A DNA stretch of 64,000 nucleotides, taken from the NCBI GenBank assembly GCA_963825135.1, contig CAWGRW010000009.1, positions 224,001 through 288,000 of the forward strand, given 5' to 3'. The DNA is from an uncultured bacterium. GTDB taxonomy: Bacteria > Desulfobacterota_D > UBA1144 > Nemesobacterales > UBA2774. Below, in pieces: positions 1 through 64,000 of the stretch. Under the pieces are notes generated by a model that saw only the letters and a program-made list of their open reading frames with translations, ran no database searches and had not been told where the DNA came from. The position numbers were made by a program, and so were the translations under genes. The stretch's first letter is position 1. The number at the start of each line of letters is the position of its first letter.

Positions 1-384
1 GACCAGCTCTACTGCATCAACACCATACAGGTATACGAAGGGGTGGCTTTCGATATCGGCAAGCAGCGGAGGAATTTCAACTACCTCGAGGACGAGGTGC
101 GTAACGGCTTCAGGTTCCTGAGCAGGTACGAGAACAGGCTCGAGGACATACACAAACACTATGAGCTCATGCTCCAGGAGAGGACGAACAACAGGCTCAA
201 GGTGCTGACCATAGTGGCGGCCGTATTCCTGCCCCTTAACCTCGTGGCCGGCATCTACGGTATGAACTTCGAGAATATACCGACTCTCAAATGGGAATTC
301 GGGTACCACGCCGCGCTCGGTTTCATGCTGTTAGTGGCGGTCTCGATGGTTTATTACTTCTACCGCCGCGGCTGGTTCAAGTGA
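1..384 (+). CDS. corA: CorA-family Mg2+/Co2+ transporter, C-terminal part (5' end outside window)
   Basis: N..LKVLTIVAAVFLPLNLVAGIYGMNFENIP carries the CorA GMN signature, followed by two TM helices. Confidence 0.9.
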   Translation, partial: DQLYCINTIQVYEGVAFDIGKQRRNFNYLEDEVRNGFRFLSRYENRLEDIHKHYELMLQERTNNRLKVLTIVAAVFLPLNLVAGIYGMNFENIPTLKWEFGYHAALGFMLLVAVSMVYYFYRRGWFK

Positions 385-512
385 CCGGCTCTCGCCGGGC
401 TAGTTCAATTTCTCCCGGGCGGTGACCGCGCGGAAGAGTTAGCCCGGAACCCTCGTCTGAATACTAAAATCCTCCTCCGCCCGATCCTGATGTAAAATAT
501 AGGTCAGCCAGG

Positions 513-2795
513 ATGGAAATTGTCAAAGAGAGCACAAAGGCGGCAGCAATGAATTTCGAGCGAATGTTACTCTCCACGACCGTATTAATCCCCCTCGCGA
601 TCACCGCGGTCATATCGGCCGCGCTCCTGTTCTTCCCGCTGGCCGGGGCTCTCGGCTTCGAGTACTCGGCCGTCATGGGGTTCGTCCTCTCCTTCATATC
701 CGTATTCGTATCGGCGGAGCTCATGGGCGGCGAATACAAGTCCCACTCGTCGGGGAAGAGGCTCTCGGACAGGGTATCGTCCATACTCCTCGTCTGCTCC
801 TTCTTCCTGGTCCTCGTGTACCTGATCGGGCTCCTGGGCTCGCTCCTCAAGGGGGACTGCTACATACGGGAGGGGACGGTATTCTTCCTCCTGATCCCGG
901 TCGTGAGCGTATTCTTCTCGTCCTCCCTCGGGCTCCTGACCGGGTATATCCTGCGCGGCAGGGGTTTCATCGCCGGGGCCCTGATACTGATCGGGATATT
1001 CGCGTATTCTCTCTGGGAGCTCTACAGCGAGCCCTCGCTCTTCGTCTATAACCCGCTCTACGGATTCTTCCCCGGCCCCATCTACGACGAGGCGATACCG
1101 GTCACGGACACGCTCATCGTCTACAGGCTCATGACCGCGCTCTGGGGGCTGCTCTTCCTCGCGCTCCTTCAGCTCGCCAACGGCCTCGGATACAGGAGGG
1201 TCGGCCTCTGGGATTTCGTGAAGGTCTCGGTCGTCGGTATAGCGCTCATCGTCGCGTACTCCCACGAGCACGAGTCGGGCGTCAGCTACGACAGGGCGTA
1301 CATAACCGGCGAAATCCTCCCCGCGTCCGTGGAAACGGACCACTTCATAATTTACTACGACCCGTCCTCACCCGACGCGAAGCGTATAAACCTCATCGCC
1401 GGGGACCACGAATGGAGGTACAGGGAGTTAAGCGAATTCCTCGATCTCAATCCCGGCCCCGGGTCCATGGAGAAAATCCGCTCCTACGTCTATCCCGATA
1501 CCGATACGCGGAAGAGGGTCGTCGGCGCGGGAGATACCACCATTGCGAACCCGATACACAAGGAGATACACCTCGTTTACGATACGTTTCCCCAGCCCGT
1601 GCTCAAGCACGAGCTCACCCACGTCATGGCGGGGGACTTCGGGACGAAGATACTCCGCATGAGCCCCAAGATCGGGCTCCTCGAAGGACTCGCCGTGGCC
1701 GCCGACTGGAGCGGCGACGGCTACGACCCGCACCAATGGTCAAAAGCGATCATCCACAACGGCCAGGCCCCCGACATCGCGGACATAACGGGTTTCGGGT
1801 TCTGGTACGCGCCCCCGGCCCTGAGCTACACCCTCATGGGCTCTTTCTCGAGGTATCTCATCGACACCTACGGCATAGAGAAATTCAAGACCGTTTACAG
1901 GACGGGCGATTTTTCAGTCTACGGCAAGGGCCTCCCGGAGCTCGTCTCGGACTGGAAAAAGTTTCTCGACGGAGTGGACGCCCCCGCCGAGATAAACGCG
2001 CTCGCGAAAGCCAGGTTCGGCGCGCCCAGCATCTTCACGGCCTCGTGCCCGAGAAGGGTCGCCGCTCTAAAAGCGGAGGGGTTTAAATATTACGGGGACG
2101 ACAATTTCTGGAAGGCGAGAGAGAGATTCAAAGAAGCGCTCCGGTACGACGGCCGGGACCCGGTGCTGCTGAACGGGCTCGCGTATTCGAACTACTACGA
2201 GGGCGACTACGGCGAGGCCGAGAAAATAGCGGAGACGCCGGGCGCGCTCACGGAGGCCGACAGGGCGGTGCTCGGGAACCTCAGGGGGAACGCCCTCTGG
2301 CAGTCGGGCGACACGAAAGCGGCGGCCGGGATTTTCAGCTCCTTACGGCCGGGCCCCCTGCCCGACGACCTCAAGAGGGAGATAGACATAAAGCTCTCGG
2401 CCATAGGGACGGGCGGCACGCCTGAAGGGAGCGTAAGCGAGTTCTTCTCGACGAGGGACAGGACGCTTCAGGCCGCATCCCTCTCGGAATCGATACTGAA
2501 TTCTCCCGAATACTCACCGCCCTACTATCTCATGGGGAGGCTATTCTTCAACACCGGTGATTATCAAAGGGCGATACCCTATCTGTCCATGGCGGACTAT
2601 CTGGGCCTCCCTTCGGCCGAGCTCACGCAAGAGAACCTGCGCATACTCGGCATTTCCCTCTTCGCAGCCGGCAGGTACGACGAATCGGCCGCCGTGTGGA
2701 GCCGCCTCGCCTCCGGGGACGACCCGGAGCTCAGGGAATACGCGTCCGACTTCCTTCGCAGGATCGAGTGGGGCAGGAACAACCTGTTGAAGTAA
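513..2795 (+). CDS. Multi-pass membrane protein with a gluzincin (peptidase MA-like) domain and C-terminal TPR repeats
   Basis: Hydrophobic N-terminal ~250 aa; HELTH followed by LLEGLAV; TPR-like helices at the C-terminus. The true start may be 549 or 564. Confidence 0.7.
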   Translation: MEIVKESTKAAAMNFERMLLSTTVLIPLAITAVISAALLFFPLAGALGFEYSAVMGFVLSFISVFVSAELMGGEYKSHSSGKRLSDRVSSILLVCSFFLVLVYLIGLLGSLLKGDCYIREGTVFFLLIPVVSVFFSSSLGLLTGYILRGRGFIAGALILIGIFAYSLWELYSEPSLFVYNPLYGFFPGPIYDEAIPVTDTLIVYRLMTALWGLLFLALLQLANGLGYRRVGLWDFVKVSVVGIALIVAYSHEHESGVSYDRAYITGEILPASVETDHFIIYYDPSSPDAKRINLIAGDHEWRYRELSEFLDLNPGPGSMEKIRSYVYPDTDTRKRVVGAGDTTIANPIHKEIHLVYDTFPQPVLKHELTHVMAGDFGTKILRMSPKIGLLEGLAVAADWSGDGYDPHQWSKAIIHNGQAPDIADITGFGFWYAPPALSYTLMGSFSRYLIDTYGIEKFKTVYRTGDFSVYGKGLPELVSDWKKFLDGVDAPAEINALAKARFGAPSIFTASCPRRVAALKAEGFKYYGDDNFWKARERFKEALRYDGRDPVLLNGLAYSNYYEGDYGEAEKIAETPGALTEADRAVLGNLRGNALWQSGDTKAAAGIFSSLRPGPLPDDLKREIDIKLSAIGTGGTPEGSVSEFFSTRDRTLQAASLSESILNSPEYSPPYYLMGRLFFNTGDYQRAIPYLSMADYLGLPSAELTQENLRILGISLFAAGRYDESAAVWSRLASGDDPELREYASDFLRRIEWGRNNLLK

Positions 2796-2828
2796 TCGTT
2801 TAATCCTATATAATCTTAGCTTCCGAAA

Positions 2829-3314
2829 ATGGACAGATACAGAAAAGCCGCGGTCATCACAGTACTCGTAGTCGTAATCGACCAGTTGTCCAAGTGGCTC
2901 GTGATCAAGTACGTGCCGCTCTACGGCAGGGTGAACCTGCTCCCGTTCCTCGACGTGACCCACATCAGGAACCCCGGGGCCGCGTTCGGCATCTTCCGGG
3001 AAATGCCCGAGTCGCTCAGGCTCCCGTTATTCATAGTCGTGCTCCTGGCCGCCGTCGTGGTCATCATATACTTCCTCTCGAAGACCGGGAAGCAGGACAG
3101 GCTCCTCGTCTTCTCTCTATCCCTCATACTAGGCGGGGCGATAGGAAATTCCATAGACAGGTTCAGGCTCCGCTACGTTACGGACTTCATAGACTTCCAC
3201 TGGTTCGGCAACCCCGCGCTCCACTGGCCGCCGTTTAACCTCTCGGATTCGGCCATTACCATCGGCGTCATACTGATACTTTTCGACACATTCATCCTTA
3301 AACGGGGCAGATAG
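2829..3314 (+). CDS. lspA: Lipoprotein signal peptidase II
   Basis: DQLSK, NPGAAFG, GGAIGNSIDR, VTDFI and WPPFNLSDSAI motifs. Confidence 0.95.
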   Translation: MDRYRKAAVITVLVVVIDQLSKWLVIKYVPLYGRVNLLPFLDVTHIRNPGAAFGIFREMPESLRLPLFIVVLLAAVVVIIYFLSKTGKQDRLLVFSLSLILGGAIGNSIDRFRLRYVTDFIDFHWFGNPALHWPPFNLSDSAITIGVILILFDTFILKRGR

Positions 3315-3316
3315 AC

Positions 3317-3928
3317 ATGTTCACGGGGATAGTAGAGGACACAGGGACTGTCACGGCGATTAAACGCCGCTCCAGGGAATCCTCTTTCACTTTCAGCGTA
3401 GGCAGGATCGACTTAAATGAGGTATCAGCGGGGGAGAGTATATCCGTAAACGGCGTGTGCCTCACCGTTACCTCGCTCGAAGGCGATACGTTCACGGCCG
3501 ACGCGTCGCGCGAGACCCTTTCGAGGACCGGCCTCGGGAAGCTCAGGGTCGGCGGCAGGGTGAACCTCGAGCGCTCTCTTCGGGCCGGGGACAGGATGGG
3601 CGGGCACATCGTGAGCGGGCACGTGGACGGGGTTGGCAAGGTCAAATCGAAAAAGAAGCGGGGAACGTCCGTGGAATTCAGGTTCGCGGCCCCGGACGGG
3701 ATCATGAAATATATCGTCGAGAAAGGCTCGGTCGCCATAGACGGCGTGAGCCTCACCGTAAACGCGGTCGAGGGCGGGGAATTCACCGTGAACATCATCC
3801 CCTACACGCTCTCGGAAACCACGTTCGGAGCGCTCAGGACCGGGAATACGGTCAACATAGAGTGCGATATAATAGGGAAATACGTCGAGAGGTTCACGAC
3901 GGGCGCAAGAGACATAGAGACGGGCTAA
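3317..3928 (+). CDS. ribE: Riboflavin synthase (alpha chain)
   Basis: MFTGIVE N-terminus, SVNGVCLTV, GGHIVSGHVDG, KGSVAIDGVSLTV. Confidence 0.95.
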   Translation: MFTGIVEDTGTVTAIKRRSRESSFTFSVGRIDLNEVSAGESISVNGVCLTVTSLEGDTFTADASRETLSRTGLGKLRVGGRVNLERSLRAGDRMGGHIVSGHVDGVGKVKSKKKRGTSVEFRFAAPDGIMKYIVEKGSVAIDGVSLTVNAVEGGEFTVNIIPYTLSETTFGALRTGNTVNIECDIIGKYVERFTTGARDIETG

Positions 3929-3938
3929 AGATCATCAG

Positions 3939-4464
3939 ATGACTCCTCCGCGGAAAAAACCGAAGAACATATTCCTCGTCGGCTTCATGGGAGCGGGCAA
4001 GACCACCATCGGCAGGATACTCGCCCGGACGCTCGGGTACAGGTACTGCGATTCCGACAAGGTGATAGAAACGAAAGCGGGGAAGACGGTCTCCGAAATA
4101 TTCTCGAGCCTAGGGAGAGTCTCGTTTCAGAGAGCTTGAATCGGAGACGCTCAATTCGCTCGCCGGGAAGGAAAAACAGGTGATAGCCACGGGCGGCGGC
4201 GCTGTGATGAGGGAGGAGAACCGGGAGGCGATGAAAAAGGGCGGGGTCACGGTCTATCTTAAAGCCCCCGTGAGCGTTATCTGGGAAAGGATCAGACTCA
4301 GCAAGACGCGTCCCCTGCTGAACGTGGACAATCCGCTCGAGGCCGCGGAAGAGCTCCTTCAAAAGCGCGCCCCTTTCTATGAATCCGCCGATATAACTAT
4401 CGATACGGAGAGCCTCACGCCCGAAGAAGCGGCTTCTGAGGTCATAAAGAAGCTCGGGATTTGA
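3939..4464 (+). CDS. aroK: Shikimate kinase, split by a +1 frameshift near 4113-4115 (probable sequencing error)
   Basis: GFMGAGKTTIG P-loop in the first frame; GESRFRELE, IATGGGAV and RPLL in the second; removing one G restores the full ORF. Confidence 0.9.
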
Positions 4465-5020
4465 AAGGAAAGCTTTATACTGTCATTTCGAGCAACAGTT
4501 GCAAGCGCGCGCGCAACCGGTCGTTGCTGGTTGATTGCAAATAACCTGAATCGACATGCGTATATAATCCGCGTAAACCAAAACGAGAAATCAATCTTTT
4601 ATCTTTGCTTTTGTTTTCTCCCGACATTACAGAATTTGCGTCAAGAAAATCGGATTGTACGAGTCGTTAAGAACTCTTACGCTAGGGACTCGGTCGGGAG
4701 TCCGAACGATTCAGCGAGCACAGTCGAGCATGTTAGCGACAATTACTGTAGAATTTGCGGATGAACATCGCGTGTTTAGCATCAAGGAAAAGAATTGAAA
4801 GATTTTAGCTTAAACACAAGATTTTTAGCGTAATTCTGTAGTCTTTTCGGAAACCACACTACGATTTTTGCTTCTTTTATCCAGGAAAAGAAGGATAATA
4901 TCACCTTCACCACTATCTTTTCTGTCTTTGCATAAACCACTATCGGTGCACGGAAGTTTTCATAATCCACACTTCGTGTGTTCATCAAGGAAAAGAAATA
5001 AATAACATTAGTTAGGTACC

Positions 5021-5056
5021 GCCCTCACCTTCACCCACAAAGCGGGGAGAGGGAAT
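5021..5056. repeat. REP-like palindromic element (CCCTCACC...GGGGAGAGGG class)
   Basis: Degenerate match to a common intergenic hairpin class. Confidence 0.4.
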
Positions 5057-5132
5057 GACATACAGTGAGAGATCGTCACGCTGTGCGCCCCGCTTTGCCC
5101 TTCCTCGAAAAATTGATTAAGATAGTTGGGCC

Positions 5133-5822
5133 ATGCAGATGCGTTCCCCGAAACAGGCTCCCAGGAAGAAGAGAAGCTACGGGCTCGGCTCCGAGGAATG
5201 GATTGACATAACGGTGCCCCTGTCGGACGGCATGGTGCACTGGCCCGGAGACCCTCCGGTGAAGGTGTTCCGCGTCCGGGACATGGGAAAGGGGGACGAT
5301 TTCAACATGTCCGCCCTCTCCATGTCGGTGCACACGGCGACGCATCTCGACGCCCCTTCTCATTTCACGAAGCTCAAGACCGGGATAGACAAGATGCCCC
5401 TTTCGGCTGTCGTCGGCAACGCCCGCGTAATCGAGATCGCGGATAACGACTTTATAACCGCCGACGAGCTCCGCGCGCACCGCTTGAGAAAAGGGGAGCG
5501 CCTGCTTTTCAAGACCCGGAACTCGAAAAGGAAATGGGACAAGAAGCCCTTCGACCAGAATTTCGTACACCTCTCGACCGACGCCGCGAAATACCTTGTG
5601 GAGCGCCAGGTACAGACCATAGGGGTCGATTACCTGTCGATAGGGGGATACGAGGGGAACGTCAGCGAGGTCCATCACATAATACTCGCCGCCCGCATAT
5701 GGGTCATCGAGGGACTTGACCTCTCGCAGGTCGAGCCCGGGGATTACGAGATGATCTGCCTGCCGATAAAAATCGAGGATTGCGAAGGCGCCCCCGCCCG
5801 TGCATTGCTGAGGCCGGTTTAA
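5133..5822 (+). CDS. Cyclase / kynurenine formamidase-like metal-dependent hydrolase
   Basis: WPGDPP, HTATHLDAPSHF, GVDYLSI, IEGLDL, GAPARA. Confidence 0.9.
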   Translation: MQMRSPKQAPRKKRSYGLGSEEWIDITVPLSDGMVHWPGDPPVKVFRVRDMGKGDDFNMSALSMSVHTATHLDAPSHFTKLKTGIDKMPLSAVVGNARVIEIADNDFITADELRAHRLRKGERLLFKTRNSKRKWDKKPFDQNFVHLSTDAAKYLVERQVQTIGVDYLSIGGYEGNVSEVHHIILAARIWVIEGLDLSQVEPGDYEMICLPIKIEDCEGAPARALLRPV

Positions 5823-5883
5823 GAATTGAGCGCACTTAGTGTGATATTGCGAACCGTACTCCGGCCCGGTTCATGATTCACTG

Positions 5884-5961
5884 CAATTCTCGCGAAAGCG
5901 GGAATCAATTCTTTAAATCAACAACGACGAAAAGACAGATTCTCGAACATGCGGGAATGAC
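5884..5961. repeat. Pair of REP-like elements (ATTCTCGCGAAAGCGGGAATC ... GATTCTCGAACATGCGGGAATGACA)
   Basis: Two short hairpins of the GTCATTCCCGC-type REP class. Confidence 0.5.
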
Positions 5962-6236
5962 AAAATTATAAATCCTCCCTAACCATTTGGACTTCAGAAG
6001 GATGGAGCTGGAAGTTAAGTTACTTCTGTGCTATTTAAGAGGGCCTTGGCAGGCTCGCCCGTTCGCAACCAAACTTTTACTAAGGCGGGAATCAACAGTA
6101 TTTTCCCCCTTTGGAAAAGGGGAATTAACGGGAATTAACCCGACTGCTCTCGATGTCCCCCGATACCATAACCCCCGTTCATTATGTATTCTTGTATATC
6201 CCGGCATCAAGGCCGATTAACATCCGGAGGTTTCAA

Positions 6237-7550
6237 ATGTTCGAAGGCTCGCCGCTTGAATACTACATAAAGAAATTCTCCGACTACGACCCCGTCATCT
6301 CCGCGCACGTGATAGAAACCATGGATATAGAGGAGAGCGCCGAGGTCTTCAGGAGCCTGCCCCCGCAGATATCGAAGACGATTTTCGAGAACCTCCAGAA
6401 CGAATACGCGGCCAAGCTCCTGGGCAGCCTGCCCGACGATATCGCCGGGGAGATCATACGGGGCATTGAGCCGCTCAAGGTCTCCCTCATCGTGAGCGTG
6501 TGCCCCATGTCGCTAAAAAACAAGATAGCGCAGAACCTCACCGAGAAGCAAAAGCGCGAGATCGGGGACCTGCTGGAGTACCCCAAGGACAGCGTGGGGT
6601 ACATGATGAGCCCGATTTTCCTCGCGCTCCGGGACGACCTCAGGATTTCCGACGCAGTGAACAAGATAAAGCTCATGGCCGGGCAGGAGAACATGCCGCT
6701 CTCCTACGTCTACGTCGTCGACGCGGACTTCAAGCTGGCAGGGGTGCTCAGCATGAGGGACCTGCTCATAGGGGAGCCGCACAGGAAGCTATCGGACGTG
6801 ATGATAAAGAACGTCTTTTGCCTCAACTCCTTCATGGACGCGAATGACGCGGCGAGCATCGTATCAAAACAGAAATTCTTCGCCGTGCCCGTAGTCGACA
6901 ACACGCAGAAGCTCGTGGGCATAGTGAACACGAACCGGCTCCTGAGCGACATGCAGGACGAGTACTCGGCCGACATACAGACCATCTTCGGCGTCTCGAG
7001 CGAGGAGAGGCCATTTTCGAGCACCTTCTTCTCGCTCAGAAAGAGGCTCCCGTGGTTAAACGTCAACCTCGCGACGGCCTTTCTGGCGGCGGGCGTCGTC
7101 TCCATGTTCCAGGACACGATAGCGAAGATCACGGTGCTCGCGGTCTTCCTCCCCATAGTCGCGAGCCAGGGAGGAAACGGCGGCGCGCAGTCGCTAGCGG
7201 TCGTGATGAGGGGGCTCGTGATGAGGGAGATATCCAAAGGCGATTTCCCGAAGCTCCTCTGGAAGGAGGTAAAGCTCGGGATCGCGAACGGTCTCATAGT
7301 CGGTCTCATCACGGCGCTTATCGCGTACGCCTGGCAGCGGGACGTCACGCTCGGCGTGGTGATCGGGCTCGCCATGATCGTCAACCTCCTGATCGCGGGC
7401 CTCTCGGGCGCGATGGTGCCTATAGGGCTCAAGTCCCTGGGCTTCGACCCCGCGCAGTCCTCCATGATAATCCTCACCACCGTGACGGATATCGTCGGGT
7501 TTGCGGCGTTTCTCGGACTGGCTACAATATTCTTCAGGTTGAGTATGTAG
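6237..7550 (+). CDS. mgtE: Magnesium transporter MgtE
   Basis: CBS pair (YVYVVD, AVPVVD), RLPWL, GGNGGAQS, DPA...TTVTD; GGAGG precedes ATG 6237. Confidence 0.93.
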   Translation: MFEGSPLEYYIKKFSDYDPVISAHVIETMDIEESAEVFRSLPPQISKTIFENLQNEYAAKLLGSLPDDIAGEIIRGIEPLKVSLIVSVCPMSLKNKIAQNLTEKQKREIGDLLEYPKDSVGYMMSPIFLALRDDLRISDAVNKIKLMAGQENMPLSYVYVVDADFKLAGVLSMRDLLIGEPHRKLSDVMIKNVFCLNSFMDANDAASIVSKQKFFAVPVVDNTQKLVGIVNTNRLLSDMQDEYSADIQTIFGVSSEERPFSSTFFSLRKRLPWLNVNLATAFLAAGVVSMFQDTIAKITVLAVFLPIVASQGGNGGAQSLAVVMRGLVMREISKGDFPKLLWKEVKLGIANGLIVGLITALIAYAWQRDVTLGVVIGLAMIVNLLIAGLSGAMVPIGLKSLGFDPAQSSMIILTTVTDIVGFAAFLGLATIFFRLSM

Positions 7551-7565
7551 GCGGGACTGAAACGG

Positions 7566-8102
7566 ATGGCAAAGGAACGGGTAAAACTGCTGATAGGAAG
7601 GAAAGAGAAGGTAGACTTTCCCAAGCTCGGGCTCTTCGGGATGAACGCCAAGGTCGACACAGGCGCCTACACCTCCGCTATACACTGCGACAGCATAAGG
7701 GCGGTCAGAAAGGGCGGCCAGAGGTTCGTGAGGTTCAGGCTCCTCGACCCCTCCCACGCCTCTTACGACGGGAGGGAGATACGCAGACGCCTCGTCGGAA
7801 GGAGGAAGGTCAAGAACTCCTTCGGTCAGACGGAATTCAGGTACATCATAAAAACGATCATAGAGATCTTCGGAAGGGAGTTCGAGATAGAGCTCTCGCT
7901 CTCGGACAGATCAGGGATGGAGCACCCGATACTGCTCGGGAGGAAGTTCATACAGGACAAATTCGTCGTGGACGTGTCCAGGTTCGACCTGTCGAGGAAA
8001 AAGAAGGTCATCGAGATCGGCGGTCGCGGCAAGTCCGAGCGGAAGAAGCCGGGGAAACGGGATAAGCGCGGAAGAGCGGGAAAAGACGGCGCGGAGGAAT
8101 GA
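7566..8102 (+). CDS. RimK-associated 'ATP-dependent zinc protease' family (retropepsin-like) protein
   Basis: IGRKEKVDFP, AKVDTGAYTSAIH, DRSGMEHPILLGR. Confidence 0.85.
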   Translation: MAKERVKLLIGRKEKVDFPKLGLFGMNAKVDTGAYTSAIHCDSIRAVRKGGQRFVRFRLLDPSHASYDGREIRRRLVGRRKVKNSFGQTEFRYIIKTIIEIFGREFEIELSLSDRSGMEHPILLGRKFIQDKFVVDVSRFDLSRKKKVIEIGGRGKSERKKPGKRDKRGRAGKDGAEE

Positions 8103-8129
8103 CCGGGCGCACGCCGGATGCGGCGGGAC

Positions 8130-8334
8130 TCACCCGCTTATTATGTCGATCGCCTGATTCATGAGCGCCTCGGGGAACCTCGCTACCCTGCCGTCCACGA
8201 ACTGGACCCTGTAGGATTTCCCGTGCGGGCAGGTCGAAGGTCTCGACTACCGTCCCCTTTAGCCCCTGCTCGAACCTGTCCTTTTTCCCCTCGATAGGCT
8301 GATTCAACATGACGCTTGACCCTTTCTTGTACAT
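8130..8334 (-). CDS. Small (~67 aa) hypothetical protein with a +1 frameshift near 8228
   Basis: GAGGTG RBS; removing one C gives MYKKGSSVMLNQPIEGKKDRFEQGLKGTVVETFDLPHGKSYRVQFVDGRVARFPEALMNQAIDIISG*. Confidence 0.6.
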
Positions 8335-8437
8335 CCCTCACCTCTCGCAAATATATCCAAACGAATGAGAAATATACAAATCCCGCGCCGTTTTGCAAAT
8401 TGGGGGGGGACGATTAAATAGAGTGCGATTCTTTATC

Positions 8438-8562
8438 TGTCATTGCGAGCGGAGTAGAACGGAGCGCGGCAATCTCAATTGTCCGCGGCGACCCGCCGCC
8501 GGTTCGACCTGAGCAGGAGCCCGTCCTGAGCGAAGCGAAGGATCGAAGGGTCGAATGGCGGG
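8438..8562. repeat. Cluster of REP-like elements (TGTCATTGCGAGCG...GCAATCTC; CCTGAGCGAAGCGAAGG)
   Basis: Recognisable intergenic REP-like hairpin classes. Confidence 0.55.
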
Positions 8563-8646
8563 AACACAGACGATACTTCACCCTAATGCAACATCTTTAC
8601 ATCGAATCCCTAAAAGTTATATAATGTGACGGCGGAGGTGACGCCG

Positions 8647-9342
8647 ATGGCAGAGTTCCTCGATAAGCTCAAGGTCAGGCTCGACAAGGGTTTGACGACG
8701 GTAAACGAAAAATCAAAGGAAATAATAGGGAGGCAGAAGATAAGGCTCCACCTCTCGGAGCTGGAGGCGGAAAAGAAGATGGTGTTTCAGGAGCTCGGAA
8801 AGGTGACTTACGGCAGTTACCGGCTTTCGGGAGAGGTCCCGGGTCTCGCGGCAGCGGAGACCCCCCGCGCGGCCCTGCCGGAGGCCCTCGACAACTGGGA
8901 GGCGTCGGTCGTCCTCGTGCTGGGGAGGCTCTCTAACGGGGAGCTCGCAAACATCCTGTTCGAAGATACGCCGAGGCAGTTCAAGGTCACCGCGAAGACG
9001 CTCTACGAGGAAGTGGAGAAGCTCATACCCGATTCCGAGAAAAAGGGTCAGAACCTGCAGTGGCTCGGGCGCGTGCTCGGGAAGTTCGGGATTGCGGCGA
9101 AAAAGGTCTCCAAGAGGATAGACGGCGAGAGGGAGACGGTTTACGAGTTCGACAAACAGAAGACGCGCTCCATACTGGACAGCCTGTCGTCAGCCGGAGA
9201 AAAAAAAGGGAAGGACGAGAGTCGGGCCGGAAGCGCCCGGGACATGAGCGCGATAACCTCGGCGTGCGCCAGGCTCGCGGACATAGATTCCAGGATTGAA
9301 AAGCTCAAGAAACAAATGAAGGAAATCGGCAAGGAAGACTAG
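8647..9342 (+). CDS. Hypothetical coiled-coil protein with a central inserted domain
   Basis: GGAGGTG RBS before ATG 8647; amphipathic or coiled-coil termini. Confidence 0.75.
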   Translation: MAEFLDKLKVRLDKGLTTVNEKSKEIIGRQKIRLHLSELEAEKKMVFQELGKVTYGSYRLSGEVPGLAAAETPRAALPEALDNWEASVVLVLGRLSNGELANILFEDTPRQFKVTAKTLYEEVEKLIPDSEKKGQNLQWLGRVLGKFGIAAKKVSKRIDGERETVYEFDKQKTRSILDSLSSAGEKKGKDESRAGSARDMSAITSACARLADIDSRIEKLKKQMKEIGKED

Positions 9343-9372
9343 AAGTCAGGCGCCGGCATTCACCGGGTCCGA

Positions 9373-9702
9373 TCAGAGCGCTTTTCCGACGACCCTCTCG
9401 ATCTCGCCCTTGGGCACCGCGCCAATGATCTGCTCCACGGCCTGCCCGCCCTTGAAAACGATGAGAGTGGGGATGCTTCTGATTCCGAACTTCATTGTAG
9501 TCTGCTGGTTTTCATCGACGTTCAGCTTCCCCACCTTGAGCCTCCCCTGATAGGTGGAGGAAATCTCCTCGACGACAGGAGCTATGGCACGGCACGGTCC
9601 GCACCACGGGGCCCAGAAATCCACTAAAACCGGAGTTTCGCTCTTTATAACCTCGGCCTCGAAGTTGGAGTCGCTTAACTCAATTATTCCGTTGGCAGCC
9701 AT
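9373..9702 (-). CDS. trxA: Thioredoxin
   Basis: VLVDFWAPWCGPC, GIRSIPTL. Confidence 0.97.
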   Translation of the reverse strand: MAANGIIELSDSNFEAEVIKSETPVLVDFWAPWCGPCRAIAPVVEEISSTYQGRLKVGKLNVDENQQTTMKFGIRSIPTLIVFKGGQAVEQIIGAVPKGEIERVVGKAL

Positions 9703-9755
9703 AGATAATCTCCTTTGTTAGATCCTCGAATATTATATCAGAAATCCCGGCCGTG

Positions 9756-11312
9756 TCACTTTCCCGCGTTATACCCGGCGGGCTTGTTATTCCCGGGGAT
9801 GAAGTTCTCTATCCGGACGCTTTTTTTCTCGAGCAGCGTGCCTTTGGCGTATTCGAGCTCGGCGAGCGATATGTTGTAGCTCGTCACGGCCGTGATCTCC
9901 CTCGTGCCCGCGTCGATGAGGTCCCTCTGGGCTTCGAGCACGTCCCGCGTCGTGCCTATCCCCACGTTGAGCCTCTCCTGCTCGTTGCTGACGACTTCCT
10001 CGGCGAGTTTAACCGATTCCTTCGCCGCGTCGATCGCCCGGAGGCTGTTCTCTATCTGCCGTATCGCGCTCCTCACGTCGAGCGCCACGTCGTCCTCGGT
10101 CCGGCTGAGCACGATGTCGCTCCTGTCGAGCTCGGCCGTGGCCTTCACGTAATTCCCCCTCGCGGTCCTGTTGAAGATCGGGAAGCTGAATATGCCGAGC
10201 ACCTGCCATGTCGCGAAGTCCCCGTTCCATAACTGCCTGAACGCGTCGCCCGGGCTGTTGAACTCGGGCGGTATGGGCTCGGGCTGGTCTTCGAAGCTGA
10301 GTCTGTCGGGGTTCTCGTCCCCGCCGAGGCCCTGGAGCTGGAGGCCCCCCTCCACGGCGAGCCTCGGGAGCCGCTGGTTGGAATAGTAGTGCTTGAGCGT
10401 CTTCTTGTTCTCTATGTCGAGCTTCACCTGGTCGATTTCGGGCCTCCGCTCGTAAGCGACCTTGAGCGATTCTTCCTCGCTGAATGTATAGACCGTCGTA
10501 GTCGGCTCGTCCACGGCCGTTATCTTCCGGGCGAGGTCCATTGCGAGGACGTTTTTCAGGTCGTCCTGCGAGGCCTGGAGGTCGTTCTCGGCCCTTATCA
10601 CGTTGACCTCCCTGGCGGCGACCTCGGACTCGGCCTGCGTCACAGAGACCGGCGGCAGGACGCCTACGTCCACCTGTATCTGGTTACGGTTCTTGAGGTC
10701 TACGGCGAGATCGAGCGCGGTCCTCTCGAGCTCCAGGTTCTTCCTCGCCGCCACGACCAGCCAGTAACGCCTTTCGACCTCTAGCAGCACCTGGGATATC
10801 CTTTTTTCGAGCTCCTTCTCCGTAATCCGGCTCGTCCTCTTGGCCGTAACGATGAATGTCCTGTTCACGTCCGCGCCGAAATTCCTGAGCAGCTCCTGCC
10901 CCAGGCTGAAGCCCACGTTGTTGAACCAGCTCGGGCTCAGGTCCTCAAGTGGGTTATTGGTTTTGGTCCAGGTCGTGGAGAAATCGATAAGGTTGTAAAA
11001 CGTGCCCGTAGGCAGCGTCCCGGCTACGTTGGCCTCGGCGCTGAACTCCTTCTGCGTCACGGTTCCGCTCGGTATAAAAGTGCTTAACTCCGGTGTGTCC
11101 CCGTCGTTAAAAAACGACACGATATTGAAGAGCGGGTCGAATTTCCCCTCCTGTGACGTTATTTCCCCTTCCGAGAACAACACGTTTTTTTCCTCTATCT
11201 GTATGTCCCTGTTATTCTCGAGGGCTATCCTCACCGCGTCTTTCAGTGTGAGGTCGAGAGCGCTGTCAGTTCCCGTCATCGAGATCAAAATCAATAAAAA
11301 CATTTTGGTCAT
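9756..11312 (-). CDS. TolC-family outer membrane protein
   Basis: LTLKDAVRIALENN, two OEP-like helical repeats, G..TTRDVLEAQRDL. Confidence 0.9.
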   Translation of the reverse strand: MTKMFLLILISMTGTDSALDLTLKDAVRIALENNRDIQIEEKNVLFSEGEITSQEGKFDPLFNIVSFFNDGDTPELSTFIPSGTVTQKEFSAEANVAGTLPTGTFYNLIDFSTTWTKTNNPLEDLSPSWFNNVGFSLGQELLRNFGADVNRTFIVTAKRTSRITEKELEKRISQVLLEVERRYWLVVAARKNLELERTALDLAVDLKNRNQIQVDVGVLPPVSVTQAESEVAAREVNVIRAENDLQASQDDLKNVLAMDLARKITAVDEPTTTVYTFSEEESLKVAYERRPEIDQVKLDIENKKTLKHYYSNQRLPRLAVEGGLQLQGLGGDENPDRLSFEDQPEPIPPEFNSPGDAFRQLWNGDFATWQVLGIFSFPIFNRTARGNYVKATAELDRSDIVLSRTEDDVALDVRSAIRQIENSLRAIDAAKESVKLAEEVVSNEQERLNVGIGTTRDVLEAQRDLIDAGTREITAVTSYNISLAELEYAKGTLLEKKSVRIENFIPGNNKPAGYNAGK

Positions 11313-11448
11313 CGTAATCTCCTCGAAAGGTACGCTCTACCGGGGATACTTGTTCATGAGTCCGGGCTACATTATTAATTGAACTACTCAGGTTTTCAAT
11401 CGGTCACAATAATCAGCGTTCGATAAGCCGGCCGGAAGCCGGCCAATC

Positions 11449-11498
11449 TTGACACTCCATACCATCGCTGGTAATTTGTAAGTAATTACTTACTTACA
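11449..11498 (+). promoter_or_regulatory. sigma70 promoter of tetR with overlapping 22-bp palindromic operator
   Basis: TTGACA (11449)-17 bp-TAATTT with extended TG; TGTAAGTAA-TTAC-TTACTTACA at 11477-11498. Confidence 0.8.
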
Positions 11499-11518
11499 GC
11501 CTACAGGGATAAAACAAA

Positions 11519-12175
11519 ATGTCAACAGATAAAGCGCTCGAAAAAGCGGCGTCTCCGTCAAGGGAATCAGCGAAAGAAAAAGTAAACACGCACGACAAAA
11601 TACTCGAAGCGGCTATAAAACTTTTCTCCGTAAAAGGGTTCAACGGCACTACGACGAAGGAGATAGCGGAGGCGGCGGAGGTCAACGAAGCCCTTATCTT
11701 CAGGCATTTTTCCACGAAGCGGGACCTCTACGGCGCGATAATCGAGCGGAAGATAAGCGAGGAGCCCGGGATCGAGATGTCTCTTGAGACCCACAGGGAC
11801 TCCAAGGACGACCGTCTCGTATTCACAGCGATCGCGGAGCGGATGTTCGACAAATGCGGCAGGGACCCGAGCTTCATGAGACTGCTGCATTTCAGCGCGC
11901 TCGAGGGGCACGACCTCTCGGACATGTTCTTCGACACCTACGTCGAGTACATCAACATGCTTATCTCCGATTACATAGACACGAGGGTCAAGGACGGCGC
12001 TTTTAAGGGCCTGAACCCACTTTATTCCTCGAAGGCCTTCATAGGGATGGTCGTCAATCAGATAATAGTGCAGGAGCTTTTCGGGGAAAAGAAAAAGAAT
12101 AAAACGGACAATAAAGAATTGATCGGGACCTTCGTCGAAATTTTCCTCGAGGGCATAAAAACGAGTCCGGCCTGA
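11519..12175 (+). CDS. TetR/AcrR-family transcriptional regulator
   Basis: ILEAAIKLFSVKGFNGTTTKEIAEAAEVNEALIFRHFSTKRDL HTH. Confidence 0.95.
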   Translation: MSTDKALEKAASPSRESAKEKVNTHDKILEAAIKLFSVKGFNGTTTKEIAEAAEVNEALIFRHFSTKRDLYGAIIERKISEEPGIEMSLETHRDSKDDRLVFTAIAERMFDKCGRDPSFMRLLHFSALEGHDLSDMFFDTYVEYINMLISDYIDTRVKDGAFKGLNPLYSSKAFIGMVVNQIIVQELFGEKKKNKTDNKELIGTFVEIFLEGIKTSPA

Positions 12176-12386
12176 GACCCCCTTATTTGAATTCGAGCCG
12201 CCCCCGCTGAGAGCCGCCTCCGTTTCGCGAAAGACAATAGCGAGGCCGGATCAGCCCGGAATATATATCACATGATCAGACGCGCCGTTCTTCTTTCCGT
12301 CCCCGAAGCCCCGCGCGAGAGCTACGGGTCAGGTGTCCCGCAAATAATCAATCCGAATACGCGGAATATCCGTATTAATCATCGTA

Positions 12387-13265
12387 ATGAAAATCACGTA
12401 CACCGACTGGATTCCGCTCTTTTTACTCCCAGCGCTCGCCATACTCCTTCTGCGTCCGGCCCTCCCGGCGTGGGGGTTTCTTTTCGCGGTCGCGTTCTCG
12501 ATCTTCTACGGGTTCAAGTGGGCGACGTACAGGAGGGCGCATAGAAGGGGCGCGAGGCCGGGGCCCAAGAGTACAATCGGATATCTCTTCTGCTGGGTGG
12601 GGATGGACGGGGCGGCGTTTTTCGACAGATCGGACGGGGTCCCGAAACCGCCCGCCTCCGAATGGCTGCTCGCTCTCTTCAAGACCTCGCTCGGCCTGGC
12701 GCTCTTCTTCTTCGTCGCCCGCATTTGTTACCCCGCGCATACCCTGACCGCGGGATATATCGGGCTCACCGGCTTCCTGCTTTTCACGTTCTTCGGCACG
12801 TTCCACCTGTTGTCGCTTTACTGGAGGCGGCGCGGCGTGAACGCGGTCCCGATAATGAACTCGCCCCTCCGCCCCTCCTCCCTCTCCGATTTCTGGAGCA
12901 GCAGGTGGAACCTCGCGTTCAGGGACATAGACCGCGCGTTCGTGTTCAGGCCGGTCTTGAGGAGATGGGGCGTCGTATACGCGGTCCTGGCCGCGTTCGC
13001 GTTCTCGGGCATACTCCACGACCTCCTCATATCGCTTCCCGCGGGCGCGTGGTACGGCCTCCCCACGCTCTACTTTCTCATCCAGGCCGGAGGGGTGTTC
13101 ATAGAGAAATCGGGTTACGGAGTGAGGGCGGGAATTAACCGCGGACTCAGGGGATGGCTCTTCGCCGCGGTCTTTATTCTCGTCCCGATCGTTTTACTCT
13201 TTCACCCGCCGTCGATCGAGAACTGCCTGCTCCCCTTCATGAAGGCGCTCCGCGCCCTCGGGTGA
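12387..13265 (+). CDS. Membrane-bound O-acyltransferase (MBOAT_2 / wax synthase-like)
   Basis: SSLSDFWSSRWN, FAFSGILHD, many TM segments. Confidence 0.85.
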   Translation: MKITYTDWIPLFLLPALAILLLRPALPAWGFLFAVAFSIFYGFKWATYRRAHRRGARPGPKSTIGYLFCWVGMDGAAFFDRSDGVPKPPASEWLLALFKTSLGLALFFFVARICYPAHTLTAGYIGLTGFLLFTFFGTFHLLSLYWRRRGVNAVPIMNSPLRPSSLSDFWSSRWNLAFRDIDRAFVFRPVLRRWGVVYAVLAAFAFSGILHDLLISLPAGAWYGLPTLYFLIQAGGVFIEKSGYGVRAGINRGLRGWLFAAVFILVPIVLLFHPPSIENCLLPFMKALRALG

Positions 13266-13327
13266 CCCGGTGGACTTGCCGCCCGGCCGCCGTTAAACTG
13301 AACCCGAAGGCAGTGGAGGGCCCGACC

Positions 13328-13936
13328 GTGCTGTTCTCCGTAAAAAAAAGCGCCCTACTTTCGCTCGCGCTTACGCTCGTGTTCGCGTCGGTCTCCATCC
13401 TTCTGAAACATCTCCTGGGCCTCGACTGGAATCCGCATATCGGCGGAACGGCCCCTAAGCAGTTTTTGTCGGGCCTCGGGTTGATACTGGCGTCCGACTT
13501 CTCGATCACCCTCCTGCTCGTGACCATATTTCATACGGCGTTCGTCCGTCTTTCGATGGAGCTTGCGCAATACTTCAGCCCTCAGGGCGTATACGCGATA
13601 CTGGCGGGGGGCCTCCTCGCCGGGAGCGAGGAGATGTTCTTCCGGGGGATACTCCTCCGGTACATGATTGAGACTCTTAACACCGGGGTCTATTACGCAG
13701 TGATAGCGTCCGCGGTAATATTCGGCTTATTCCACGTCATAAGAAATAAACGCCTCGCGCTCTTCGCAATCTGGGCGGTCTGGGAGGGCGTCATACTCGG
13801 AGCGGTGTATGTATATACGGATTCCCTTCCCGTCACGATGGCAGTGCACGCGGCCCACGATGTGCTGGGGTTCGCGCTTTTTTCCCTCCGGAGGAGACGC
13901 GGGTTTCTCTTGCAGAAAAAACACCCGGGGTTTTGA
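13328..13936 (+). CDS. CPBP/Abi-family intramembrane glutamic protease
   Basis: EEMFFRG, FGLFH, HAAHD; GGAGG before GTG 13328. Confidence 0.85.
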   Translation: MLFSVKKSALLSLALTLVFASVSILLKHLLGLDWNPHIGGTAPKQFLSGLGLILASDFSITLLLVTIFHTAFVRLSMELAQYFSPQGVYAILAGGLLAGSEEMFFRGILLRYMIETLNTGVYYAVIASAVIFGLFHVIRNKRLALFAIWAVWEGVILGAVYVYTDSLPVTMAVHAAHDVLGFALFSLRRRRGFLLQKKHPGF

Positions 13937-13995
13937 GCGGCGATATAGATGGTAAAATGTTACTCCTTAGAATTTTTACACCCGGGGAGTGATAT

Positions 13996-14991
13996 ATGAA
14001 TTTCGAATCCGAGCTAAAAGTGGCCGTCGAAGCGGTGAGGAAGGCGTGCGGGCTATGCGTAGGCGTGCAGTCCTCGCTCGTTTCCGAAAAAACGGTAACG
14101 AAGAAGGATGACTCTCCGGTCACGATCGCCGATTTCGGGGCGCAGGCGGTTATCTGTCACGAGCTTATGAAATCGTTCCCCGGCATACCCATAGTGGCCG
14201 AAGAGGACTCGGCCGAATTGAGGTCGGAGGAAGGCCTCACCGCGCGAGTGCTAGAATTCGCGTCCGAGGTGTTTCCGGGCATGGACGAAGAGGGCCTCGT
14301 CGCGGCGATTGACTCCGGGGACTCAGGCGGAGGCAAGTGCGGCAGGTTCTGGACGCTCGACCCGATAGACGGGACAACGGGTTTTTTAAGGGGCGAGCAA
14401 TATGCGGTCGCCCTCGCGCTCATCGAGGACGGCCGGGTAGTGCTGGGCGTGCTCGGATGCCCGAGCCTGCCGCTCGATCTCAAGCATCCGGACAGAGACA
14501 AGGGCTGCATACTCACCGCGGTCAGGGGCGGGGGTTCATCCATGCGCCCCCTCGGGCATAACACGCCGAAACTCATAGCGGTCTCCGACATAGACGACCC
14601 GAGACACGCGCCTTTCTGCGAGTCGGTCGAATCCGCCCACTCCTCTCACGGGGATTCCGCGCGCATAGCGGAGCTCCTCGGAGTGAAGGCGCCGCCGATC
14701 AGGATAGACAGCCAGTGCAAGTACGCCGTGCTCGCGCGGGGCGACGCGTCCATTTATCTGAGACTCCCGACGAAGAAAGACTACGTCGAGAAGATATGGG
14801 ACCACGCGGCGGGCTCGATAATCGTCGAGGAAGCGGGCGGGGTAGTGACGGACGCGCGCGGTCGGGAACTCGACTTCTCTTTGGGCAGGACCCTTTCGGG
14901 CAATAAAGGCATAGTCGCGACGAACGGACTAATCCACGGGAGAGTACTCGACGCGGTAAGGGAGGTTCTCGGCTCCGGGGCAGAGGGCTGA
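13996..14991 (+). CDS. 3'(2'),5'-bisphosphate nucleotidase (HAL2-like, inositol monophosphatase superfamily)
   Basis: KDDSPVTIADFGAQA, FWTLDPIDGT, DSQCKY, EKIWDHAAG. Confidence 0.92.
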   Translation: MNFESELKVAVEAVRKACGLCVGVQSSLVSEKTVTKKDDSPVTIADFGAQAVICHELMKSFPGIPIVAEEDSAELRSEEGLTARVLEFASEVFPGMDEEGLVAAIDSGDSGGGKCGRFWTLDPIDGTTGFLRGEQYAVALALIEDGRVVLGVLGCPSLPLDLKHPDRDKGCILTAVRGGGSSMRPLGHNTPKLIAVSDIDDPRHAPFCESVESAHSSHGDSARIAELLGVKAPPIRIDSQCKYAVLARGDASIYLRLPTKKDYVEKIWDHAAGSIIVEEAGGVVTDARGRELDFSLGRTLSGNKGIVATNGLIHGRVLDAVREVLGSGAEG

Positions 14992-15002
14992 CATACCGGG
15001 CT

Positions 15003-15997
15003 TCAATCCCTGCACTTGAACCCCGCCGAGACCTCGTCCAGATAGGCGATGTCGTCTTCCGAAAGCCTGAAATCCATCGCCCCCGCGTTCTCCCCCGCCT
15101 GCTCCGCGCTCGTAGCGCCGGGAATGACCACTACGCACTCACCGTGGAAATTCAGGAGCCAGTTAAGGGCCGCCTGAGAGGGCGTCGCGCTGTATTTAGC
15201 CGCGACTCTCTTGATGGCCTCCGCGACGGGCCTCGATTTTTCGAGACTCGCCTTGTTGAGTGATCCGTAAAACCTCCTGAAAAAATTCCTCTCGCTCACC
15301 GTCTCAGGGCGGTCGTGGAACTTGCCCGTAAGGAGCCCCCGAGCGAGCGGCGAGTACGCTATGACGGTCACGCCCAGGTCTTTCGCCGCCCCTAGCACCC
15401 CGTTCGTTTCTATCTCCCGCCGGAGCATGCTGTAATTCACCTGGTTTGAAACGAGGGCGAGGCCGAGACGAGAGAGCTCCATGTGCGCCTTCCTCATTCC
15501 GTCGGCCGAGAAGTTGCTGACCCCGACGTGCCTTACCTTTCCGCTCCCCGCGAGCTCCGCCATCTCCCGCATCTGTGAGCCGATGGAAGAGAATGAAAAT
15601 GGATTGTGTATCTGATGGAGGTCTATGTATTCCGTATCGAGGGACCGGAGCCTGTCGTCGATTGTCTTCCCGATCGATCCCGCCGTCCTGAACAAGGGCC
15701 ACCATTTGGTGGCTATGACGGCGCTCTCCCTCGGCACTTTCAATTCCGCTAAGCGCCCGTGAGAGCGCTTTCTCCGACTCCCCCCAGCCGTAGAGCTCGG
15801 CCGTGTCGAACCAGTTTATCCCGCCTTCGACCGACACCCTCACTATCTCCCTTATCATCGTCAGCGCTCAGGGGCGGCCAGAGGAGCCCCGACATCCCCT
15901 TGCCGCGGCTGAACTGGACGCAACCGAGCCCGACGGGCGAGACGAACATGTCCGACGTGCCGAGCCTCCTCTTATCGCGCGTGTGCTCTCGTTTCAT
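15003..15997 (-). CDS. Aldo/keto reductase, split by two +1 frameshifts (~15860 and ~15745)
   Basis: VSPVGLG, FDTAELYG, IATKW, IDLHQIH, VGVSNF and AYSPLARGLLTG spread over three consecutive frames. Confidence 0.85.
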
Positions 15998-16045
15998 CAG
16001 GCTCCTTCTCTTTTAATCGACGGGGAATTTACATATAATAGCCGT

Positions 16046-16817
16046 ATGACCGCCCGAAGACGAATCATAGACCTCGGCATAACGGTCGAGCCCGCGCCCG
16101 GACCCGAGCACCAGAGGCTCGAAATTAAAGTACGAGAGGCACGAGGACACGGCCGAGTACATGATGATGAGGTTCGAGTGCGAGCGAAAAGACCTCCCCG
16201 GCGGCCTCGGGTGGGCAAACGAGTACGTCACGCTCGGCACCCACGTGGGTACGCACATGGACGCGCCCTGGCACTATCATCCGGTATCCGAGGGGAAGAA
16301 GGCCAGGACCATAGACGAGCTTCCGGTCGAGTGGTTTTACGGGGACGGGGTGGTTATAGACATGAGGCATAAGAAGCCCGGAGAGCTCATTACCACGGCC
16401 GATCTGAAAAAGGCCCTCCTAGATATCGGTTACGAGCTCAAGCCGTTCGACATCGTCCTGGTGATGACCGGGGCCGACAGGCTCTGGGGGACGAAGGAGT
16501 ACTGGTCCCGGTTCCCCGGTCTCGGGCGGGAGTCCACGCTATGGCTCGCGTCTCGGGGCGTGAAGGTGATGGGGACGGACTCGGCAGGGTGGGACAGGCC
16601 GTTTCCGGCGATGGTCGAGGAATTCAAAAGCACGGGGGATTCGAGCGTCATCTGGGGGGCGCATTTCGCCGGGATAGAGAGGGAATACTGCCAGATGGAA
16701 AAGCTCACGAACCTCGACCTGCTGCCGCCTTACGGGTTTAAGGTCGCGTGCCCTCCTGTGAAGATTCTAAACGCGAGCGCCGGGTGGGTCAGGCCTATAG
16801 CGATTATCGGGGATTAG
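16046..16817 (+). CDS. Cyclase-family metal-dependent hydrolase with a +1 frameshift near 16128
   Basis: MTARRRIIDLG N-terminus in one frame; HVGTHMDAPWHY and EKLTNLDLLP in the next. Confidence 0.85.
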
Positions 16818-17364
16818 TCCGCTCTGCCGCCCCCTCCTTGGGAGAGGCGAAAACCACGGTCCAGTAAGTCCTGTTTTTGGTGTCCTTGTTGTGAAAGCAC
16901 GCGCCGCCTATCTCGGTGTAGCTCGCCGTCATTATGTTCTCGCAGTGATCAGGGCTCACGAGCCAGGCGGCCACGACCTCCTCCGAGCTCTCTCTCCCCG
17001 CCGATATGTTCTCGCCGACGCTCGTCCACTCGTAGCCGAGCTCCTCCACCCTCTCGTCCACCTCGCTCCCGTCGGAGCCCCTGTGGCTGACGAAATCCCC
17101 TGTCGCCATATCTACGGAATGCGCGAGCGCGGCTCTGGCCAGCGTCGGGCTCCACGTGACCTCCCCCGCTGGCGTGTATATCTTGTAGCCGCAGTTCCTG
17201 CTCTGCGCCCTCGCCCTGTTTATGAGCACGAGCATCTTTTCCTTTATGACGTCGAAATCCTCGCACCGGTAGGAGTCATTCGCGAGGACGTAAACGATCT
17301 CGTTATTTTTCCCGCAGCCGCAGAAAAGCATAACGACTGCCGTAATGGCTAGCAGTCTCGTCAA
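16804..17364 (-). CDS. CAP (SCP-like) domain lipoprotein
   Basis: Lipobox-like FCGC; HSVDM, GENISAG, WLVSPDHCENIM. Confidence 0.88.
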   Translation of the reverse strand: MTRLLAITAVVMLFCGCGKNNEIVYVLANDSYRCEDFDVIKEKMLVLINRARAQSRNCGYKIYTPAGEVTWSPTLARAALAHSVDMATGDFVSHRGSDGSEVDERVEELGYEWTSVGENISAGRESSEEVVAAWLVSPDHCENIMTASYTEIGGACFHNKDTKNRTYWTVVFASPKEGAAERTNPR

Positions 17365-17410
17365 GGCCTGTATTATACTCGGCGCGCCCGATAATTACAC
17401 CGTATATTCT

Positions 17411-18052
17411 TTAGTGACCGGCCGCCGCGGCAGCCCCCCAGTATTCCGCGATGAACTGGTCCCTGCCCGAGCCCGACCTGTAGCTTTTATACCTGACCGG
17501 GTCCTTCATGTAGAATTTTTGATGGTAGTCCTCGGCCGGGTAGAACGCGGTCGCCTCGACTATCTCGACCACCACGGGCTTATCGAACCTGCCCGACTTA
17601 TCCAGTTTCTCTTTGGACGCCTCGGCCGCCTTCCTCTGGGCTTCGTCGTGATAGAAGATAGCGGGCCTGTACTGATTCCCCCTGTCCACGAACTGCCCGC
17701 CCGCGTCCGTCGGGTCTATGTTCATCCAGTACACGTCGAGGATCTCTTCGTACGTCACCTTCTTCGGGTCGTAAACTATCTCTATCGACTCCGCGTGCCC
17801 GGTCTTCCCGTAGGATACCTGCTGGTACGTCGGGTCTTTCTCCTTCCCGCCCGTATACCCGACCGTGGTCCTCACGACGCCTTCGAGCTTGTCGAAAGGG
17901 GGCTGAATGCACCAGAAGCACCCGCCGGCGAAAGTGGCCGTCTCAAAGTTAGCATCCTGCGTCTGAGACTTTGCGCCGTTTTCCTCCGCGCGGAGCATTC
18001 CGCCTGACCCCAGAGCAAGCAGTAAAACGAATACAACCGATAATCTTCTCAT
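17411..18052 (-). CDS. msrA: Secreted peptide methionine sulfoxide reductase A
   Basis: FAGGCFWC, GHAE, FYPAEDYHQ; signal peptide. Confidence 0.95.
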   Translation of the reverse strand: MRRLSVVFVLLLALGSGGMLRAEENGAKSQTQDANFETATFAGGCFWCIQPPFDKLEGVVRTTVGYTGGKEKDPTYQQVSYGKTGHAESIEIVYDPKKVTYEEILDVYWMNIDPTDAGGQFVDRGNQYRPAIFYHDEAQRKAAEASKEKLDKSGRFDKPVVVEIVEATAFYPAEDYHQKFYMKDPVRYKSYRSGSGRDQFIAEYWGAAAAAGH

Positions 18053-18215
18053 GTCGTCTCCCGTTCGTTGATAAAAATCGTCCGTTATTTAGAGCTTTCC
18101 CCTTCCCGTAGTATATATACGCTCCCTGCCAGGAAATGGTTTTAAGGTTTATTTGATCGTGAGATGGATTCCGGCGTCTCCCTGACGAGCCGGAAGCGCG
18201 GAAAAGCGCGCGGCT

Positions 18216-19589
18216 TCAGCTGAGGAGCCCCCACTTCTTCATGCGGTACCTGAGCACCTCGCGGGTGATTCCCAGCATCTCGGCAGTCCTCGTCTGATTC
18301 CAGTTATTGAGCTCTAGCGCCCTCGTTATAACCTTCTTTTCAATTTTATAGAGGGACGCTTCCTCGAGCGGGACGTCGATTACCATCTTATCGCTTGAAT
18401 TCTGAACCTTGAGGCTCTCCCCCTCCTCGAGCATTATATATTTGGGATTGAGCACCCCGTCCTCGCTCAGGAGCGCGGCCCTCTCGAGGGTGCTCCGGAG
18501 CTCCCTCACGTTCCCGGGCCAGTTGTAATTCATGAACGTCATCCTCACCTCGTCGGGGATAACGGCGATGTTCTTGTTGAGGTCCGTGTTGAAATAATTT
18601 ACGAAATGGTCGATGAGTTCGGGGATGTCCTCTTTCCTGTCCCTGAGCGCCGGCATCTCGAAGCTTATCACCCTCAGCCTGTGATAGAGGTCTTCCCTGA
18701 ATTCGCTGTGCTTGACGAGAGACTTGAGGTCGTGGTTCGTCGCCGCTATGACGGAGAGGTCGACCGAGATGTCTCTGTTGCCCCCGAGTCTCCTGAAAGA
18801 GCGCTCCTCGACCGCCTTGACGAGCTTCGCCTGAAGCGAGAGGCTCATATCCCCGATCTCGTCGAGGAATACGGTCCCGCCGTCCGCCTGCTCCAGTATC
18901 CCCTTCTTCATCTTCTTCGCGTCGGTGAACGCGCCCGCTTCATGGCCGAAGAGCTCGCTCTCGAGGAGCGTCTCCGGTATGGCCGCGCAGTTTATCTCTA
19001 TGAACGGGCCCTGTTTCCTCATCCCGTTGTAATGGAGGATCTTAGCCGCAAGCCCCTTCCCGGTCCCGCTTTCACCCGTGATGAGGATAGTCTTCGGGTC
19101 GGATTCCGTGAGCTTCTTGATCAGTTTTTTCAGCTCCGTTACGGACGCGCTCGTGCCTATGAGGGTCTCAAACCCGTATTTTTCCTGGGCCCTCATCGCG
19201 GCCGCGCTCAGGCTGTTCTTGAGCTCGCTCGTTTTGAGCGCGTTACGGACCATTACCTTGAGCTTGTCGAGCGGAAACGGCTTCTCTATGAAGTCGTACG
19301 CCCCCACCCTTATGGCGGTGACCGCGACTTCCACGTTGCCGTGCGCGGTCATCATGATGGTTGTAGGGGGGTGCTCCCACTTCGAGAACGTTTTCAGCAC
19401 CTCGAGCCCGTCCTTGTCCGGGAGCTTCAGGTCGAGCAGCACGAGGTCCGGGTCCTCCCTCTTCGCGAGGTCGATCCCCTCTTCCGCTTCGAACGATGTG
19501 ATGACCGAATACCCCTCCTGCGTGAGCGCCTTGTGAAGCTGCTTGCACAAAAGCCTTTCGTCTTCGATGATCAGTATGAGTGAGCTCAT
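18216..19589 (-). CDS. sigma54-dependent response regulator (NtrC/AtoC family)
   Basis: REC domain, [21 protein letters not shown], Fis-type HTH. Confidence 0.95.
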
Positions 19590-19620
19590 TTTATGCTTTA
19601 TATTCTCCGCCGCCTTACGG

Positions 19621-20952
19621 TCAATTGAGTTTAGGATTATCCCCGGCCTGCTTCCCGGAATTTTTGTCTTCCGCGCCGGGCTCCCTGTTCAGATCGTTCG
19701 GTATTTCCAGCACGAACGTGGACCCCTCGCCGAGACGGCTTGTAATGTGCAGCTTCCCCTTGTGAGCCTCCACAATCCTGCTCGAAATAGCAAGCCCGAG
19801 CCCCGTCCCGGTCTCCTTCGTGGAATAGAACGGCTGGAGAATCTTCTCCATCTCGTCCTCAGGCACTCCGCAGCCCGTGTCGGAGACCGAGATTTCGATC
19901 GAGCCGTTGTTGCTCTTCGTCTCCACCCTCACCTCGCCCCTGCTCCCGGTGGCGTCGATCCCGTTAATGAGCAGGTTCAGAACGACCTGCTCTATCTGCT
20001 CGTGATCCACGTAAAAGCTGCCGGCGCAGGCGAGGTCCTTTTTTATGGTTATCCCCTTTTCCTTCGCCTTCATGCTCACCAGGTTGAGCGCCCTCTCCAC
20101 TATATCGTTCGGGGTGCATTCGATGAGCTGGATGCTCTTCGGATGCCCGAGCTGGAAGAGCCCTTTTACTATCCGTTCCAGCCTCGATATCTCGTTGAGT
20201 ATGTCCCTGATAGTCTGTTTGTGCTCCTCGTTCTCGGTCTCGTCCTTCATAAGCTCAAGCGCGAGCCCTATCCCCGAGAGCGGGTTCCTCACCTCGTGCG
20301 CGACGCCCGTGGCGAGCTCTCCTATCGCCGCGAGCTTCTCTGACTTCATCAGCTCCCAGTGCTTCTCCTCTATTTCCCTGGTCGCCTGCGCGATCTCCGA
20401 TTCCAGGAGCTCGTTGAACCTCCGGGTCGTCTCCAGGAGCTTCATTATCTCCTCGTTCTTCTTCTGGAGCTCCCTGTTGTTCCTCTCGATGTTGTCTATC
20501 ATGTTGTTAAAAGCCTTTACGAGCGTATCTATCTCGCTCGAGGTCTTGGCGTTCTTCAGTCTGACCGAGTAATCCCCTCCCGCCACGGATTCAGCGGCGT
20601 TGAAGAGGCTCTGTATCGGCTTCGTTATCATCCTCGGGATGATAATGGTGAGCACTATGCCGAACAGCATCGTCACTCCCACGACGGAAAGCACCATGAC
20701 GTATGAATATTTTATTTGCTTGTCGGAGATCCTTATGGCTTCGAGGAGCATCTCGTTGGCGAATATCCCCTGCTTCCCCTCCTCTTTTTCGCCCAGTATC
20801 TTCGAGAGGGTGTTGTACCTGCCCCGTATGTTCGAGGCGGTTTTGTCGAGATTATAGATGCTGTAAACGGAGAGCCCGCTGACAAGCAGCATAAAGAAAA
20901 ACATCAGGGCGTATCCGAGAGTAATTTGTTTACTGAGGTTCAAGGGACTCAC
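19621..20952 (-). CDS. HAMP-domain sensor histidine kinase
   Basis: Two TM helices, HAMP, AHEVRNPL, NLLING, DTGCG, GTGLGLAI. Confidence 0.95.
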   Translation of the reverse strand: MSPLNLSKQITLGYALMFFFMLLVSGLSVYSIYNLDKTASNIRGRYNTLSKILGEKEEGKQGIFANEMLLEAIRISDKQIKYSYVMVLSVVGVTMLFGIVLTIIIPRMITKPIQSLFNAAESVAGGDYSVRLKNAKTSSEIDTLVKAFNNMIDNIERNNRELQKKNEEIMKLLETTRRFNELLESEIAQATREIEEKHWELMKSEKLAAIGELATGVAHEVRNPLSGIGLALELMKDETENEEHKQTIRDILNEISRLERIVKGLFQLGHPKSIQLIECTPNDIVERALNLVSMKAKEKGITIKKDLACAGSFYVDHEQIEQVVLNLLINGIDATGSRGEVRVETKSNNGSIEISVSDTGCGVPEDEMEKILQPFYSTKETGTGLGLAISSRIVEAHKGKLHITSRLGEGSTFVLEIPNDLNREPGAEDKNSGKQAGDNPKLN

Positions 20953-21289
20953 ACCGCATAATATCCGCGAATCTATCCATAAAAAATTTTACCTGTTATT
21001 GGGGTCAACTCATATCTAAATTTCATATGCCGGTGTAGGATTTCGATATCGCCGCCTGAAAACAGCCCTGCGCCGGTACTAATTATAGACCCGCAGCCGT
21101 CTTTTACGTAAGAGTACCCGAAATGGAGCGCGGACTCCCTCCCGGGGGATTCCGGGGCCGCACACCCCCCCTCGCGAATCGTTCGACAGATTGCCTGCCC
21201 GCGGAAAAGTACGCCGGATTTATGATATGGATAAATCCGCAAAATCTGGTAGAGTATTAGCCCTTGGGTGGTTACTCCAATCCCGTAAC

Positions 21290-21889
21290 ATGAATATCAC
21301 GAGCCTGAAACAGATTTACGTCATAATTCCGTTTATGGTCATGGTTCTTGCCGGCTGTTACCCCAAAACGGACGAGATAAAGGAGCTTTACGACAGGCAG
21401 GCGGCCCTCGAAGCCAAAATAGACAAGATGTCCCAGGACATGGAAGCGGGGCTCGCTCAAATCAACCGGGACATGGACGTCGTAGAGGGCAACCAGACCA
21501 GGCTCGCGGGGGATATGGTGGCCTTAAAGGAGCAGAACACGGCCCCGGACAAGAGGACAGACACTGCCCCGGGCAAAAAAACTACAAAAAACACAAAAAG
21601 TACGGAGAGTAAGCCTAAATCTCCTTCAAATTCCCCCGAAAAGATATATTCCAAGGCGCTGGCTAATTACGACGACGGCAAGTTCGAGGACGCTATACTG
21701 GAATACCAGAGGCTGATCGACACCTACCCCAGGGACAAGAGGGTCCCCGAGGCATATCTAAAGCAGGGGCTCTCGCTCATCAACCTCGGAAGGAAACAGG
21801 AGGCTAAGTACTTCCTCAACACCCTCATCGACAAATACCCGAACTCCCAGGAAGCCCAGACGGCGCGGGAGAAGCTGAAAACGATTTAA
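21290..21889 (+). CDS. cpoB: Tol-Pal associated CpoB/YbgF-like TPR lipoprotein
   Basis: LAGC lipobox, coiled coil, TPRs ending LIDKYPNSQEA. Confidence 0.75.
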   Translation: MNITSLKQIYVIIPFMVMVLAGCYPKTDEIKELYDRQAALEAKIDKMSQDMEAGLAQINRDMDVVEGNQTRLAGDMVALKEQNTAPDKRTDTAPGKKTTKNTKSTESKPKSPSNSPEKIYSKALANYDDGKFEDAILEYQRLIDTYPRDKRVPEAYLKQGLSLINLGRKQEAKYFLNTLIDKYPNSQEAQTAREKLKTI

Positions 21890-22136
21890 CCGCACGGGAG
21901 AGCCCTCGCCCCGATCCGCTTCTATTCTTAAGTGGAGCCATCATTTGCGTTCCCACAGAAACCCGGGTCGCAATTCCCATATCAAACGCACTGACGCGAG
22001 CCGTTGAAGTAATCCTGCCGAATCCGGAGAAATAATTCTTTTGCAGATCAGACACTTGCAAATGCAACTATAAATGCCCCGCATCCCTTTAGGCTCAAAG
22101 ATCATCACAAACGTAAAATTCACAAGGAGGTGCTTC

Positions 22137-22613
22137 ATGACGAAGCTCAATCTATTGGCAGTTGCAGCTGCATTTGTTTTGGTTCTAGGTCTTGCCGGTT
22201 TTGGCGCAACGGCTGCGCGCGCCGACGGCGGTACGGCGGTAGCGACGGCCGGAGTCGGCGGATACGACCCGGTCTCATACTTCACGGTATCCGGGCCGGT
22301 GAGGGGGAGCGGGAGATACACGGCAGAGTATCAGGGCATAACGTACCTGTTCGCAAACGAAGCGGACAAGAACGCGTTTCAGAAGGACCCGGCCAAATAC
22401 CTCCCGGCTTTCGGCGGTTATTGCGCCTACGGTGTCGCTAAAGGAAAGAAGTTCTGGGCAAACCCCGAGGTGTGGGAGATAGTGGACGGCACACTCTACC
22501 TGAACCTGGATAAATCCGTCCAGCAGAAGTGGGACGAGGACAAACCGGGCTACATTAAGAAAGCGGACGGGAACTGGGACGCCATCAAGGATAAATCCCC
22601 GGGTGATCTGTAA
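22137..22613 (+). CDS. Secreted YHS-domain protein
   Basis: GGYDPVSYF, PAKYLPAFGGYCAYG, IVDGTLYLN; AAGGAGG RBS. Confidence 0.9.
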   Translation: MTKLNLLAVAAAFVLVLGLAGFGATAARADGGTAVATAGVGGYDPVSYFTVSGPVRGSGRYTAEYQGITYLFANEADKNAFQKDPAKYLPAFGGYCAYGVAKGKKFWANPEVWEIVDGTLYLNLDKSVQQKWDEDKPGYIKKADGNWDAIKDKSPGDL

Positions 22614-22641
22614 TAGTTTTAAATAATGGAATCTGAACGCG

Positions 22642-22689
22642 ACGGGGAGTGCGCCCGGATATCCGCAGGCGTACTCCCCGTTTTTTTTT
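22642..22689 (+). terminator. Rho-independent terminator
   Basis: ACGGGGAGTGCGCC / GGCGTACTCCCCGT stem followed by a long T run. Confidence 0.85.
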
Positions 22690-22738
22690 GTTTTGGATCG
22701 ATAAGGGGGAAAAAGCCGTCTCCGGCGCAGCGTTCTCT

Positions 22739-24136
22739 CTAAATCGTAGCGGGCTTCTTCGAGGCGGCTATAAGCACCGCCACGGCGCAGGACGCGATCT
22801 TGGTGCGGAGCGAATCGGACCTGCTCGCGAGGATTATAGGGACACGCGCGCCGAGCACAATCCCCGCCCCCTCCGCCCTCGCCATGAACGTGAGCTGCTT
22901 CGCGAGCATGTTCCCCGCTTCGAGGTCGGGCACGATCATGATGTCCGGGTCCCCGGCGACCTCCGACACTATCCCCTTCATTTCGGCGGCCTCTTTGTTT
23001 ATAGCGTTGTCGAACGCGAGCGGCCCGTCGAGTATCGCCCCCGTTATCTGCCCCCTCTCGGCCATCTTGCACAGAGCCGCGGCATCGAGCGTAGAGCGGA
23101 TCTTGGACGTAACGGTCTCTACGGCAGAGAGTATGGCCACCTTGGGCCTCTCGATTCCGAGTATATGCGCGAGGTCGATCGCGTTCCTGCATATGTCCGC
23201 CTTGTCGTCGAGCCCGGGGTATATGTTTATCGCGGCGTCAGTGATTATGAGCGTCTTATGGTACGTGGGCACGTCCATGATATACGCGTGGCTAAGTCTT
23301 CTTTCCGTCCTGAGCCCCGTGTCGTGATTAACGACCTCCGTCATAAGCTCGTCCGTGTGCAGGCTCCCTTTCATGAGCACCGTGCACTCCCCCTCCCTTA
23401 CGAGCCTTACGGCTTCGGCGGCGGAGGCGTGGCTGTGGGGAGTGTTGACGATCCTGAGCCCCTCTATATCTATGCCGTTTTCCGCGGCTACTTTTCTAAT
23501 CCTCTCTTCCGGGCCCACAAGAACGGGTTCGATGAGGTCTTCCTTCCAGGCGGTCACGACCGCCCTCAGCGAAGACTCGTCGCAGGGATGCGCGACCGCG
23601 GTGCGGGGAGTATCCAGCTCGGCGCACTTCTCTATGAAGTGTTCGTACTTGTTATAGGTCTTTACTAACAGCTCGGGGCCCTCGGTGAGCGGAACGGAAA
23701 CCTTTACCACCGGGGCTATCACGGACGCGCTCCCCGTCATGACGGTCTCCCCCTTCTGGTTCAGGCAGAGGCAGTCGAAGATTATTATCCTCGTTCCGGG
23801 CTCTTTCCTGTTCACCCGTATGGTGAGCGTTATGGTATCCCCGACCTTGAGCGTCTTGATGAAATCGAGCTTCTGCGAGACGTAAACCGTGCCCGGCCCC
23901 GGCAGCTCGGAGCCGAGGAGCGTAGATGCCAGGAGACCGCTCCATATGCTCTGCGCGGCGAGCTTCCCCGAATTATATTTCATAGCGAAGCCCTCGTCGA
24001 GGTGTATAGGGTCGAGGTCGCCGGTCAAAGCGGCGAACTTCTCGAGGTCGTCCTTCGTTAGGGTCTTCTTGATGCTGGCAGTATCGCCCAGCTTTATCTC
24101 TTCGAAAGTCTTGTTCTCAAGCGTCCTGCCGGTCAC
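22739..24136 (-). CDS. Bifunctional MaoC-type enoyl-CoA hydratase / phosphate acetyl(butyryl)transferase
   Basis: N-terminal FAALTGDLDPIHLD...LPGPG; C-terminal LMKGSLHTD, DGPLAFDNAI, PDLEAGNM. Confidence 0.92.
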   Translation of the reverse strand: MTGRTLENKTFEEIKLGDTASIKKTLTKDDLEKFAALTGDLDPIHLDEGFAMKYNSGKLAAQSIWSGLLASTLLGSELPGPGTVYVSQKLDFIKTLKVGDTITLTIRVNRKEPGTRIIIFDCLCLNQKGETVMTGSASVIAPVVKVSVPLTEGPELLVKTYNKYEHFIEKCAELDTPRTAVAHPCDESSLRAVVTAWKEDLIEPVLVGPEERIRKVAAENGIDIEGLRIVNTPHSHASAAEAVRLVREGECTVLMKGSLHTDELMTEVVNHDTGLRTERRLSHAYIMDVPTYHKTLIITDAAINIYPGLDDKADICRNAIDLAHILGIERPKVAILSAVETVTSKIRSTLDAAALCKMAERGQITGAILDGPLAFDNAINKEAAEMKGIVSEVAGDPDIMIVPDLEAGNMLAKQLTFMARAEGAGIVLGARVPIILASRSDSLRTKIASCAVAVLIAASKKPATI

Positions 24137-24230
24137 TGCACTTCACTCCTCTGATTAATTATAATGCCGTTCGGCACGGGGGAATATTATGCCGGAGTTC
24201 TATGAAGCGGGGATTAAGACCGGAGGGCCG

Positions 24231-25191
24231 CTATAGAGTGCGCTTGAGGTCGGGCCTGTTCTCCATATACCAGTCGATAGTATCACGGAGCCCTTCCCCG
24301 AGGGATATTTCGGATTCGAAGCCGAACTCCTCCCTTGCCCTGGATACGTCGAGCTTACGCCGCGGCTGTCCGTCAGGGCGCGAGGAGTCCCATTCGACTT
24401 CTCCCTCGTAACCGACCATCTTCTTTATCATATCGACGAGCTCGCGAATCCTGATCTCCTCCCCCGAACCCAGGTTAACGGGGGCGCTCTTGTCGTATCT
24501 CTCGGCAGCCATGACTATCCCCCTCGCGGCGTCCCGCACATAGAGAAACTCCCTCGACGGGCTGCCCGTACCCCACGCCGTGACCTTTTTCAGGCCCCTT
24601 TCCCTGGCGTCATTAAATTTTAGTATCAAAGCGGGTATTACGTGGGCGTCCTCGGCATCGAAGCGGTCTCCCGGGCCGTAGAGGTTCACAGGGATCAGAT
24701 ATATCGCGTTAAAACCGTACTGCTTCCTGTAGGACTCGGCCTGGACGAGCAGCGCCTTCTTCGCCACGCCGTAAGGGGCGTTCGTCTCCTCGGGGTAACC
24801 GTCCCACAAGCTCTCCTCCCTGAACGGAACACGCGTGAGCTTCGGATAAGAGCAGACGGTCCCGACAGCCACGAACTTTTTCAACCCCCGCCCGTCTGGA
24901 GGCCTCCATTAGCTGTATTCCCATGACCGCGTTATCGTAAAAGAGCTCGCCCGGGTGCCTCAGATTGTATCCTATGCCCCCCACATTAGCAGCGAGGTGA
25001 ATGACGACGTCCGCGCCGTCGACCGCGCGCGCGCAATTCTCCCACTTCCTCAGGTCGAGGTCGCCGCTCCGGGGTATGATAATATTCTCCTTCCCGACCC
25101 CTCTCGCCGCGAGCTCCCCGGCGACGAACGAGCCGAGAAACCCGCCCCCGCCGGTAAGTAATATTTTTTTCGAGACGAAATCCTTAGTCAT
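24231..25191 (-). CDS. fcl: GDP-L-fucose synthase, split by a +1 frameshift near 24884
   Basis: TGGGGFLG and HLAANVGGI, then [27 protein letters not shown]. Confidence 0.92.
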
Positions 25192-25255
25192 ATTCCAAAG
25201 TCACCACTGATAAAAATTACGATAAGCTCGCCGCTCCTCCGCCCGGCTGCGGATA

Positions 25256-26299
25256 TTAATCTATTTCCCACCATCTGTCGGGGAATCTTTCTTTCAGTAT
25301 CCTGTCCCCTTCCCCGGGCGGCACGAGCCCTGCCCTTCTCATATCCGCATCCACCATGATTCTCACGAGGTCCCCGAACCCGATAGCGGGCTCCCATCCG
25401 AGGCCCTCTTTCGCCCTCCCGGAGTCCGCTCTCAGGCTCTCGACCTCGTTCGGCCTGAAGTAGTTCGGGTCGCTTTTTACATACTCGCTCCAATTGAGAC
25501 CGACGTAGGAGAAGGCCTCCTCGACAAACTCTCCGACCGAATGCGCCTCTCCCGTCCCGATTACGTAGCTCCGGGGGGCGTCCTGCTGGAGGATCTTCCA
25601 CATCGTCTCGACATACTCGGGCGCGTACCCCCAATCACGCTTTGGCTCGAGGCTCCCCAGGAAAAGGGAGTCCTGTCTACCGAGCAGGATATTGGAGAGC
25701 GCCATGGTAATCTTCCTCGTTACGAACGTCTCGCCCCTCCTCGGGGATTCGTGGTTGAACAGTATCCCGTTGACGGCGAACAGGCCGTACCCGTCCCTGT
25801 AGTTCGTCACCATCCAGTGCGCCATGAGCTTCCCGCACGCGTAAGGGCTCCTCGGACGGAATTCCGTGAGCTCGTTCTGGGGCGGCGGCGAGTCTCCATA
25901 CATCTCGCTGCTCGACGCCTGATAAAAACGGCAGTTTATCCCGCTGCTCCTGATCGATTCGAGGAGCCTCACCGTACCGAGACCGGTGATGTTGTTACTG
26001 TATTCGGGCATATCGAAGCTCACGCGGACGTGGCTCTGGGCCGCGAGGTTGTATATCTCGTCGGGCCTGACGCCGTACATCAGGCTCGTCAAGCTGCCGG
26101 TATCGCTCAGGTCCCCGTAGTGGAGGTAAAGCCTCGCGCCGGGCACGTGCGGATCGACGTATATGTGATCTATCCTCTCCGTGTTGAAGGTGCTCGACCT
26201 CCTTATCAGGCCGTGAACCTCATACCCTTTTGCCAACAAGAACTCTGCGAGATACGACCCGTCCTGTCCCGTTATTCCCGTTATTAGTGCCTTTTTCAT
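25256..26299 (-). CDS. gmd: GDP-mannose 4,6-dehydratase
   Basis: [45 protein letters not shown]. Confidence 0.97.
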
Positions 26300-26496
26300 T
26301 TTTAACCCCGTCCTGTCCCGTATACCGGCCCGACCTCTCGATTCCGTTCCCTTACAGCGGCGCCCGCGTCTAATTATCGCCGCAAACAGAGAAAATAGCA
26401 CGCTTTATGCGCGAAGGGAGAGAGCCTGCCCGGTACGCTTTTCCTGTGCGCATATTACAGGCGTACATATTATATACGGTTATATCCTGCCGCCGC

Positions 26497-27459
26497 TCAG
26501 TATATTGTTTTCTTCGCGTACAGGCCCGCGTAATGGGAAAACCACGACCCCGGCGGATACCTGAACAATACGTCGCTTCTCGCAAGGAGAAACATCTCGA
26601 TTAAAGCGGCTTCCGCCGTTTCCACGGGCAATTCCTGGTGCAGCTCCTTCGAGCTGTCCGTGCCGAATTCCTTTTCGTATGATATTACATTACAGACTGA
26701 TTGTGAGACAAACTCCTGGACAATGCGGGAATCGGTGCATAGAAAGACCGCGTATTCCGAATCCTTAAACCCGGCCGCCGCCTTTTTTATTCTATCCAGA
26801 CAGGCGGCGAGCGCCTTCGTCTGGTCGAGCCAGTACTTCGTATGTCCTGAAGGGGGCATGGCCGGATTGTAATACCTTATATGCACGCCAATGACCTTCT
26901 TGTTTCTGAAATGCTTTTCCTCAAACTCGTCCGCCCTCTCTTTAAGCTCCGCCCTCAATACAAGCGCGTCGAAAAAGGGTTTCAGATTCTGATTCGGGCC
27001 GTAGCAGCCGTGCGTGACGATGATTTTTTGTCTCACGTCGATGAGATTATTTATTATACGGTCCGTCTCCTCCTGCCGTCTTTGCATCCTTCGCTTGAAC
27101 AGATTGTCCGTAATGACGCCCGCTTTACTCAACACCTTATAAAGAATTAAAGACGGGTCGGGTGCGGGGGAGAAAAAGTAGGGGTGTAATATGAGGAGGG
27201 CCGACAAGATGTCGATCCTCGGCTCGGCTATAACCGGAACGCCTTCGATATTTTCCGGGACTTTGAAAAACCGGGTGAACGCGTTCTCCCCTTTATCGGC
27301 CAGGTAAAGCGAGTGCTGCCAGAATACGACAAGGGACCTGTTCGTATGCTTAGCGTAATACCACGCGTTGGCCGCGGCCAGGAGGTTGTCTCCCAACCCT
27401 CTGTTCCGGTGTGAAATAATAACCCTCGGATGCCTTTTCAGTAGCCTCGTAAGGAACAT
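26497..27459 (-). CDS. nodZ: NodZ-like (GT23) alpha-1,6-fucosyltransferase
   Basis: RGLGD..L.AA.AW.YA..T.RSL..W, NAF..FF, VIGVHIR, VFLCTDS and ALIEMFLLAR..L.R.PP.S.F..YA follow recalled NodZ motifs in order. Confidence 0.8.
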   Translation of the reverse strand: MFLTRLLKRHPRVIISHRNRGLGDNLLAAANAWYYAKHTNRSLVVFWQHSLYLADKGENAFTRFFKVPENIEGVPVIAEPRIDILSALLILHPYFFSPAPDPSLILYKVLSKAGVITDNLFKRRMQRRQEETDRIINNLIDVRQKIIVTHGCYGPNQNLKPFFDALVLRAELKERADEFEEKHFRNKKVIGVHIRYYNPAMPPSGHTKYWLDQTKALAACLDRIKKAAAGFKDSEYAVFLCTDSRIVQEFVSQSVCNVISYEKEFGTDSSKELHQELPVETAEAALIEMFLLARSDVLFRYPPGSWFSHYAGLYAKKTIY

Positions 27460-27624
27460 GCCTCAGGTTATTATGACTGATTAAACCGAGGGGTCGATAC
27501 CGGGGCAGGATTGAAGCCGGCAAGCCCCGGATTTCCTTCAATCGAGACTGAGTCTCCCAAACTTTGAAATATTAAATATCCATGCATAATGTAAATGTAT
27601 TAGTGTCAGGGAGGATACCGATTC

Positions 27625-28080
27625 ATGGATTTACAGAAGAAGCACAAATCGCTTTCGCTCGGGGGCCATCTTTATAAATTTTATGCGAAGGGTGAGGACA
27701 CGGGGGGAGCTTACACCTTATTCGAAGCAAATTTACCGCCCATGGACATAGGTCCGCCCCCGCATATACACAGGAACGAAGACGTCGCGTTCTATATCGT
27801 GGAGGGCCTGTTCAGATTTTCTCTGGATGGGAAAGAATTTAAAGCGAAGCCGGGCGACTTCGTGTTCCTGCCCAGGGGACTAAAGCACTGGCTCAGGAAC
27901 GAATCCGATGCGATAGGGAAAATGCTCGTAATCTCTAACCCGGCGGGGTTCGAGAGGCTCTACGACGCGGCGGGAACACCTGTCGAGGACGACGAGAAAA
28001 TGCCGCCCTCTCCCACGAACGAAGAGCTCATGAGACTGGTGCAGGAGGTGCCCAAGTTCGGTATCGAGTTTTTCTTCTGA
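27625..28080 (+). CDS. Cupin domain protein (quercetinase-like)
   Basis: GEDTGGAY, GPPPHIHRNED, FLPRGLKH. Confidence 0.9.
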   Translation: MDLQKKHKSLSLGGHLYKFYAKGEDTGGAYTLFEANLPPMDIGPPPHIHRNEDVAFYIVEGLFRFSLDGKEFKAKPGDFVFLPRGLKHWLRNESDAIGKMLVISNPAGFERLYDAAGTPVEDDEKMPPSPTNEELMRLVQEVPKFGIEFFF

Positions 28081-28117
28081 GATACCGGAGCCCTGTTTTC
28101 CACGGGGTGAAACGCGT

Positions 28118-28573
28118 ATGAATCCTATCAAGAAAAAGAAATCGGTAGCTGTCGTAGGTTCCGTATACAAATTCCTCGCCACCGGGGAGGACACGGGAGG
28201 GGCTTATTCCCTGTTCGAGGCCCTGGTGCCGCCGAGAGACCCGGGGCCGCCGCACCACATTCACAGGAACGAGGACGAGGCCTTATATATACTCCGGGGC
28301 GGGTTCTCGATTTTTCTCGGCGGCGAGGAATTCCGCGGCAAGACGGGTGATTATATATTCCTCCCCCGCGGTATCAGGCACACGTTCAGATCCGATTCCG
28401 ACGAACCCGGCAGGCTGCTCGTAATTGTCAACCCTTCGGGGTTCGAGAAGTTCTTCGACGCCGTAGGAGAGCCCGTTGAGGACGATACGATCCTCCCCCC
28501 GCCGCCGTCAAAGGAGCATATTCAGAAAATTATAGAAGAAGCGCCCAGGTTCGGTATCGAGTTAATCCTCTAA
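28118..28573 (+). CDS. Cupin domain protein (tandem paralog)
   Basis: GEDTGGAY, GPPHHIHRNEDE, FLPRGIRH; same length as its neighbour. Confidence 0.9.
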   Translation: MNPIKKKKSVAVVGSVYKFLATGEDTGGAYSLFEALVPPRDPGPPHHIHRNEDEALYILRGGFSIFLGGEEFRGKTGDYIFLPRGIRHTFRSDSDEPGRLLVIVNPSGFEKFFDAVGEPVEDDTILPPPPSKEHIQKIIEEAPRFGIELIL

Positions 28574-28574
28574 A

Positions 28575-28615
28575 AGAAAGCCTGCCGTCTTCAGCAGTAA
28601 GACGGCAGGCTTCTT
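28575..28615. terminator. Bidirectional terminator between convergent genes
   Basis: AAGCCTGCCGTCTT-7 nt-AAGACGGCAGGCTT perfect stem. Confidence 0.8.
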
Positions 28616-28655
28616 AAAGGAGGTGTGAGAGAAACTGATGTCTTCCCGACTTAAT

Positions 28656-30062
28656 CTAAAAATTGGCCTGAAGCTGGGCCCTTACTATATTCGCGTCCAC
28701 ATTGGGCGCGTTTAAAGTAGCCTCGTTTCTCTGAAACGTATAATTCAGCTGGACCTTCCACCTGTGGTCGTGCGACATGTAGTAGTTTAAGCCCGGCGTC
28801 AGCTCCCATTGCTTACTGGGCACACTCGTATCCGGGGGAACGACGCCCGAGTTCGTATCGAAGTCGATCAATGCGTACCTCGCAGCCAGCTCAACCGTCT
28901 TGGGCAGAAGGAATACGCCCGCCTGGGCCCTGAACCCCTGGTCAAATGCGGTATCCTGAGGGCCCGTATCAGGCGCAAGCCATCTTGCGTCGTATTCCGC
29001 CTCGACGTTGAAGTAGGGCATCTTGAAGTTCAGGTCGCCTGTCAGCTGCGTGAAGTTCGATGATGGGAACCCGAGCTGCGCTATCCTGTCGCAGACTCCG
29101 CCGTTGGGTGTTTTTACCGAGCAGTCGAGTCCGGGTAATGCCGACGCGGCAAAACCTATCGCGAAGGTGGGTTTCTTGGCGAAATTGGGAACAATGTCAT
29201 AGGCTTTCGCGGTGGGGAAAGCTCCGTTTGCGTTAAACTTGTAGTCGTCATCCCCTCCCAAACCTAACTGAATTCTGCCGACGTAGAGCATATTCGAGTC
29301 AACGCTCGTACCGTTAATCCCGTCCCCGTTAAAAACACCGGCTGCATAAGAAAAGTGATTGTTTTTCCCGATGCCACCCAGGAGCGCGAGACCGCGGTCT
29401 CTTTCCAATGAAAACTGGGAGTTGACTATAGACCTTTCAATTATCTGCAACGACGCCGTGGAAGTCAGCTCTTCCCTGTTGAAGGGGACTTTCCACTGTC
29501 CGGTTCTCGGCGCTATTTCCTTCCGATACGCCGCCGTGATGTATGCATCCTTCAGGAGGGAGCTCGCTGCGGGGTCTATCATGAGCATATAATAGAACCA
29601 CGGTTTGAATGCGTAGCCGTCCCACCTCATCTCGAACCTGCGGATGTTGAAGTTTGTCGCCACGTCCTTTCCGTCAGTGTCAGTGACAACACCCTGTATC
29701 TGAGGCATCATCGTAAATCTCATCTTAAACGCAAAACCTTTGTCGTCGGTCGACTCGAAAGTAAAACCCTTATCATACTTTGCTAAAAACTTGTTATACC
29801 AGGCGTCCTTGTCCACTGTCTCCTGCTGTGTCTTTATCTCGGTTATCTTCTCCTGATCGGCCGCCCTTTCCGATTGAAGACTCTCGAGCTGCTTCTTAAG
29901 CTCGTCTATCTGCTTCTGGTTCTGGAGCTGTATGATCTCGATCTGTTTCTTAAGCTCTTCTATCTGCTGCTTCGTCGATTGGGCGTACGAGCCCGCGGGG
30001 CAAAGCAGTATCAGGAAGAGGAGCACCACCGCCTCCATGTTCCTACTGACTTTACTTATCAT
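28656..30062 (-). CDS. OprO/OprP-family anion-selective porin with N-terminal coiled coil
   Basis: Signal peptide, coiled coil, FNIRR, DAYI, GQWKVPF.REE..S...IERS, C-terminal Phe. Confidence 0.85.
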   Translation of the reverse strand: MISKVSRNMEAVVLLFLILLCPAGSYAQSTKQQIEELKKQIEIIQLQNQKQIDELKKQLESLQSERAADQEKITEIKTQQETVDKDAWYNKFLAKYDKGFTFESTDDKGFAFKMRFTMMPQIQGVVTDTDGKDVATNFNIRRFEMRWDGYAFKPWFYYMLMIDPAASSLLKDAYITAAYRKEIAPRTGQWKVPFNREELTSTASLQIIERSIVNSQFSLERDRGLALLGGIGKNNHFSYAAGVFNGDGINGTSVDSNMLYVGRIQLGLGGDDDYKFNANGAFPTAKAYDIVPNFAKKPTFAIGFAASALPGLDCSVKTPNGGVCDRIAQLGFPSSNFTQLTGDLNFKMPYFNVEAEYDARWLAPDTGPQDTAFDQGFRAQAGVFLLPKTVELAARYALIDFDTNSGVVPPDTSVPSKQWELTPGLNYYMSHDHRWKVQLNYTFQRNEATLNAPNVDANIVRAQLQANF

Positions 30063-30102
30063 CTTACTGATCCTCCTATAAGTGTTTTTTTGTGACCTGT
30101 CG

Positions 30103-30765
30103 TCATTTTGCGAACGACCCGCCGGCTGATTTTAAATCCGGTCTGTCGTACCTCGAATACCTGACACTCCTCGCGCTCCTCGACCCGCCGGTGACGGGCA
30201 CTCCGAGCGCCTGCGAGAGCCCGCGTCTCAGCGGCTCCAGCTTCTCCCTGAAGACCCTCAGGCCTTTGACATAAGCCGCGGGGTTGTTCTGCCACAAGAG
30301 GAAGTTATTGAATACCTGTTTGAGCCGTTCCCCGACTACGGACGAATCGAAGCTCCAGTCGAAGTCCCCTTCGATAGGGTAAAAGGTCTGGAAGAAGAGG
30401 AGCTGTTTTATGACGCTCCTGTGATCCTCGATGTAATAGAGATCGAAGTAACCCGTCCTCACCCAGCTGTATCCGCTGGCGAAACTCTCCGCGAAATTGT
30501 CTTCCAGCCCTAATTTTTTCCCTGCGATGTACACCAGGTTCACGAATACATACGCCGCCTCCGGCGTGAAATACCCGTGTTCCGAAAATCCCTCGTCGAG
30601 CCGGTTGAGGCTGCTTACAAAATAGAGCCCGCTGTATTTTTTCGCGAAGCCCGAGCCCGGTATCGCGCTCAAATCGAGCTCTCCGACATCGGCGATTTCA
30701 ATAAGTGATTTCCTGATGTTGTTCCATTCCCGATTTGCTATCCTGATCGTTTCTTCAGATGTCAT
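30103..30765 (-). CDS. Hypothetical protein
   Basis: 220-aa ORF with AGGAG RBS, co-oriented and 40 bp upstream of the porin. Confidence 0.7.
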   Translation of the reverse strand: MTSEETIRIANREWNNIRKSLIEIADVGELDLSAIPGSGFAKKYSGLYFVSSLNRLDEGFSEHGYFTPEAAYVFVNLVYIAGKKLGLEDNFAESFASGYSWVRTGYFDLYYIEDHRSVIKQLLFFQTFYPIEGDFDWSFDSSVVGERLKQVFNNFLLWQNNPAAYVKGLRVFREKLEPLRRGLSQALGVPVTGGSRSARSVRYSRYDRPDLKSAGGSFAK

Positions 30766-31012
30766 TTTTTTCTCCTGTAAGCTTCCTTTTGCTTTTTTGC
30801 GTAGAAATCCCCCGTAAAGTTGTATTTATGAAAAATCAACTTTTTAAAGTTCGCGGAAATTTCCCGCAGTTCACCCGTGCGCCCGTATTAAAGCGTCAGA
30901 CCACAGGACCCTCGACTGTCTCAGAAACTAACTGGATTCAGGACAACAGTAATACGTACCCCTCAGCTTGATGCGGTGCTTAAGGACTAACAAATTTTTG
31001 ATATACACGTGT

Positions 31013-31774
31013 TCAGGCATTTAGCAGCCCCCACCTTTCCCTGACGCGGTTCTCGAGCTTCGTGAATACGAACCTGTCGACCGTTATGCCTATGACTATT
31101 ATTATTATCATTACCGCTATGATCTGGCTTATGTCGTTCAACTCCCTCCCCATCGTCAGGAGGTGTCCGAGCCCGATGCTCACGTACAACAGCTCGCCCG
31201 CCATGAGAGCGCGCCACGCGAAGGACCAGCCCTGCTTGAGCCCGCTTATTATGGACGGCATCGCGGCAGGGATTATGACTTTGGTATAGAGATCGAAGCC
31301 GCCCGCGCCCATCGTCCTCGCGGCCCGGAGGTATATGGGGGGCACGTTCTTCACGCCGGAATCGACCCCTATCGTCACGGCGAAGAGCGATCCGAGCACG
31401 ACCACCATAACTATCGCGCTTTCGCTGAGCCCGAACCAGAGGAGCGCTATCGGGAGCCAGCATATGCTCGGGAGCGCCTGGAACCCGAGCACTATGGTGC
31501 CGACAGTCTCGTCGAGCACCTTCACCCGCCCTATCGCGAGCCCAATCAACAGCCCGCCCGCGACGGACAACCCGTAGCCGATCAGCACCCTCTTCATACT
31601 GACCAGTATGCCGATTGTGAAGCTGTTGTCCTGAAAGCCCGCTATGAGCGAGCTTAAGACGCCGAGCGGAGACGGGAACAGGTAAGAGGGCCATATATGC
31701 AGTGCGGCGACCCCTTGCCATATCGCTATCAGGAGCAGATAAAAAGCCGTTAATAGAATTACCTTGCGTTTCAT
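31013..31774 (-). CDS. ABC transporter permease (SsuC/TauC/NrtB-like)
   Basis: LFPSP, QALPSICWLP, EAA-like loop AARTMGA, WRALMAGE; ATG overlaps the ATPase stop. Confidence 0.92.
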   Translation of the reverse strand: MKRKVILLTAFYLLLIAIWQGVAALHIWPSYLFPSPLGVLSSLIAGFQDNSFTIGILVSMKRVLIGYGLSVAGGLLIGLAIGRVKVLDETVGTIVLGFQALPSICWLPIALLWFGLSESAIVMVVVLGSLFAVTIGVDSGVKNVPPIYLRAARTMGAGGFDLYTKVIIPAAMPSIISGLKQGWSFAWRALMAGELLYVSIGLGHLLTMGRELNDISQIIAVMIIIIVIGITVDRFVFTKLENRVRERWGLLNA

Positions 31775-32829
31775 CAGCCGGCCGCCTCCCTCACTCCCGC
31801 GTCGACATCCTCGCCGTCGTCCCTTATCTCGTCGGTGATCCACTTTGTGTTGAGGAACACCTCGGGGTTGCCGGGCTTCCTCGGCCTCTCTATCTCTATG
31901 TCGTGCTCCGACTTGATCCTCCCCGGGTTCTTCGTGAATACGAGCACCCTGTCCCCGAGTATTACAGCCTCCTCCACGTTGTGAGTAACAAAAATAATCG
32001 TCTTATGCGATTCCACCCAGATTCTCTGGAGCTCTTCCTGGAGTGATTCCCTCGTCTGTATGTCGAGTGCGGCGAAGGGCTCGTCCATGAGCAGTATCGA
32101 GGGCTCCATGACGAGCGCCCTCGCGAGCGCGACGCGCTGCTTCATGCCCCCCGAGAGCTGATGGATATACGATTTGTGGAACTTCTCGTCGAGCCCTACG
32201 AGCTTCAGGTAATCGTACGCGAGCTCTCTTCTTATCTTTTGCGTAACCCTTCTCAGCTTGAGTCCGAATTCGACGTTCTCGACCACCGTAAGCCAGGGGA
32301 AAAGCGCGCCCTCCTGGAACACGACGACCCTGTCGGCGCCCGGGCCTTCCACGCGCTTGCCGTCTGAGAGTATCCGCCCGCTCGTGGGCTTGTCGAGCCC
32401 CGCGATCATGTTGAGGAGAGTCGATTTCCCGCACCCGGATGACCCCACTATCGAGACGAACTCCCCGTCCCGGATCGTGATGTTGATATCGCCGAGGGCG
32501 GCAACCTTCCCCTCTTTCGTGCTGAAAACTTTCGAGACGTTTTCCACCCTGAGCCTCGCCTCTTTCTTCTCTATCTTCTGAATGAATATGTTCCACAACC
32601 CCTCCTGCTCGATGACCCGGTAGGGATACCCCCTCCTCTCGCAGAACCTGGGCGCGTTCTCGAGCGCCGTAGGCTCGTGGTCGGATATCGCGAGAAGCAC
32701 CGCGTCGTCGTCGAGCGCCCTTACGGTGTCCCTTATCACGTTCAGGGGATGAGGGCAAATCGCGTCCCTTAAATCCACTACCCTGTCGGGCTTGAGCACC
32801 TCTAATCTTTTAACTGTTTCCAAATGCAT
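31774..32829 (-). CDS. ABC ATPase (SsuB/TauB/NrtD-like) with N-terminal TusA-like sulfur-carrier domain
   Basis: VDLRDAICPHP...ISDHEP...PRFCERRGY...IFIQK fused in frame to GSSGCGKST, LSGGMKQR, LMDEPF. Confidence 0.88.
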   Translation of the reverse strand: MHLETVKRLEVLKPDRVVDLRDAICPHPLNVIRDTVRALDDDAVLLAISDHEPTALENAPRFCERRGYPYRVIEQEGLWNIFIQKIEKKEARLRVENVSKVFSTKEGKVAALGDINITIRDGEFVSIVGSSGCGKSTLLNMIAGLDKPTSGRILSDGKRVEGPGADRVVVFQEGALFPWLTVVENVEFGLKLRRVTQKIRRELAYDYLKLVGLDEKFHKSYIHQLSGGMKQRVALARALVMEPSILLMDEPFAALDIQTRESLQEELQRIWVESHKTIIFVTHNVEEAVILGDRVLVFTKNPGRIKSEHDIEIERPRKPGNPEVFLNTKWITDEIRDDGEDVDAGVREAAG

Positions 32830-32851
32830 CTTCCTTCCTCGCGTTAGACGT

Positions 32852-33910
32852 TTATTTTGCTGCTGTCTGACCGCTTTCGGCCTTGATCTCTTTAAGTCCT
32901 TTATCCTTGAGAATCCCATTCAATATCGAAAGGTCGTAAATGTTCGAGAGGTCGGGTTCTTTCCTTCCCAGAAATCCGAGCTTGTAAGCGTCCTCCGCGG
33001 AGGAGTAAAGAGAGCTTGCAATCGGGTCGTATGTGAATTCAATTCTCTTGATCGCCGCATCGAGTATATTCGGAGGTATAGCCTTCCCGGTCTCCCTCTT
33101 TATCTCATCGTTGAGGACCTTCTTGGCCTCCTCCCGGTTATTGTTTATCCAGTCCGTGAGCTGAAGGTTCGTTTCGAGCCAAGTTTTAACGAGATCGGGG
33201 TGTTCTTTTAGAAACTTTGTGCTGACTATTATATGTGTGGTCACGTACTGACCGTTCGGCCAGAGCTCCTTCTCGTCGAGGAACAGCTCTCCCCCGCCGT
33301 CGTATATGAGCCTCGACACCCAGGGCTCGACAGTCCACGCGCCGTCTATCTCCTTTTTAATGAACAGAGTGAGCTGGTCGGGATTTTCAAGCGGGATTAC
33401 CTCCACAGTGCCGCCTTTTTCCTTGAGCTTGTACCCGTTCTCGCCGAGCCAGCTCCTCAAAGCCACGTCCTGGGTGTTCCCAATGCTCGGCGTCGCGAGC
33501 TTCTTACCGTTAAAGTCCTTGGCCGATGAAATACCGGCGTCCTTTCTCACAACCAGGCCCGCGCCCCCGCTTGCCGCGCCCGACACTATGCGTAACGCCT
33601 CACCGTCTGATTTTATGTATCCGTTGACGGCGGGATTGGGTCCTATGTACGTTATATCAAGCTCGCCCGCGAAGAGGGCTTCTATGGCGGAAGTCCCGGA
33701 ATTAAATAGCTTCCAGTCTATATCGGCCTTGTCCCCGAGCGCCTTCGCGAACTCACCGTTCGCCTGCCCTATAACCCCCTGGGCATGAGTGACGTTCGGG
33801 AAATGACCCGCGCGTATGGTTACCTTCGAATCCCCGGCGTGCGAGGTTTGCACCAATCCCGCAAGCCCCAGCAGAATCGCAGTAGTTAATAATAATGACC
33901 TTATCTTCAT
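32852..33910 (-). CDS. ABC substrate-binding protein (SsuA/TauA/NMT1-like)
   Basis: Signal peptide, GHFPNVTHAQ, YIGPNPA, ATPSIGNTQDVA, EPW. Confidence 0.9.
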   Translation of the reverse strand: MKIRSLLLTTAILLGLAGLVQTSHAGDSKVTIRAGHFPNVTHAQGVIGQANGEFAKALGDKADIDWKLFNSGTSAIEALFAGELDITYIGPNPAVNGYIKSDGEALRIVSGAASGGAGLVVRKDAGISSAKDFNGKKLATPSIGNTQDVALRSWLGENGYKLKEKGGTVEVIPLENPDQLTLFIKKEIDGAWTVEPWVSRLIYDGGGELFLDEKELWPNGQYVTTHIIVSTKFLKEHPDLVKTWLETNLQLTDWINNNREEAKKVLNDEIKRETGKAIPPNILDAAIKRIEFTYDPIASSLYSSAEDAYKLGFLGRKEPDLSNIYDLSILNGILKDKGLKEIKAESGQTAAK

Positions 33911-33950
33911 TTCCTTTTCCTCCTTAATCGATGTTAAGGGTGCTATAATG

Positions 33951-33965
33951 GCAAGACGCGTGCCA
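33951..33965 (-). promoter_or_regulatory. sigma54 (-24/-12) promoter of the ABC operon
   Basis: Minus strand TGGCAC-GCGTC-TTGC, a perfect consensus 40 bp upstream of the start codon. Confidence 0.85.
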
Positions 33966-34198
33966 TAAGCAAAATTCCCTTTAATTTAGAGCAATTCGTA
34001 TTGATTCAAGATTCCCATGTGGTTACTTAATAACCATTCAAAGGGTTACATGTTGCCCGCATGTATAATCCTTATACATCTCTTAGCAGACTGATATTAC
34101 GAAGATATATTGAAATCCCCTCATTTTCTTGACCATAAATCAGGCCTCCTTATACTCTGACTTAAGATAGCAACTAAAATCGAAAACGAGGTTCCAAT

Positions 34199-34615
34199 AT
34201 GAAGAGATCACTCGAAGGCGGATGCGCGTGCGGCGACATTCACTACAATGTAAGCGGTACGATAATAGACGCAGGTTATTGCCACTGCAGTATTTGCAGG
34301 CGCGCAAGCGGCGCGCCCGTCGTCGCCTGGTTTACAGTCCCCGTCGATTCCTTAACCTACGTGCAGGGAACGCCGTCTGTCTTCCATTCATCGTCGCACA
34401 GTCAGCGCGAGTTCTGCGGCGGATGCGGCACGCAGCTGTTATTCAGAAAGTCGGAAGGCCCCGTAACAGTGGACATCACGATAGCTAGTCTCGACGATCC
34501 GTCACTCATAGAGCCCGAGTATCACATATGGAGGGAGAGCCGGATACCGTGGTTCGAAACCGGGGACACACTCCCGCGTCACGACGACAGCGGACCGGAC
34601 AGTGACGGAATTTAA
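34199..34615 (+). CDS. GFA/CENP-V family protein
   Basis: GGCACG, CHCSICRR, FCGGCGT. Confidence 0.92.
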   Translation: MKRSLEGGCACGDIHYNVSGTIIDAGYCHCSICRRASGAPVVAWFTVPVDSLTYVQGTPSVFHSSSHSQREFCGGCGTQLLFRKSEGPVTVDITIASLDDPSLIEPEYHIWRESRIPWFETGDTLPRHDDSGPDSDGI

Positions 34616-34668
34616 TCAGAGTTAAAAATTCATGACCTCGAGCTTTCTATAAGATAGAAAAACCGGGC

Positions 34669-35763
34669 TTATAATTTCCCGCTAAGGCGCGCGACCGCTT
34701 CGCCGTATTCCGAGACGAGCATATGCACCAGCTCCGCAGCCGCGCATCTCCTCGCCATCGCCGAGCCCTGCCCGGCCCAGAGGGACATGAACTCGGGGTC
34801 GCCCTTCGCCCTCGACGCGTTCCTGATGGGCCTCGTGAGATAGTTCTGAACAGGATACGCCGGGACCTTGTTTTCCAACCCCGACATCTCGTCGTAAAAG
34901 CGGTTCCGTATCCCCCGCGCGTATTTCCCCGTATACACCCGTGTCAGTACAGTGCTTGTGTCGAGCGAGGTCCTGAGAGCTTCGAGCCAGGGCGCGGGGA
35001 CAGCCGCTTCCGTGCAGGCCAGGAACGCAGTGCCCATCTGCACCGCCGACGCTCCGAGCGCGAGCGCGGCCGCTATACCTCTGCCGTCCATTATTCCCCC
35101 CGAGCATACGACCGGTACTCCGACTCTATCCACGATCTGGGGCGTGAGCGACATGCTCCCTATGAGGGGCAATTCCCCGGCGCGGCCGAAAGAGCCCCTG
35201 TGCCCTCCCGCCTCGCTCCCCTGTGTGACAAGGGCGCCGCACCCCGCCTCTTCGAGCATCACTCCCTCGGCGGCACAGGTAGCCGTGCCGATGACCGCGA
35301 CTTTTCTTCTACGCATCTCCTTCATGTGCTTTCGCTTGGGCATTCCGAACGTGAAGCTGAATACCGGGACGTTGTTGTCGAGAATAACCCCGAGCTGCTC
35401 CTCGAACGTGAAGCCCTCGGCCGCCGCATCTCCCGGAAGCTCAGCTCCCAACCCGCCCGCGATCTCGCAGAGTCTCTTCAGCACCCTGGCCGGGGTTTTC
35501 CTGCGCGGGGTTTTCTCCGGTATAAACAGGTTTACTGCAAACGGCTTACCGGTGAGCGCGCGAATTTTCCCTATCGCGGAATCGATATCGTCCGGCGAGA
35601 GGTACCCGCCGGGGTAAGAGCCCAGGCCTCCCGCGTTTGACACAGCGGCGACCAATTCGGGCGTCGTCGGCCCGCCCGCCATCGGAGCCTGAATTATCGG
35701 ATGCTCAATCCCAATCATGTCGCGGAGTTTTCTTGTTTGCTCCGGCCAGGTATTTGAATTCAT
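34669..35763 (-). CDS. Nitronate monooxygenase family flavoprotein
   Basis: PIIQAPMAG, VSNAGGLG, QGSEAGGHRG, GGIMDG, SLWAGQ. Confidence 0.92.
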   Translation of the reverse strand: MNSNTWPEQTRKLRDMIGIEHPIIQAPMAGGPTTPELVAAVSNAGGLGSYPGGYLSPDDIDSAIGKIRALTGKPFAVNLFIPEKTPRRKTPARVLKRLCEIAGGLGAELPGDAAAEGFTFEEQLGVILDNNVPVFSFTFGMPKRKHMKEMRRRKVAVIGTATCAAEGVMLEEAGCGALVTQGSEAGGHRGSFGRAGELPLIGSMSLTPQIVDRVGVPVVCSGGIMDGRGIAAALALGASAVQMGTAFLACTEAAVPAPWLEALRTSLDTSTVLTRVYTGKYARGIRNRFYDEMSGLENKVPAYPVQNYLTRPIRNASRAKGDPEFMSLWAGQGSAMARRCAAAELVHMLVSEYGEAVARLSGKL

Positions 35764-35808
35764 GGTCTAGCCTCCGTACGACTTTCTGAAACATATATTT
35801 TACACGCT

Positions 35809-35970
35809 TTACATCGTCCGGCAGTAGATATATGTTTTTGCGAGCGGTTCAATACCGGCCTTTCGGTTATTGAGGAGCTCCTCGAACTCGCCCAAGACCG
35901 CGTAAGTCGCAAGAGTGGCATAGTGGCGCACGTTCAGGAACTCCCGCATTGCAGCGTTTAACTTAGACAT
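35809..35970 (-). pseudogene. Short ORF resembling the N-terminus of a PNPOx-like protein, truncated
   Basis: AGGAGG RBS; MSKLNAAMREFLNVRHYATLAT followed by unrelated sequence. Confidence 0.35.
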
Positions 35971-36070
35971 AGCTGCCCTCCTGATAATGGATTTATATGC
36001 TTTACTGCTTGCCCCCGAAACGCATTACCGGCCCTCACCCGCCAACCGCACGAGCCGTACGCCCGAAGCC

Positions 36071-36301
36071 TCATAAGTGCCGGGTTTCGGCAGGAGGCGA
36101 CGCCCAGTTATCGTCCCTCCCGTCCTCATAGCGGACCGGCGCCTCCGCGAGCTCGCCTGCAGTGGCATCGTCGAGGCACGCGACGTTGACCGCGTAGTAT
36201 TCGCCGGACAACGTCTCGCCGCCGAACGTAACATCCAGAATGGCCCGTCCGACGAATCGAACTGCGCCGCAGCGGCAGCTTCCATGATATGTCTTTCTCA
36301 T
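36071..36301 (-). pseudogene. GFA-family remnant with an internal deletion
   Basis: YHGSCRCGAVRF and AVNVACLD...DGRDDNW are kept; the central Cys motifs are missing. Confidence 0.7.
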
Positions 36302-36432
36302 CGATACTCCAACGATATAAATTTCATAAACATCCCGTCATTGCCGGTTATTTTTTTCTTCGGGCCGATAGCAAAGAAGGACGAGACCGTTGCCGAACGT
36401 CTTTGTGAATAGTTTTTTCATTTCAGGCCTGC

Positions 36433-36879
36433 TTATGAAATTTTTGAATACTGGTCCTTTAGCCCGCTCAGTAGCCATGCGTCCACGCTGTACGCCATCG
36501 GCCCCGCCAGAAGGATAACGAGCGAGCTCACCATCATGCTGAACGGGTATGAAGCACCCTTAAGAAAGCCGTTCGGGAGCGAGACGAGCGCCGCGACAAG
36601 CATATTGATAGTGATTGCGAAAGCGGCCGGCCTGGTGAGGAGCCCTACCATCAGCAATAATCCGCCGATGAACTCGGTATAGCAGCTCAGGTAAGCGAGG
36701 ATCGGGTGAATGCCCATATTGGTGACGAAGATATTTATAGTGGCTTCCATCCCCATGCCGCCGAACCATCCCAGGACCTTCCCGGCACCTGCCAGGAATA
36801 AGATTATGCCGACTGTCAACCTCAGCAGCAGTAAAGAGACGTTAAGCAGTTTCGTATTTGTAACCGTTAATAGATTCAT
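36433..36879 (-). CDS. DoxX-family membrane protein
   Basis: LLLRLTVG, EFIGGLLL..GLLTRPAA, GP..YSVD. Confidence 0.9.
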   Translation of the reverse strand: MNLLTVTNTKLLNVSLLLLRLTVGIILFLAGAGKVLGWFGGMGMEATINIFVTNMGIHPILAYLSCYTEFIGGLLLMVGLLTRPAAFAITINMLVAALVSLPNGFLKGASYPFSMMVSSLVILLAGPMAYSVDAWLLSGLKDQYSKIS

Positions 36880-37153
36880 TATCTAATCCTCCCGACTTCA
36901 GTCACTTAAGTCCTGTTAGTATACATATTTGTTTTATTTCTAAATGCGGACGCAACTCCTGCCCCGCCATGAACATACGACGAACAAACGCTCGAATAAT
37001 GGACAGTTTAATCGATTTTTTTTCCTACGCCCGAGGACTTTTTACGATTGATCCTCCGGCATGCGCATAGCCTAGTATAAAAAACATCTTACTTTCTCAT
37101 CCCGTAAGTGTTAAAATGTAAGTACATATATACAGGCCGGGGAGGTGATTTAC

Positions 37154-37312
37154 GTGAGGGAGGACATAGATATAAGGCTTCTCGATTACTTTTATTTCGA
37201 CCACTCCGAAGTGGACAAGGCGCATAGTCTCGTCATCATTCAGGAAGAACCGGCATACGACCCCAATCAATCCAGCGATCAACGCGCATCCGAAGCGGAC
37301 GATAAACATTAG
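37154..37312 (+). CDS. Putative 52-aa acidic small protein
   Basis: GGGAGGTGA RBS then GTG; MREDIDIRLLDYFYFDHSEVDKAHSLVIIQEEPAYDPNQSSDQRASEADDKH*. Confidence 0.45.
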   Translation: MREDIDIRLLDYFYFDHSEVDKAHSLVIIQEEPAYDPNQSSDQRASEADDKH

Positions 37313-37393
37313 AGCAGGTGTTTAGCTAAAATTCCTCTATTGACGCAACGTCTCTGAACGGAAAACGGGCGTTTCAAGACTTGTTTGATCCGG

Positions 37394-37999
37394 TTACTGA
37401 ACAAACGGACTAAAAAACACTTCCACCCCGATGAAATCGACGGGCAAATCACTTCTCGGCACCGAAACTATATCGTACGGGTATCCGGGACCGGGCGGAG
37501 GAATGTCGCTAATCTTATCTTCTATAACGACTACAAGCTCGGCACCGAATTCCAGAACCGCCTCTATGGTGGTTCCGAACTCCGCGAAATCCCGAGTTGA
37601 AACGAGAACCATATTGTTATCGAAATCGACGTCTGGCAGATCGAAGGACGAGAAAAAACAGCTGTTCCTGAACCTGTTCCAGTCTTGAGCCGTTTTAATT
37701 ACCAATTGACTCTGCTCGATCGGACAATCATGCGGACCCGGCTCGATGATAGCAGTCCCATGCGAAATATCATCTATATCGAGTTCCCCCTCAAACCCCG
37801 GCATCCCCTCCTCTTCCGCGATGACCTCTTCCACCGTCCGGTCGGTCACGACTGTCGTGCTCCCTCCGGCATTCGGATCGAAGCACGGGTCTGACGAGGT
37901 CGGCAAGTAGCAGTCATTCTTTGCGTCGTTATTATCGTTACCATCATTACAGCCGAGCATTAAGAAGACAAACGGAATGACGAATAAATATTTTCTCAT
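37394..37999 (-). CDS. Lipoprotein with PrcB C-terminal-like domain
   Basis: MLGC lipobox; LPDVDFDNNMV...PY.IVSVPR. Confidence 0.7.
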   Translation of the reverse strand: MRKYLFVIPFVFLMLGCNDGNDNNDAKNDCYLPTSSDPCFDPNAGGSTTVVTDRTVEEVIAEEEGMPGFEGELDIDDISHGTAIIEPGPHDCPIEQSQLVIKTAQDWNRFRNSCFFSSFDLPDVDFDNNMVLVSTRDFAEFGTTIEAVLEFGAELVVVIEDKISDIPPPGPGYPYDIVSVPRSDLPVDFIGVEVFFSPFVQ

Positions 38000-38383
38000 G
38001 ACAATCCCCCCTCGTGGAGTCAGGGGCTCTACGCCAGTCCCCGTCTAAAATATTTCTTATATTATATTATACAAGGAATATTTGATAATTTAAATTACCT
38101 CTTAGAATCCCGCTGATTGTCTCGAAAGTGCTATCTATCAAAGTGTAGTTTGGAGGGATAACCGGGGCTGGGCTTAGCCATTGAATATTACAAAATCTCC
38201 TCTTTAATGCGCGCTTCGCGCGATCGAGCGCCCCTCTCTCTCCTTAGCATCAAAAAAAACGCCCATTCCCTTGCCGGCGTGAATCCGAACTTTAAAAACA
38301 AAAAAGAGGTAAGGGAATGGGTTATTTTTACGCCGGGGCGAGGGGCTCCGATGAGTCCCGACCCCGGTGTCGTATCTATATGT

Positions 38384-39949
38384 CTATTTAAAGAACTGGT
38401 CGATGAAGACCATCAGCCTGCCCTGAACGGTATACGGCGTTTCGTTATAGCTGACGCCGTCCGAATCGATCTCGTTAGCGGCAAGGGTGTTAGCCGCCTG
38501 AGCCTCGAGCAGCGTATCCAGGCTGTTGCCGGGGAATACGATGCCGCCGATAAGGTCCAGGTTGACACCGGGGTACATATGCCACGTGAGCGTTCCCTCG
38601 ACTTCCGTACCCATATACGTATTGATGCTGTCTACACCCGGGTACGGATTCTTTGTCTCTTCGTTGAAGGCCACAAGCACCTGGGGCGTGAACGACAGCT
38701 CGTCGATCAGCTTGACCGTCCCCCAGAGCCTTGCATAGTACGCGTTATAAACGCTGCTCTCGACCTGATATATATTCGGTATCATGTTCTTGAAGAGCAG
38801 GTTGTCAAGGTTGTAAGCGGGGTTGAAGTACACTATCCCGCCCTCGAGCGAGCCCGAGCTGAGGTCGTCGCCCTTTGCCCAGCCGAATTCCGCGGCGATT
38901 ATCTTCATTGGCCATCCCGGATATACCTCCGCGCGGGTGGCGAACACTATGTTGGACGCATTTATATCCACGTCGCCCACTCCGTCAACTTTCAGCTTGC
39001 CCCAGACTCCGTCCATCTCGCCGACTAATCTGAAGAGGTCGGACTTGTAATCGATCAGGCCGGAATAAAGAACCAGCTGGTGGAGGTCAACGCCGCTGAC
39101 GGCGGCCCCGGAGTTAGGCGGAACGCCCGGATCGGTCCCGCTCGTCGGGAAGGTGCTGACGCCGTTCTGATGAATGTACGGGAACACGAAGCCGGCGACC
39201 GTCAGGTTGCCTCCCGCGACATTCGGGTTGTTGAAGATCAGGGCAGCGGCGCCGATATCGTAGCCGTTGCCGTTTCCGGTAACTACGCTGTTACCCCCGG
39301 TGAGTATGTCCGAGACAAATACGAAGGTTATGGACGAAGACCCTGCGGCGAAGGACTTCAGATAGAGGAACCTGTCGAATATGGTGCCAAGGTCCGAATA
39401 CGGGTCCCAGCCCCCGTTCAGATACATCCCGAGACCCCAGTCGAAGGGCTGACGCCCTACCCTGATGAACCCGAGGTCATGAGGCAGTACTATATCCGAA
39501 ATGAGGAACCGCACATCGAAGAACCCCGGGTCGTCTATGGCGTTGGGTCCGGTCAGGATCGCGCCCCTGAACCTGTCGCTGAAAGATAAGTTGGAATTGA
39601 CGACACCGTTACGTCCTCCCAATAACTGCGTCGTCGATCCGCCCCAGATGTTGTTGTCGAAGACGTTCAGCTGAGCCCTGATAACCACAGAGTCGCTGAG
39701 AACGAGCTGAGGGGTTAATCTCAGAGTCGTATCGGCGAAAAATATGTTGTCTTTGTTGTTGGAGAAACCGAGATCTATAGCGTTCTGATTGCTCAGGGCC
39801 GATATAAAGGTCGCGTTTCCGATGTAGCGCGCTCTGGTGCGCATGAAACTCGGGAAACCGCCCAGACTCAAATCAACTGCGAACGACGGCGCGGCCATAA
39901 AAAGAACCGCGATAAATACAATGAGCCGTTTGAATGTAACCATCTCCAT
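38384..39949 (-). CDS. Outer-membrane beta-barrel protein
   Basis: Signal peptide, GRQPFDWGLG, GTEVEG, alternating beta-strand pattern. Confidence 0.75.
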   Translation of the reverse strand: MEMVTFKRLIVFIAVLFMAAPSFAVDLSLGGFPSFMRTRARYIGNATFISALSNQNAIDLGFSNNKDNIFFADTTLRLTPQLVLSDSVVIRAQLNVFDNNIWGGSTTQLLGGRNGVVNSNLSFSDRFRGAILTGPNAIDDPGFFDVRFLISDIVLPHDLGFIRVGRQPFDWGLGMYLNGGWDPYSDLGTIFDRFLYLKSFAAGSSSITFVFVSDILTGGNSVVTGNGNGYDIGAAALIFNNPNVAGGNLTVAGFVFPYIHQNGVSTFPTSGTDPGVPPNSGAAVSGVDLHQLVLYSGLIDYKSDLFRLVGEMDGVWGKLKVDGVGDVDINASNIVFATRAEVYPGWPMKIIAAEFGWAKGDDLSSGSLEGGIVYFNPAYNLDNLLFKNMIPNIYQVESSVYNAYYARLWGTVKLIDELSFTPQVLVAFNEETKNPYPGVDSINTYMGTEVEGTLTWHMYPGVNLDLIGGIVFPGNSLDTLLEAQAANTLAANEIDSDGVSYNETPYTVQGRLMVFIDQFFK

Positions 39950-40352
39950 GCCTCCTTCAATTGGTTTTTATTTTCTTTACCGCTTCATCCCTTAAGCCCG
40001 CATCCATTGACTCTTCAAAAAAACATTTCTGTTATCGGGAATCTTCGAAGCGTCGCCACCCTTTGTAGCGCCATGAAAGTAATATGCCAATCGTATCCGC
40101 CTATAATCATTCAAATCATGAAAAAGACTCCTGTCATATGTCAGAAGATAGTACAAAAAACTGATTTCTGAATCCGCGGAATGGCCGAAAGTAAACCTTT
40201 GCCGGGAGCCGCAACTGGCCGCGTGCGAAATAAATCATTACCGGGCTCGCGGAATTGGATTGAAAACGGCTCCGATAAAACTTCACCGGAAATTGCCAAA
40301 TTAATCTTGGGTCTCTATAATCGTAAGAACAAATTAATTCAGGGGAGCCGTC

Positions 40353-41048
40353 ATGTTCGTCAGCCACAGGGAAAGACATAAAACGCAGCGCATAGGCTGG
40401 CTCCGCGCCGCCGTACTCGGGGCCAACGACGGGATCGTGTCCACTGCGAGCCTCGTCGTCGGGGTCGCGGCGTCAAACGCGACGCACCAGAGCGTCCTCA
40501 TCGCGGGCGTCGCGGGCCTCGTGGCAGGGGCCCTCTCCATGGCCGCGGGCGAGTATGTGTCCGTGAGCTCTCAGGCGGACACCGAGCAGGCCGACCTCGC
40601 GCGCGAGAGGGCGGAGCTCGCTACGGATATAGAGAGCGAGCGCGACGAGCTCACGTCCATATACATAGACCGGGGACTCGACCCCGGGCTCGCGAGGGAG
40701 GTCGCGCTCAAGCTCATGGAGAAGGACCCGCTCAAGGCGCACGCCCGTGACGAGCTCGGCATAACGGAAGCCGCGAGCGCGCGGCCGATCCAAGCGGCGC
40801 TGACGTCCGCGCTCACGTTCGCGGCGGGCGCGGCCCTGCCCCTTCTCGCAGCGCTCCTCGCTCCGCTGTCCCGTTCAGTCGTTATTGTTTCCGGGACCTC
40901 CCTCCTGTTCCTGGCGTTACTTGGCGCGCTGGCGGCGTACACGGGCGGCGCGTCCATACCGAAAGGCGCGCTCCGCGTCACGTTCTGGGGGGCGCTCGCC
41001 ATGGGCCTCACGGCGGGCGTAGGCGCGCTCTTCGGCGCATCCGTATGA
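40353..41048 (+). CDS. VIT1/CCC1-family Fe/Mn transporter
   Basis: WLRAAVLGANDGIVS, SMAAGEYVSVSSQ, HARDELG. Confidence 0.95.
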   Translation: MFVSHRERHKTQRIGWLRAAVLGANDGIVSTASLVVGVAASNATHQSVLIAGVAGLVAGALSMAAGEYVSVSSQADTEQADLARERAELATDIESERDELTSIYIDRGLDPGLAREVALKLMEKDPLKAHARDELGITEAASARPIQAALTSALTFAAGAALPLLAALLAPLSRSVVIVSGTSLLFLALLGALAAYTGGASIPKGALRVTFWGALAMGLTAGVGALFGASV

Positions 41049-41127
41049 AATACGAGTGAAGCTGCCGCCGGACTGATTATAAAATGGTTTCGGAAAAGGA
41101 AATGAATTCAGGAAAGGAGAAAAAATC

Positions 41128-41343
41128 ATGAAATCGTCCAACGTCGACCTTCTCGTTTTCCGCGTCGCCGGGATATTCGTTCTCGCGAGCCTGGCGCTCG
41201 GATACTTTGTCCATCCGGCATGGTTTTTGTTCACGGCCTTCGTCGGCCTGAATATGTTTCAGGCCTCATTCACCGGGTTTTGCCCTTTGGCCAAAGTATT
41301 GAAGAAGATGGGAGCCAAGCCCGGAGTCGCGTTCCCCGATTAA
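41128..41343 (+). CDS. DUF2892/YgaP-like small membrane protein
   Basis: [16 protein letters not shown]. Confidence 0.88.
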
Positions 41344-41374
41344 TTTTACGATATTGTTCCGGGACACTCTCGTG

Positions 41375-41427
41375 ATGGGTTTGACGGCGGGCGTAGGCGC
41401 GCTCTTCGGCACGTCCGTCTGAATTAC
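41375..41427 (+). repeat. Imperfect direct repeat of the VIT1 gene 3' end (41001-41053)
   Basis: ACGGCGGGCGTAGGCGCGCTCTTCGGC identical in both copies; flanking codons and stop similar. Confidence 0.85.
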
Positions 41428-41508
41428 ATAACCCGGCAGTATTTTCAGGACATTATAAACCGGCCATAAATAGGCTTATAATTAGAAACCAAATCCAAGG
41501 AGGCCGTC

Positions 41509-41901
41509 ATGAGAAGCAATACACCCCTCGTAACATCGATAGTCGCAGCCATAGTCACAATGGGCTTGATTATTTCCTGGAGCACAGGCGCGTTCACACA
41601 GGACGCCGGGCCCTGCGCCGGGGACATACAGACGCTATGCCCGGGCATACAGCCGGGGGGCGGCAAGCTCTCCGGGTGTCTCAAGGAAAACGCGAGCAAG
41701 CTGTCGCGGGGCTGCAAGATTCACATGATCAAGATCGCGAAGCAGGTGGAGAAGGTCGGCCAGGCGTGCGAGGACGACATAGCGACGCTATGCGCAAGCG
41801 CAGGGGAGAAGAAAGCCCAGGTCATGCAGTGCCTCCAGTCAAACGAAGCCAGGCTCACTCCCGACTGCAAGTCGTCGCTGGCCGGCGCTATGGGGAACTA
41901 A
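41509..41901 (+). CDS. Secreted cysteine-rich repeat protein (GLG1/Cys_rich_FGFR-like)
   Basis: Two C..DI..LC...CL.....L...C repeats after a signal peptide. Confidence 0.8.
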   Translation: MRSNTPLVTSIVAAIVTMGLIISWSTGAFTQDAGPCAGDIQTLCPGIQPGGGKLSGCLKENASKLSRGCKIHMIKIAKQVEKVGQACEDDIATLCASAGEKKAQVMQCLQSNEARLTPDCKSSLAGAMGN

Positions 41902-41916
41902 GACAGGGACGGTATA

Positions 41917-42174
41917 TCACCGTCCGATTTCGGAAAGAATATAAGCGGCCGCTGATTCCGCCCAGTTCTCGGTGAGCGGCGCTTCCGTAAGCCATTTGGT
42001 CAGAACGCTCGGCCGGGCGAAATCCCCGAGCCTTCCGAGAACGTATGGAGCATAGAACATGGCCCACTCCTCGTGGCGCACGCCTTTTAGCACGGTCTGC
42101 TCGTACTCGTGATGCGCGGCGCCTGCCGCGCGCAAAGCTTCCGTAAGCCCTTCCTTTGTTGGCATATTGCTCAT
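41917..42174 (-). CDS. Hypothetical protein
   Basis: 85-aa ORF of plausible composition (AHHEYEQ..W..FYA). Confidence 0.6.
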   Translation of the reverse strand: MSNMPTKEGLTEALRAAGAAHHEYEQTVLKGVRHEEWAMFYAPYVLGRLGDFARPSVLTKWLTEAPLTENWAESAAAYILSEIGR

Positions 42175-42278
42175 GTGTTTAGTCCAGGGGAATGATAACC
42201 AAAATTTAATCGGAGGTAAAATTGCAGCGCGTGGAGGATTCGTATCCCCAGCATTCGGACTATGGGAACGATTTAAAA

Positions 42279-43712
42279 CTATTTCGGGGCCTTGGCCATA
42301 TTGTTTTCATCGTATATCTCCCATCCGCCGCCTAAAGACTTATAGACAGCGACGAGGGAGGTGTGGAGGTCGGTCTCGCTGGCGGCAAGCTGGGCCTGGG
42401 CCTGCAGCAGCGTGCGCTCGGCGTCGAGCACGTCAATGAAGTTTGCCACACCGAAGTCGTATCTCATCTTGGCGAGCTTCATAGCCTTCTCGCTCTCTAC
42501 TGCCGCTTCGACAAGGTACTTGTGCCTCTCTATCTCCTGATTATGGTTGACGAGCGCGCCGTCCACGTCCTCAATAGCGCTCAGCACCGTGAGCTGATAC
42601 TGGGCGAACGCCGCCTGGGTCTGGGCGTCCGCGGCTTTGACCCTCTGATACACACGCCCGAGATCGAAAGCAGGCCAGAAGATGTTGGGGCCGATGGAGT
42701 AAGCTTCTGCCCCGCTTTCGAACACGCCCGCGAACGTATCCGCCTGGAGCGATATGCTTCCCAATATGCTTATCCTCGGAAACAGGTCGGCCGTGGCGAT
42801 GCCTATGTCCGCCGTGAACGCCGCCAGGTTCCGCTCGGCTACCCTTATGTCGGGCCTCCTCTCCAGAAGCTCGACCGGGGTGCCTACCTTGATGACGTCG
42901 GGGACTTTGGGGAACGGCTTGGGTTCCAGGAGCTCGGTCAAATATGCGGTCGGCTGCTTACCCGTGAGGACGCCGAGTCTGTATATGGCTCTCTTCACCC
43001 TGGCTTCGAACGGCGGTATGAGTGCGAGCGTATTGTTGAGCTGCGCCCTTGCCCTTGAGGTGTCGAGCTCGGTCCCTCGTCCGCCTTCGAGCAGCGCGAT
43101 AGTGAGGTCGAGGGTGTTCTGCTGGTTGGCGGCGTTTCGCCTGGCGACATCCAGCTGGTTCTGCGCGCCCCGGAGCTCGAAATAGTTCCTCGCGACCTCG
43201 GCCAGGAGCGACACTATCACGTCCCGCCTGGTGGCTATGCGGGATTCGAGCTCGGCCGAATCGGCCTCTATAGTCCGCCTTATGCGTCCGAAAAAGTCGA
43301 GCTCCCAAACGGCGTCGAACCCCGCGTCGTAGAGATCGGCTTCCCTGTCAACGCCCGGGAAGACGGTCGACTCCCCGACTTTCTGCCTCGTGTAACTCGC
43401 GTTAAACGGCACTATAGGCGCAAGCTCGAACTCAGTCTCCGTCCTTAACGCCCGCGCCTCCATGATCCGCGCGGTAGCTATTTGTATGTCGTAGTTCCCC
43501 GTAAGCGCGTCCCGGACGAGCCTGTCGAGCACGGGGTCGCCAAACGCGCTCCACCACTCGATCTCTATCGAGTCCGTGGAGAAGTCCTTTGCGCCCGCGT
43601 CCTGAAAGGATTCGGGGAGCTCCGTCTGCGGGGTCTTGTAGTCAGGGCCCACCATGCAGCCAGCTGATGTCAGCAGGAAAATTATCAGTATAGACGCCGA
43701 TAGATATTTCAT
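42279..43712 (-). CDS. RND efflux outer-membrane lipoprotein (NodT/OprM family)
   Basis: AGCMVGPDY, WWSAFGDP, WELDFFG, RRPDIR, YKSLGGGW; ATG overlaps the RND stop. Confidence 0.95.
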   Translation of the reverse strand: MKYLSASILIIFLLTSAGCMVGPDYKTPQTELPESFQDAGAKDFSTDSIEIEWWSAFGDPVLDRLVRDALTGNYDIQIATARIMEARALRTETEFELAPIVPFNASYTRQKVGESTVFPGVDREADLYDAGFDAVWELDFFGRIRRTIEADSAELESRIATRRDVIVSLLAEVARNYFELRGAQNQLDVARRNAANQQNTLDLTIALLEGGRGTELDTSRARAQLNNTLALIPPFEARVKRAIYRLGVLTGKQPTAYLTELLEPKPFPKVPDVIKVGTPVELLERRPDIRVAERNLAAFTADIGIATADLFPRISILGSISLQADTFAGVFESGAEAYSIGPNIFWPAFDLGRVYQRVKAADAQTQAAFAQYQLTVLSAIEDVDGALVNHNQEIERHKYLVEAAVESEKAMKLAKMRYDFGVANFIDVLDAERTLLQAQAQLAASETDLHTSLVAVYKSLGGGWEIYDENNMAKAPK

Positions 43713-46700
43713 TTCGTTATAGCGCTCCGGGACCTTCTGGATTCCGTGAACTTCCTGATGACGACGTAGAACACAGGGGTTAAAAAGAGGCCGAAGAACG
43801 TGACCCCGAACATGCCGCTGAATACCGACGTGCCCAGCGCCTGACGCATCTCGGCGCCCGCGCCGGCCGCAATCACCAGCGGCACCACGCCCAGTATGAA
43901 GGCGAACGAGGTCATCAATATCGGGCGGAGCCTGACGCGCGAGGCCTCGACCACGGCCTCCTCGCGGCTCTTGCCCGTCTCCTGATAGTCCTTGGCGAAT
44001 TCCACTATAAGGATCGCGTTCTTGCACGCGAGGCCCACGAGCACGACGAACCCTATCTGCGTGAGTATGTTGTTGTCCATGCCTCTCAGAAATAACCCCG
44101 TTATCGCGGACAGAAGACACATAGGCACGATGAGTATGATTGCGAGGGGCAGCGACCAGCTCTCATAGAGCGAGGACAAGATTAGGAATACGAACAGCAC
44201 GCAGAGCGGGAATATGAATAGCGACGTTTTACCCTGCGTGACCTCCTGATAGGCGAGGTCGGTCCACTCGAATCCCACGCCCGCGGGCAGTATCTGCCCG
44301 GCAAGCTTGTCCATCGCTTGAATCGCCTGTCCCGAGCTGAAGCCCGGCAGAGTGGCGCCGTTCACCTCGATCGCGGGGAAAAGGTTGTAGCGCACGACGC
44401 GGTCCGGCCCCGTTTCGCTCTTTATGTCGACAACCGAGCCCAGGGGGACGGAGTCCCCGTTCGCGCTGCGCGTCCTTAGCTTCGCGATATCATCCGGCTG
44501 CTGACGGAAGCCCCCTTCCGCCTGCGCCGTGACGCGGTACACGCGGCCGAACAGGTTGATGTCGTTCACGTACACCGAGCCCAGATACACCTGAAGCGTG
44601 TCGAAGATGTTGGTGAGCGGGACGTCCAGTTTCTTTGCCTTGGTCCTGTCGACCTCGGCGTATATCTGTGGCGTCTTCGTACTGAACGTGGTGTACACCC
44701 TCGTCAGGCCCGGCTCCTTGTTCGCGGCCCCGATCAGGGCGTAGGCCGCCTTCTCGAGCTCCTTTAAGCCCACGCCGGAGCGGTCCTGGACCATCATCTT
44801 GAACCCGCCCGCCGTGCCTAGTCCCCTGACCGGCGGGGGAGAGATGACTATCAATCTCGCTTCCTGTATAACCGAGAGCCTCTGGCTCAAGTCCGCGATT
44901 ATCTGATCGAGCGTGGGGCCGTTCCTGGCCCTCTCGCTGAACGGGTCGAGCGGGGTGAATATGACGCCCGCGTCCGAGCTGTTCGAGAACGTGGACCCGG
45001 AGAAGCCCGCAAACCCTACCGCATAGGCGATGCCCGGCGTATCGAGGATGATCTTTGTCGCGCGGGCGATGACGGCGTCGGTCCTCTCGAGGGACGCGCC
45101 GTCCGGAAGCGCTACGTCCACGATGAGATACCCCTGGTCCTGAGCGGGAATGAACCCTGAAGGCACCCTCGTGAACCCGATGTACGTGAGTCCGATGAGC
45201 CCGCAATAAACGATTATGGCAATGGTGCTGAAGCGCAAAAGCCTGTTGACGGAGCTTCCGTAAGATTTTGACGCACGGGCGAAGAAGCGGTTGAAACCGC
45301 CGAACACCTTCTTGAGAGCCAGGTTTACGTAAGGCCCCGCGAACCATCCGGCGGCGCATCCGGCGGCGAATAACACGATCCGGACCGCCCAAAGGGCCGC
45401 AGTGCTTTCAGAAGTCGCCGCGGGGTCGTAACCGTTTCCGGGAATATGTATTCCGAGAAGAGAAGCAACATAACCTGTCAGCAGTGAATACGCCGCGAAG
45501 CCCGCAATTGCGGCTATGCCCACGCGCGGCAGCGGCTCCTGCTTTTCGGCCTCGCTATCGGGCTTGATGAGCTGTACCGCCCTGGCCGGCGCGAGGGTAA
45601 GCGCGTTTACGGCGGACAGGATAGTAGATACCGCGATAGTGAGCGCGAACTGCTTATAGAACTGGCCGCTTATGCCGGGGAGGAACGCGGTCGGTATGAA
45701 CACCGAGCTTAGCACGAGGGTGATGGCGAGCACCGGGCCCGTGATCTCGGCCATTGCTTTTAACGTGGCCTCCCTGGGCTCGAGTCCTTTCGACATCCAG
45801 CGCTTGATGTTCTCGACGACGACGATAGAGTCGTCCACCACGATGCCTATCGCGAGCACGAGGCCGAACATCGAGAGGTTGTTGAGCGAAAACCCGAAGG
45901 CCGACATGACGGCGAACGTGCCGACGAGAGACACTACCGCGTCTATCATCGGCAGGAGCGCGGCCTTCCAGTCCTGAAGGAATATTATGACGACTATGAA
46001 AACGAGCATGAACGCAACGAAGAGAGTGTGGTACACCTCGTTTATGGATTGCTGTACGAATATCGTCGGGTTGTAGACGATCCTGTATTCGAGTCCCTTG
46101 GGGAAGTCCTTGCTGATCCGGGCCATAGTTTTCTCGACGGCCTGTGCCGTGGCGAGCGCGTTTGACCCGGGGAGCTGGAATATGCCGATAGCCTGTGCGG
46201 GCTTGCCGTCGAGGTAACTGTTGACGCCGTAGTCCCTCGCTCCGAGCTCTACGCGCGCCACATCCTTTAAGCGGACGATACGCCCTTCTTCGCCCGTCTT
46301 GATGACTACGTCTGAGAACTGATCGGCCTCCACGAGCCTCCCGAGCGTGTTGACCGAGAGCTGGTACGCGTTGCCCTGGGGCACCGGAGGCTGCCCTATG
46401 ACGCCCGCGGCGACCTCGACGTTCTGCTCGCGGAGCGACTGCACTACATCGCTCACGGTCATGCCCATCGAGTATAGCTTCTCGGGGTCGAGCCACACCC
46501 TCATGCTGTATTCGCGCGCCCCGAACACGGTAACATTGCCCACGCCCTTTATGCGCGTGAGCACGTCATAGACGTTTATAAGTGCGTAGTTGCTTATGTA
46601 GAGCTGATCGTAGGTGTTATCGGGCGATACGAGGTGGACGACCAGCAGCATGTCGGGAGAGCTTTTCCTGACTATGACGCCTATGCGCCTCACCTCCTCC

Positions 46701-47059
46701 GGCAGCCTGGGTTCGGCCACGGCGATCCTGTTCTCGACCAGTACCTGGGCCTTGTCGATATCGGTCCCGAGCTCGAACGTTATGGTGAGCTGCATCTGGC
46801 CGTCGCTCGTCGACTGGGAGGACATGTAGAGCATGTCCTCGACGCCGTTTATCTCCTGCTCGAGCGGCGTGGCTACGGTATCCGCAATGACCTCGGGGTT
46901 AGCACCCGGGAAACTCGTGCGCACGACTATCGTCGGCGGAGTAACCTCCGGGTACTGGCTTACGGGCAGCGTGAAGTAGGCGATCAAACCGACAATTACG
47001 ATAAGGACCGAGAGCACGGTGGCGAATATCGGCCTGTCTACGAAAAACCGGGAGACCAT
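43709..47059 (-). CDS. HAE1 RND efflux permease (MexF/AcrB-like)
   Basis: FFVDRPIFA, AIGIVVDDSIVVVEN, KNAILIVEFA, RLRPILMTS. Confidence 0.97.
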   Translation of the reverse strand: MVSRFFVDRPIFATVLSVLIVIVGLIAYFTLPVSQYPEVTPPTIVVRTSFPGANPEVIADTVATPLEQEINGVEDMLYMSSQSTSDGQMQLTITFELGTDIDKAQVLVENRIAVAEPRLPEEVRRIGVIVRKSSPDMLLVVHLVSPDNTYDQLYISNYALINVYDVLTRIKGVGNVTVFGAREYSMRVWLDPEKLYSMGMTVSDVVQSLREQNVEVAAGVIGQPPVPQGNAYQLSVNTLGRLVEADQFSDVVIKTGEEGRIVRLKDVARVELGARDYGVNSYLDGKPAQAIGIFQLPGSNALATAQAVEKTMARISKDFPKGLEYRIVYNPTIFVQQSINEVYHTLFVAFMLVFIVVIIFLQDWKAALLPMIDAVVSLVGTFAVMSAFGFSLNNLSMFGLVLAIGIVVDDSIVVVENIKRWMSKGLEPREATLKAMAEITGPVLAITLVLSSVFIPTAFLPGISGQFYKQFALTIAVSTILSAVNALTLAPARAVQLIKPDSEAEKQEPLPRVGIAAIAGFAAYSLLTGYVASLLGIHIPGNGYDPAATSESTAALWAVRIVLFAAGCAAGWFAGPYVNLALKKVFGGFNRFFARASKSYGSSVNRLLRFSTIAIIVYCGLIGLTYIGFTRVPSGFIPAQDQGYLIVDVALPDGASLERTDAVIARATKIILDTPGIAYAVGFAGFSGSTFSNSSDAGVIFTPLDPFSERARNGPTLDQIIADLSQRLSVIQEARLIVISPPPVRGLGTAGGFKMMVQDRSGVGLKELEKAAYALIGAANKEPGLTRVYTTFSTKTPQIYAEVDRTKAKKLDVPLTNIFDTLQVYLGSVYVNDINLFGRVYRVTAQAEGGFRQQPDDIAKLRTRSANGDSVPLGSVVDIKSETGPDRVVRYNLFPAIEVNGATLPGFSSGQAIQAMDKLAGQILPAGVGFEWTDLAYQEVTQGKTSLFIFPLCVLFVFLILSSLYESWSLPLAIILIVPMCLLSAITGLFLRGMDNNILTQIGFVVLVGLACKNAILIVEFAKDYQETGKSREEAVVEASRVRLRPILMTSFAFILGVVPLVIAAGAGAEMRQALGTSVFSGMFGVTFFGLFLTPVFYVVIRKFTESRRSRSAITK

Positions 47060-47062
47060 TAA

Positions 47063-48278
47063 TTACCCTCCAGTATTGCTCTCGGGATCTTTTATTACGA
47101 TTCCGGGTGTGAGGAAATTCTTTTCCTTGACGACTATCTCTTCTTCGACGGGGCTTACCTTCATCCCGGGCATCGCCCTCTGAAGCCCGTTGACTATTAT
47201 CCGGTCATCCGGGCCAACGCCCTGTCTTATCACCCTCAACCCGTTCACCCTGGGCCCGAGAGTGACCTGGCGGTACTCGACCGTATCTTCGGGGTTGACC
47301 ACCATGACAAACTTCTGTGACTGGTCGCTCCCGACCGCCTCGTCGGGCACGAGCAATGCCTTGTACTGCCCGCTGCCCGTGATCTTCATCCGGGCGAAGA
47401 GTCCCGGTGTGAGCGTGTTGTCCGGATTGGGGAATACACCCCTTCCTCTGATAGTCCCGGTATTCGGATCCATCCTGTTGTCTATGAAGTCGACGTATCC
47501 CTTGTGCGGATAGCCCGTCTCGTTAGAGAGCTCCATGAAGGCCGGGCTTTCACCCTTCCTGGAGTCGGGCATCTTCCCCTCCTTCTCGAGGTTGGTGTAT
47601 CTGAGATAAGACTGCTCGTCGGCCTCGAAGTAGCAGTAAACCGGGTCGAGCGAAACTATGGTGGTGAGGAGCGTGCCGCCCGTGCCGCCGTTAATAAGGT
47701 TCCCTTCCGTTACGAATTTCCTGCTGATGAGACCGGTTATCGGGGCCCTCACCTGCGTGAACTCGACGTTTAGCCTGGCGGCGTTAACGTCGGCCTGCTG
47801 CCTGCTCGACGGACGCCTCGGCTACCTGCTCGTCGGAAGCCCTGGTGTCGGCCTCTTCTTCCGAGATCGCCCGCGCGCCCAGGAGGTGCTTCGCGCGACT
47901 GAGGTCGTTCTCCGCGAGAGAAAGGCGGGCTTTCGCGAGCTTTGACTGGGCCAGGGCCCGGTCAAGCTCGGCCTGATAGGGCCTCGGGTCGATTACGAAA
48001 AGCAGGTCGCCCTTTTTCACCGTCTGTCCGTCCTTAAAATGTATGGATTCCAGATAGCCGCTTACGCGCGCCCTCACATCCACCGTATCGACGGCTTCGA
48101 GCCGCCCCGTATATTCGTCCCACTCCACTATCTCCTCGGCTACGGGCTTGCTCACCGTAACCTTGGGCGGCGGGGGCGGGGGGGCTTGACCCTGCTTGCA
48201 AGCGCTAAGCGTTAAACCCAGAACAGCGAAAACGAGTAAAGCCAGACCGGTCCGTAAAATAGTCATATGCATCTGCAT
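47063..48278 (-). CDS. RND membrane fusion protein (MexE-like), +1 frameshift near 47800
   Basis: LSAC lipobox, VRARVSGYL and IDPRPYQ, then RAPITG, TGTIRGR, PGLFAR. Confidence 0.92.
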
Positions 48279-48351
48279 CGCGTCCTTTTGTTATACTTTA
48301 GGGTTAATCAAGTTATAATTTTTCCGATATAATTCAATAATCACGGCATAT

Positions 48352-48405
48352 TGTAAGTAAGTACTTACTTACATAGAACCTACCAGCCCAGTTACTATGT
48401 GTCAA
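48352..48405 (-). promoter_or_regulatory. sigma70 promoter and perfect 22-bp palindromic operator of the RND operon
   Basis: Minus strand TTGACA (48405-48400)-17 bp-TAGGTT with extended TG; TGTAAGTAA-GTAC-TTACTTACA at 48352-48373. Confidence 0.8.
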
Positions 48406-48652
48406 GGCGGACGCCGTTATGAAGACAAAGCTGCGGATGCCCGAGCGGGAAAGCCCTTCGCCGGCTGTGCGCCCGGTAATCGCGTGTCATAGCAAGTTCG
48501 ATGCGTTCCGGCAAAAAAAGATTCCGCTCGTTTCACTTTGCGTATTCCTTCCTACTCTCTTGAGAAACCATATGAAAAAGCTAACTTAAAACATTGGCCG
48601 GTTTCCGGCGGCTTGAAATATTCAGGTATAAATCCCCGGACCCTATATGGAC

Positions 48653-49876
48653 TCAAACTTTATATCTACTGAACTCGAGCATAAGCTGCTTCAGGTATTC
48701 CGATCCCGAATCCGCTATCCGGTTCTTGATGTTTTTCCATTCATCGATAGGGATTTCTAAAAATATGTCGACCACTCGGGGATCGAACTGGGAGCCTGAA
48801 GCCTCGGTTATCCTCTGAACGGCATCCTCGAATGGAAGAGCCTGCCTGTAACTTCTTCTGGAAGTCATAGCGTCAAGGGCGTCCACTACAGAAAATATCC
48901 TCGCGCCGAGCGGTATATCATCCTTCGACATCCCCGCCGGGTACCCTCGTCCGTCGTACCTCTCATGATGAGTATGAACTATCGCAGCCGACTCATCGAG
49001 AAAATCTATGTTCTTAAGCAGCTTATAGCCAAATTCCGCATGCTTCCTCATCAGTTCCCATTCTTCATCGGTGAGCTTGTCCGATTTGAGCAAGATATGG
49101 TCGGGAATGCCGATCTTCCCGATATCGTGCAGGAGAGCGCCTTTGGCTATCACCGACAACTCTTCATCGTTCAGTTTCGCATGTTTTCCGAGATTGACCG
49201 CGTACTCGGTGACCCTGTATGAGTGATAACCCGTTTCATGCTCCCTCAGGTCGAGCGCGAGTATCATGGCTTCGAGTGTTCCGGAATACGCTCGTACAAG
49301 CTCATTCTGCTGCTCCCTTATCGCCTGAGTCGCCTCCTGAACCTTCTCATTCAAAGTCTCATTGAACCTCTTTGTCTGCTCGAGCAGCTCGATGTTGCTC
49401 CTGTGCGTGTCTTCTATGTTCTGAAGCATTTCGTTGAACGAGCCCGCGAGTATGGAGATCTCGTCTGCTTCTCCGACGCTCTTGATCCTGTAGGAGTAAT
49501 CCCCCTTCTTCACGGTCTTTGTCGCGTTTATCAGCCGCTCTATGGGTCTTGTGATCTTGGCCGGAAATAGTATCGCTATTATTCCGGCGAAAACGAGAGA
49601 TACGCCGACAATGATCAATACATATCTGTAATTGTATTTGAGCTGCTCATCGACTAGTGCTACTGCCCGGTCGACTATCTCTTTACCGAACCCCGGGTCA
49701 GACTCTATCTTATTATCCGGGTTCGAGAACAATTTATAGAGAGTGGAATAGCGCCCTTCAAGGTTCGAAGCCGCGTCGTTCAATCTATAGACGTTGTATA
49801 TGAAGAGGCCCCCTATAATGATCATAAGAATCAGCATGAGGCCGAACCCGAGTCTGATCTGTTTACTGAGCTTCAA
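48653..49876 (-). CDS. HAMP + HD-GYP domain c-di-GMP phosphodiesterase
   Basis: Two TM helices, HAMP, HSYRV, LLHDIGKIG, HHERYDGRGYP. Confidence 0.93.
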   Translation of the reverse strand: MKLSKQIRLGFGLMLILMIIIGGLFIYNVYRLNDAASNLEGRYSTLYKLFSNPDNKIESDPGFGKEIVDRAVALVDEQLKYNYRYVLIIVGVSLVFAGIIAILFPAKITRPIERLINATKTVKKGDYSYRIKSVGEADEISILAGSFNEMLQNIEDTHRSNIELLEQTKRFNETLNEKVQEATQAIREQQNELVRAYSGTLEAMILALDLREHETGYHSYRVTEYAVNLGKHAKLNDEELSVIAKGALLHDIGKIGIPDHILLKSDKLTDEEWELMRKHAEFGYKLLKNIDFLDESAAIVHTHHERYDGRGYPAGMSKDDIPLGARIFSVVDALDAMTSRRSYRQALPFEDAVQRITEASGSQFDPRVVDIFLEIPIDEWKNIKNRIADSGSEYLKQLMLEFSRYKV

Positions 49877-50031
49877 TTAATTGATCTCCCAACCCCCATC
49901 GAATTAGAAGTAAAATAATTCTACCCGCTTTTCTTACAGAAAATTATATGTGTTCAAAAAGTGAAATTAACAATCTCTTAGAGGAATAGGACAAAGTAAA
50001 TCTAAGAAGTGGTGGATCTTGCTGAGATAAT

Positions 50032-50068
50032 TGGCAGCGGGGGGAGGATTTGAACCTCCGGCCTTCGG
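50032..50068 (-). other. 3' fragment of initiator tRNA-Met (att-like remnant 1)
   Basis: Minus strand CCGAAGGCCGGAGGTTCAAATCCTCCCCCCGCTGCCA = T-arm, acceptor 3' strand and CCA; no 5' half. Confidence 0.75.
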
Positions 50069-50091
50069 CTTCCGTATCCGAGGCCCCTCTT

Positions 50092-51571
50092 TCATTTCCC
50101 AAACCTCTTAAAGTCGATATATCCGTGCTCCACATCGGTTCGGACGAGCTTCACGCGGAGCCTGTGGCCGACGTCGAGCCCCTCAAACCCTTTCACCAGC
50201 TTACCCTCGACGGGCAGCTGGAGCAGACGGACCCACGTACCCTTCTCGGATGCGCCGGTTACGATGGCATCGAACCGCTCTCCGATTCTCGGTTCAAGCA
50301 GTATTGCTGCGGCAGATTTTCCGATCTGACGTTCGACCTTCCTTGCCGCGTCCTCCTGTTCCGTACAATGCTCCGCGAGCGCCAGTAATTCATCGTTCTC
50401 ATAGGGCGAGGGACGTCCTGCCACTGCTGCTTTCAGCAGCCGCTGGGTGATCAGATCGGGATACCTGCGGTTAGGTGCCGTGGAGTGACTGTAATCACTG
50501 ACCGCGAGACCGAAGTGCCCGGGCGCGCTTTCGCCCTGTAATTGGGCGACGTATTCACCGCTGCCCATCATCTTGATGACGCTGAGGGAAAGATCGGGGA
50601 ACCGGAGAGGATCGGCGGCTTTCGCCCATTCCAGGAATTGCTCCAGGGCTTTGGAGTCGGGCTTCGGGGTTAGCGTGAAGCCCCGCTCCGAGGCGATCTC
50701 GATGATCCGGTCCCAGCGTTCGGGCGTGCGGACAACGCGCCTGCAGCGATGGAAACATTTTGGACTCGAGGTACCGTGCGGTAACGCCGTTCGCGGCGAC
50801 CATAAAGTCTTCGATAAGCTCCTTGGCCCTGTTCTTGCTTTCGGCTGCAAAGTCCCTGATAACATTTCCGTCAAACACCGGATGCGCTTTAATTGTTTCG
50901 AGGTCGAGCGCGCCGTTTGAGTGCCTGAGGGCCTTTAGCTTCTGCGCCACACGGTCCTGGAGCCGGAGATTCTCGTCAAGACCGTCCACCGCTTCGACCC
51001 CTTGCGGCATGGGCCCGTTACCCTCAAGCCAGTCCCCGACGCTGTTGTAGGCAAGCTTTGCGCGGTTGCGGACAATCGCTCCATAAATGCTCGAAGACTG
51101 AAGAGTTCCATCCCCGGCGACGACCATTTCTACAACGACGGCAAGGCGGTCTGATTCATAGTTGAGAGAGGTAAGATCGGTCGAGAGTTTCTCGGGAAGC
51201 ATCGTAAATATCTCGGCGGCGGTGTAGACCGAGGTGGTGTTCTGCCAGGCGTGATCGTCAATTGCCGACTTCTTCTTTACCATAGCGTCAACATCGGCGA
51301 CGGCGACAAGGATCTTAACGGCCCCTCCGGTCATGGCTTCGGCGACGGTAAGCTGGTCCAAATCACGCGAATCATCGTTGTCTATCGAGCACCAGATAAG
51401 GTCACTGAGATCGCGCGCGGACTCGTCAGCTTGTGCCGCAGGCCCGTGGATTCTGTCGAGCTCGTCGAGCTCCTCGGGCGAGAAATCCGGATTTAGTCCT
51501 CTTTCAAACATCGCCCGCCGCGCTAGTCTTTGTAATATTAAGCGGTGATTTCCGTCATCGGTGGCCGTCAT
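50092..51571 (-). CDS. RNB-domain ribonuclease (RNase II/R-like), +1 frameshift near 50745
   Basis: SIDNDDSRDLDQL, LIEDFMVAAN, HFGLA..YSHSTAPNRRYPDL. Confidence 0.9.
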
Positions 51572-51688
51572 AATTTCACTCCCTTAAAAAATACATCACC
51601 TTTTACGCTATGATAATGTAGCCAATAATAATTATTCTTAAAAGAGTATAGGCTTTGAATGGATAGCTGCGCAGGTTATTGATGTAAT

Positions 51689-51724
51689 TGGTAGCGTGGG
51701 GAGGATTTGAACCTCCGACCTTCG
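51689..51724 (-). other. 3' fragment of initiator tRNA-Met (att-like remnant 2), left border of the AT-rich island
   Basis: Minus strand CGAAGGTCGGAGGTTCAAATCCTCCCCACGCTACCA; no 5' half. Confidence 0.75.
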
Positions 51725-51797
51725 CGGGCATATTTCGACTTACTCTATTTTTCAACCGGTTGAAAAGTGGAGTAATTCAAAGAACCACCCTTTAAAG

Positions 51798-51930
51798 TGA
51801 CCTGCCCCCCTATAATAGGTCCATAGTATAAGTTTGCAATTCGATAAAGAAACGTTTTTACAACAACTGATTAGGGAGAGTAATAAAGAGAAATTTCGTA
51901 AGTTATTTGGGTTTAGAGGGGAGCAGTACA
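51798..51930 (+). mobile_element. IS3-derived mini-element (133 bp)
   Basis: TGACCTGCCCCCC...GGGGAGCAGTACA imperfect TG..CA inverted repeats. Confidence 0.75.
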
Positions 51931-52073
51931 TCTTTACACAGAGACCCACTTATAATTCCGTTGAGCTTAAGAAGGTAATGTAGTAAAATGGAAATAAGAT
52001 ACAATCCGGAGGACCTAATCTAGCTAGAATATTATATAGTTCCAACCTTGTATTTATTGTAATTGGTAATATC

Positions 52074-52517
52074 ATGAAAAAGCGAGCGGAAAGAGTTAAG
52101 AGAGAAATAAGAGCGATTTTCAGTCCCGATGCTGAAAAGCCTACCAATATAGCCAAGGAGCGAACGTCCCTTTACGCAAATGCATGCAAGTTATTCGGCT
52201 CTTGGAGATATGCGCTTGAGGCATGCGGTATAGATTACGAAAACTCTAGGAATAATAAGAAATGGACACAGGACAGGATTGTTAAGGAGATTAAAAAGCT
52301 CCGGGCAGAAGGCAGCGGTCTGAGACCATCTGTACTTAGAAAAAATGGGAAGACTAGCCTCGTATCTGCAGCCGAGTATCATTTCGGTTCTTGGAGGAGT
52401 GCGGTCGAGACATCCGGCATCAATTATTCCTTCGGGAGAAAGAAGAAAACCGATTGTAGTTTGAGGCAAAGTGAAACAAATAAATCCTGCGATGTCGGCC
52501 GGATACGTACAAAGTGA
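52074..52517 (+). CDS. FGSW-repeat (homing-endonuclease-associated repeat-like) protein, copy 1
   Basis: Two repeats ending FGSWR.A.E..GI.Y with a KWT..I..EI linker; no nuclease domain. Confidence 0.75.
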   Translation: MKKRAERVKREIRAIFSPDAEKPTNIAKERTSLYANACKLFGSWRYALEACGIDYENSRNNKKWTQDRIVKEIKKLRAEGSGLRPSVLRKNGKTSLVSAAEYHFGSWRSAVETSGINYSFGRKKKTDCSLRQSETNKSCDVGRIRTK

Positions 52518-52653
52518 CACAGAGTAACAATACTATGGGAGAGGCAAACGCACGCACACCACGCGTACAGTCATCTAAACGTGATTAAGTCTAAACTCTC
52601 GATACTATACTTTCACATACATGGTTCACATGGTATGACAACGTACTACGAGT

Positions 52654-52788
52654 TGTACTGCTCCCCTTTTGTCAAGCCTAGTTTAAGTTGGTATTATGAA
52701 ATCTTGTGCATGCTTAGGAACACTCCCGACGGTATATAAATGCAAAATCAAAGTTAAACTATGATCCTATAATAAGGTGGTCGGGTCT
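52654..52788 (-). mobile_element. Degenerate IS3-derived mini-element
   Basis: TGTACTGCTCCCCTTTTGTCAAG at the left; degenerate left IR (AACTATGATCCTATAATAAGGTGGTCGGGTC) at the right. Confidence 0.6.
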
Positions 52789-52890
52789 TTCCTTGAAAAG
52801 TCATTATAGACAGTACAAGATCAATTACAAAATATAAGTAAATCCTAAGATGAATATGGTTGAAACCGATTGTTAAACATTGAGCAATAA

Positions 52891-52938
52891 AATAAAGCCC
52901 CATGCTCAGATCGACCTCAAAAACATGGGGCTTATTTC
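52891..52938 (-). terminator. Probable terminator hairpin
   Basis: AAGCCCCATG ... CATGGGGCTT stem downstream of the 53016-53591 gene. Confidence 0.55.
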
Positions 52939-53015
52939 GATAATTATCCTAGTACCAATACCATGAGATATCTATATATCGGCTTTCGACAGTTAATAGA
53001 CTCCAAATATCTCAT

Positions 53016-53591
53016 TTAATCAGCACAAGTGTCAGCTGGAATGGTTTTACAATCAACTTGTGTTATTGGACTTGTAAATCTATCATCTTCTTCTACTATA
53101 TTTGGATTGTTGGGATCAAACCATCCACATGCGCCTATAACCTCTCCTGTAGCCATAGTACTGTCCGTAAATATTAGGTGTAACCAGCATTGTGCAGCCT
53201 TATCTGAAAATCCAAAATTTCCACTTGCTACCGATCCAGTCAACGAAATCTGAGTTAGGTAACTGTAAAGTGGGGGGATTGCACTTGCAGCAGCTACATC
53301 CTGCATTGATCCAACCATCACTGCATCCGCACTCCCAGGACCAGGATCTGCTCCTGAAACGCATTGTCTATAAATTCCAGTGACTAGGTTTTGTCCCGCA
53401 AGCTTGATGATTATAAAATCTGTTCCCGGAAAATCAGTTAACGCATAACAGCCTCCAGAAGTTTTTGTACACGGTGGTTTTTTAGGCTGTTGTTTTCTAT
53501 TATCCTTTCCATTTGAAAAGGCGCTACTTGTAAAGACCATCATAAGAACAACAATAAATGTAATTGAAGATATAATTTTTAATTTTCTCAT
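53016..53591 (-). CDS. Secreted Cys-containing hypothetical protein
   Basis: GGGAGAG RBS, signal peptide MRKLKII...AFS, 7 Cys. Confidence 0.7.
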   Translation of the reverse strand: MRKLKIISSITFIVVLMMVFTSSAFSNGKDNRKQQPKKPPCTKTSGGCYALTDFPGTDFIIIKLAGQNLVTGIYRQCVSGADPGPGSADAVMVGSMQDVAAASAIPPLYSYLTQISLTGSVASGNFGFSDKAAQCWLHLIFTDSTMATGEVIGACGWFDPNNPNIVEEDDRFTSPITQVDCKTIPADTCAD

Positions 53592-54169
53592 TTTATACTC
53601 TCCCTGAATTTCGGATTTTTTGTGTTTAATACTATTTCCCTTATTCTCAAACAACATTAAACAAACCACTAATCGATGTTAATTTAGAATACATTTGTAT
53701 CCTTAAATTCCCCTCATATGGGAATCATATAACATCCGAAGTCTCTGTTTCACCCATAGGCATCCGCTCCAAGAATAATTTTTGACTATTTTGAAACTCA
53801 ATTGTAGATGGTAGCTTGACTGTAAATAACCGTAATGAGTTGAGATATATATTGATAGAAGTTCAGCCGTAGAAAAAACTAATGAGCTTTTAGAACATCA
53901 ATGAAATCCGCATAAATCTATATTATTCTAAGTTTATCATTAATTTACATTAACCCCATCTAATTATCATTACAACAGGTTCGAGCAGCAAATCATAGTA
54001 TTAATTTTGCTTAATACTATTGACTAAAGAAATCATCAAAACTAACTTTAGTAGTAATGGCCAAACCAATACTTTAGTAGTAATGTATAACCAGTACTAA
54101 AGTAGTATTCCGATACTATTCCCAATAGTCAAAGAGAGTTAACATTACAGTTTGACAGCTTATTATTGA

Positions 54170-54660
54170 AATAATCCTCTTGAACTCTAACCGGTGTGCG
54201 GTATCCAAGTGCCGAATGAAGGTAACTACTGTTGTAATATTGAACCCACTTATCCAGTTCACAACCAAGATCTCTTTCATTCTTCCATTCCCTTAGCCAA
54301 AAGAGCTCTTCCTATATCGTTCTAATCACTCTCTGTATCCGCGTTCCCTTTAGGGTTGTTATAGCTGGTAAATGCCTGATGGACTTCCAGATTGGAACAT
54401 GCATTCATAAAACTGAGTGATGTAGGCTGACTCCCGTTATCACTCATAAACTTTAGTCCATGACCCCTTACTCCTCCAGGGAACTCTCTGTTTAGTCCTT
54501 TCTCCAAGGCTTCCAGCCATTCTCTGCTTGTAGCTCTTCTTCCACTGTAGTGTCCTACTATCTTCTTCGTATACCAGTCCAGTACTATTACTACATAAAC
54601 CCAGCCACTGTCAGTCATAACCTTCGTCATATCTATTCCCCACCACTGTTTAGGTTCATC
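54170..54660 (-). pseudogene. IS3-family transposase (rve core) fragment
   Basis: WGIDMT, LDWYTKKIVG, SDNGSQP, YNNPKGNADTE; frameshifted and 5' truncated. Confidence 0.9.
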
Positions 54661-54664
54661 TGGT

Positions 54665-54816
54665 TATACTGCTACCCTTTTGTCAAACTCGGTTTAAGTT
54701 GGAATTATGAAGAATGCAAGGCTTCCTAACCATTCTGATAACCTTCTGTATATTATATAAGGTGCTTTGTCCAATATCTAATTTAAACTATGGACCTATT
54801 ATAGGGGGGCAGGTCA
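54665..54816 (-). mobile_element. IS3-derived mini-element (152 bp)
   Basis: TATACTGCTACCCTTTTGTCAA ... GGACCTATTATAGGGGGGCAGGTCA. Confidence 0.75.
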
Positions 54817-54940
54817 GTGACAAAAAACAATATCAAGGTAGTTAACAGTACGCCAATTACAATATAGTTTAATTATTTCATGCTCGATCCCCCTTTATGT
54901 TATTTTGTTCAAAACATTGCTGCCTCAATCTCTTCATGCT

Positions 54941-55753
54941 TCAACTATTAGGTTTCCGGGAAATGAAAAGGTAGTTTCCCGCACGTCCTTCATCAATAAG
55001 ACGAAGATAGGTATCAAAAAATTTAACGTGATGATCAGTGGTCTCTTTTCCCTGCTCTTTCACTATAGCATCGTAGTGTTTTTTAAATGCATCACCCCAT
55101 AGCTTGATTTGGATCCTAAAATTCTCTACATCTTCTATCACCTCCATAACCCGAAATCCCGCTTGCTTGAGTTTAGTTTTATAGCTACCTACTGAATCAT
55201 AGTATTCTGGGATAAGACAACCACGAGACATACGTTTAATGACCTCTGGGTCAGCAGGCATATCTATAGCGCCACTTAGAAAAGTAAATATGCCTTTTGA
55301 TTTTAGAACACGAAGAACCTGTCGGAAAAGCCCTTCCTTATCCTTGAACACATTTATTACATTAAAGCTAATTATCACATTAAATGCGTTTTCTGGAAAT
55401 GGCATTTCCATAGCATCACCAAGATGGAAAGTCGCACGGTCACTGAGACCTGAGTCAGCGGCAAATTTTCTTGCTCGTTCTACCCCGACATCTGAAACAT
55501 CAATTCCCATTATTCGACACCCAGTTTTTTGAGCTATATAGATAGCAGGACCTCCTACACCACTTCCAATGTCCAAAACATAAGTGTCGGCATCTATGCC
55601 TGTCTTTCGAATCAATTCATCGAGATAAGGAGGAGTGATAAAAGACTGCTGTCCGATGTCCTGGTTTCCCCAGATGGTTTTTCGCATCAACCGGTTAGCG
55701 GGACTATCCAACTGATGTAATTCCGAGTAATCTGTGCTCTCTTTCTGTTTCAT
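54941..55753 (-). CDS. Class I SAM-dependent methyltransferase (sarcosine/phosphoethanolamine N-MTase-like)
   Basis: VLDIGSGVGGPA, GIDVS, GDAMEMPF, RVLKSKG. Confidence 0.85.
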   Translation of the reverse strand: MKQKESTDYSELHQLDSPANRLMRKTIWGNQDIGQQSFITPPYLDELIRKTGIDADTYVLDIGSGVGGPAIYIAQKTGCRIMGIDVSDVGVERARKFAADSGLSDRATFHLGDAMEMPFPENAFNVIISFNVINVFKDKEGLFRQVLRVLKSKGIFTFLSGAIDMPADPEVIKRMSRGCLIPEYYDSVGSYKTKLKQAGFRVMEVIEDVENFRIQIKLWGDAFKKHYDAIVKEQGKETTDHHVKFFDTYLRLIDEGRAGNYLFISRKPNS

Positions 55754-55862
55754 TTATCCACTCCTTATTGAATATTGTTGCTATTCTAACAAAGTAGAAA
55801 GTAAAAGCAAGGGAGTGTATAGGTTCGCTAGACAAATAGGGATTTTGCTCTATCCAGAATAG

Positions 55863-56720
55863 TCAAGCAGCGTTTATACATAAAGTAATATTCTTGTAAT
55901 ACTCTTCTTCCACCTGTAACGGTGTACGGTATCCATGTGCTGAATGAAGGTAGTTCATATTGTAATATTCAACCCATTTATCCAATTCTAGGCTAAGCTC
56001 TCTTTCATTCTCCCACTCCCTTAACCAAAATATCTCTTCCTTCATTGTTCTTATCATTCTCTCTGTATCTGCGTTTCCTTTTGGGTTGTTGTAGCTTGTA
56101 AATACTTGCTCTACTTCCAGGTTGGAGCAGGCTTTCATAAACTGAGTGAAGTAGGCTGACTCCCGTTATCACTCATGAGTTTTAATTTGCAACCCCTTAC
56201 TCCTATAGGGAACTCTCTGTTTAGTACTTTCTCAAGAGCTTCTAGCCAATCTCTGCTTGTAGCTCTTGTGCCGCTGTAATGACCTACTATCTTCTTCGTA
56301 TACCAGTCCAGTACTATTACTACATATACCCAGCCACTGTCAGTCATAACCTTTGTCATATCTATTCCCCACCACTGTTTAGGTCTGTCCGGTCGGGGCT
56401 TTGGTCTCTCTGATGCCCTCTTTGCTATTAGTCTAGAGTTCGGTTTAACAGTAAGATTATGTTCTCTCATTAACCTGTATACACGCTTCTTGTTTACTAT
56501 AAATCCATCCACGTATCGTAGATATGCCCATACTCTTCTATAACCCCAGAAGGGATGCTCTCCTTTTATATCTTTTATCCTTTCAAGTAAATATTCGTTA
56601 CGAAGAGCTACAGAGTCAGACGTATTTCTCATATGAAGTCTTCCTCTGTTTTTTTTTATTCAACGGTGAGTGAGCCAATTTTCTGCTTTAGCTCCTGATT
56701 CTTCTTACGTAGACGGTTTA
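55863..56720 (-). pseudogene. IS3-family transposase: orfA tail plus frameshifted orfB, right IR lost
   Basis: WGYRRV, VNKKRVYRLMRE, DDE core, HSAHGYRTP; A-run at the orfA/orfB junction. Confidence 0.9.
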
Positions 56721-56721
56721 C

Positions 56722-56868
56722 TGTATTGCTCCCCATTTGCCAAGTTCGGTTTAAGTTGGAATTATGAAGAATGCGAACACTTCCTGGTCATCGTATTCAC
56801 CTCCTCTTAATGGGGTTTTCTACCGAAAATCTAACTTAACTTATGGACCTATTTTAGGGGGCAGGTCA
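56722..56868 (-). mobile_element. IS3-derived mini-element (147 bp)
   Basis: Both IRs present; the interior keeps an RBS and orfA-like start (MTRK) joined to orfB-like terminal codons. Confidence 0.75.
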
Positions 56869-56975
56869 GTTTGACAACTTCTCCTAAAATTGAAGCTTGA
56901 CACTGGCATATGATTATGAGAAACTCGAATTAATTGTATTCTTATAATAAACAATATATGGGGGAGGTAAATGAT

Positions 56976-57302
56976 ATGGGTAAATTCATAATAGTCTTTT
57001 TAACAATCATTTCTTCTATTGTAATAATCTCCTGTACAACTTACAAACAACCAGAGGCTGTGAATTTCGTAGATCAAGAACAAATAGTCAGAACACAACC
57101 TATACCAAATGATAGTTGCGCAGGTATAAATGATGGGGTTACTCAGTGCAGAACACAGAATGGACGGTCAATGTGCCAGGCATGTTGTAGCGGGGGATGG
57201 CTGCAACTATATGTCAGCTCGGGAAATATCGAATGCCCGTATAGACCCACTGATACCACATTTGAATGTAACTCGACTAAGTATTATGTAGGTTGTAAGT
57301 AA
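56976..57302 (+). CDS. Cys-rich lipoprotein
   Basis: GGAGGT RBS, IISC lipobox, 8 Cys in the C-terminal ~60 aa. Confidence 0.7.
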   Translation: MGKFIIVFLTIISSIVIISCTTYKQPEAVNFVDQEQIVRTQPIPNDSCAGINDGVTQCRTQNGRSMCQACCSGGWLQLYVSSGNIECPYRPTDTTFECNSTKYYVGCK

Positions 57303-57483
57303 TAGCAGAGCATTAACCCGCATATGCATTTCCTAATATTCTCTTCCTCTTTGACAAGAGGGCTTTATTTCTAGCCCTAACTTTTTTAATTGAATTATCT
57401 TTCTCCTTTGAGTTAACAAATCCTAACCTTGAGCACAGATATTGAAGAGCATCCATACCGTAGTTATGACCTTCCCCCATTCT

Positions 57484-57737
57484 TTATTCCACGGCAAGTG
57501 AGAGTTCCTCTGATACACTCATACCGCCGTATTTGCACCTCCAGCGGTAGAACGTCTGCTCGCTTATTCCGTACTTCCGGCATAGCTCGGAAACCTTCGA
57601 CCCTGATTCTTGCTCCCCAAGCACCTTGATAATCTGCTCTTTTCTATATCTACCCTTCGCATGTCCTCCTCCTATCTATTTATTCTTACTTAGGAGAAAT
57701 CTCATTTACAGTGGACTAGTTTTTGGGGAGAAGGTTC
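57484..57737 (-). mobile_element. Left end and orfA remnant of a second IS3-family element
   Basis: IR-like GAACCTTCTCCCCAAAAACTAGTCCA; EQIIKVL..ELCRKYGISEQTFYRWR.KYGG HTH. Confidence 0.75.
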
Positions 57738-57787
57738 GGCTCCCTTTTCTATTTAGTCACCGTATGGAAGCGGGGTATTTGTCCTAT

Positions 57788-57833
57788 TTATAATTCCAAC
57801 TTGAATATTTCTTGACAAAAGGGGAGCAGTACA
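57788..57833 (+). mobile_element. Solo IS3 right end
   Basis: ATAATTCCAACTT...CTTGACAAAAGGGGAGCAGTACA. Confidence 0.7.
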
Positions 57834-57957
57834 CTTTTCATACCCCAGGGCCTTTCATACCTACGGCCCCGAACCTACCATAACCTCTATCCCGTTAATA
57901 TAGAACTTGAGTCATTTTTGATTAATACTATTCAGTTATAATCAAGACGGGTATGGC

Positions 57958-59073
57958 GTGAGTCATATGGAGAAGAATAACCCCGACAATCATAATCCCG
58001 ACACAACCAAGTTGGGAGAGGTGTTTAAAGAACACTTAAATATCCGTTCCGTCTCGATAACAGGACTATTCTTACTTGCGGTGTTTTACACGCTCTACCT
58101 AGCGGGTGCCATATTTATCCCCGTTTTTTTCGCTATCATCTTAAAACTTTTACTGGCCCCTGCCGTCGATGCTCTGAATAGATTACGCATACCCCAGGCG
58201 CTGGGATCTGCGGTAGTTTTAATGGCGCTCCTGGCTGTTATATCGGCCTCATTTTATATTTTTTATCAACCTGCTGCAGACTGGACAGAAAGGGCTCCCC
58301 AAAGCCTCAGGAAAGTTGAACAGAAGCTTCGTTTCATTAAAGAGCCGGTCGAAAAAGTAAGTGAAGCTACCAAGAGCATGGAAAAGATTACAGACGTAGG
58401 GCCCAAATCCGAAGGGAGTACTGTAGAGGTCAAAAAACCGAAATTGCTCAACACCCTCTTTATTGAGACCTCGGAGTTCATCTTCGGCGTTGCGACCATG
58501 CTAATACTACTTTACTTCCTCCTGGCATCGGGAGATTTATTTCTCCGCAAGGTAATAAACGCACTCCCGAAATTAAAGGATAAGAAACAGGCGGTCGAGA
58601 TAGCGAGACATGTGGAGCGGGACGTATCCACCTACCTTTATACAATAGTAATAATCAATTTCTGCCTCGGCGTTTTGATAGGCGGAGCGATGTATGTCCT
58701 TAATATGCCTAACCCGTTTCTATGGGGTGTCATGGCTGGACTCGTCAACTTCATCCCTTATTTGGGACAGGCGGCGGGGATAACCATCATAGCCATAGTA
58801 GCATTAACTACATTCGATAATACCTATCAAACCATAGTGCCCCCGCTCGTGTACTGCGTAATAATCGGAATTGAAGGGAATATAATAACCCCCATAATAC
58901 TCGGTAGGCGGCTTTTGCTGAATCCGGTAGTGATATTCCTTGCGCTCTTATTATGGGGCTGGATATGGGGGATTCCGGGGGCATTGATCGCTGTCCCGAT
59001 CCTGGTGATACTCAAAATAATCTGTGATAATGTCGAGTCCCTGGGATCTATAGGGGAGTTTCTGGGAAGATAA
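57958..59073 (+). CDS. AI-2E family transporter
   Basis: NFIPYLG, IEGNIITP.ILG, WGWIWGIPGALIAVP. Confidence 0.92.
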   Translation: MSHMEKNNPDNHNPDTTKLGEVFKEHLNIRSVSITGLFLLAVFYTLYLAGAIFIPVFFAIILKLLLAPAVDALNRLRIPQALGSAVVLMALLAVISASFYIFYQPAADWTERAPQSLRKVEQKLRFIKEPVEKVSEATKSMEKITDVGPKSEGSTVEVKKPKLLNTLFIETSEFIFGVATMLILLYFLLASGDLFLRKVINALPKLKDKKQAVEIARHVERDVSTYLYTIVIINFCLGVLIGGAMYVLNMPNPFLWGVMAGLVNFIPYLGQAAGITIIAIVALTTFDNTYQTIVPPLVYCVIIGIEGNIITPIILGRRLLLNPVVIFLALLLWGWIWGIPGALIAVPILVILKIICDNVESLGSIGEFLGR

Positions 59074-59338
59074 CTGAAAGCAAACACAAATAAGATAGAC
59101 CGACACTAGCCACACCATTCACTTGGCTAGAAACCACCTGTTCCACAAACAATCGTAAGTGAAAACATCTAACTTTAAGGGGACCTATTTACGTGGACTT
59201 AACACATCCAAAATTCGCTTGACAAGTAGTACTGACTTGTGAGAAAATCGTAATAATAGTAATAATAGTAGTAGGGAAGGTTTCTGCACAAAATGGGATT
59301 AAGTAAAATAAGAATGAAAGAGAAAGGATGTAAAAAAG

Positions 59339-59529
59339 ATGTTTGACAACCATCTCTACAACATCATGGCACAAATAGTCGAAGAACACAAAAGCCTATG
59401 GCGGATCAAAAATATGTATAAAAAAGACGCTTCAGGCTGTAGTCAATGTCAAACCAGTTAGAAAAAGACAAAGAGGATCATATAAAAGAGCTTGAGGAAA
59501 TTATCAAAAAACATATTAACGAATGGTAA
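59339..59529 (+). pseudogene. Small helical hypothetical protein, frameshifted
   Basis: MFDNHLYNIMAQIVEEHKSLWRIKNMYKKDASGCSQC continues as LEKDKEDHIKELEEIIKKH in another frame. Confidence 0.5.
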
Positions 59530-59625
59530 CTTTTAAAAAGATAAACTAAGAAATTACCACCTTTGCTCATCAAGCTCACCGTAACACTATATGATCATGT
59601 AATTCAATAAAACGGAGGTGATATC

Positions 59626-59784
59626 ATGTCTCTGGGAACAATTTTAATTGTCATTTTAGTCCTGATCTTGATTGGGGTGATTCCTATACACGGTTGGTCG
59701 ACAAATTGGGGTTATGGACCTAGCGGATTGGTCGGATTGATACTGGTAATATTGCTTATTTTGTTGTTATTAGGAAAGCTTTAA
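59626..59784 (+). CDS. DUF3309-family small membrane protein
   Basis: GGAGGTG RBS; MSLGTILIVILVLILIGVIP...WGYGPSGLVGLILVILLILLLLGKL. Confidence 0.88.
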   Translation: MSLGTILIVILVLILIGVIPIHGWSTNWGYGPSGLVGLILVILLILLLLGKL

Positions 59785-59881
59785 AAATGCCCCATCACTA
59801 ATCCCGTCCATAGACTCTGTTGGGAGCAAGAGGCAAAATGATCAAGGAGTTGATGTACATGTTGGCCCGGATGGTGTAGCA

Positions 59882-60014
59882 TGACCTGCCCCCCTATAAT
59901 AGGTCCATAGTATAAGTTTGCTATTCGATAAAGAACCGTTTTTGCAACTGCCGATTAGGGAGAGTAATAAAGAGAAATTTCGTAAGTTATTTGGGTTTAA
60001 AGGGGAGCAGTACA
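59882..60014 (+). mobile_element. IS3-derived mini-element, near-identical to 51798-51930
   Basis: 7 differences in 133 bp by hand alignment. Confidence 0.8.
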
Positions 60015-60157
60015 TCTTTACACAGAGACCCTCTTATAATTCCGTTGAGCTTAAGAAGGTAATGTAGTAAAATGGAAATAAGATACAATCCGGAGGACCT
60101 AATCTAGCTAGAATATTATATAGTTCCAACCTCGTATTTATTGTAATAGGTAATTTT

Positions 60158-60538
60158 ATGACTAATCGAGCAGAAAGAGTCAAACGAGAAATTAGAGCGA
60201 TTTTCAAACCCGATGCTATAAAGCCTACCAATATAGCCAAGGAGCGGAGGTCCCTATATATATGCGCATGCAAGCAATTCGGTTCTTGGAGGAATGCTCT
60301 TGAAGCATCAGGAATAGATTACGAGAGCTCTAGGTATTACGAGAAATGGACAAAGGACAAGATTGCTGAGGAGATTAAAAGACTCAATGAACAAGGTAGA
60401 TACCTAAAACCATATATCCTCAGAAAGAGCGGTATGACAAAACTGGTATCCGCTGCAGAGTATCATTTCGGTTCGTGGAGAAGAGCAGTCGAAGCATGTG
60501 GCATCAATTATACATACGGGAGAGAGAAAAAAAAATGA
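60158..60538 (+). CDS. FGSW-repeat protein, copy 2
   Basis: Paralog of 52074-52517 with many synonymous differences. Confidence 0.75.
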   Translation: MTNRAERVKREIRAIFKPDAIKPTNIAKERRSLYICACKQFGSWRNALEASGIDYESSRYYEKWTKDKIAEEIKRLNEQGRYLKPYILRKSGMTKLVSAAEYHFGSWRRAVEACGINYTYGREKKK

Positions 60539-61069
60539 CTGAGGTCAGTAGTGTGTATACACATCATTTTTCGATTCCATCCAGCACTTCAATGTAGTTC
60601 AAGAGCATTTTACCCAAATGGGGAGGCTTTAGTATGTTCTGGGTATTTGGTCTTTGATGTTTGGAATACACTACCAAGCCTGATGATAAACAGTGTAACA
60701 ATTCGACTGAGAACTTCAAAAGAGCCTCCGGATTCAAATACTTAAGCAGGCGATTTTATTTATGGACTGCTTGTAAGTCCGTTGATTACTGCCTTAACGA
60801 CGCGCTTATATGCTGGAACGGTGAGTCGGATTTCTACCGGGAAATCGGGTCGGAAATCGTGGGAAAAATAAGTAAAAAAAAGTAAACTTGCGGGTTCAGA
60901 GAATTGATACGTGTCGTTGGACGACGTGCAGTCATCGAGATGTTCTTTCTGAGAAAAAGAAAATAGGCACATAAAAGCGTCAAACCTAGGAAACCAGTCC
61001 AACCTTCAAATTAATATATTGTAATAATTCTGTTCATATTCTGAAAACAGCGCACCTTACTGGTGTGTA

Positions 61070-61165
61070 GTGATTCTTCGCCATTCCGTTGACCCCCTGT
61101 ACATAGGGTTTATTGTCAAAAAATATCTAACTTATACTATGGCCCTATTATAGGGGGGCAGGTCA
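61070..61165 (-). mobile_element. Solo IS3 left end with orfA-like start
   Basis: Minus strand TGACCTGCCCCCCTATAATAGGGCCATAGTATAAGTT, then MAKNHYTP. Confidence 0.7.
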
Positions 61166-61325
61166 CCTCCATACCGCCACCTACACCATCCAACTTGTAG
61201 CGTAACAACCGCCTGTCACTGTCTATACTGTCTTTACAGTCCATTCAGACATTGACTGACCACGCAACCCACATCAGGAATGGGCTTAATTCCTCGTAAT
61301 AAAGTGGGTGCTCTTTCAAATATCT

Positions 61326-61841
61326 TTATTTGGGTGCTTCCGGCATATCCGCCTTAGGCATCTCAGGGGTGTCTACCGTAGGCATCTCCGGTGTATCCAC
61401 TTTAGGTATCTGAGGCATTTCAGCCTTGGGCATCTCCATACTCATCTTGCCCTTTATCCAATATATAACCGGAGTTTTACCCTCCTGATTCAGGGTTGTA
61501 GTTCCCGAGATTGATATACCTGTGACTGTACCCTCCCAATTCATCTTATCCCCCTTATCATTGGTGGTCTCTGCTTTAAATGTCGTAGTTTGTCCACTAA
61601 CGGTCGTTGTATAAGGGGCGCTTCCGAAACCGTACTTCTCACATGCTTTAGATTCAAACGTTCCGTCTTTAAAAATAAACTCATCCTTATCGCCCTTCTT
61701 ACCTTTTTCACCCATCTTACCTACGAAGGTTTTTCCGTCTAAAGCACCCCCTTGAGCAGATGCGGGGAACGTCCCAGCCAGGACAAAAAAGGATAGAACC
61801 ACTAGAAGAGAACAAATCCTCAAGATATTACGTTTACTCAT
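61326..61841 (-). CDS. Secreted hypothetical protein with a C-terminal Pro/Met-rich 8-aa repeat
   Basis: Signal peptide; LDGKTF..D.F.FKDG.F.S..C..YGF; PKVDTPEM/PTVDTPEM/PKADMPEA tail. Confidence 0.75.
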   Translation of the reverse strand: MSKRNILRICSLLVVLSFFVLAGTFPASAQGGALDGKTFVGKMGEKGKKGDKDEFIFKDGTFESKACEKYGFGSAPYTTTVSGQTTTFKAETTNDKGDKMNWEGTVTGISISGTTTLNQEGKTPVIYWIKGKMSMEMPKAEMPQIPKVDTPEMPTVDTPEMPKADMPEAPK

Positions 61842-62173
61842 TGCTTGATACCTCTCTTTAGTTTGATTTATGCTCTAACGGAGCATATAAAAAGCATAGC
61901 ATAGCGAAATCTGATTACATTCAAAATTTTTAGTGTAAATCTGTTTGGTCCAACTATTTAAAAAGACGAATAAATTAGTAACCTTCCGCTATTGTCTATG
62001 GACGGAAGCCACCTATCCGTCTGTATTAGGGTCACGGAATTCACTTAGGAACAGTTAAGTCTTGTTAATCGGTTGAAAGCGGGCGGTAAGCGAATAGAGC
62101 CTTTTAATGCTTCGGAACTAAACACTATAATTACCCCTTCCCTTTCTAAGAGGATAACTCCAACCCTTTATTA

Positions 62174-62220
62174 TGTACTGCTCCCCTTTTGTTAAGCTCG
62201 GCTTAAGTTGGATTTATGAA
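62174..62220 (-). mobile_element. Solo IS3 right end
   Basis: TGTACTGCTCCCCTTTTGTTAAGCTCGGCTTAAGTTGGATTTATGAA. Confidence 0.7.
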
Positions 62221-62257
62221 TAGTCCGATATATCCTGCGTCATCTTTCTGACTAAAC

Positions 62258-62284
62258 AAAAAAGGGAGCCGAAGCTCCCTTTTT
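62258..62284 (-). terminator. Rho-independent terminator
   Basis: A-run, GGGAGC-CGAA-GCTCCC, T-run. Confidence 0.85.
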
Positions 62285-62303
62285 CTAAATTTATCGGTCC
62301 TAT

Positions 62304-62810
62304 TTATGTATTCGCTATTCCGCGACGGATCGCATATAAACTTGTTAAGACCAATATTCCACCCAGCGCAATGAAGCCCCATTGTGTCAGTGTTGGTATT
62401 GGGGCTTGTACCAGTTTCAAACATTGGGGGACATTGGAACATGATTCCTGTTCGAACCAAGCCTCACCCACTCCATTACAAGCTGAGAAATCAACATCGT
62501 CTGCACAGTTTCTCTCATTATATTCACAGCAACCCGGACCAGAAGCCGGTTCACAGGATTGATCTTGATCGGGAGGTACTAAAACACATTTATAACCTTC
62601 ATCCCCATTTACATACCATGAATTTGAACCGCACAACTCTTCAGATAATGAGCAATTACCGACACATCCCACACATTTGTTAGCATCACGATCATAACAA
62701 CAACCAAGAGTAGCTGGTTGGGATACTCCCAATTTGGGAAAAATCATCATAAGTAACACAACAACAAAAATACTAGAAAGTATTTTGAGAGAACTGTTAG
62801 TTCTTTTCAT
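62304..62810 (-). CDS. Cys-rich surface protein with IPTL-CTERM sorting signal
   Basis: Signal peptide, GCC repeats, APIPTLTQWG-TM-RR. Confidence 0.85.
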   Translation of the reverse strand: MKRTNSSLKILSSIFVVVLLMMIFPKLGVSQPATLGCCYDRDANKCVGCVGNCSLSEELCGSNSWYVNGDEGYKCVLVPPDQDQSCEPASGPGCCEYNERNCADDVDFSACNGVGEAWFEQESCSNVPQCLKLVQAPIPTLTQWGFIALGGILVLTSLYAIRRGIANT

Positions 62811-62854
62811 GCCGAGGCTCCCCTTAAACATTGATATTGCAAAATCCCATGTCT

Positions 62855-63742
62855 TTATGCAACTGCTCTCTTTCTGCGTATAACCATAAATCCAATTATT
62901 CCCATTAATCCGGCCATAGCTATTAAGCCCCATTCGGAAAGTGTTGGGATTGGATTCGGGCCCGGTATTACACATGATCCCTTCCAAGCAAGGCCGTCGA
63001 TTGGGATGTCCACGCCGTTCGAGCCGACCAACGTTGCTACCCCGGTGGTTACGTCCAAAGTATACAACTGCGTCGTGGAGACCCCTGCGTTAGCATACAA
63101 AATCTGATTGCATTCATCGTAAGCTAGTCCAACATAGTTGCTGAGAGAGATACCGGTAGGGCCTATAAGGTTCGAGGTGCCAGTTGCGATTGAGATTGTA
63201 TAAAGTGAATCAGTACCTGTAGCGTACAATATACCGTGCGTGTCGTCATATTCCATACCACGGCCATCGATACCAGTACCAGATCCTATAGTCTGTACCG
63301 AGCCGTCCGGGAACTGTGCCGTGAGTATATTGGAATTATTTAGATCAATCGAGTACATAACACCCCCGGCCTCGTCCGCCGCCAGACCATGCCAGTTTGC
63401 CGAACCGTTCTGATTCCCCAGAAACGTTATAATCCCGACCGTCGAGATCGACCCGATGTCATTACCACCTGAACCTCCAGGAAAATTATACAAGTCCGTA
63501 CCGTAGAGAGTTCCCTCCAGGAACGCCAGACCAGTTAAGCTCGCGCCGCCATTGAGCGTAACAATCGGTGTAGCTGCACCGCTGGACGCATCGATAGAGT
63601 ACAAGACGGCAGGGTTAGTGCTCGATAGTCCGATCAACCCATCGGGAAAATCCTGCCCGTTCACCGAACCAACCGTAAATAGAAACGTTAGCACTAAAAC
63701 TAAATTTAATTCAACCAGCGAAAATGCGATAATTCTCCTCAT
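62855..63742 (-). CDS. Beta-propeller-like surface protein with IPTL-CTERM sorting signal
   Basis: GLA../LY.I...TG repeats; PIPTLSEWGLIAMAG-TM-RRKR. Confidence 0.88.
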   Translation of the reverse strand: MRRIIAFSLVELNLVLVLTFLFTVGSVNGQDFPDGLIGLSSTNPAVLYSIDASSGAATPIVTLNGGASLTGLAFLEGTLYGTDLYNFPGGSGGNDIGSISTVGIITFLGNQNGSANWHGLAADEAGGVMYSIDLNNSNILTAQFPDGSVQTIGSGTGIDGRGMEYDDTHGILYATGTDSLYTISIATGTSNLIGPTGISLSNYVGLAYDECNQILYANAGVSTTQLYTLDVTTGVATLVGSNGVDIPIDGLAWKGSCVIPGPNPIPTLSEWGLIAMAGLMGIIGFMVIRRKRAVA

Positions 63743-63823
63743 TTCCCCCCTCCTTTGAACATCAAATAAATCCCTACATCGTATAAGTCCCTTTATGAGT
63801 TTATTATATTTCTCATCTTACTG

Positions 63824-63992
63824 TCAAGCAGCATTTAAATGAGAATCATGATCCTTATAAAACGCTTCTTTACCTTTACTGGTGTCCGGTATCCAAGTGC
63901 GGAATGAAGATAACTCCTGTTATAATAATCGACCCACCTATTCAGTTCATGACTCAGTTCTCTTTCACTACCCCACTCTCTCAGCCAAAAGT
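63824..63992 (-). pseudogene. IS3-family transposase C-terminal fragment
   Basis: YYNRSYLHSALGYRTP...HDSHLNAA*, homologous to 55863-56030. Confidence 0.8.
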
Positions 63993-64000
63993 GGGGCCTC

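Follow-up and report, generated by a model that had tools for sequence, protein, structure and literature searches.

A TusA-family protein attached to a sulfur-compound importer is described for YeeE/YeeD (TsuA/TsuB; PDB 8K1R, 8J4C): YeeD docks on the thiosulfate channel YeeE, the Cys of YeeD decomposes thiosulfate, and natural single proteins that join YeeE to YeeD are named; TusA, according to the same account, does not decompose thiosulfate (PMC11073785). E. coli TusA (YhhP; PDB 1DCJ, 3LVJ) shares family and motif with the domain described here and differs from it as a free 81-aa protein. The ATPases closest to ours among solved structures are those of the cyanobacterial transporters NrtBCD and CmpBCD (PDB 8W9M, 8WM7, 9UA1), in which chain C, of about 660 residues, has an extra domain. 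In one of the NrtBCD entries PII is bound as well, and together these features set a precedent for ATPase-level control in this class of ABC transporter. The extra domain in NrtBCD and CmpBCD is C-terminal, binding-protein-like and solute-sensing, whereas ours is N-terminal and has the predicted fold of a Cys-based sulfur carrier. SsuABC and TauABC of E. coli belong to the same NitT/TauT class as our importer, and to our knowledge neither SsuB nor TauB has a TusA domain. Finally, the clostridial importer of the CymR-regulated operon CA_C0102-CA_C0110 in C. acetobutylicum and of a C. polyendosporum locus (L050) belongs to the same transporter subfamily and lies amid sulfur assimilation genes; it differs in that its ATPase has no TusA domain, and its sulfate substrate is a table annotation ('probable sulfate transporter'; PMC4845359).

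We analysed a 64-kb stretch of DNA (the window) in which a single gene of an uncultured bacterium encodes a TusA-like domain followed by an ABC importer ATPase (Table 1). A first-pass annotation had compared this protein with YeeE/YeeD, a fair analogy: in both cases a TusA-family catalytic Cys would be attached on the cytoplasmic side to an importer of a sulfur compound, covalently so in some YeeE-YeeD proteins. Unlike the YeeE channel, the importer is a binding-protein-dependent ABC transporter with an ABC permease as partner, in a genome without a match to PF04143 (YeeE), and the carrier domain sits at the N-terminus of the ATPase, not on the membrane protein.

Table 1. Features of the fusion locus and their positions in the window.
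Feature	Position	Strand	Size	Basis or remark
Fusion gene, TusA-like domain then ABC importer ATPase	31774..32829	(-)	351 aa	
TusA-like domain, residues 13-86 of the fusion	32572..32793	(-)		PF01206 and alignment to E. coli TusA
Cys25 codon of the TusA-like domain	32755-32757	(-)		
Cys63 codon of the TusA-like domain	32641-32643	(-)		
ABC nucleotide-binding domain, residues 92-320	31870..32556	(-)		ABC_tran 120.6 bits (residues 113-253)
Periplasmic substrate-binding protein, NitT/TauT class, SsuA family	32852..33910	(-)	352 aa	Pfam and NCBIfam
Permease	31013..31774	(-)	253 aa	BPD_transp_1 80 bits
Protein X, cytoplasmic, all-helical	30103..30765	(-)	220 aa	AlphaFold2; no known family
Outer-membrane anion porin, OprO/OprP family	28656..30062	(-)	468 aa	Porin_O_P 60 bits
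Sigma-54 type promoter (-24/-12 boxes), TGGCACGCGTCTTGC	33951..33965	(-)		about 40 nt before binding-protein start
Palindrome TGTATAA-N3-TTATACA	34062..34078	(-)		about 113 nt upstream of sigma-54 box

A TusA-family domain and an ABC ATPase in one reading frame

The fusion gene translates without a stop as a single frame, and its ATG at 32829, which lies 22 nt past the TAA of the upstream binding-protein gene, is immediately preceded by GAGGAAGGAAG at 32830-32840. An uninterrupted fused frame and a ribosome-binding site ahead of this ATG had both been called in the first-pass annotation, and both calls stand. Relatives are likewise open: in the 23 of 120 genomes of the phylum that have the fusion, its N-terminal 95 aa always lie within open frames of 333-381 aa, apart from two copies cut off by contig ends (at 261 and 194 aa) and an additional, split copy in genome G077. 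These open frames across 23 genomes rule out an assembly artefact as the source of the fusion. A longer ORF from ATG 32919 would overlap the binding-protein gene and finds no support among homologues, which begin M-H-L/I-E. An internal start from which the ATPase could be made alone (GTG, codon 95, preceded by GAGG) occurs in the window but is not conserved: of the 15 related loci, 13 were compared at the junction, and 7 of these have GTG.

In profile searches, Pfam PF01206 (TusA) matched residues 17-85 above its cut-off of 28.6, scoring 44.1 bits within the full-length protein and 48.0 bits when residues 1-85 were searched alone. A phmmer search against PDB sequences aligned residues 13-78 to E. 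coli TusA (1DCJ, 3LVJ) at E 2e-5, so that by sequence the domain is closer to TusA than to YeeD (E 0.005). Cys25, in the motif C-P-H-P, falls in register with the active Cys of the TusA motif C-P-E-P, and Cys63 with a second Cys of TusA. Among 40 aligned fusions, Cys25 is kept in all 40, as had been predicted for a functional carrier Cys, along with Cys63 (37/40), Pro26 (36/40) and Pro28 (39/40). In two close pairs of fusions, dN/dS is 0.05-0.10 for the TusA domain and 0.03-0.05 for the ATPase domain. The AlphaFold2 model of the fusion (pLDDT 83.7, pTM 0.71) places strands and helices within residues 16-84 as E16-19, H27-38, E44-49, H52-66, E70-75 and E78-84, which is the strand-helix-strand-helix-strand-strand order of TusA; a fold search with the whole model, both domains together, returned ABC ATPases only. 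The domain scored below the NCBIfam equivalog cut-offs of TusA (PRK00299, 31.6 vs 78) and YedF (PRK11018, 24.0 vs 79), and because of the former score we do not regard it as an orthologue of E. coli TusA. The profile and alignment data confirm residues 13-86 as a TusA-family domain with an intact carrier Cys, as first proposed; carriers of this family hold a persulfide on that Cys and hand it to a partner.

In the ATPase part the Walker A and B motifs, Q-loop, LSGG signature and H-loop are all present, and G129-T137, Q172, S226-G228, D249-E250 and H283 are invariant columns in both of our alignments (A1 and A2). Its best structural matches are NrtD/NrtC and CmpC/CmpD, with 41-43% identity and a TM-score (target) of 0.87-0.91. 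It scored below the cut-offs of the named equivalog and subfamily models SaoA (261.2 vs 360), ntrCD (241.1 vs 291.8), TauB (238.7 vs 357) and SsuB (187.8 vs 395); the 'Sao' models stem from a selenoprotein preprint, and we found no indication specific to selenium. Sequence comparison thus confirms a complete ATPase domain of the NitT/TauT importer type. Unfused homologues (270-290 aa) start at the ATPase domain, in agreement with the expectation that related ATPases normally begin at the nucleotide-binding domain. In the AlphaFold2 model, a linker of about six residues leads from the TusA domain to the first ATPase strand at residue 91, and confidence across the junction stays high (10-residue block means 75 and 93); because of this short linker and high junction confidence, the TusA domain should sit against the ATPase.

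Operon, promoter and distribution

The genes follow one another in the order sigma-54 promoter, SsuA-family binding protein, TusA-ATPase, permease, protein X and anion porin, and the permease ATG overlaps the ATPase stop codon (TGATG). Across 15 related loci, the binding-protein gene adjoins the fusion in all, the permease in 13 (in L034 and L035 a different overlapping ORF was picked there) and the porin is present in 13 and protein X in 9. The binding protein matches Pfam NMT1_2 (102 bits) and NCBIfam TIGR01728 SsuA_fam (188.4 vs a cut-off of 163.5), a broad subfamily model that provides its only family-level assignment ('aliphatic sulfonate'); it also has a weak Phosphonate-bd match (35 bits vs a cut-off of 27), and among solved structures nothing is closer to it than TauA (6SSY, E 2e-16). 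Despite this shared class with SsuABC and TauABC, the proteins of the importer lie far below all E. coli-type equivalog cut-offs, including SsuA PRK11553 for the binding protein (30.3, cut-off 299) and SsuC for the permease (92.2, cut-off 347). No sulfonate-cleaving gene (SsuD, SsuE, TauD) lies immediately beside the transporter genes in the 16 loci comprising the window and its 15 relatives; the nearest gene of sulfonate type is a luciferase-like monooxygenase about 1.6 kb past the porin gene in L039. Protein X had no Pfam or NCBIfam match, no usable Atlas match and no Foldseek match at E <= 0.001; its AlphaFold2 model (pLDDT 74.7) has seven helices. A zinc-peptidase relationship was considered for it and rejected, as the best Z of 7.2 in a VIA wide search covers helical parts only, lies in the background of helical models and comes without HExxH. 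When the ATPase and protein X were modelled as a complex (score 0.01, mark 0.32), the outcome spoke neither for nor against an interaction.

The consensus TGGYAYN5TTGC has one exact match in the window, the promoter listed in Table 1, and each of the 15 related loci (15/15) has this consensus ahead of its binding-protein gene. The perfect palindrome further upstream is a candidate binding site for the sigma-54 activator: one of the same type lies at -110 in L029, a shorter one at -120 in L032, and a different one (TGATTAA-N3-TTAATCA) at about -70 in L037 and L042. Altogether, 9 of 15 upstream regions (the window and 14 loci) contain a perfect palindrome whose arms are 6 nt or longer; three of these palindromes are of the TGTATAA type at that distance. 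For the GAF/NifA-type activator found in L029, L039 and L040 no orthologue is evident in the host genome, the best match being 43% identical and without the sensor part. An activator site shared by the cluster, cysP-cysH and sulfite reductase was rejected since no 9-mer is common with the upstream region of the cluster, and positions 27000-37000 gave no Rfam match to a riboswitch or other RNA element at E <= 1.

The binding-protein orthologue occurs in exactly the 23 of 120 phylum genomes that have the fusion, and no unfused form of the importer was found among the 120. More widely, both domains occur together in 48 protein clusters among the best 120 listed. In an Actinomycetota MAG, the orthologous locus reads Rrf2, binding protein (55% identical), TusA-ATPase, permease, and its TusA domain scores 60.2 bits with PF01206. 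Constraining all fused proteins to one group improves the tree by 2.75 log-likelihood units over the unconstrained one (p-AU 0.53); by this sequence-based test, a single origin of the fusion is not rejected. A search with the 95-aa domain against 1.84 billion representatives gave 43 matches, which is no count of fusions because clustering of the representatives at 50% hides most of them: one match is a fusion, P0050 (352 aa), whereas in P0142 (1106 aa) only a short N-terminal stretch of the query matched, nine times over. All others are 53-159 aa long and include two fragments, of 67 and 85 aa, with 92-96% identity to the 95-aa domain. Three database matches of high identity in which the TusA family is missing, P0041, P0044 and P0045, are truncated gene calls that start inside the ATPase or TusA domain. 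No free TusA-like ORF was found within +-8 kb of 79 unfused loci with a profile built from the fusion's own domain; near relatives, this profile scored L048 alone, itself a fusion. The first-pass annotation knew of no characterised example of this architecture, and our searches of the literature (listings and abstracts) likewise found no published description of a TusA domain fused to an ABC ATPase; PMC3543383, considered as a prior description, concerns a different multi-domain enzyme. Searches on Dadabacteria and sulfonate found nothing relevant. We conclude that the fusion is a conserved and apparently undescribed architecture.

Unfused relatives provide a sulfur context that is independent of the TusA domain and supports the sulfur link proposed earlier for the importer. 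Neighbourhoods were annotated for 10 of the 79 unfused loci, and the nearest unfused relatives, with ATPase domains 54-59% identical to that of the window, belong to operons for sulfate assimilation or cysteine, often with an Rrf2 regulator in front. The C. polyendosporum locus L050 has the order APS kinase, AprA-like, ferredoxin, binding protein, ATPase, permease, CysD, CysN/C; its binding protein is 43% and its ATPase domain 54% identical to those of the window, and the ATPase (279 aa) lacks a TusA domain. The gene order of CA_C0102-0110 in C. acetobutylicum is the same, with CA_C0106-0108 matched to L050 by order, not by sequence. Other arrangements are Rrf2, CysH, ATPase, permease, JAB (L054), Rrf2, binding protein, then ATPase and permease (L051), and ATPase, permease, binding protein and a cysteine-synthase-like PALP enzyme (L052).

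Possible cargo and role of the tethered carrier

The reading that we favour, with slightly less than even confidence, is an assimilatory ABC importer of a thiosulfate-like sulfur oxyanion in which, by analogy with YeeE/YeeD, a Cys tethered to the ATPase would capture or relay sulfane sulfur. Its most likely cargo would be thiosulfate or another anion with labile sulfane sulfur, and we infer both the transfer of sulfur to Cys25 and its direction. Specifically, the OprO/P-type porin would pass the anion through the outer membrane, the SsuA-family protein would then bind it, and the permease dimer would move it inward, driven by the ATPase. The TusA-type domain on each ATPase subunit would take the cargo's sulfane sulfur on Cys25 as a persulfide or thiosulfonate adduct and hand it on to the synthesis of cysteine and cofactors. 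With the sulfur captured in this way, uptake would in effect be irreversible, and no free sulfide would arise. That the capture takes place as group translocation, with the carrier domain of the ATPase receiving the sulfane sulfur as a Cys25 persulfide at the permease exit, is a tentative proposal that we consider possible rather than likely.

The host genome (assembly 94% complete) has other sulfur routes: a PHO4(CysP-like)-CysH operon and sulfite reductase, each behind a sigma-54 box, and a separate cluster of TusA, CysM-like, JAB and ThiF-like genes. Away from the importer it also has 13 luciferase-like genes and 1 TauD gene. A second NitT/TauT binding protein or permease was not found in the genome by tblastn at 1e-8, and neither were CysP/Sbp (TIGR00971) and DsrE (PF02635). 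Several points speak against the thiosulfate-like importer. Sulfate as cargo, which the clostridial annotation suggests, would leave a persulfide carrier without a chemical role; the family label of the binding protein is 'aliphatic sulfonate', and sulfonate use needs no TusA; and no sulfur enzyme is conserved beside the cluster in the 15 related loci. YeeE, present in 8 of the 120 phylum genomes, 3 of them with the fusion, shows no complementary occurrence with it. Moreover, the domain is nearer to TusA than to YeeD, and it is TusA that is said, in the study of YeeD, not to decompose thiosulfate (PMC11073785). The flanks of L029, with a NifA-type activator and molybdenum-cofactor genes, and the phosphate-regulon paralogues of the porin and protein X, described below, point elsewhere.

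A gate that reports sulfur status is a doubtful but serious alternative. At high sulfane sulfur, other sulfurtransferases would persulfidate Cys25 and thereby lock the ATPase, a trans-inhibition like that exerted by regulatory domains of other ABC importers; under this reading, sulfate or a sulfonate could be what is imported. The modelled junction, with its short linker and block means, would suit such a gate, as does regulation at the ATPase subunits of the closest solved transporters, NrtBCD and CmpBCD, with their long chain C and the PII complex. Annotation makes the relatives sulfate transporters, in operons under CymR or Rrf2 control, and therefore feedback by sulfur status is plausible; in addition, the genome has its own free TusA, so that a second carrier is not obviously needed. 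Against the gate, known regulatory domains of ABC importers sit at the C-terminus and recognise small ligands, and an ABC ATPase switched by persulfidation is not known to us. Conservation of the second Cys and of the entire TusA surface resembles that in carrier TusA proteins, which fits either reading.

It is rather improbable that the domain is a docking platform for a cysteine desulfurase, a rhodanese or a ThiF/MoeB-like enzyme, or a co-regulated second TusA that has no contact with the cargo and serves molybdenum cofactor synthesis or tRNA thiolation. TusA proteins do act by binding partner enzymes, as in the complex of TusA with IscS (3LVJ), and L029 has molybdenum-cofactor genes (MoeA, MoaC/MoaB, MobA) flanking the cluster, while MnmA adjoins the unfused relative in L051. 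However, the molybdenum-cofactor neighbourhood occurs in 1 of the 15 loci, no partner gene is conserved in the cluster, and the co-occurrence of fusion and binding protein in 23 of 120 genomes is perfect, with no unfused form of this importer in the phylum. An importer of phosphite, phosphonate, nitrate or cyanate whose TusA-like domain has lost its sulfur chemistry is very unlikely: the porin has a paralogue (75% identical) that adjoins a PhoR/PhoB-like pair and protein X one that adjoins pstSCAB-phoU, the binding protein has its weak Phosphonate-bd match, the best structural matches of the ATPase come from importers of nitrate and bicarbonate, and the promoter is of sigma-54 type with one neighbouring activator scoring as NifA. 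Yet Cys25 is invariant, the closest relatives are encoded in operons for sulfate assimilation or cysteine, the NMT1_2 and SsuA_fam scores of the binding protein far exceed its phosphonate-binder score, and the genome's sulfate-assimilation genes also stand behind sigma-54 boxes.

Returning to the thiosulfate-like importer with a tethered carrier, the architecture suggests the transporter itself as the place where the handling of sulfur begins. If the proposal is true, transport and the first step of sulfur relay would be one machine, the first ABC importer whose motor subunit chemically processes its substrate, and bacteria without detected CysPUWA or YeeE would have a route for the uptake of thiosulfate or sulfane sulfur. 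The conserved single Cys provides a direct experimental handle. Transfer of sulfur from a transporter into a persulfide relay is known in detail for YeeE/YeeD alone, described in 2024, and a carrier domain built into an ABC motor would mean that this logic arose a second time, independently, in the commonest class of importer in bacteria. Beyond the fusion, the relatives point to a poorly characterised SsuA-like subfamily whose genes lie in operons for sulfate assimilation in Clostridia, Verrucomicrobiota, Omnitrophota and others; it may import inorganic sulfur in general while carrying database names for transporters of nitrate, sulfonate or bicarbonate.

The TusA-family domain and its ATPase

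By sequence, the added domain is a genuine member of the TusA family. PF01206 (TusA, Pfam) matched residues 17-85 at 44.1 bits in the full protein and 48.0 bits with residues 1-85 alone, against a curated cut-off of 28.6 bits, which bears out the first-pass annotation of a TusA-like domain in front of the ATPase. In a Protein Data Bank sequence search, residues 13-78 aligned to E. coli TusA/YhhP (1DCJ, 3LVJ; E 2e-5), placing Cys25 of the C-P-H-P motif at the cysteine of C-P-E-P in E. coli TusA and Cys63 at a second cysteine of TusA; Ta1170 (E 2.4e-4) and the YeeD portion of the crystallized YeeE-YeeD construct from S. thermophila (E 0.005) matched more weakly. An AlphaFold2 model of the fusion (input alignment of 40 fusion sequences; pLDDT 83.7, pTM 0.71) arranges residues 16-84 as strand-helix-strand-helix-strand-strand, and this order of elements together with the sequence suggests a TusA fold. 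Model confidence across the junction between the domains is 75-93, and with the first ATPase strand starting at residue 91, the linker would comprise about six residues. ABC_tran covers residues 113-253 at 120.6 bits, above its curated threshold, and a fold search with the whole model returned ABC ATPases only, the best being the NrtBCD nitrate and CmpBCD bicarbonate transporters (41-43% identity). Because the alignments show no variation at Walker A, the Q-loop, LSGG, Walker B or the H-loop, the ATPase looks functional.

The single frame with a ribosome-binding site described in the first pass also held: translation gave 351 uninterrupted codons, and a strong site, GAGGAAGGAAG, ends one base ahead of ATG 32829, which lies 22 nt past the stop codon of the upstream gene and has an equivalent start in all close homologues in the alignment. 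A longer start from a mechanical ORF list, ATG 32919, was rejected because it overlaps the upstream gene and the close homologues begin at the later position. Databases name the protein "ATP-binding cassette domain-containing protein", "NitT/TauT family transport system ATP-binding protein" or "Bicarbonate transport ATP-binding protein CmpD".

Distribution, constraint and gene cluster

The fusion is confined to uncultured lineages. In a search of 5.8 billion proteins, PF00005 and PF01206 occurred together in 48 of the 120 best clusters (50-94% identity), whose source labels, where named, are Candidatus Dadabacteria, Thermodesulfobacteriota, Deltaproteobacteria, "bacterium HR37" and Actinomycetota. 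Three high-identity matches without the TusA family are truncated gene calls, starting within the ATPase (P0041) or within or just past the TusA domain (P0044, P0045). The next-best matches, of 264-305 aa, are 54-62% identical across the ATPase part only and carry the ATPase domain at their start, the normal layout of SsuB/TauB/NrtD ATPases according to the first pass. Within the phylum, 23 of 120 genomes have the N-terminal 95 residues: 11/32 in one family (f1), 11/15 in a second (f2), none of 72 in other families, and the window's own genome. All frames are open at 333-381 aa, save two cut by contig ends and one split extra copy in genome G077. This genome (7% contamination; contigs C2, C13 and C14; L005, L026-L028) has two intact fusion copies and a third broken into 94- and 66-aa frames, and may be a strain mixture.

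The carrier cysteine is conserved as anticipated, Cys25 being present in 40/40 aligned fusions, Pro28, Leu29, Asp50 and Trp79 in 39-40/40 and Cys63 in 37/40. The TusA domain averages 64% identity to that of the window protein and the ATPase domain 74%, and dN/dS in two close pairs is 0.096 and 0.050 for the former versus 0.028 and 0.046 for the latter. A quick tree built from ATPase domains alone (48 fused, 66 unfused) places the fusions in three groups; because a tree holding them together has a log-likelihood 2.75 above that of the free tree (p-AU 0.53), a single origin is neither rejected nor proven.

The fusion gene is second in a cluster with all genes on the (-) strand.

Features of the transporter cluster (window coordinates)
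Feature	Position	Strand	Remark
Sigma-54 type promoter	33951-33965	(-)	sole exact consensus match within the window
SsuA-family binding protein	32852..33910	(-)	
TusA-ATPase fusion	31774..32829	(-)	second gene of the cluster
Permease	31013..31774	(-)	ATG overlaps the ATPase stop codon
Protein X, cytoplasmic	30103..30765	(-)	follows the permease after a 247-nt gap
OprO/P-type porin	28656..30062	(-)	last in cluster order

Among 15 related loci, picked from those of the 22 other genomes for sufficient contig around the gene, the binding-protein gene adjoins the fusion and has a sigma-54 box 5' of it in 15/15; the permease was found in 13 (an overlapping frame was picked instead in the other two), the porin in 13, X in 9 and a nitronate-monooxygenase-like gene in five, all of family f1. 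A membrane-anchored ORF of ~180 aa lies 3' of the permease in three f2 loci. Binding-protein orthologues occur in precisely the 23/120 genomes with the fusion; wherever the phylum has this transporter, the TusA domain is therefore present. In L048, an Actinomycetota MAG, the genes encode an Rrf2-family regulator, a binding protein with 55% identity to that of the window, a TusA-ATPase and a permease; the Rrf2 protein gives similar scores for CymR and IscR, both under the cut-off.

A palindrome at 34062-34078, ~113 nt upstream of the sigma-54 box, recurs in two close relatives. In 3/15 related loci a GAF/sigma-54 activator is the divergent neighbour of the cluster; that of L029, from the same genus as the window's organism, passed the NifA equivalog model (546.6 vs 528.85), and a clear orthologue of it was not found in the window's genome. 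In L029:11683-16002, MoeA, MoaC-MoaB and MobA-like molybdenum-cofactor genes come next after the activator.

Protein X is conserved, all-helical and ~200-220 aa long, with no conserved Cys and with invariant motifs including E-W, Y-x-T-x-E-A, G-Y-S-W-V-R-T-G and W-Q; neither a family nor a fold match was found for it. Its paralogues lie at L045:7320-7919 (-) and L046:7671-8306 (-), and because one of the two is divergent to pstSCAB-phoU, X may assist anion ABC importers as an accessory factor. A porin paralogue, 75% identical (L047:7110-8504 (+) = G000:C9:1061110-1062504), adjoins an OmpR-type response regulator and a PAS/Cache histidine kinase (PhoB/PhoR-like). Genome G013 (L042:397-3366) has an SBP56-family (selenium-binding/methanethiol-oxidase-like) gene, OsmC and SCO1/SenC after X, and in G010 (L039:6123-7100) X is separated from the porin by a PF03601 gene (YeiH, putative sulfate exporter family). 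Elsewhere in the window are a NodZ-like fucosyltransferase, a GDP-mannose 4,6-dehydratase, an epimerase ORF with the C-terminal half of the profile only (217 aa vs 315 aa in relatives) and two tandem 151-aa cupin genes (24231..28573); an RND pump membrane-fusion protein in two ORFs of 164 and 229 aa, perhaps through a frameshift (47063..48278 (-)); and three integrase-core (rve) ORFs, insertion-sequence remnants surrounding a methyltransferase gene (54322..56632 (-)).

Cargo and sulfur metabolism

Direct family evidence on the cargo is weak, and the gene context of relatives is more telling. The binding protein passes only SsuA_fam, a broad model (188.4 vs 163.5), TauA is the nearest binding protein of solved structure (E 2e-16), and all three transporter subunits scored under every named equivalog cut-off. 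We annotated 10 of 79 unfused loci, six top-ranked and four lower-ranked (L055 and L068 by ORF list, the others by Pfam). In Clostridium polyendosporum (L050), the order is APS kinase, AprA-like flavoprotein, ferredoxin, binding protein (43% identical to the window's over its full length), ATPase (domain 54% identical), permease, CysD-type PAPS_reduct protein and CysN/CysC. An Omnitrophota locus (L054) has Rrf2, a CysH-type protein, ATPase, permease and JAB; a Verrucomicrobiota locus (L051) has Rrf2, binding protein, an opposite-strand ORF, ATPase and permease, with MnmA divergent; L052 has ATPase, permease, binding protein and a cysteine-synthase-like PALP enzyme; and L063 has MetH 5' of the transporter genes. 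Pfam annotation of L049, L053 and L069 found no sulfur genes. This SsuA-like ABC subfamily lies within sulfate-assimilation or cysteine operons of Clostridia, Verrucomicrobiota and Omnitrophota (L050, L051, L052, L054), often behind Rrf2. On gene order alone, L050 matches C. acetobutylicum CA_C0102-CA_C0110, which one study lists in the CymR regulon, with its three transporter genes annotated as "ABC-type probable sulfate transporter" (PMC4845359). The substrate of the subfamily appears to come from annotation alone.

In the window's genome (94% complete), no NitT/TauT binding protein or permease other than those of the cluster was found (tblastn, 1e-8), and YeeE, a CysP/Sbp-type binding protein and DsrE were not found. 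The genome encodes a two-domain sulfite reductase, 13 luciferase-like monooxygenases, one TauD, and a PAPS reductase adjoining a PHO4-family permease, which we take to be the CysP-CysH arrangement of Bacillus. Suitably placed sigma-54 -24/-12 boxes lie ahead of the PHO4-PAPS reductase operon (G000:C9:713338 (-), L128:7422-10848), which has a divergent sigma-54 activator, and of the sulfite reductase gene (G000:C9:2395395 (+), L129:6395-8713). The organism may control its sulfur assimilation through sigma-54. The pattern matches 49 times genome-wide, versus ~24 expected (a rough estimate that assumes uniform base frequencies). A further cluster (G000:C9:854860-857279 = L044:5860-8279 (-)) has a free 78-aa TusA (PF01206, 67 bits) encoded directly 5' of a CysM-like PALP enzyme (TIGR01138, 361 bits; cut-off 394), along with a JAB/Mec-like protease and a ThiF/MoeB-like adenylyltransferase. 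Protein-thiocarboxylate-dependent cysteine synthesis in Mycobacterium uses this gene set, and the cluster looks like such a route to cysteine.

Proposed mechanism and relation to known systems

Our best reading, held tentatively and by analogy, is an assimilatory importer of a thiosulfate-like sulfur oxyanion in which the TusA-domain Cys would capture or relay sulfane sulfur. The TusA domain would be present because the cargo bears a labile sulfane sulfur, thiosulfate being the simplest candidate and thiosulfonates others; Cys25 would accept this sulfur on the cytoplasmic face and feed it onward. In YeeE/YeeD, the Cys of the TusA-family partner is needed for uptake in vivo, is modified when thiosulfate is present, and decomposes it (PMC11073785). 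Thiosulfate is favoured over sulfate because sulfate has nothing to donate to a persulfide carrier, because a putative sulfate permease is encoded separately in the genome, and because the two canonical thiosulfate routes were not found there at 94% completeness. Counting against thiosulfate are the sulfate annotation of relatives, the closer sequence similarity of the domain to TusA than to YeeD, and the statement in the YeeD paper that TusA does not decompose thiosulfate (PMC11073785).

In the main rival, less likely but credible, persulfidation of the TusA domain would act to brake the ATPase. The short and, in the model, rigid linker would suit it, regulation at the ATPase subunit is habitual in this ABC class, and a brake is compatible with any sulfur cargo; cargo capture and braking are mutually compatible models. 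That the TusA domain serves as a dock for other sulfurtransferases is improbable. A cargo without sulfur, to which the phosphate-regulon paralogues of the porin and X and the NifA-type activator and molybdenum-cofactor genes adjoining the cluster in L029 would point, is very improbable.

For the favoured sulfur-capturing importer, YeeE/YeeD would be the nearest system in working mode; because a YeeE-type channel was not found in the genome, the fusion transporter lies outside that system, and by family it belongs to the SsuA-like branch of NitT/TauT importers. With every equivalog score under its threshold, orthology of the fusion to E. coli TusA, YedF, TauB, SsuB or NrtD is rejected. In agreement with the first-pass annotation, which knew of no characterised example of the architecture, we found no description of a TusA-ABC fusion in the full text of about 8.4 million papers and preprints, a scope that leaves out most subscription journals. 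The TusA-ABC fusion is of relevance to the fields of sulfur trafficking and ABC transporters.
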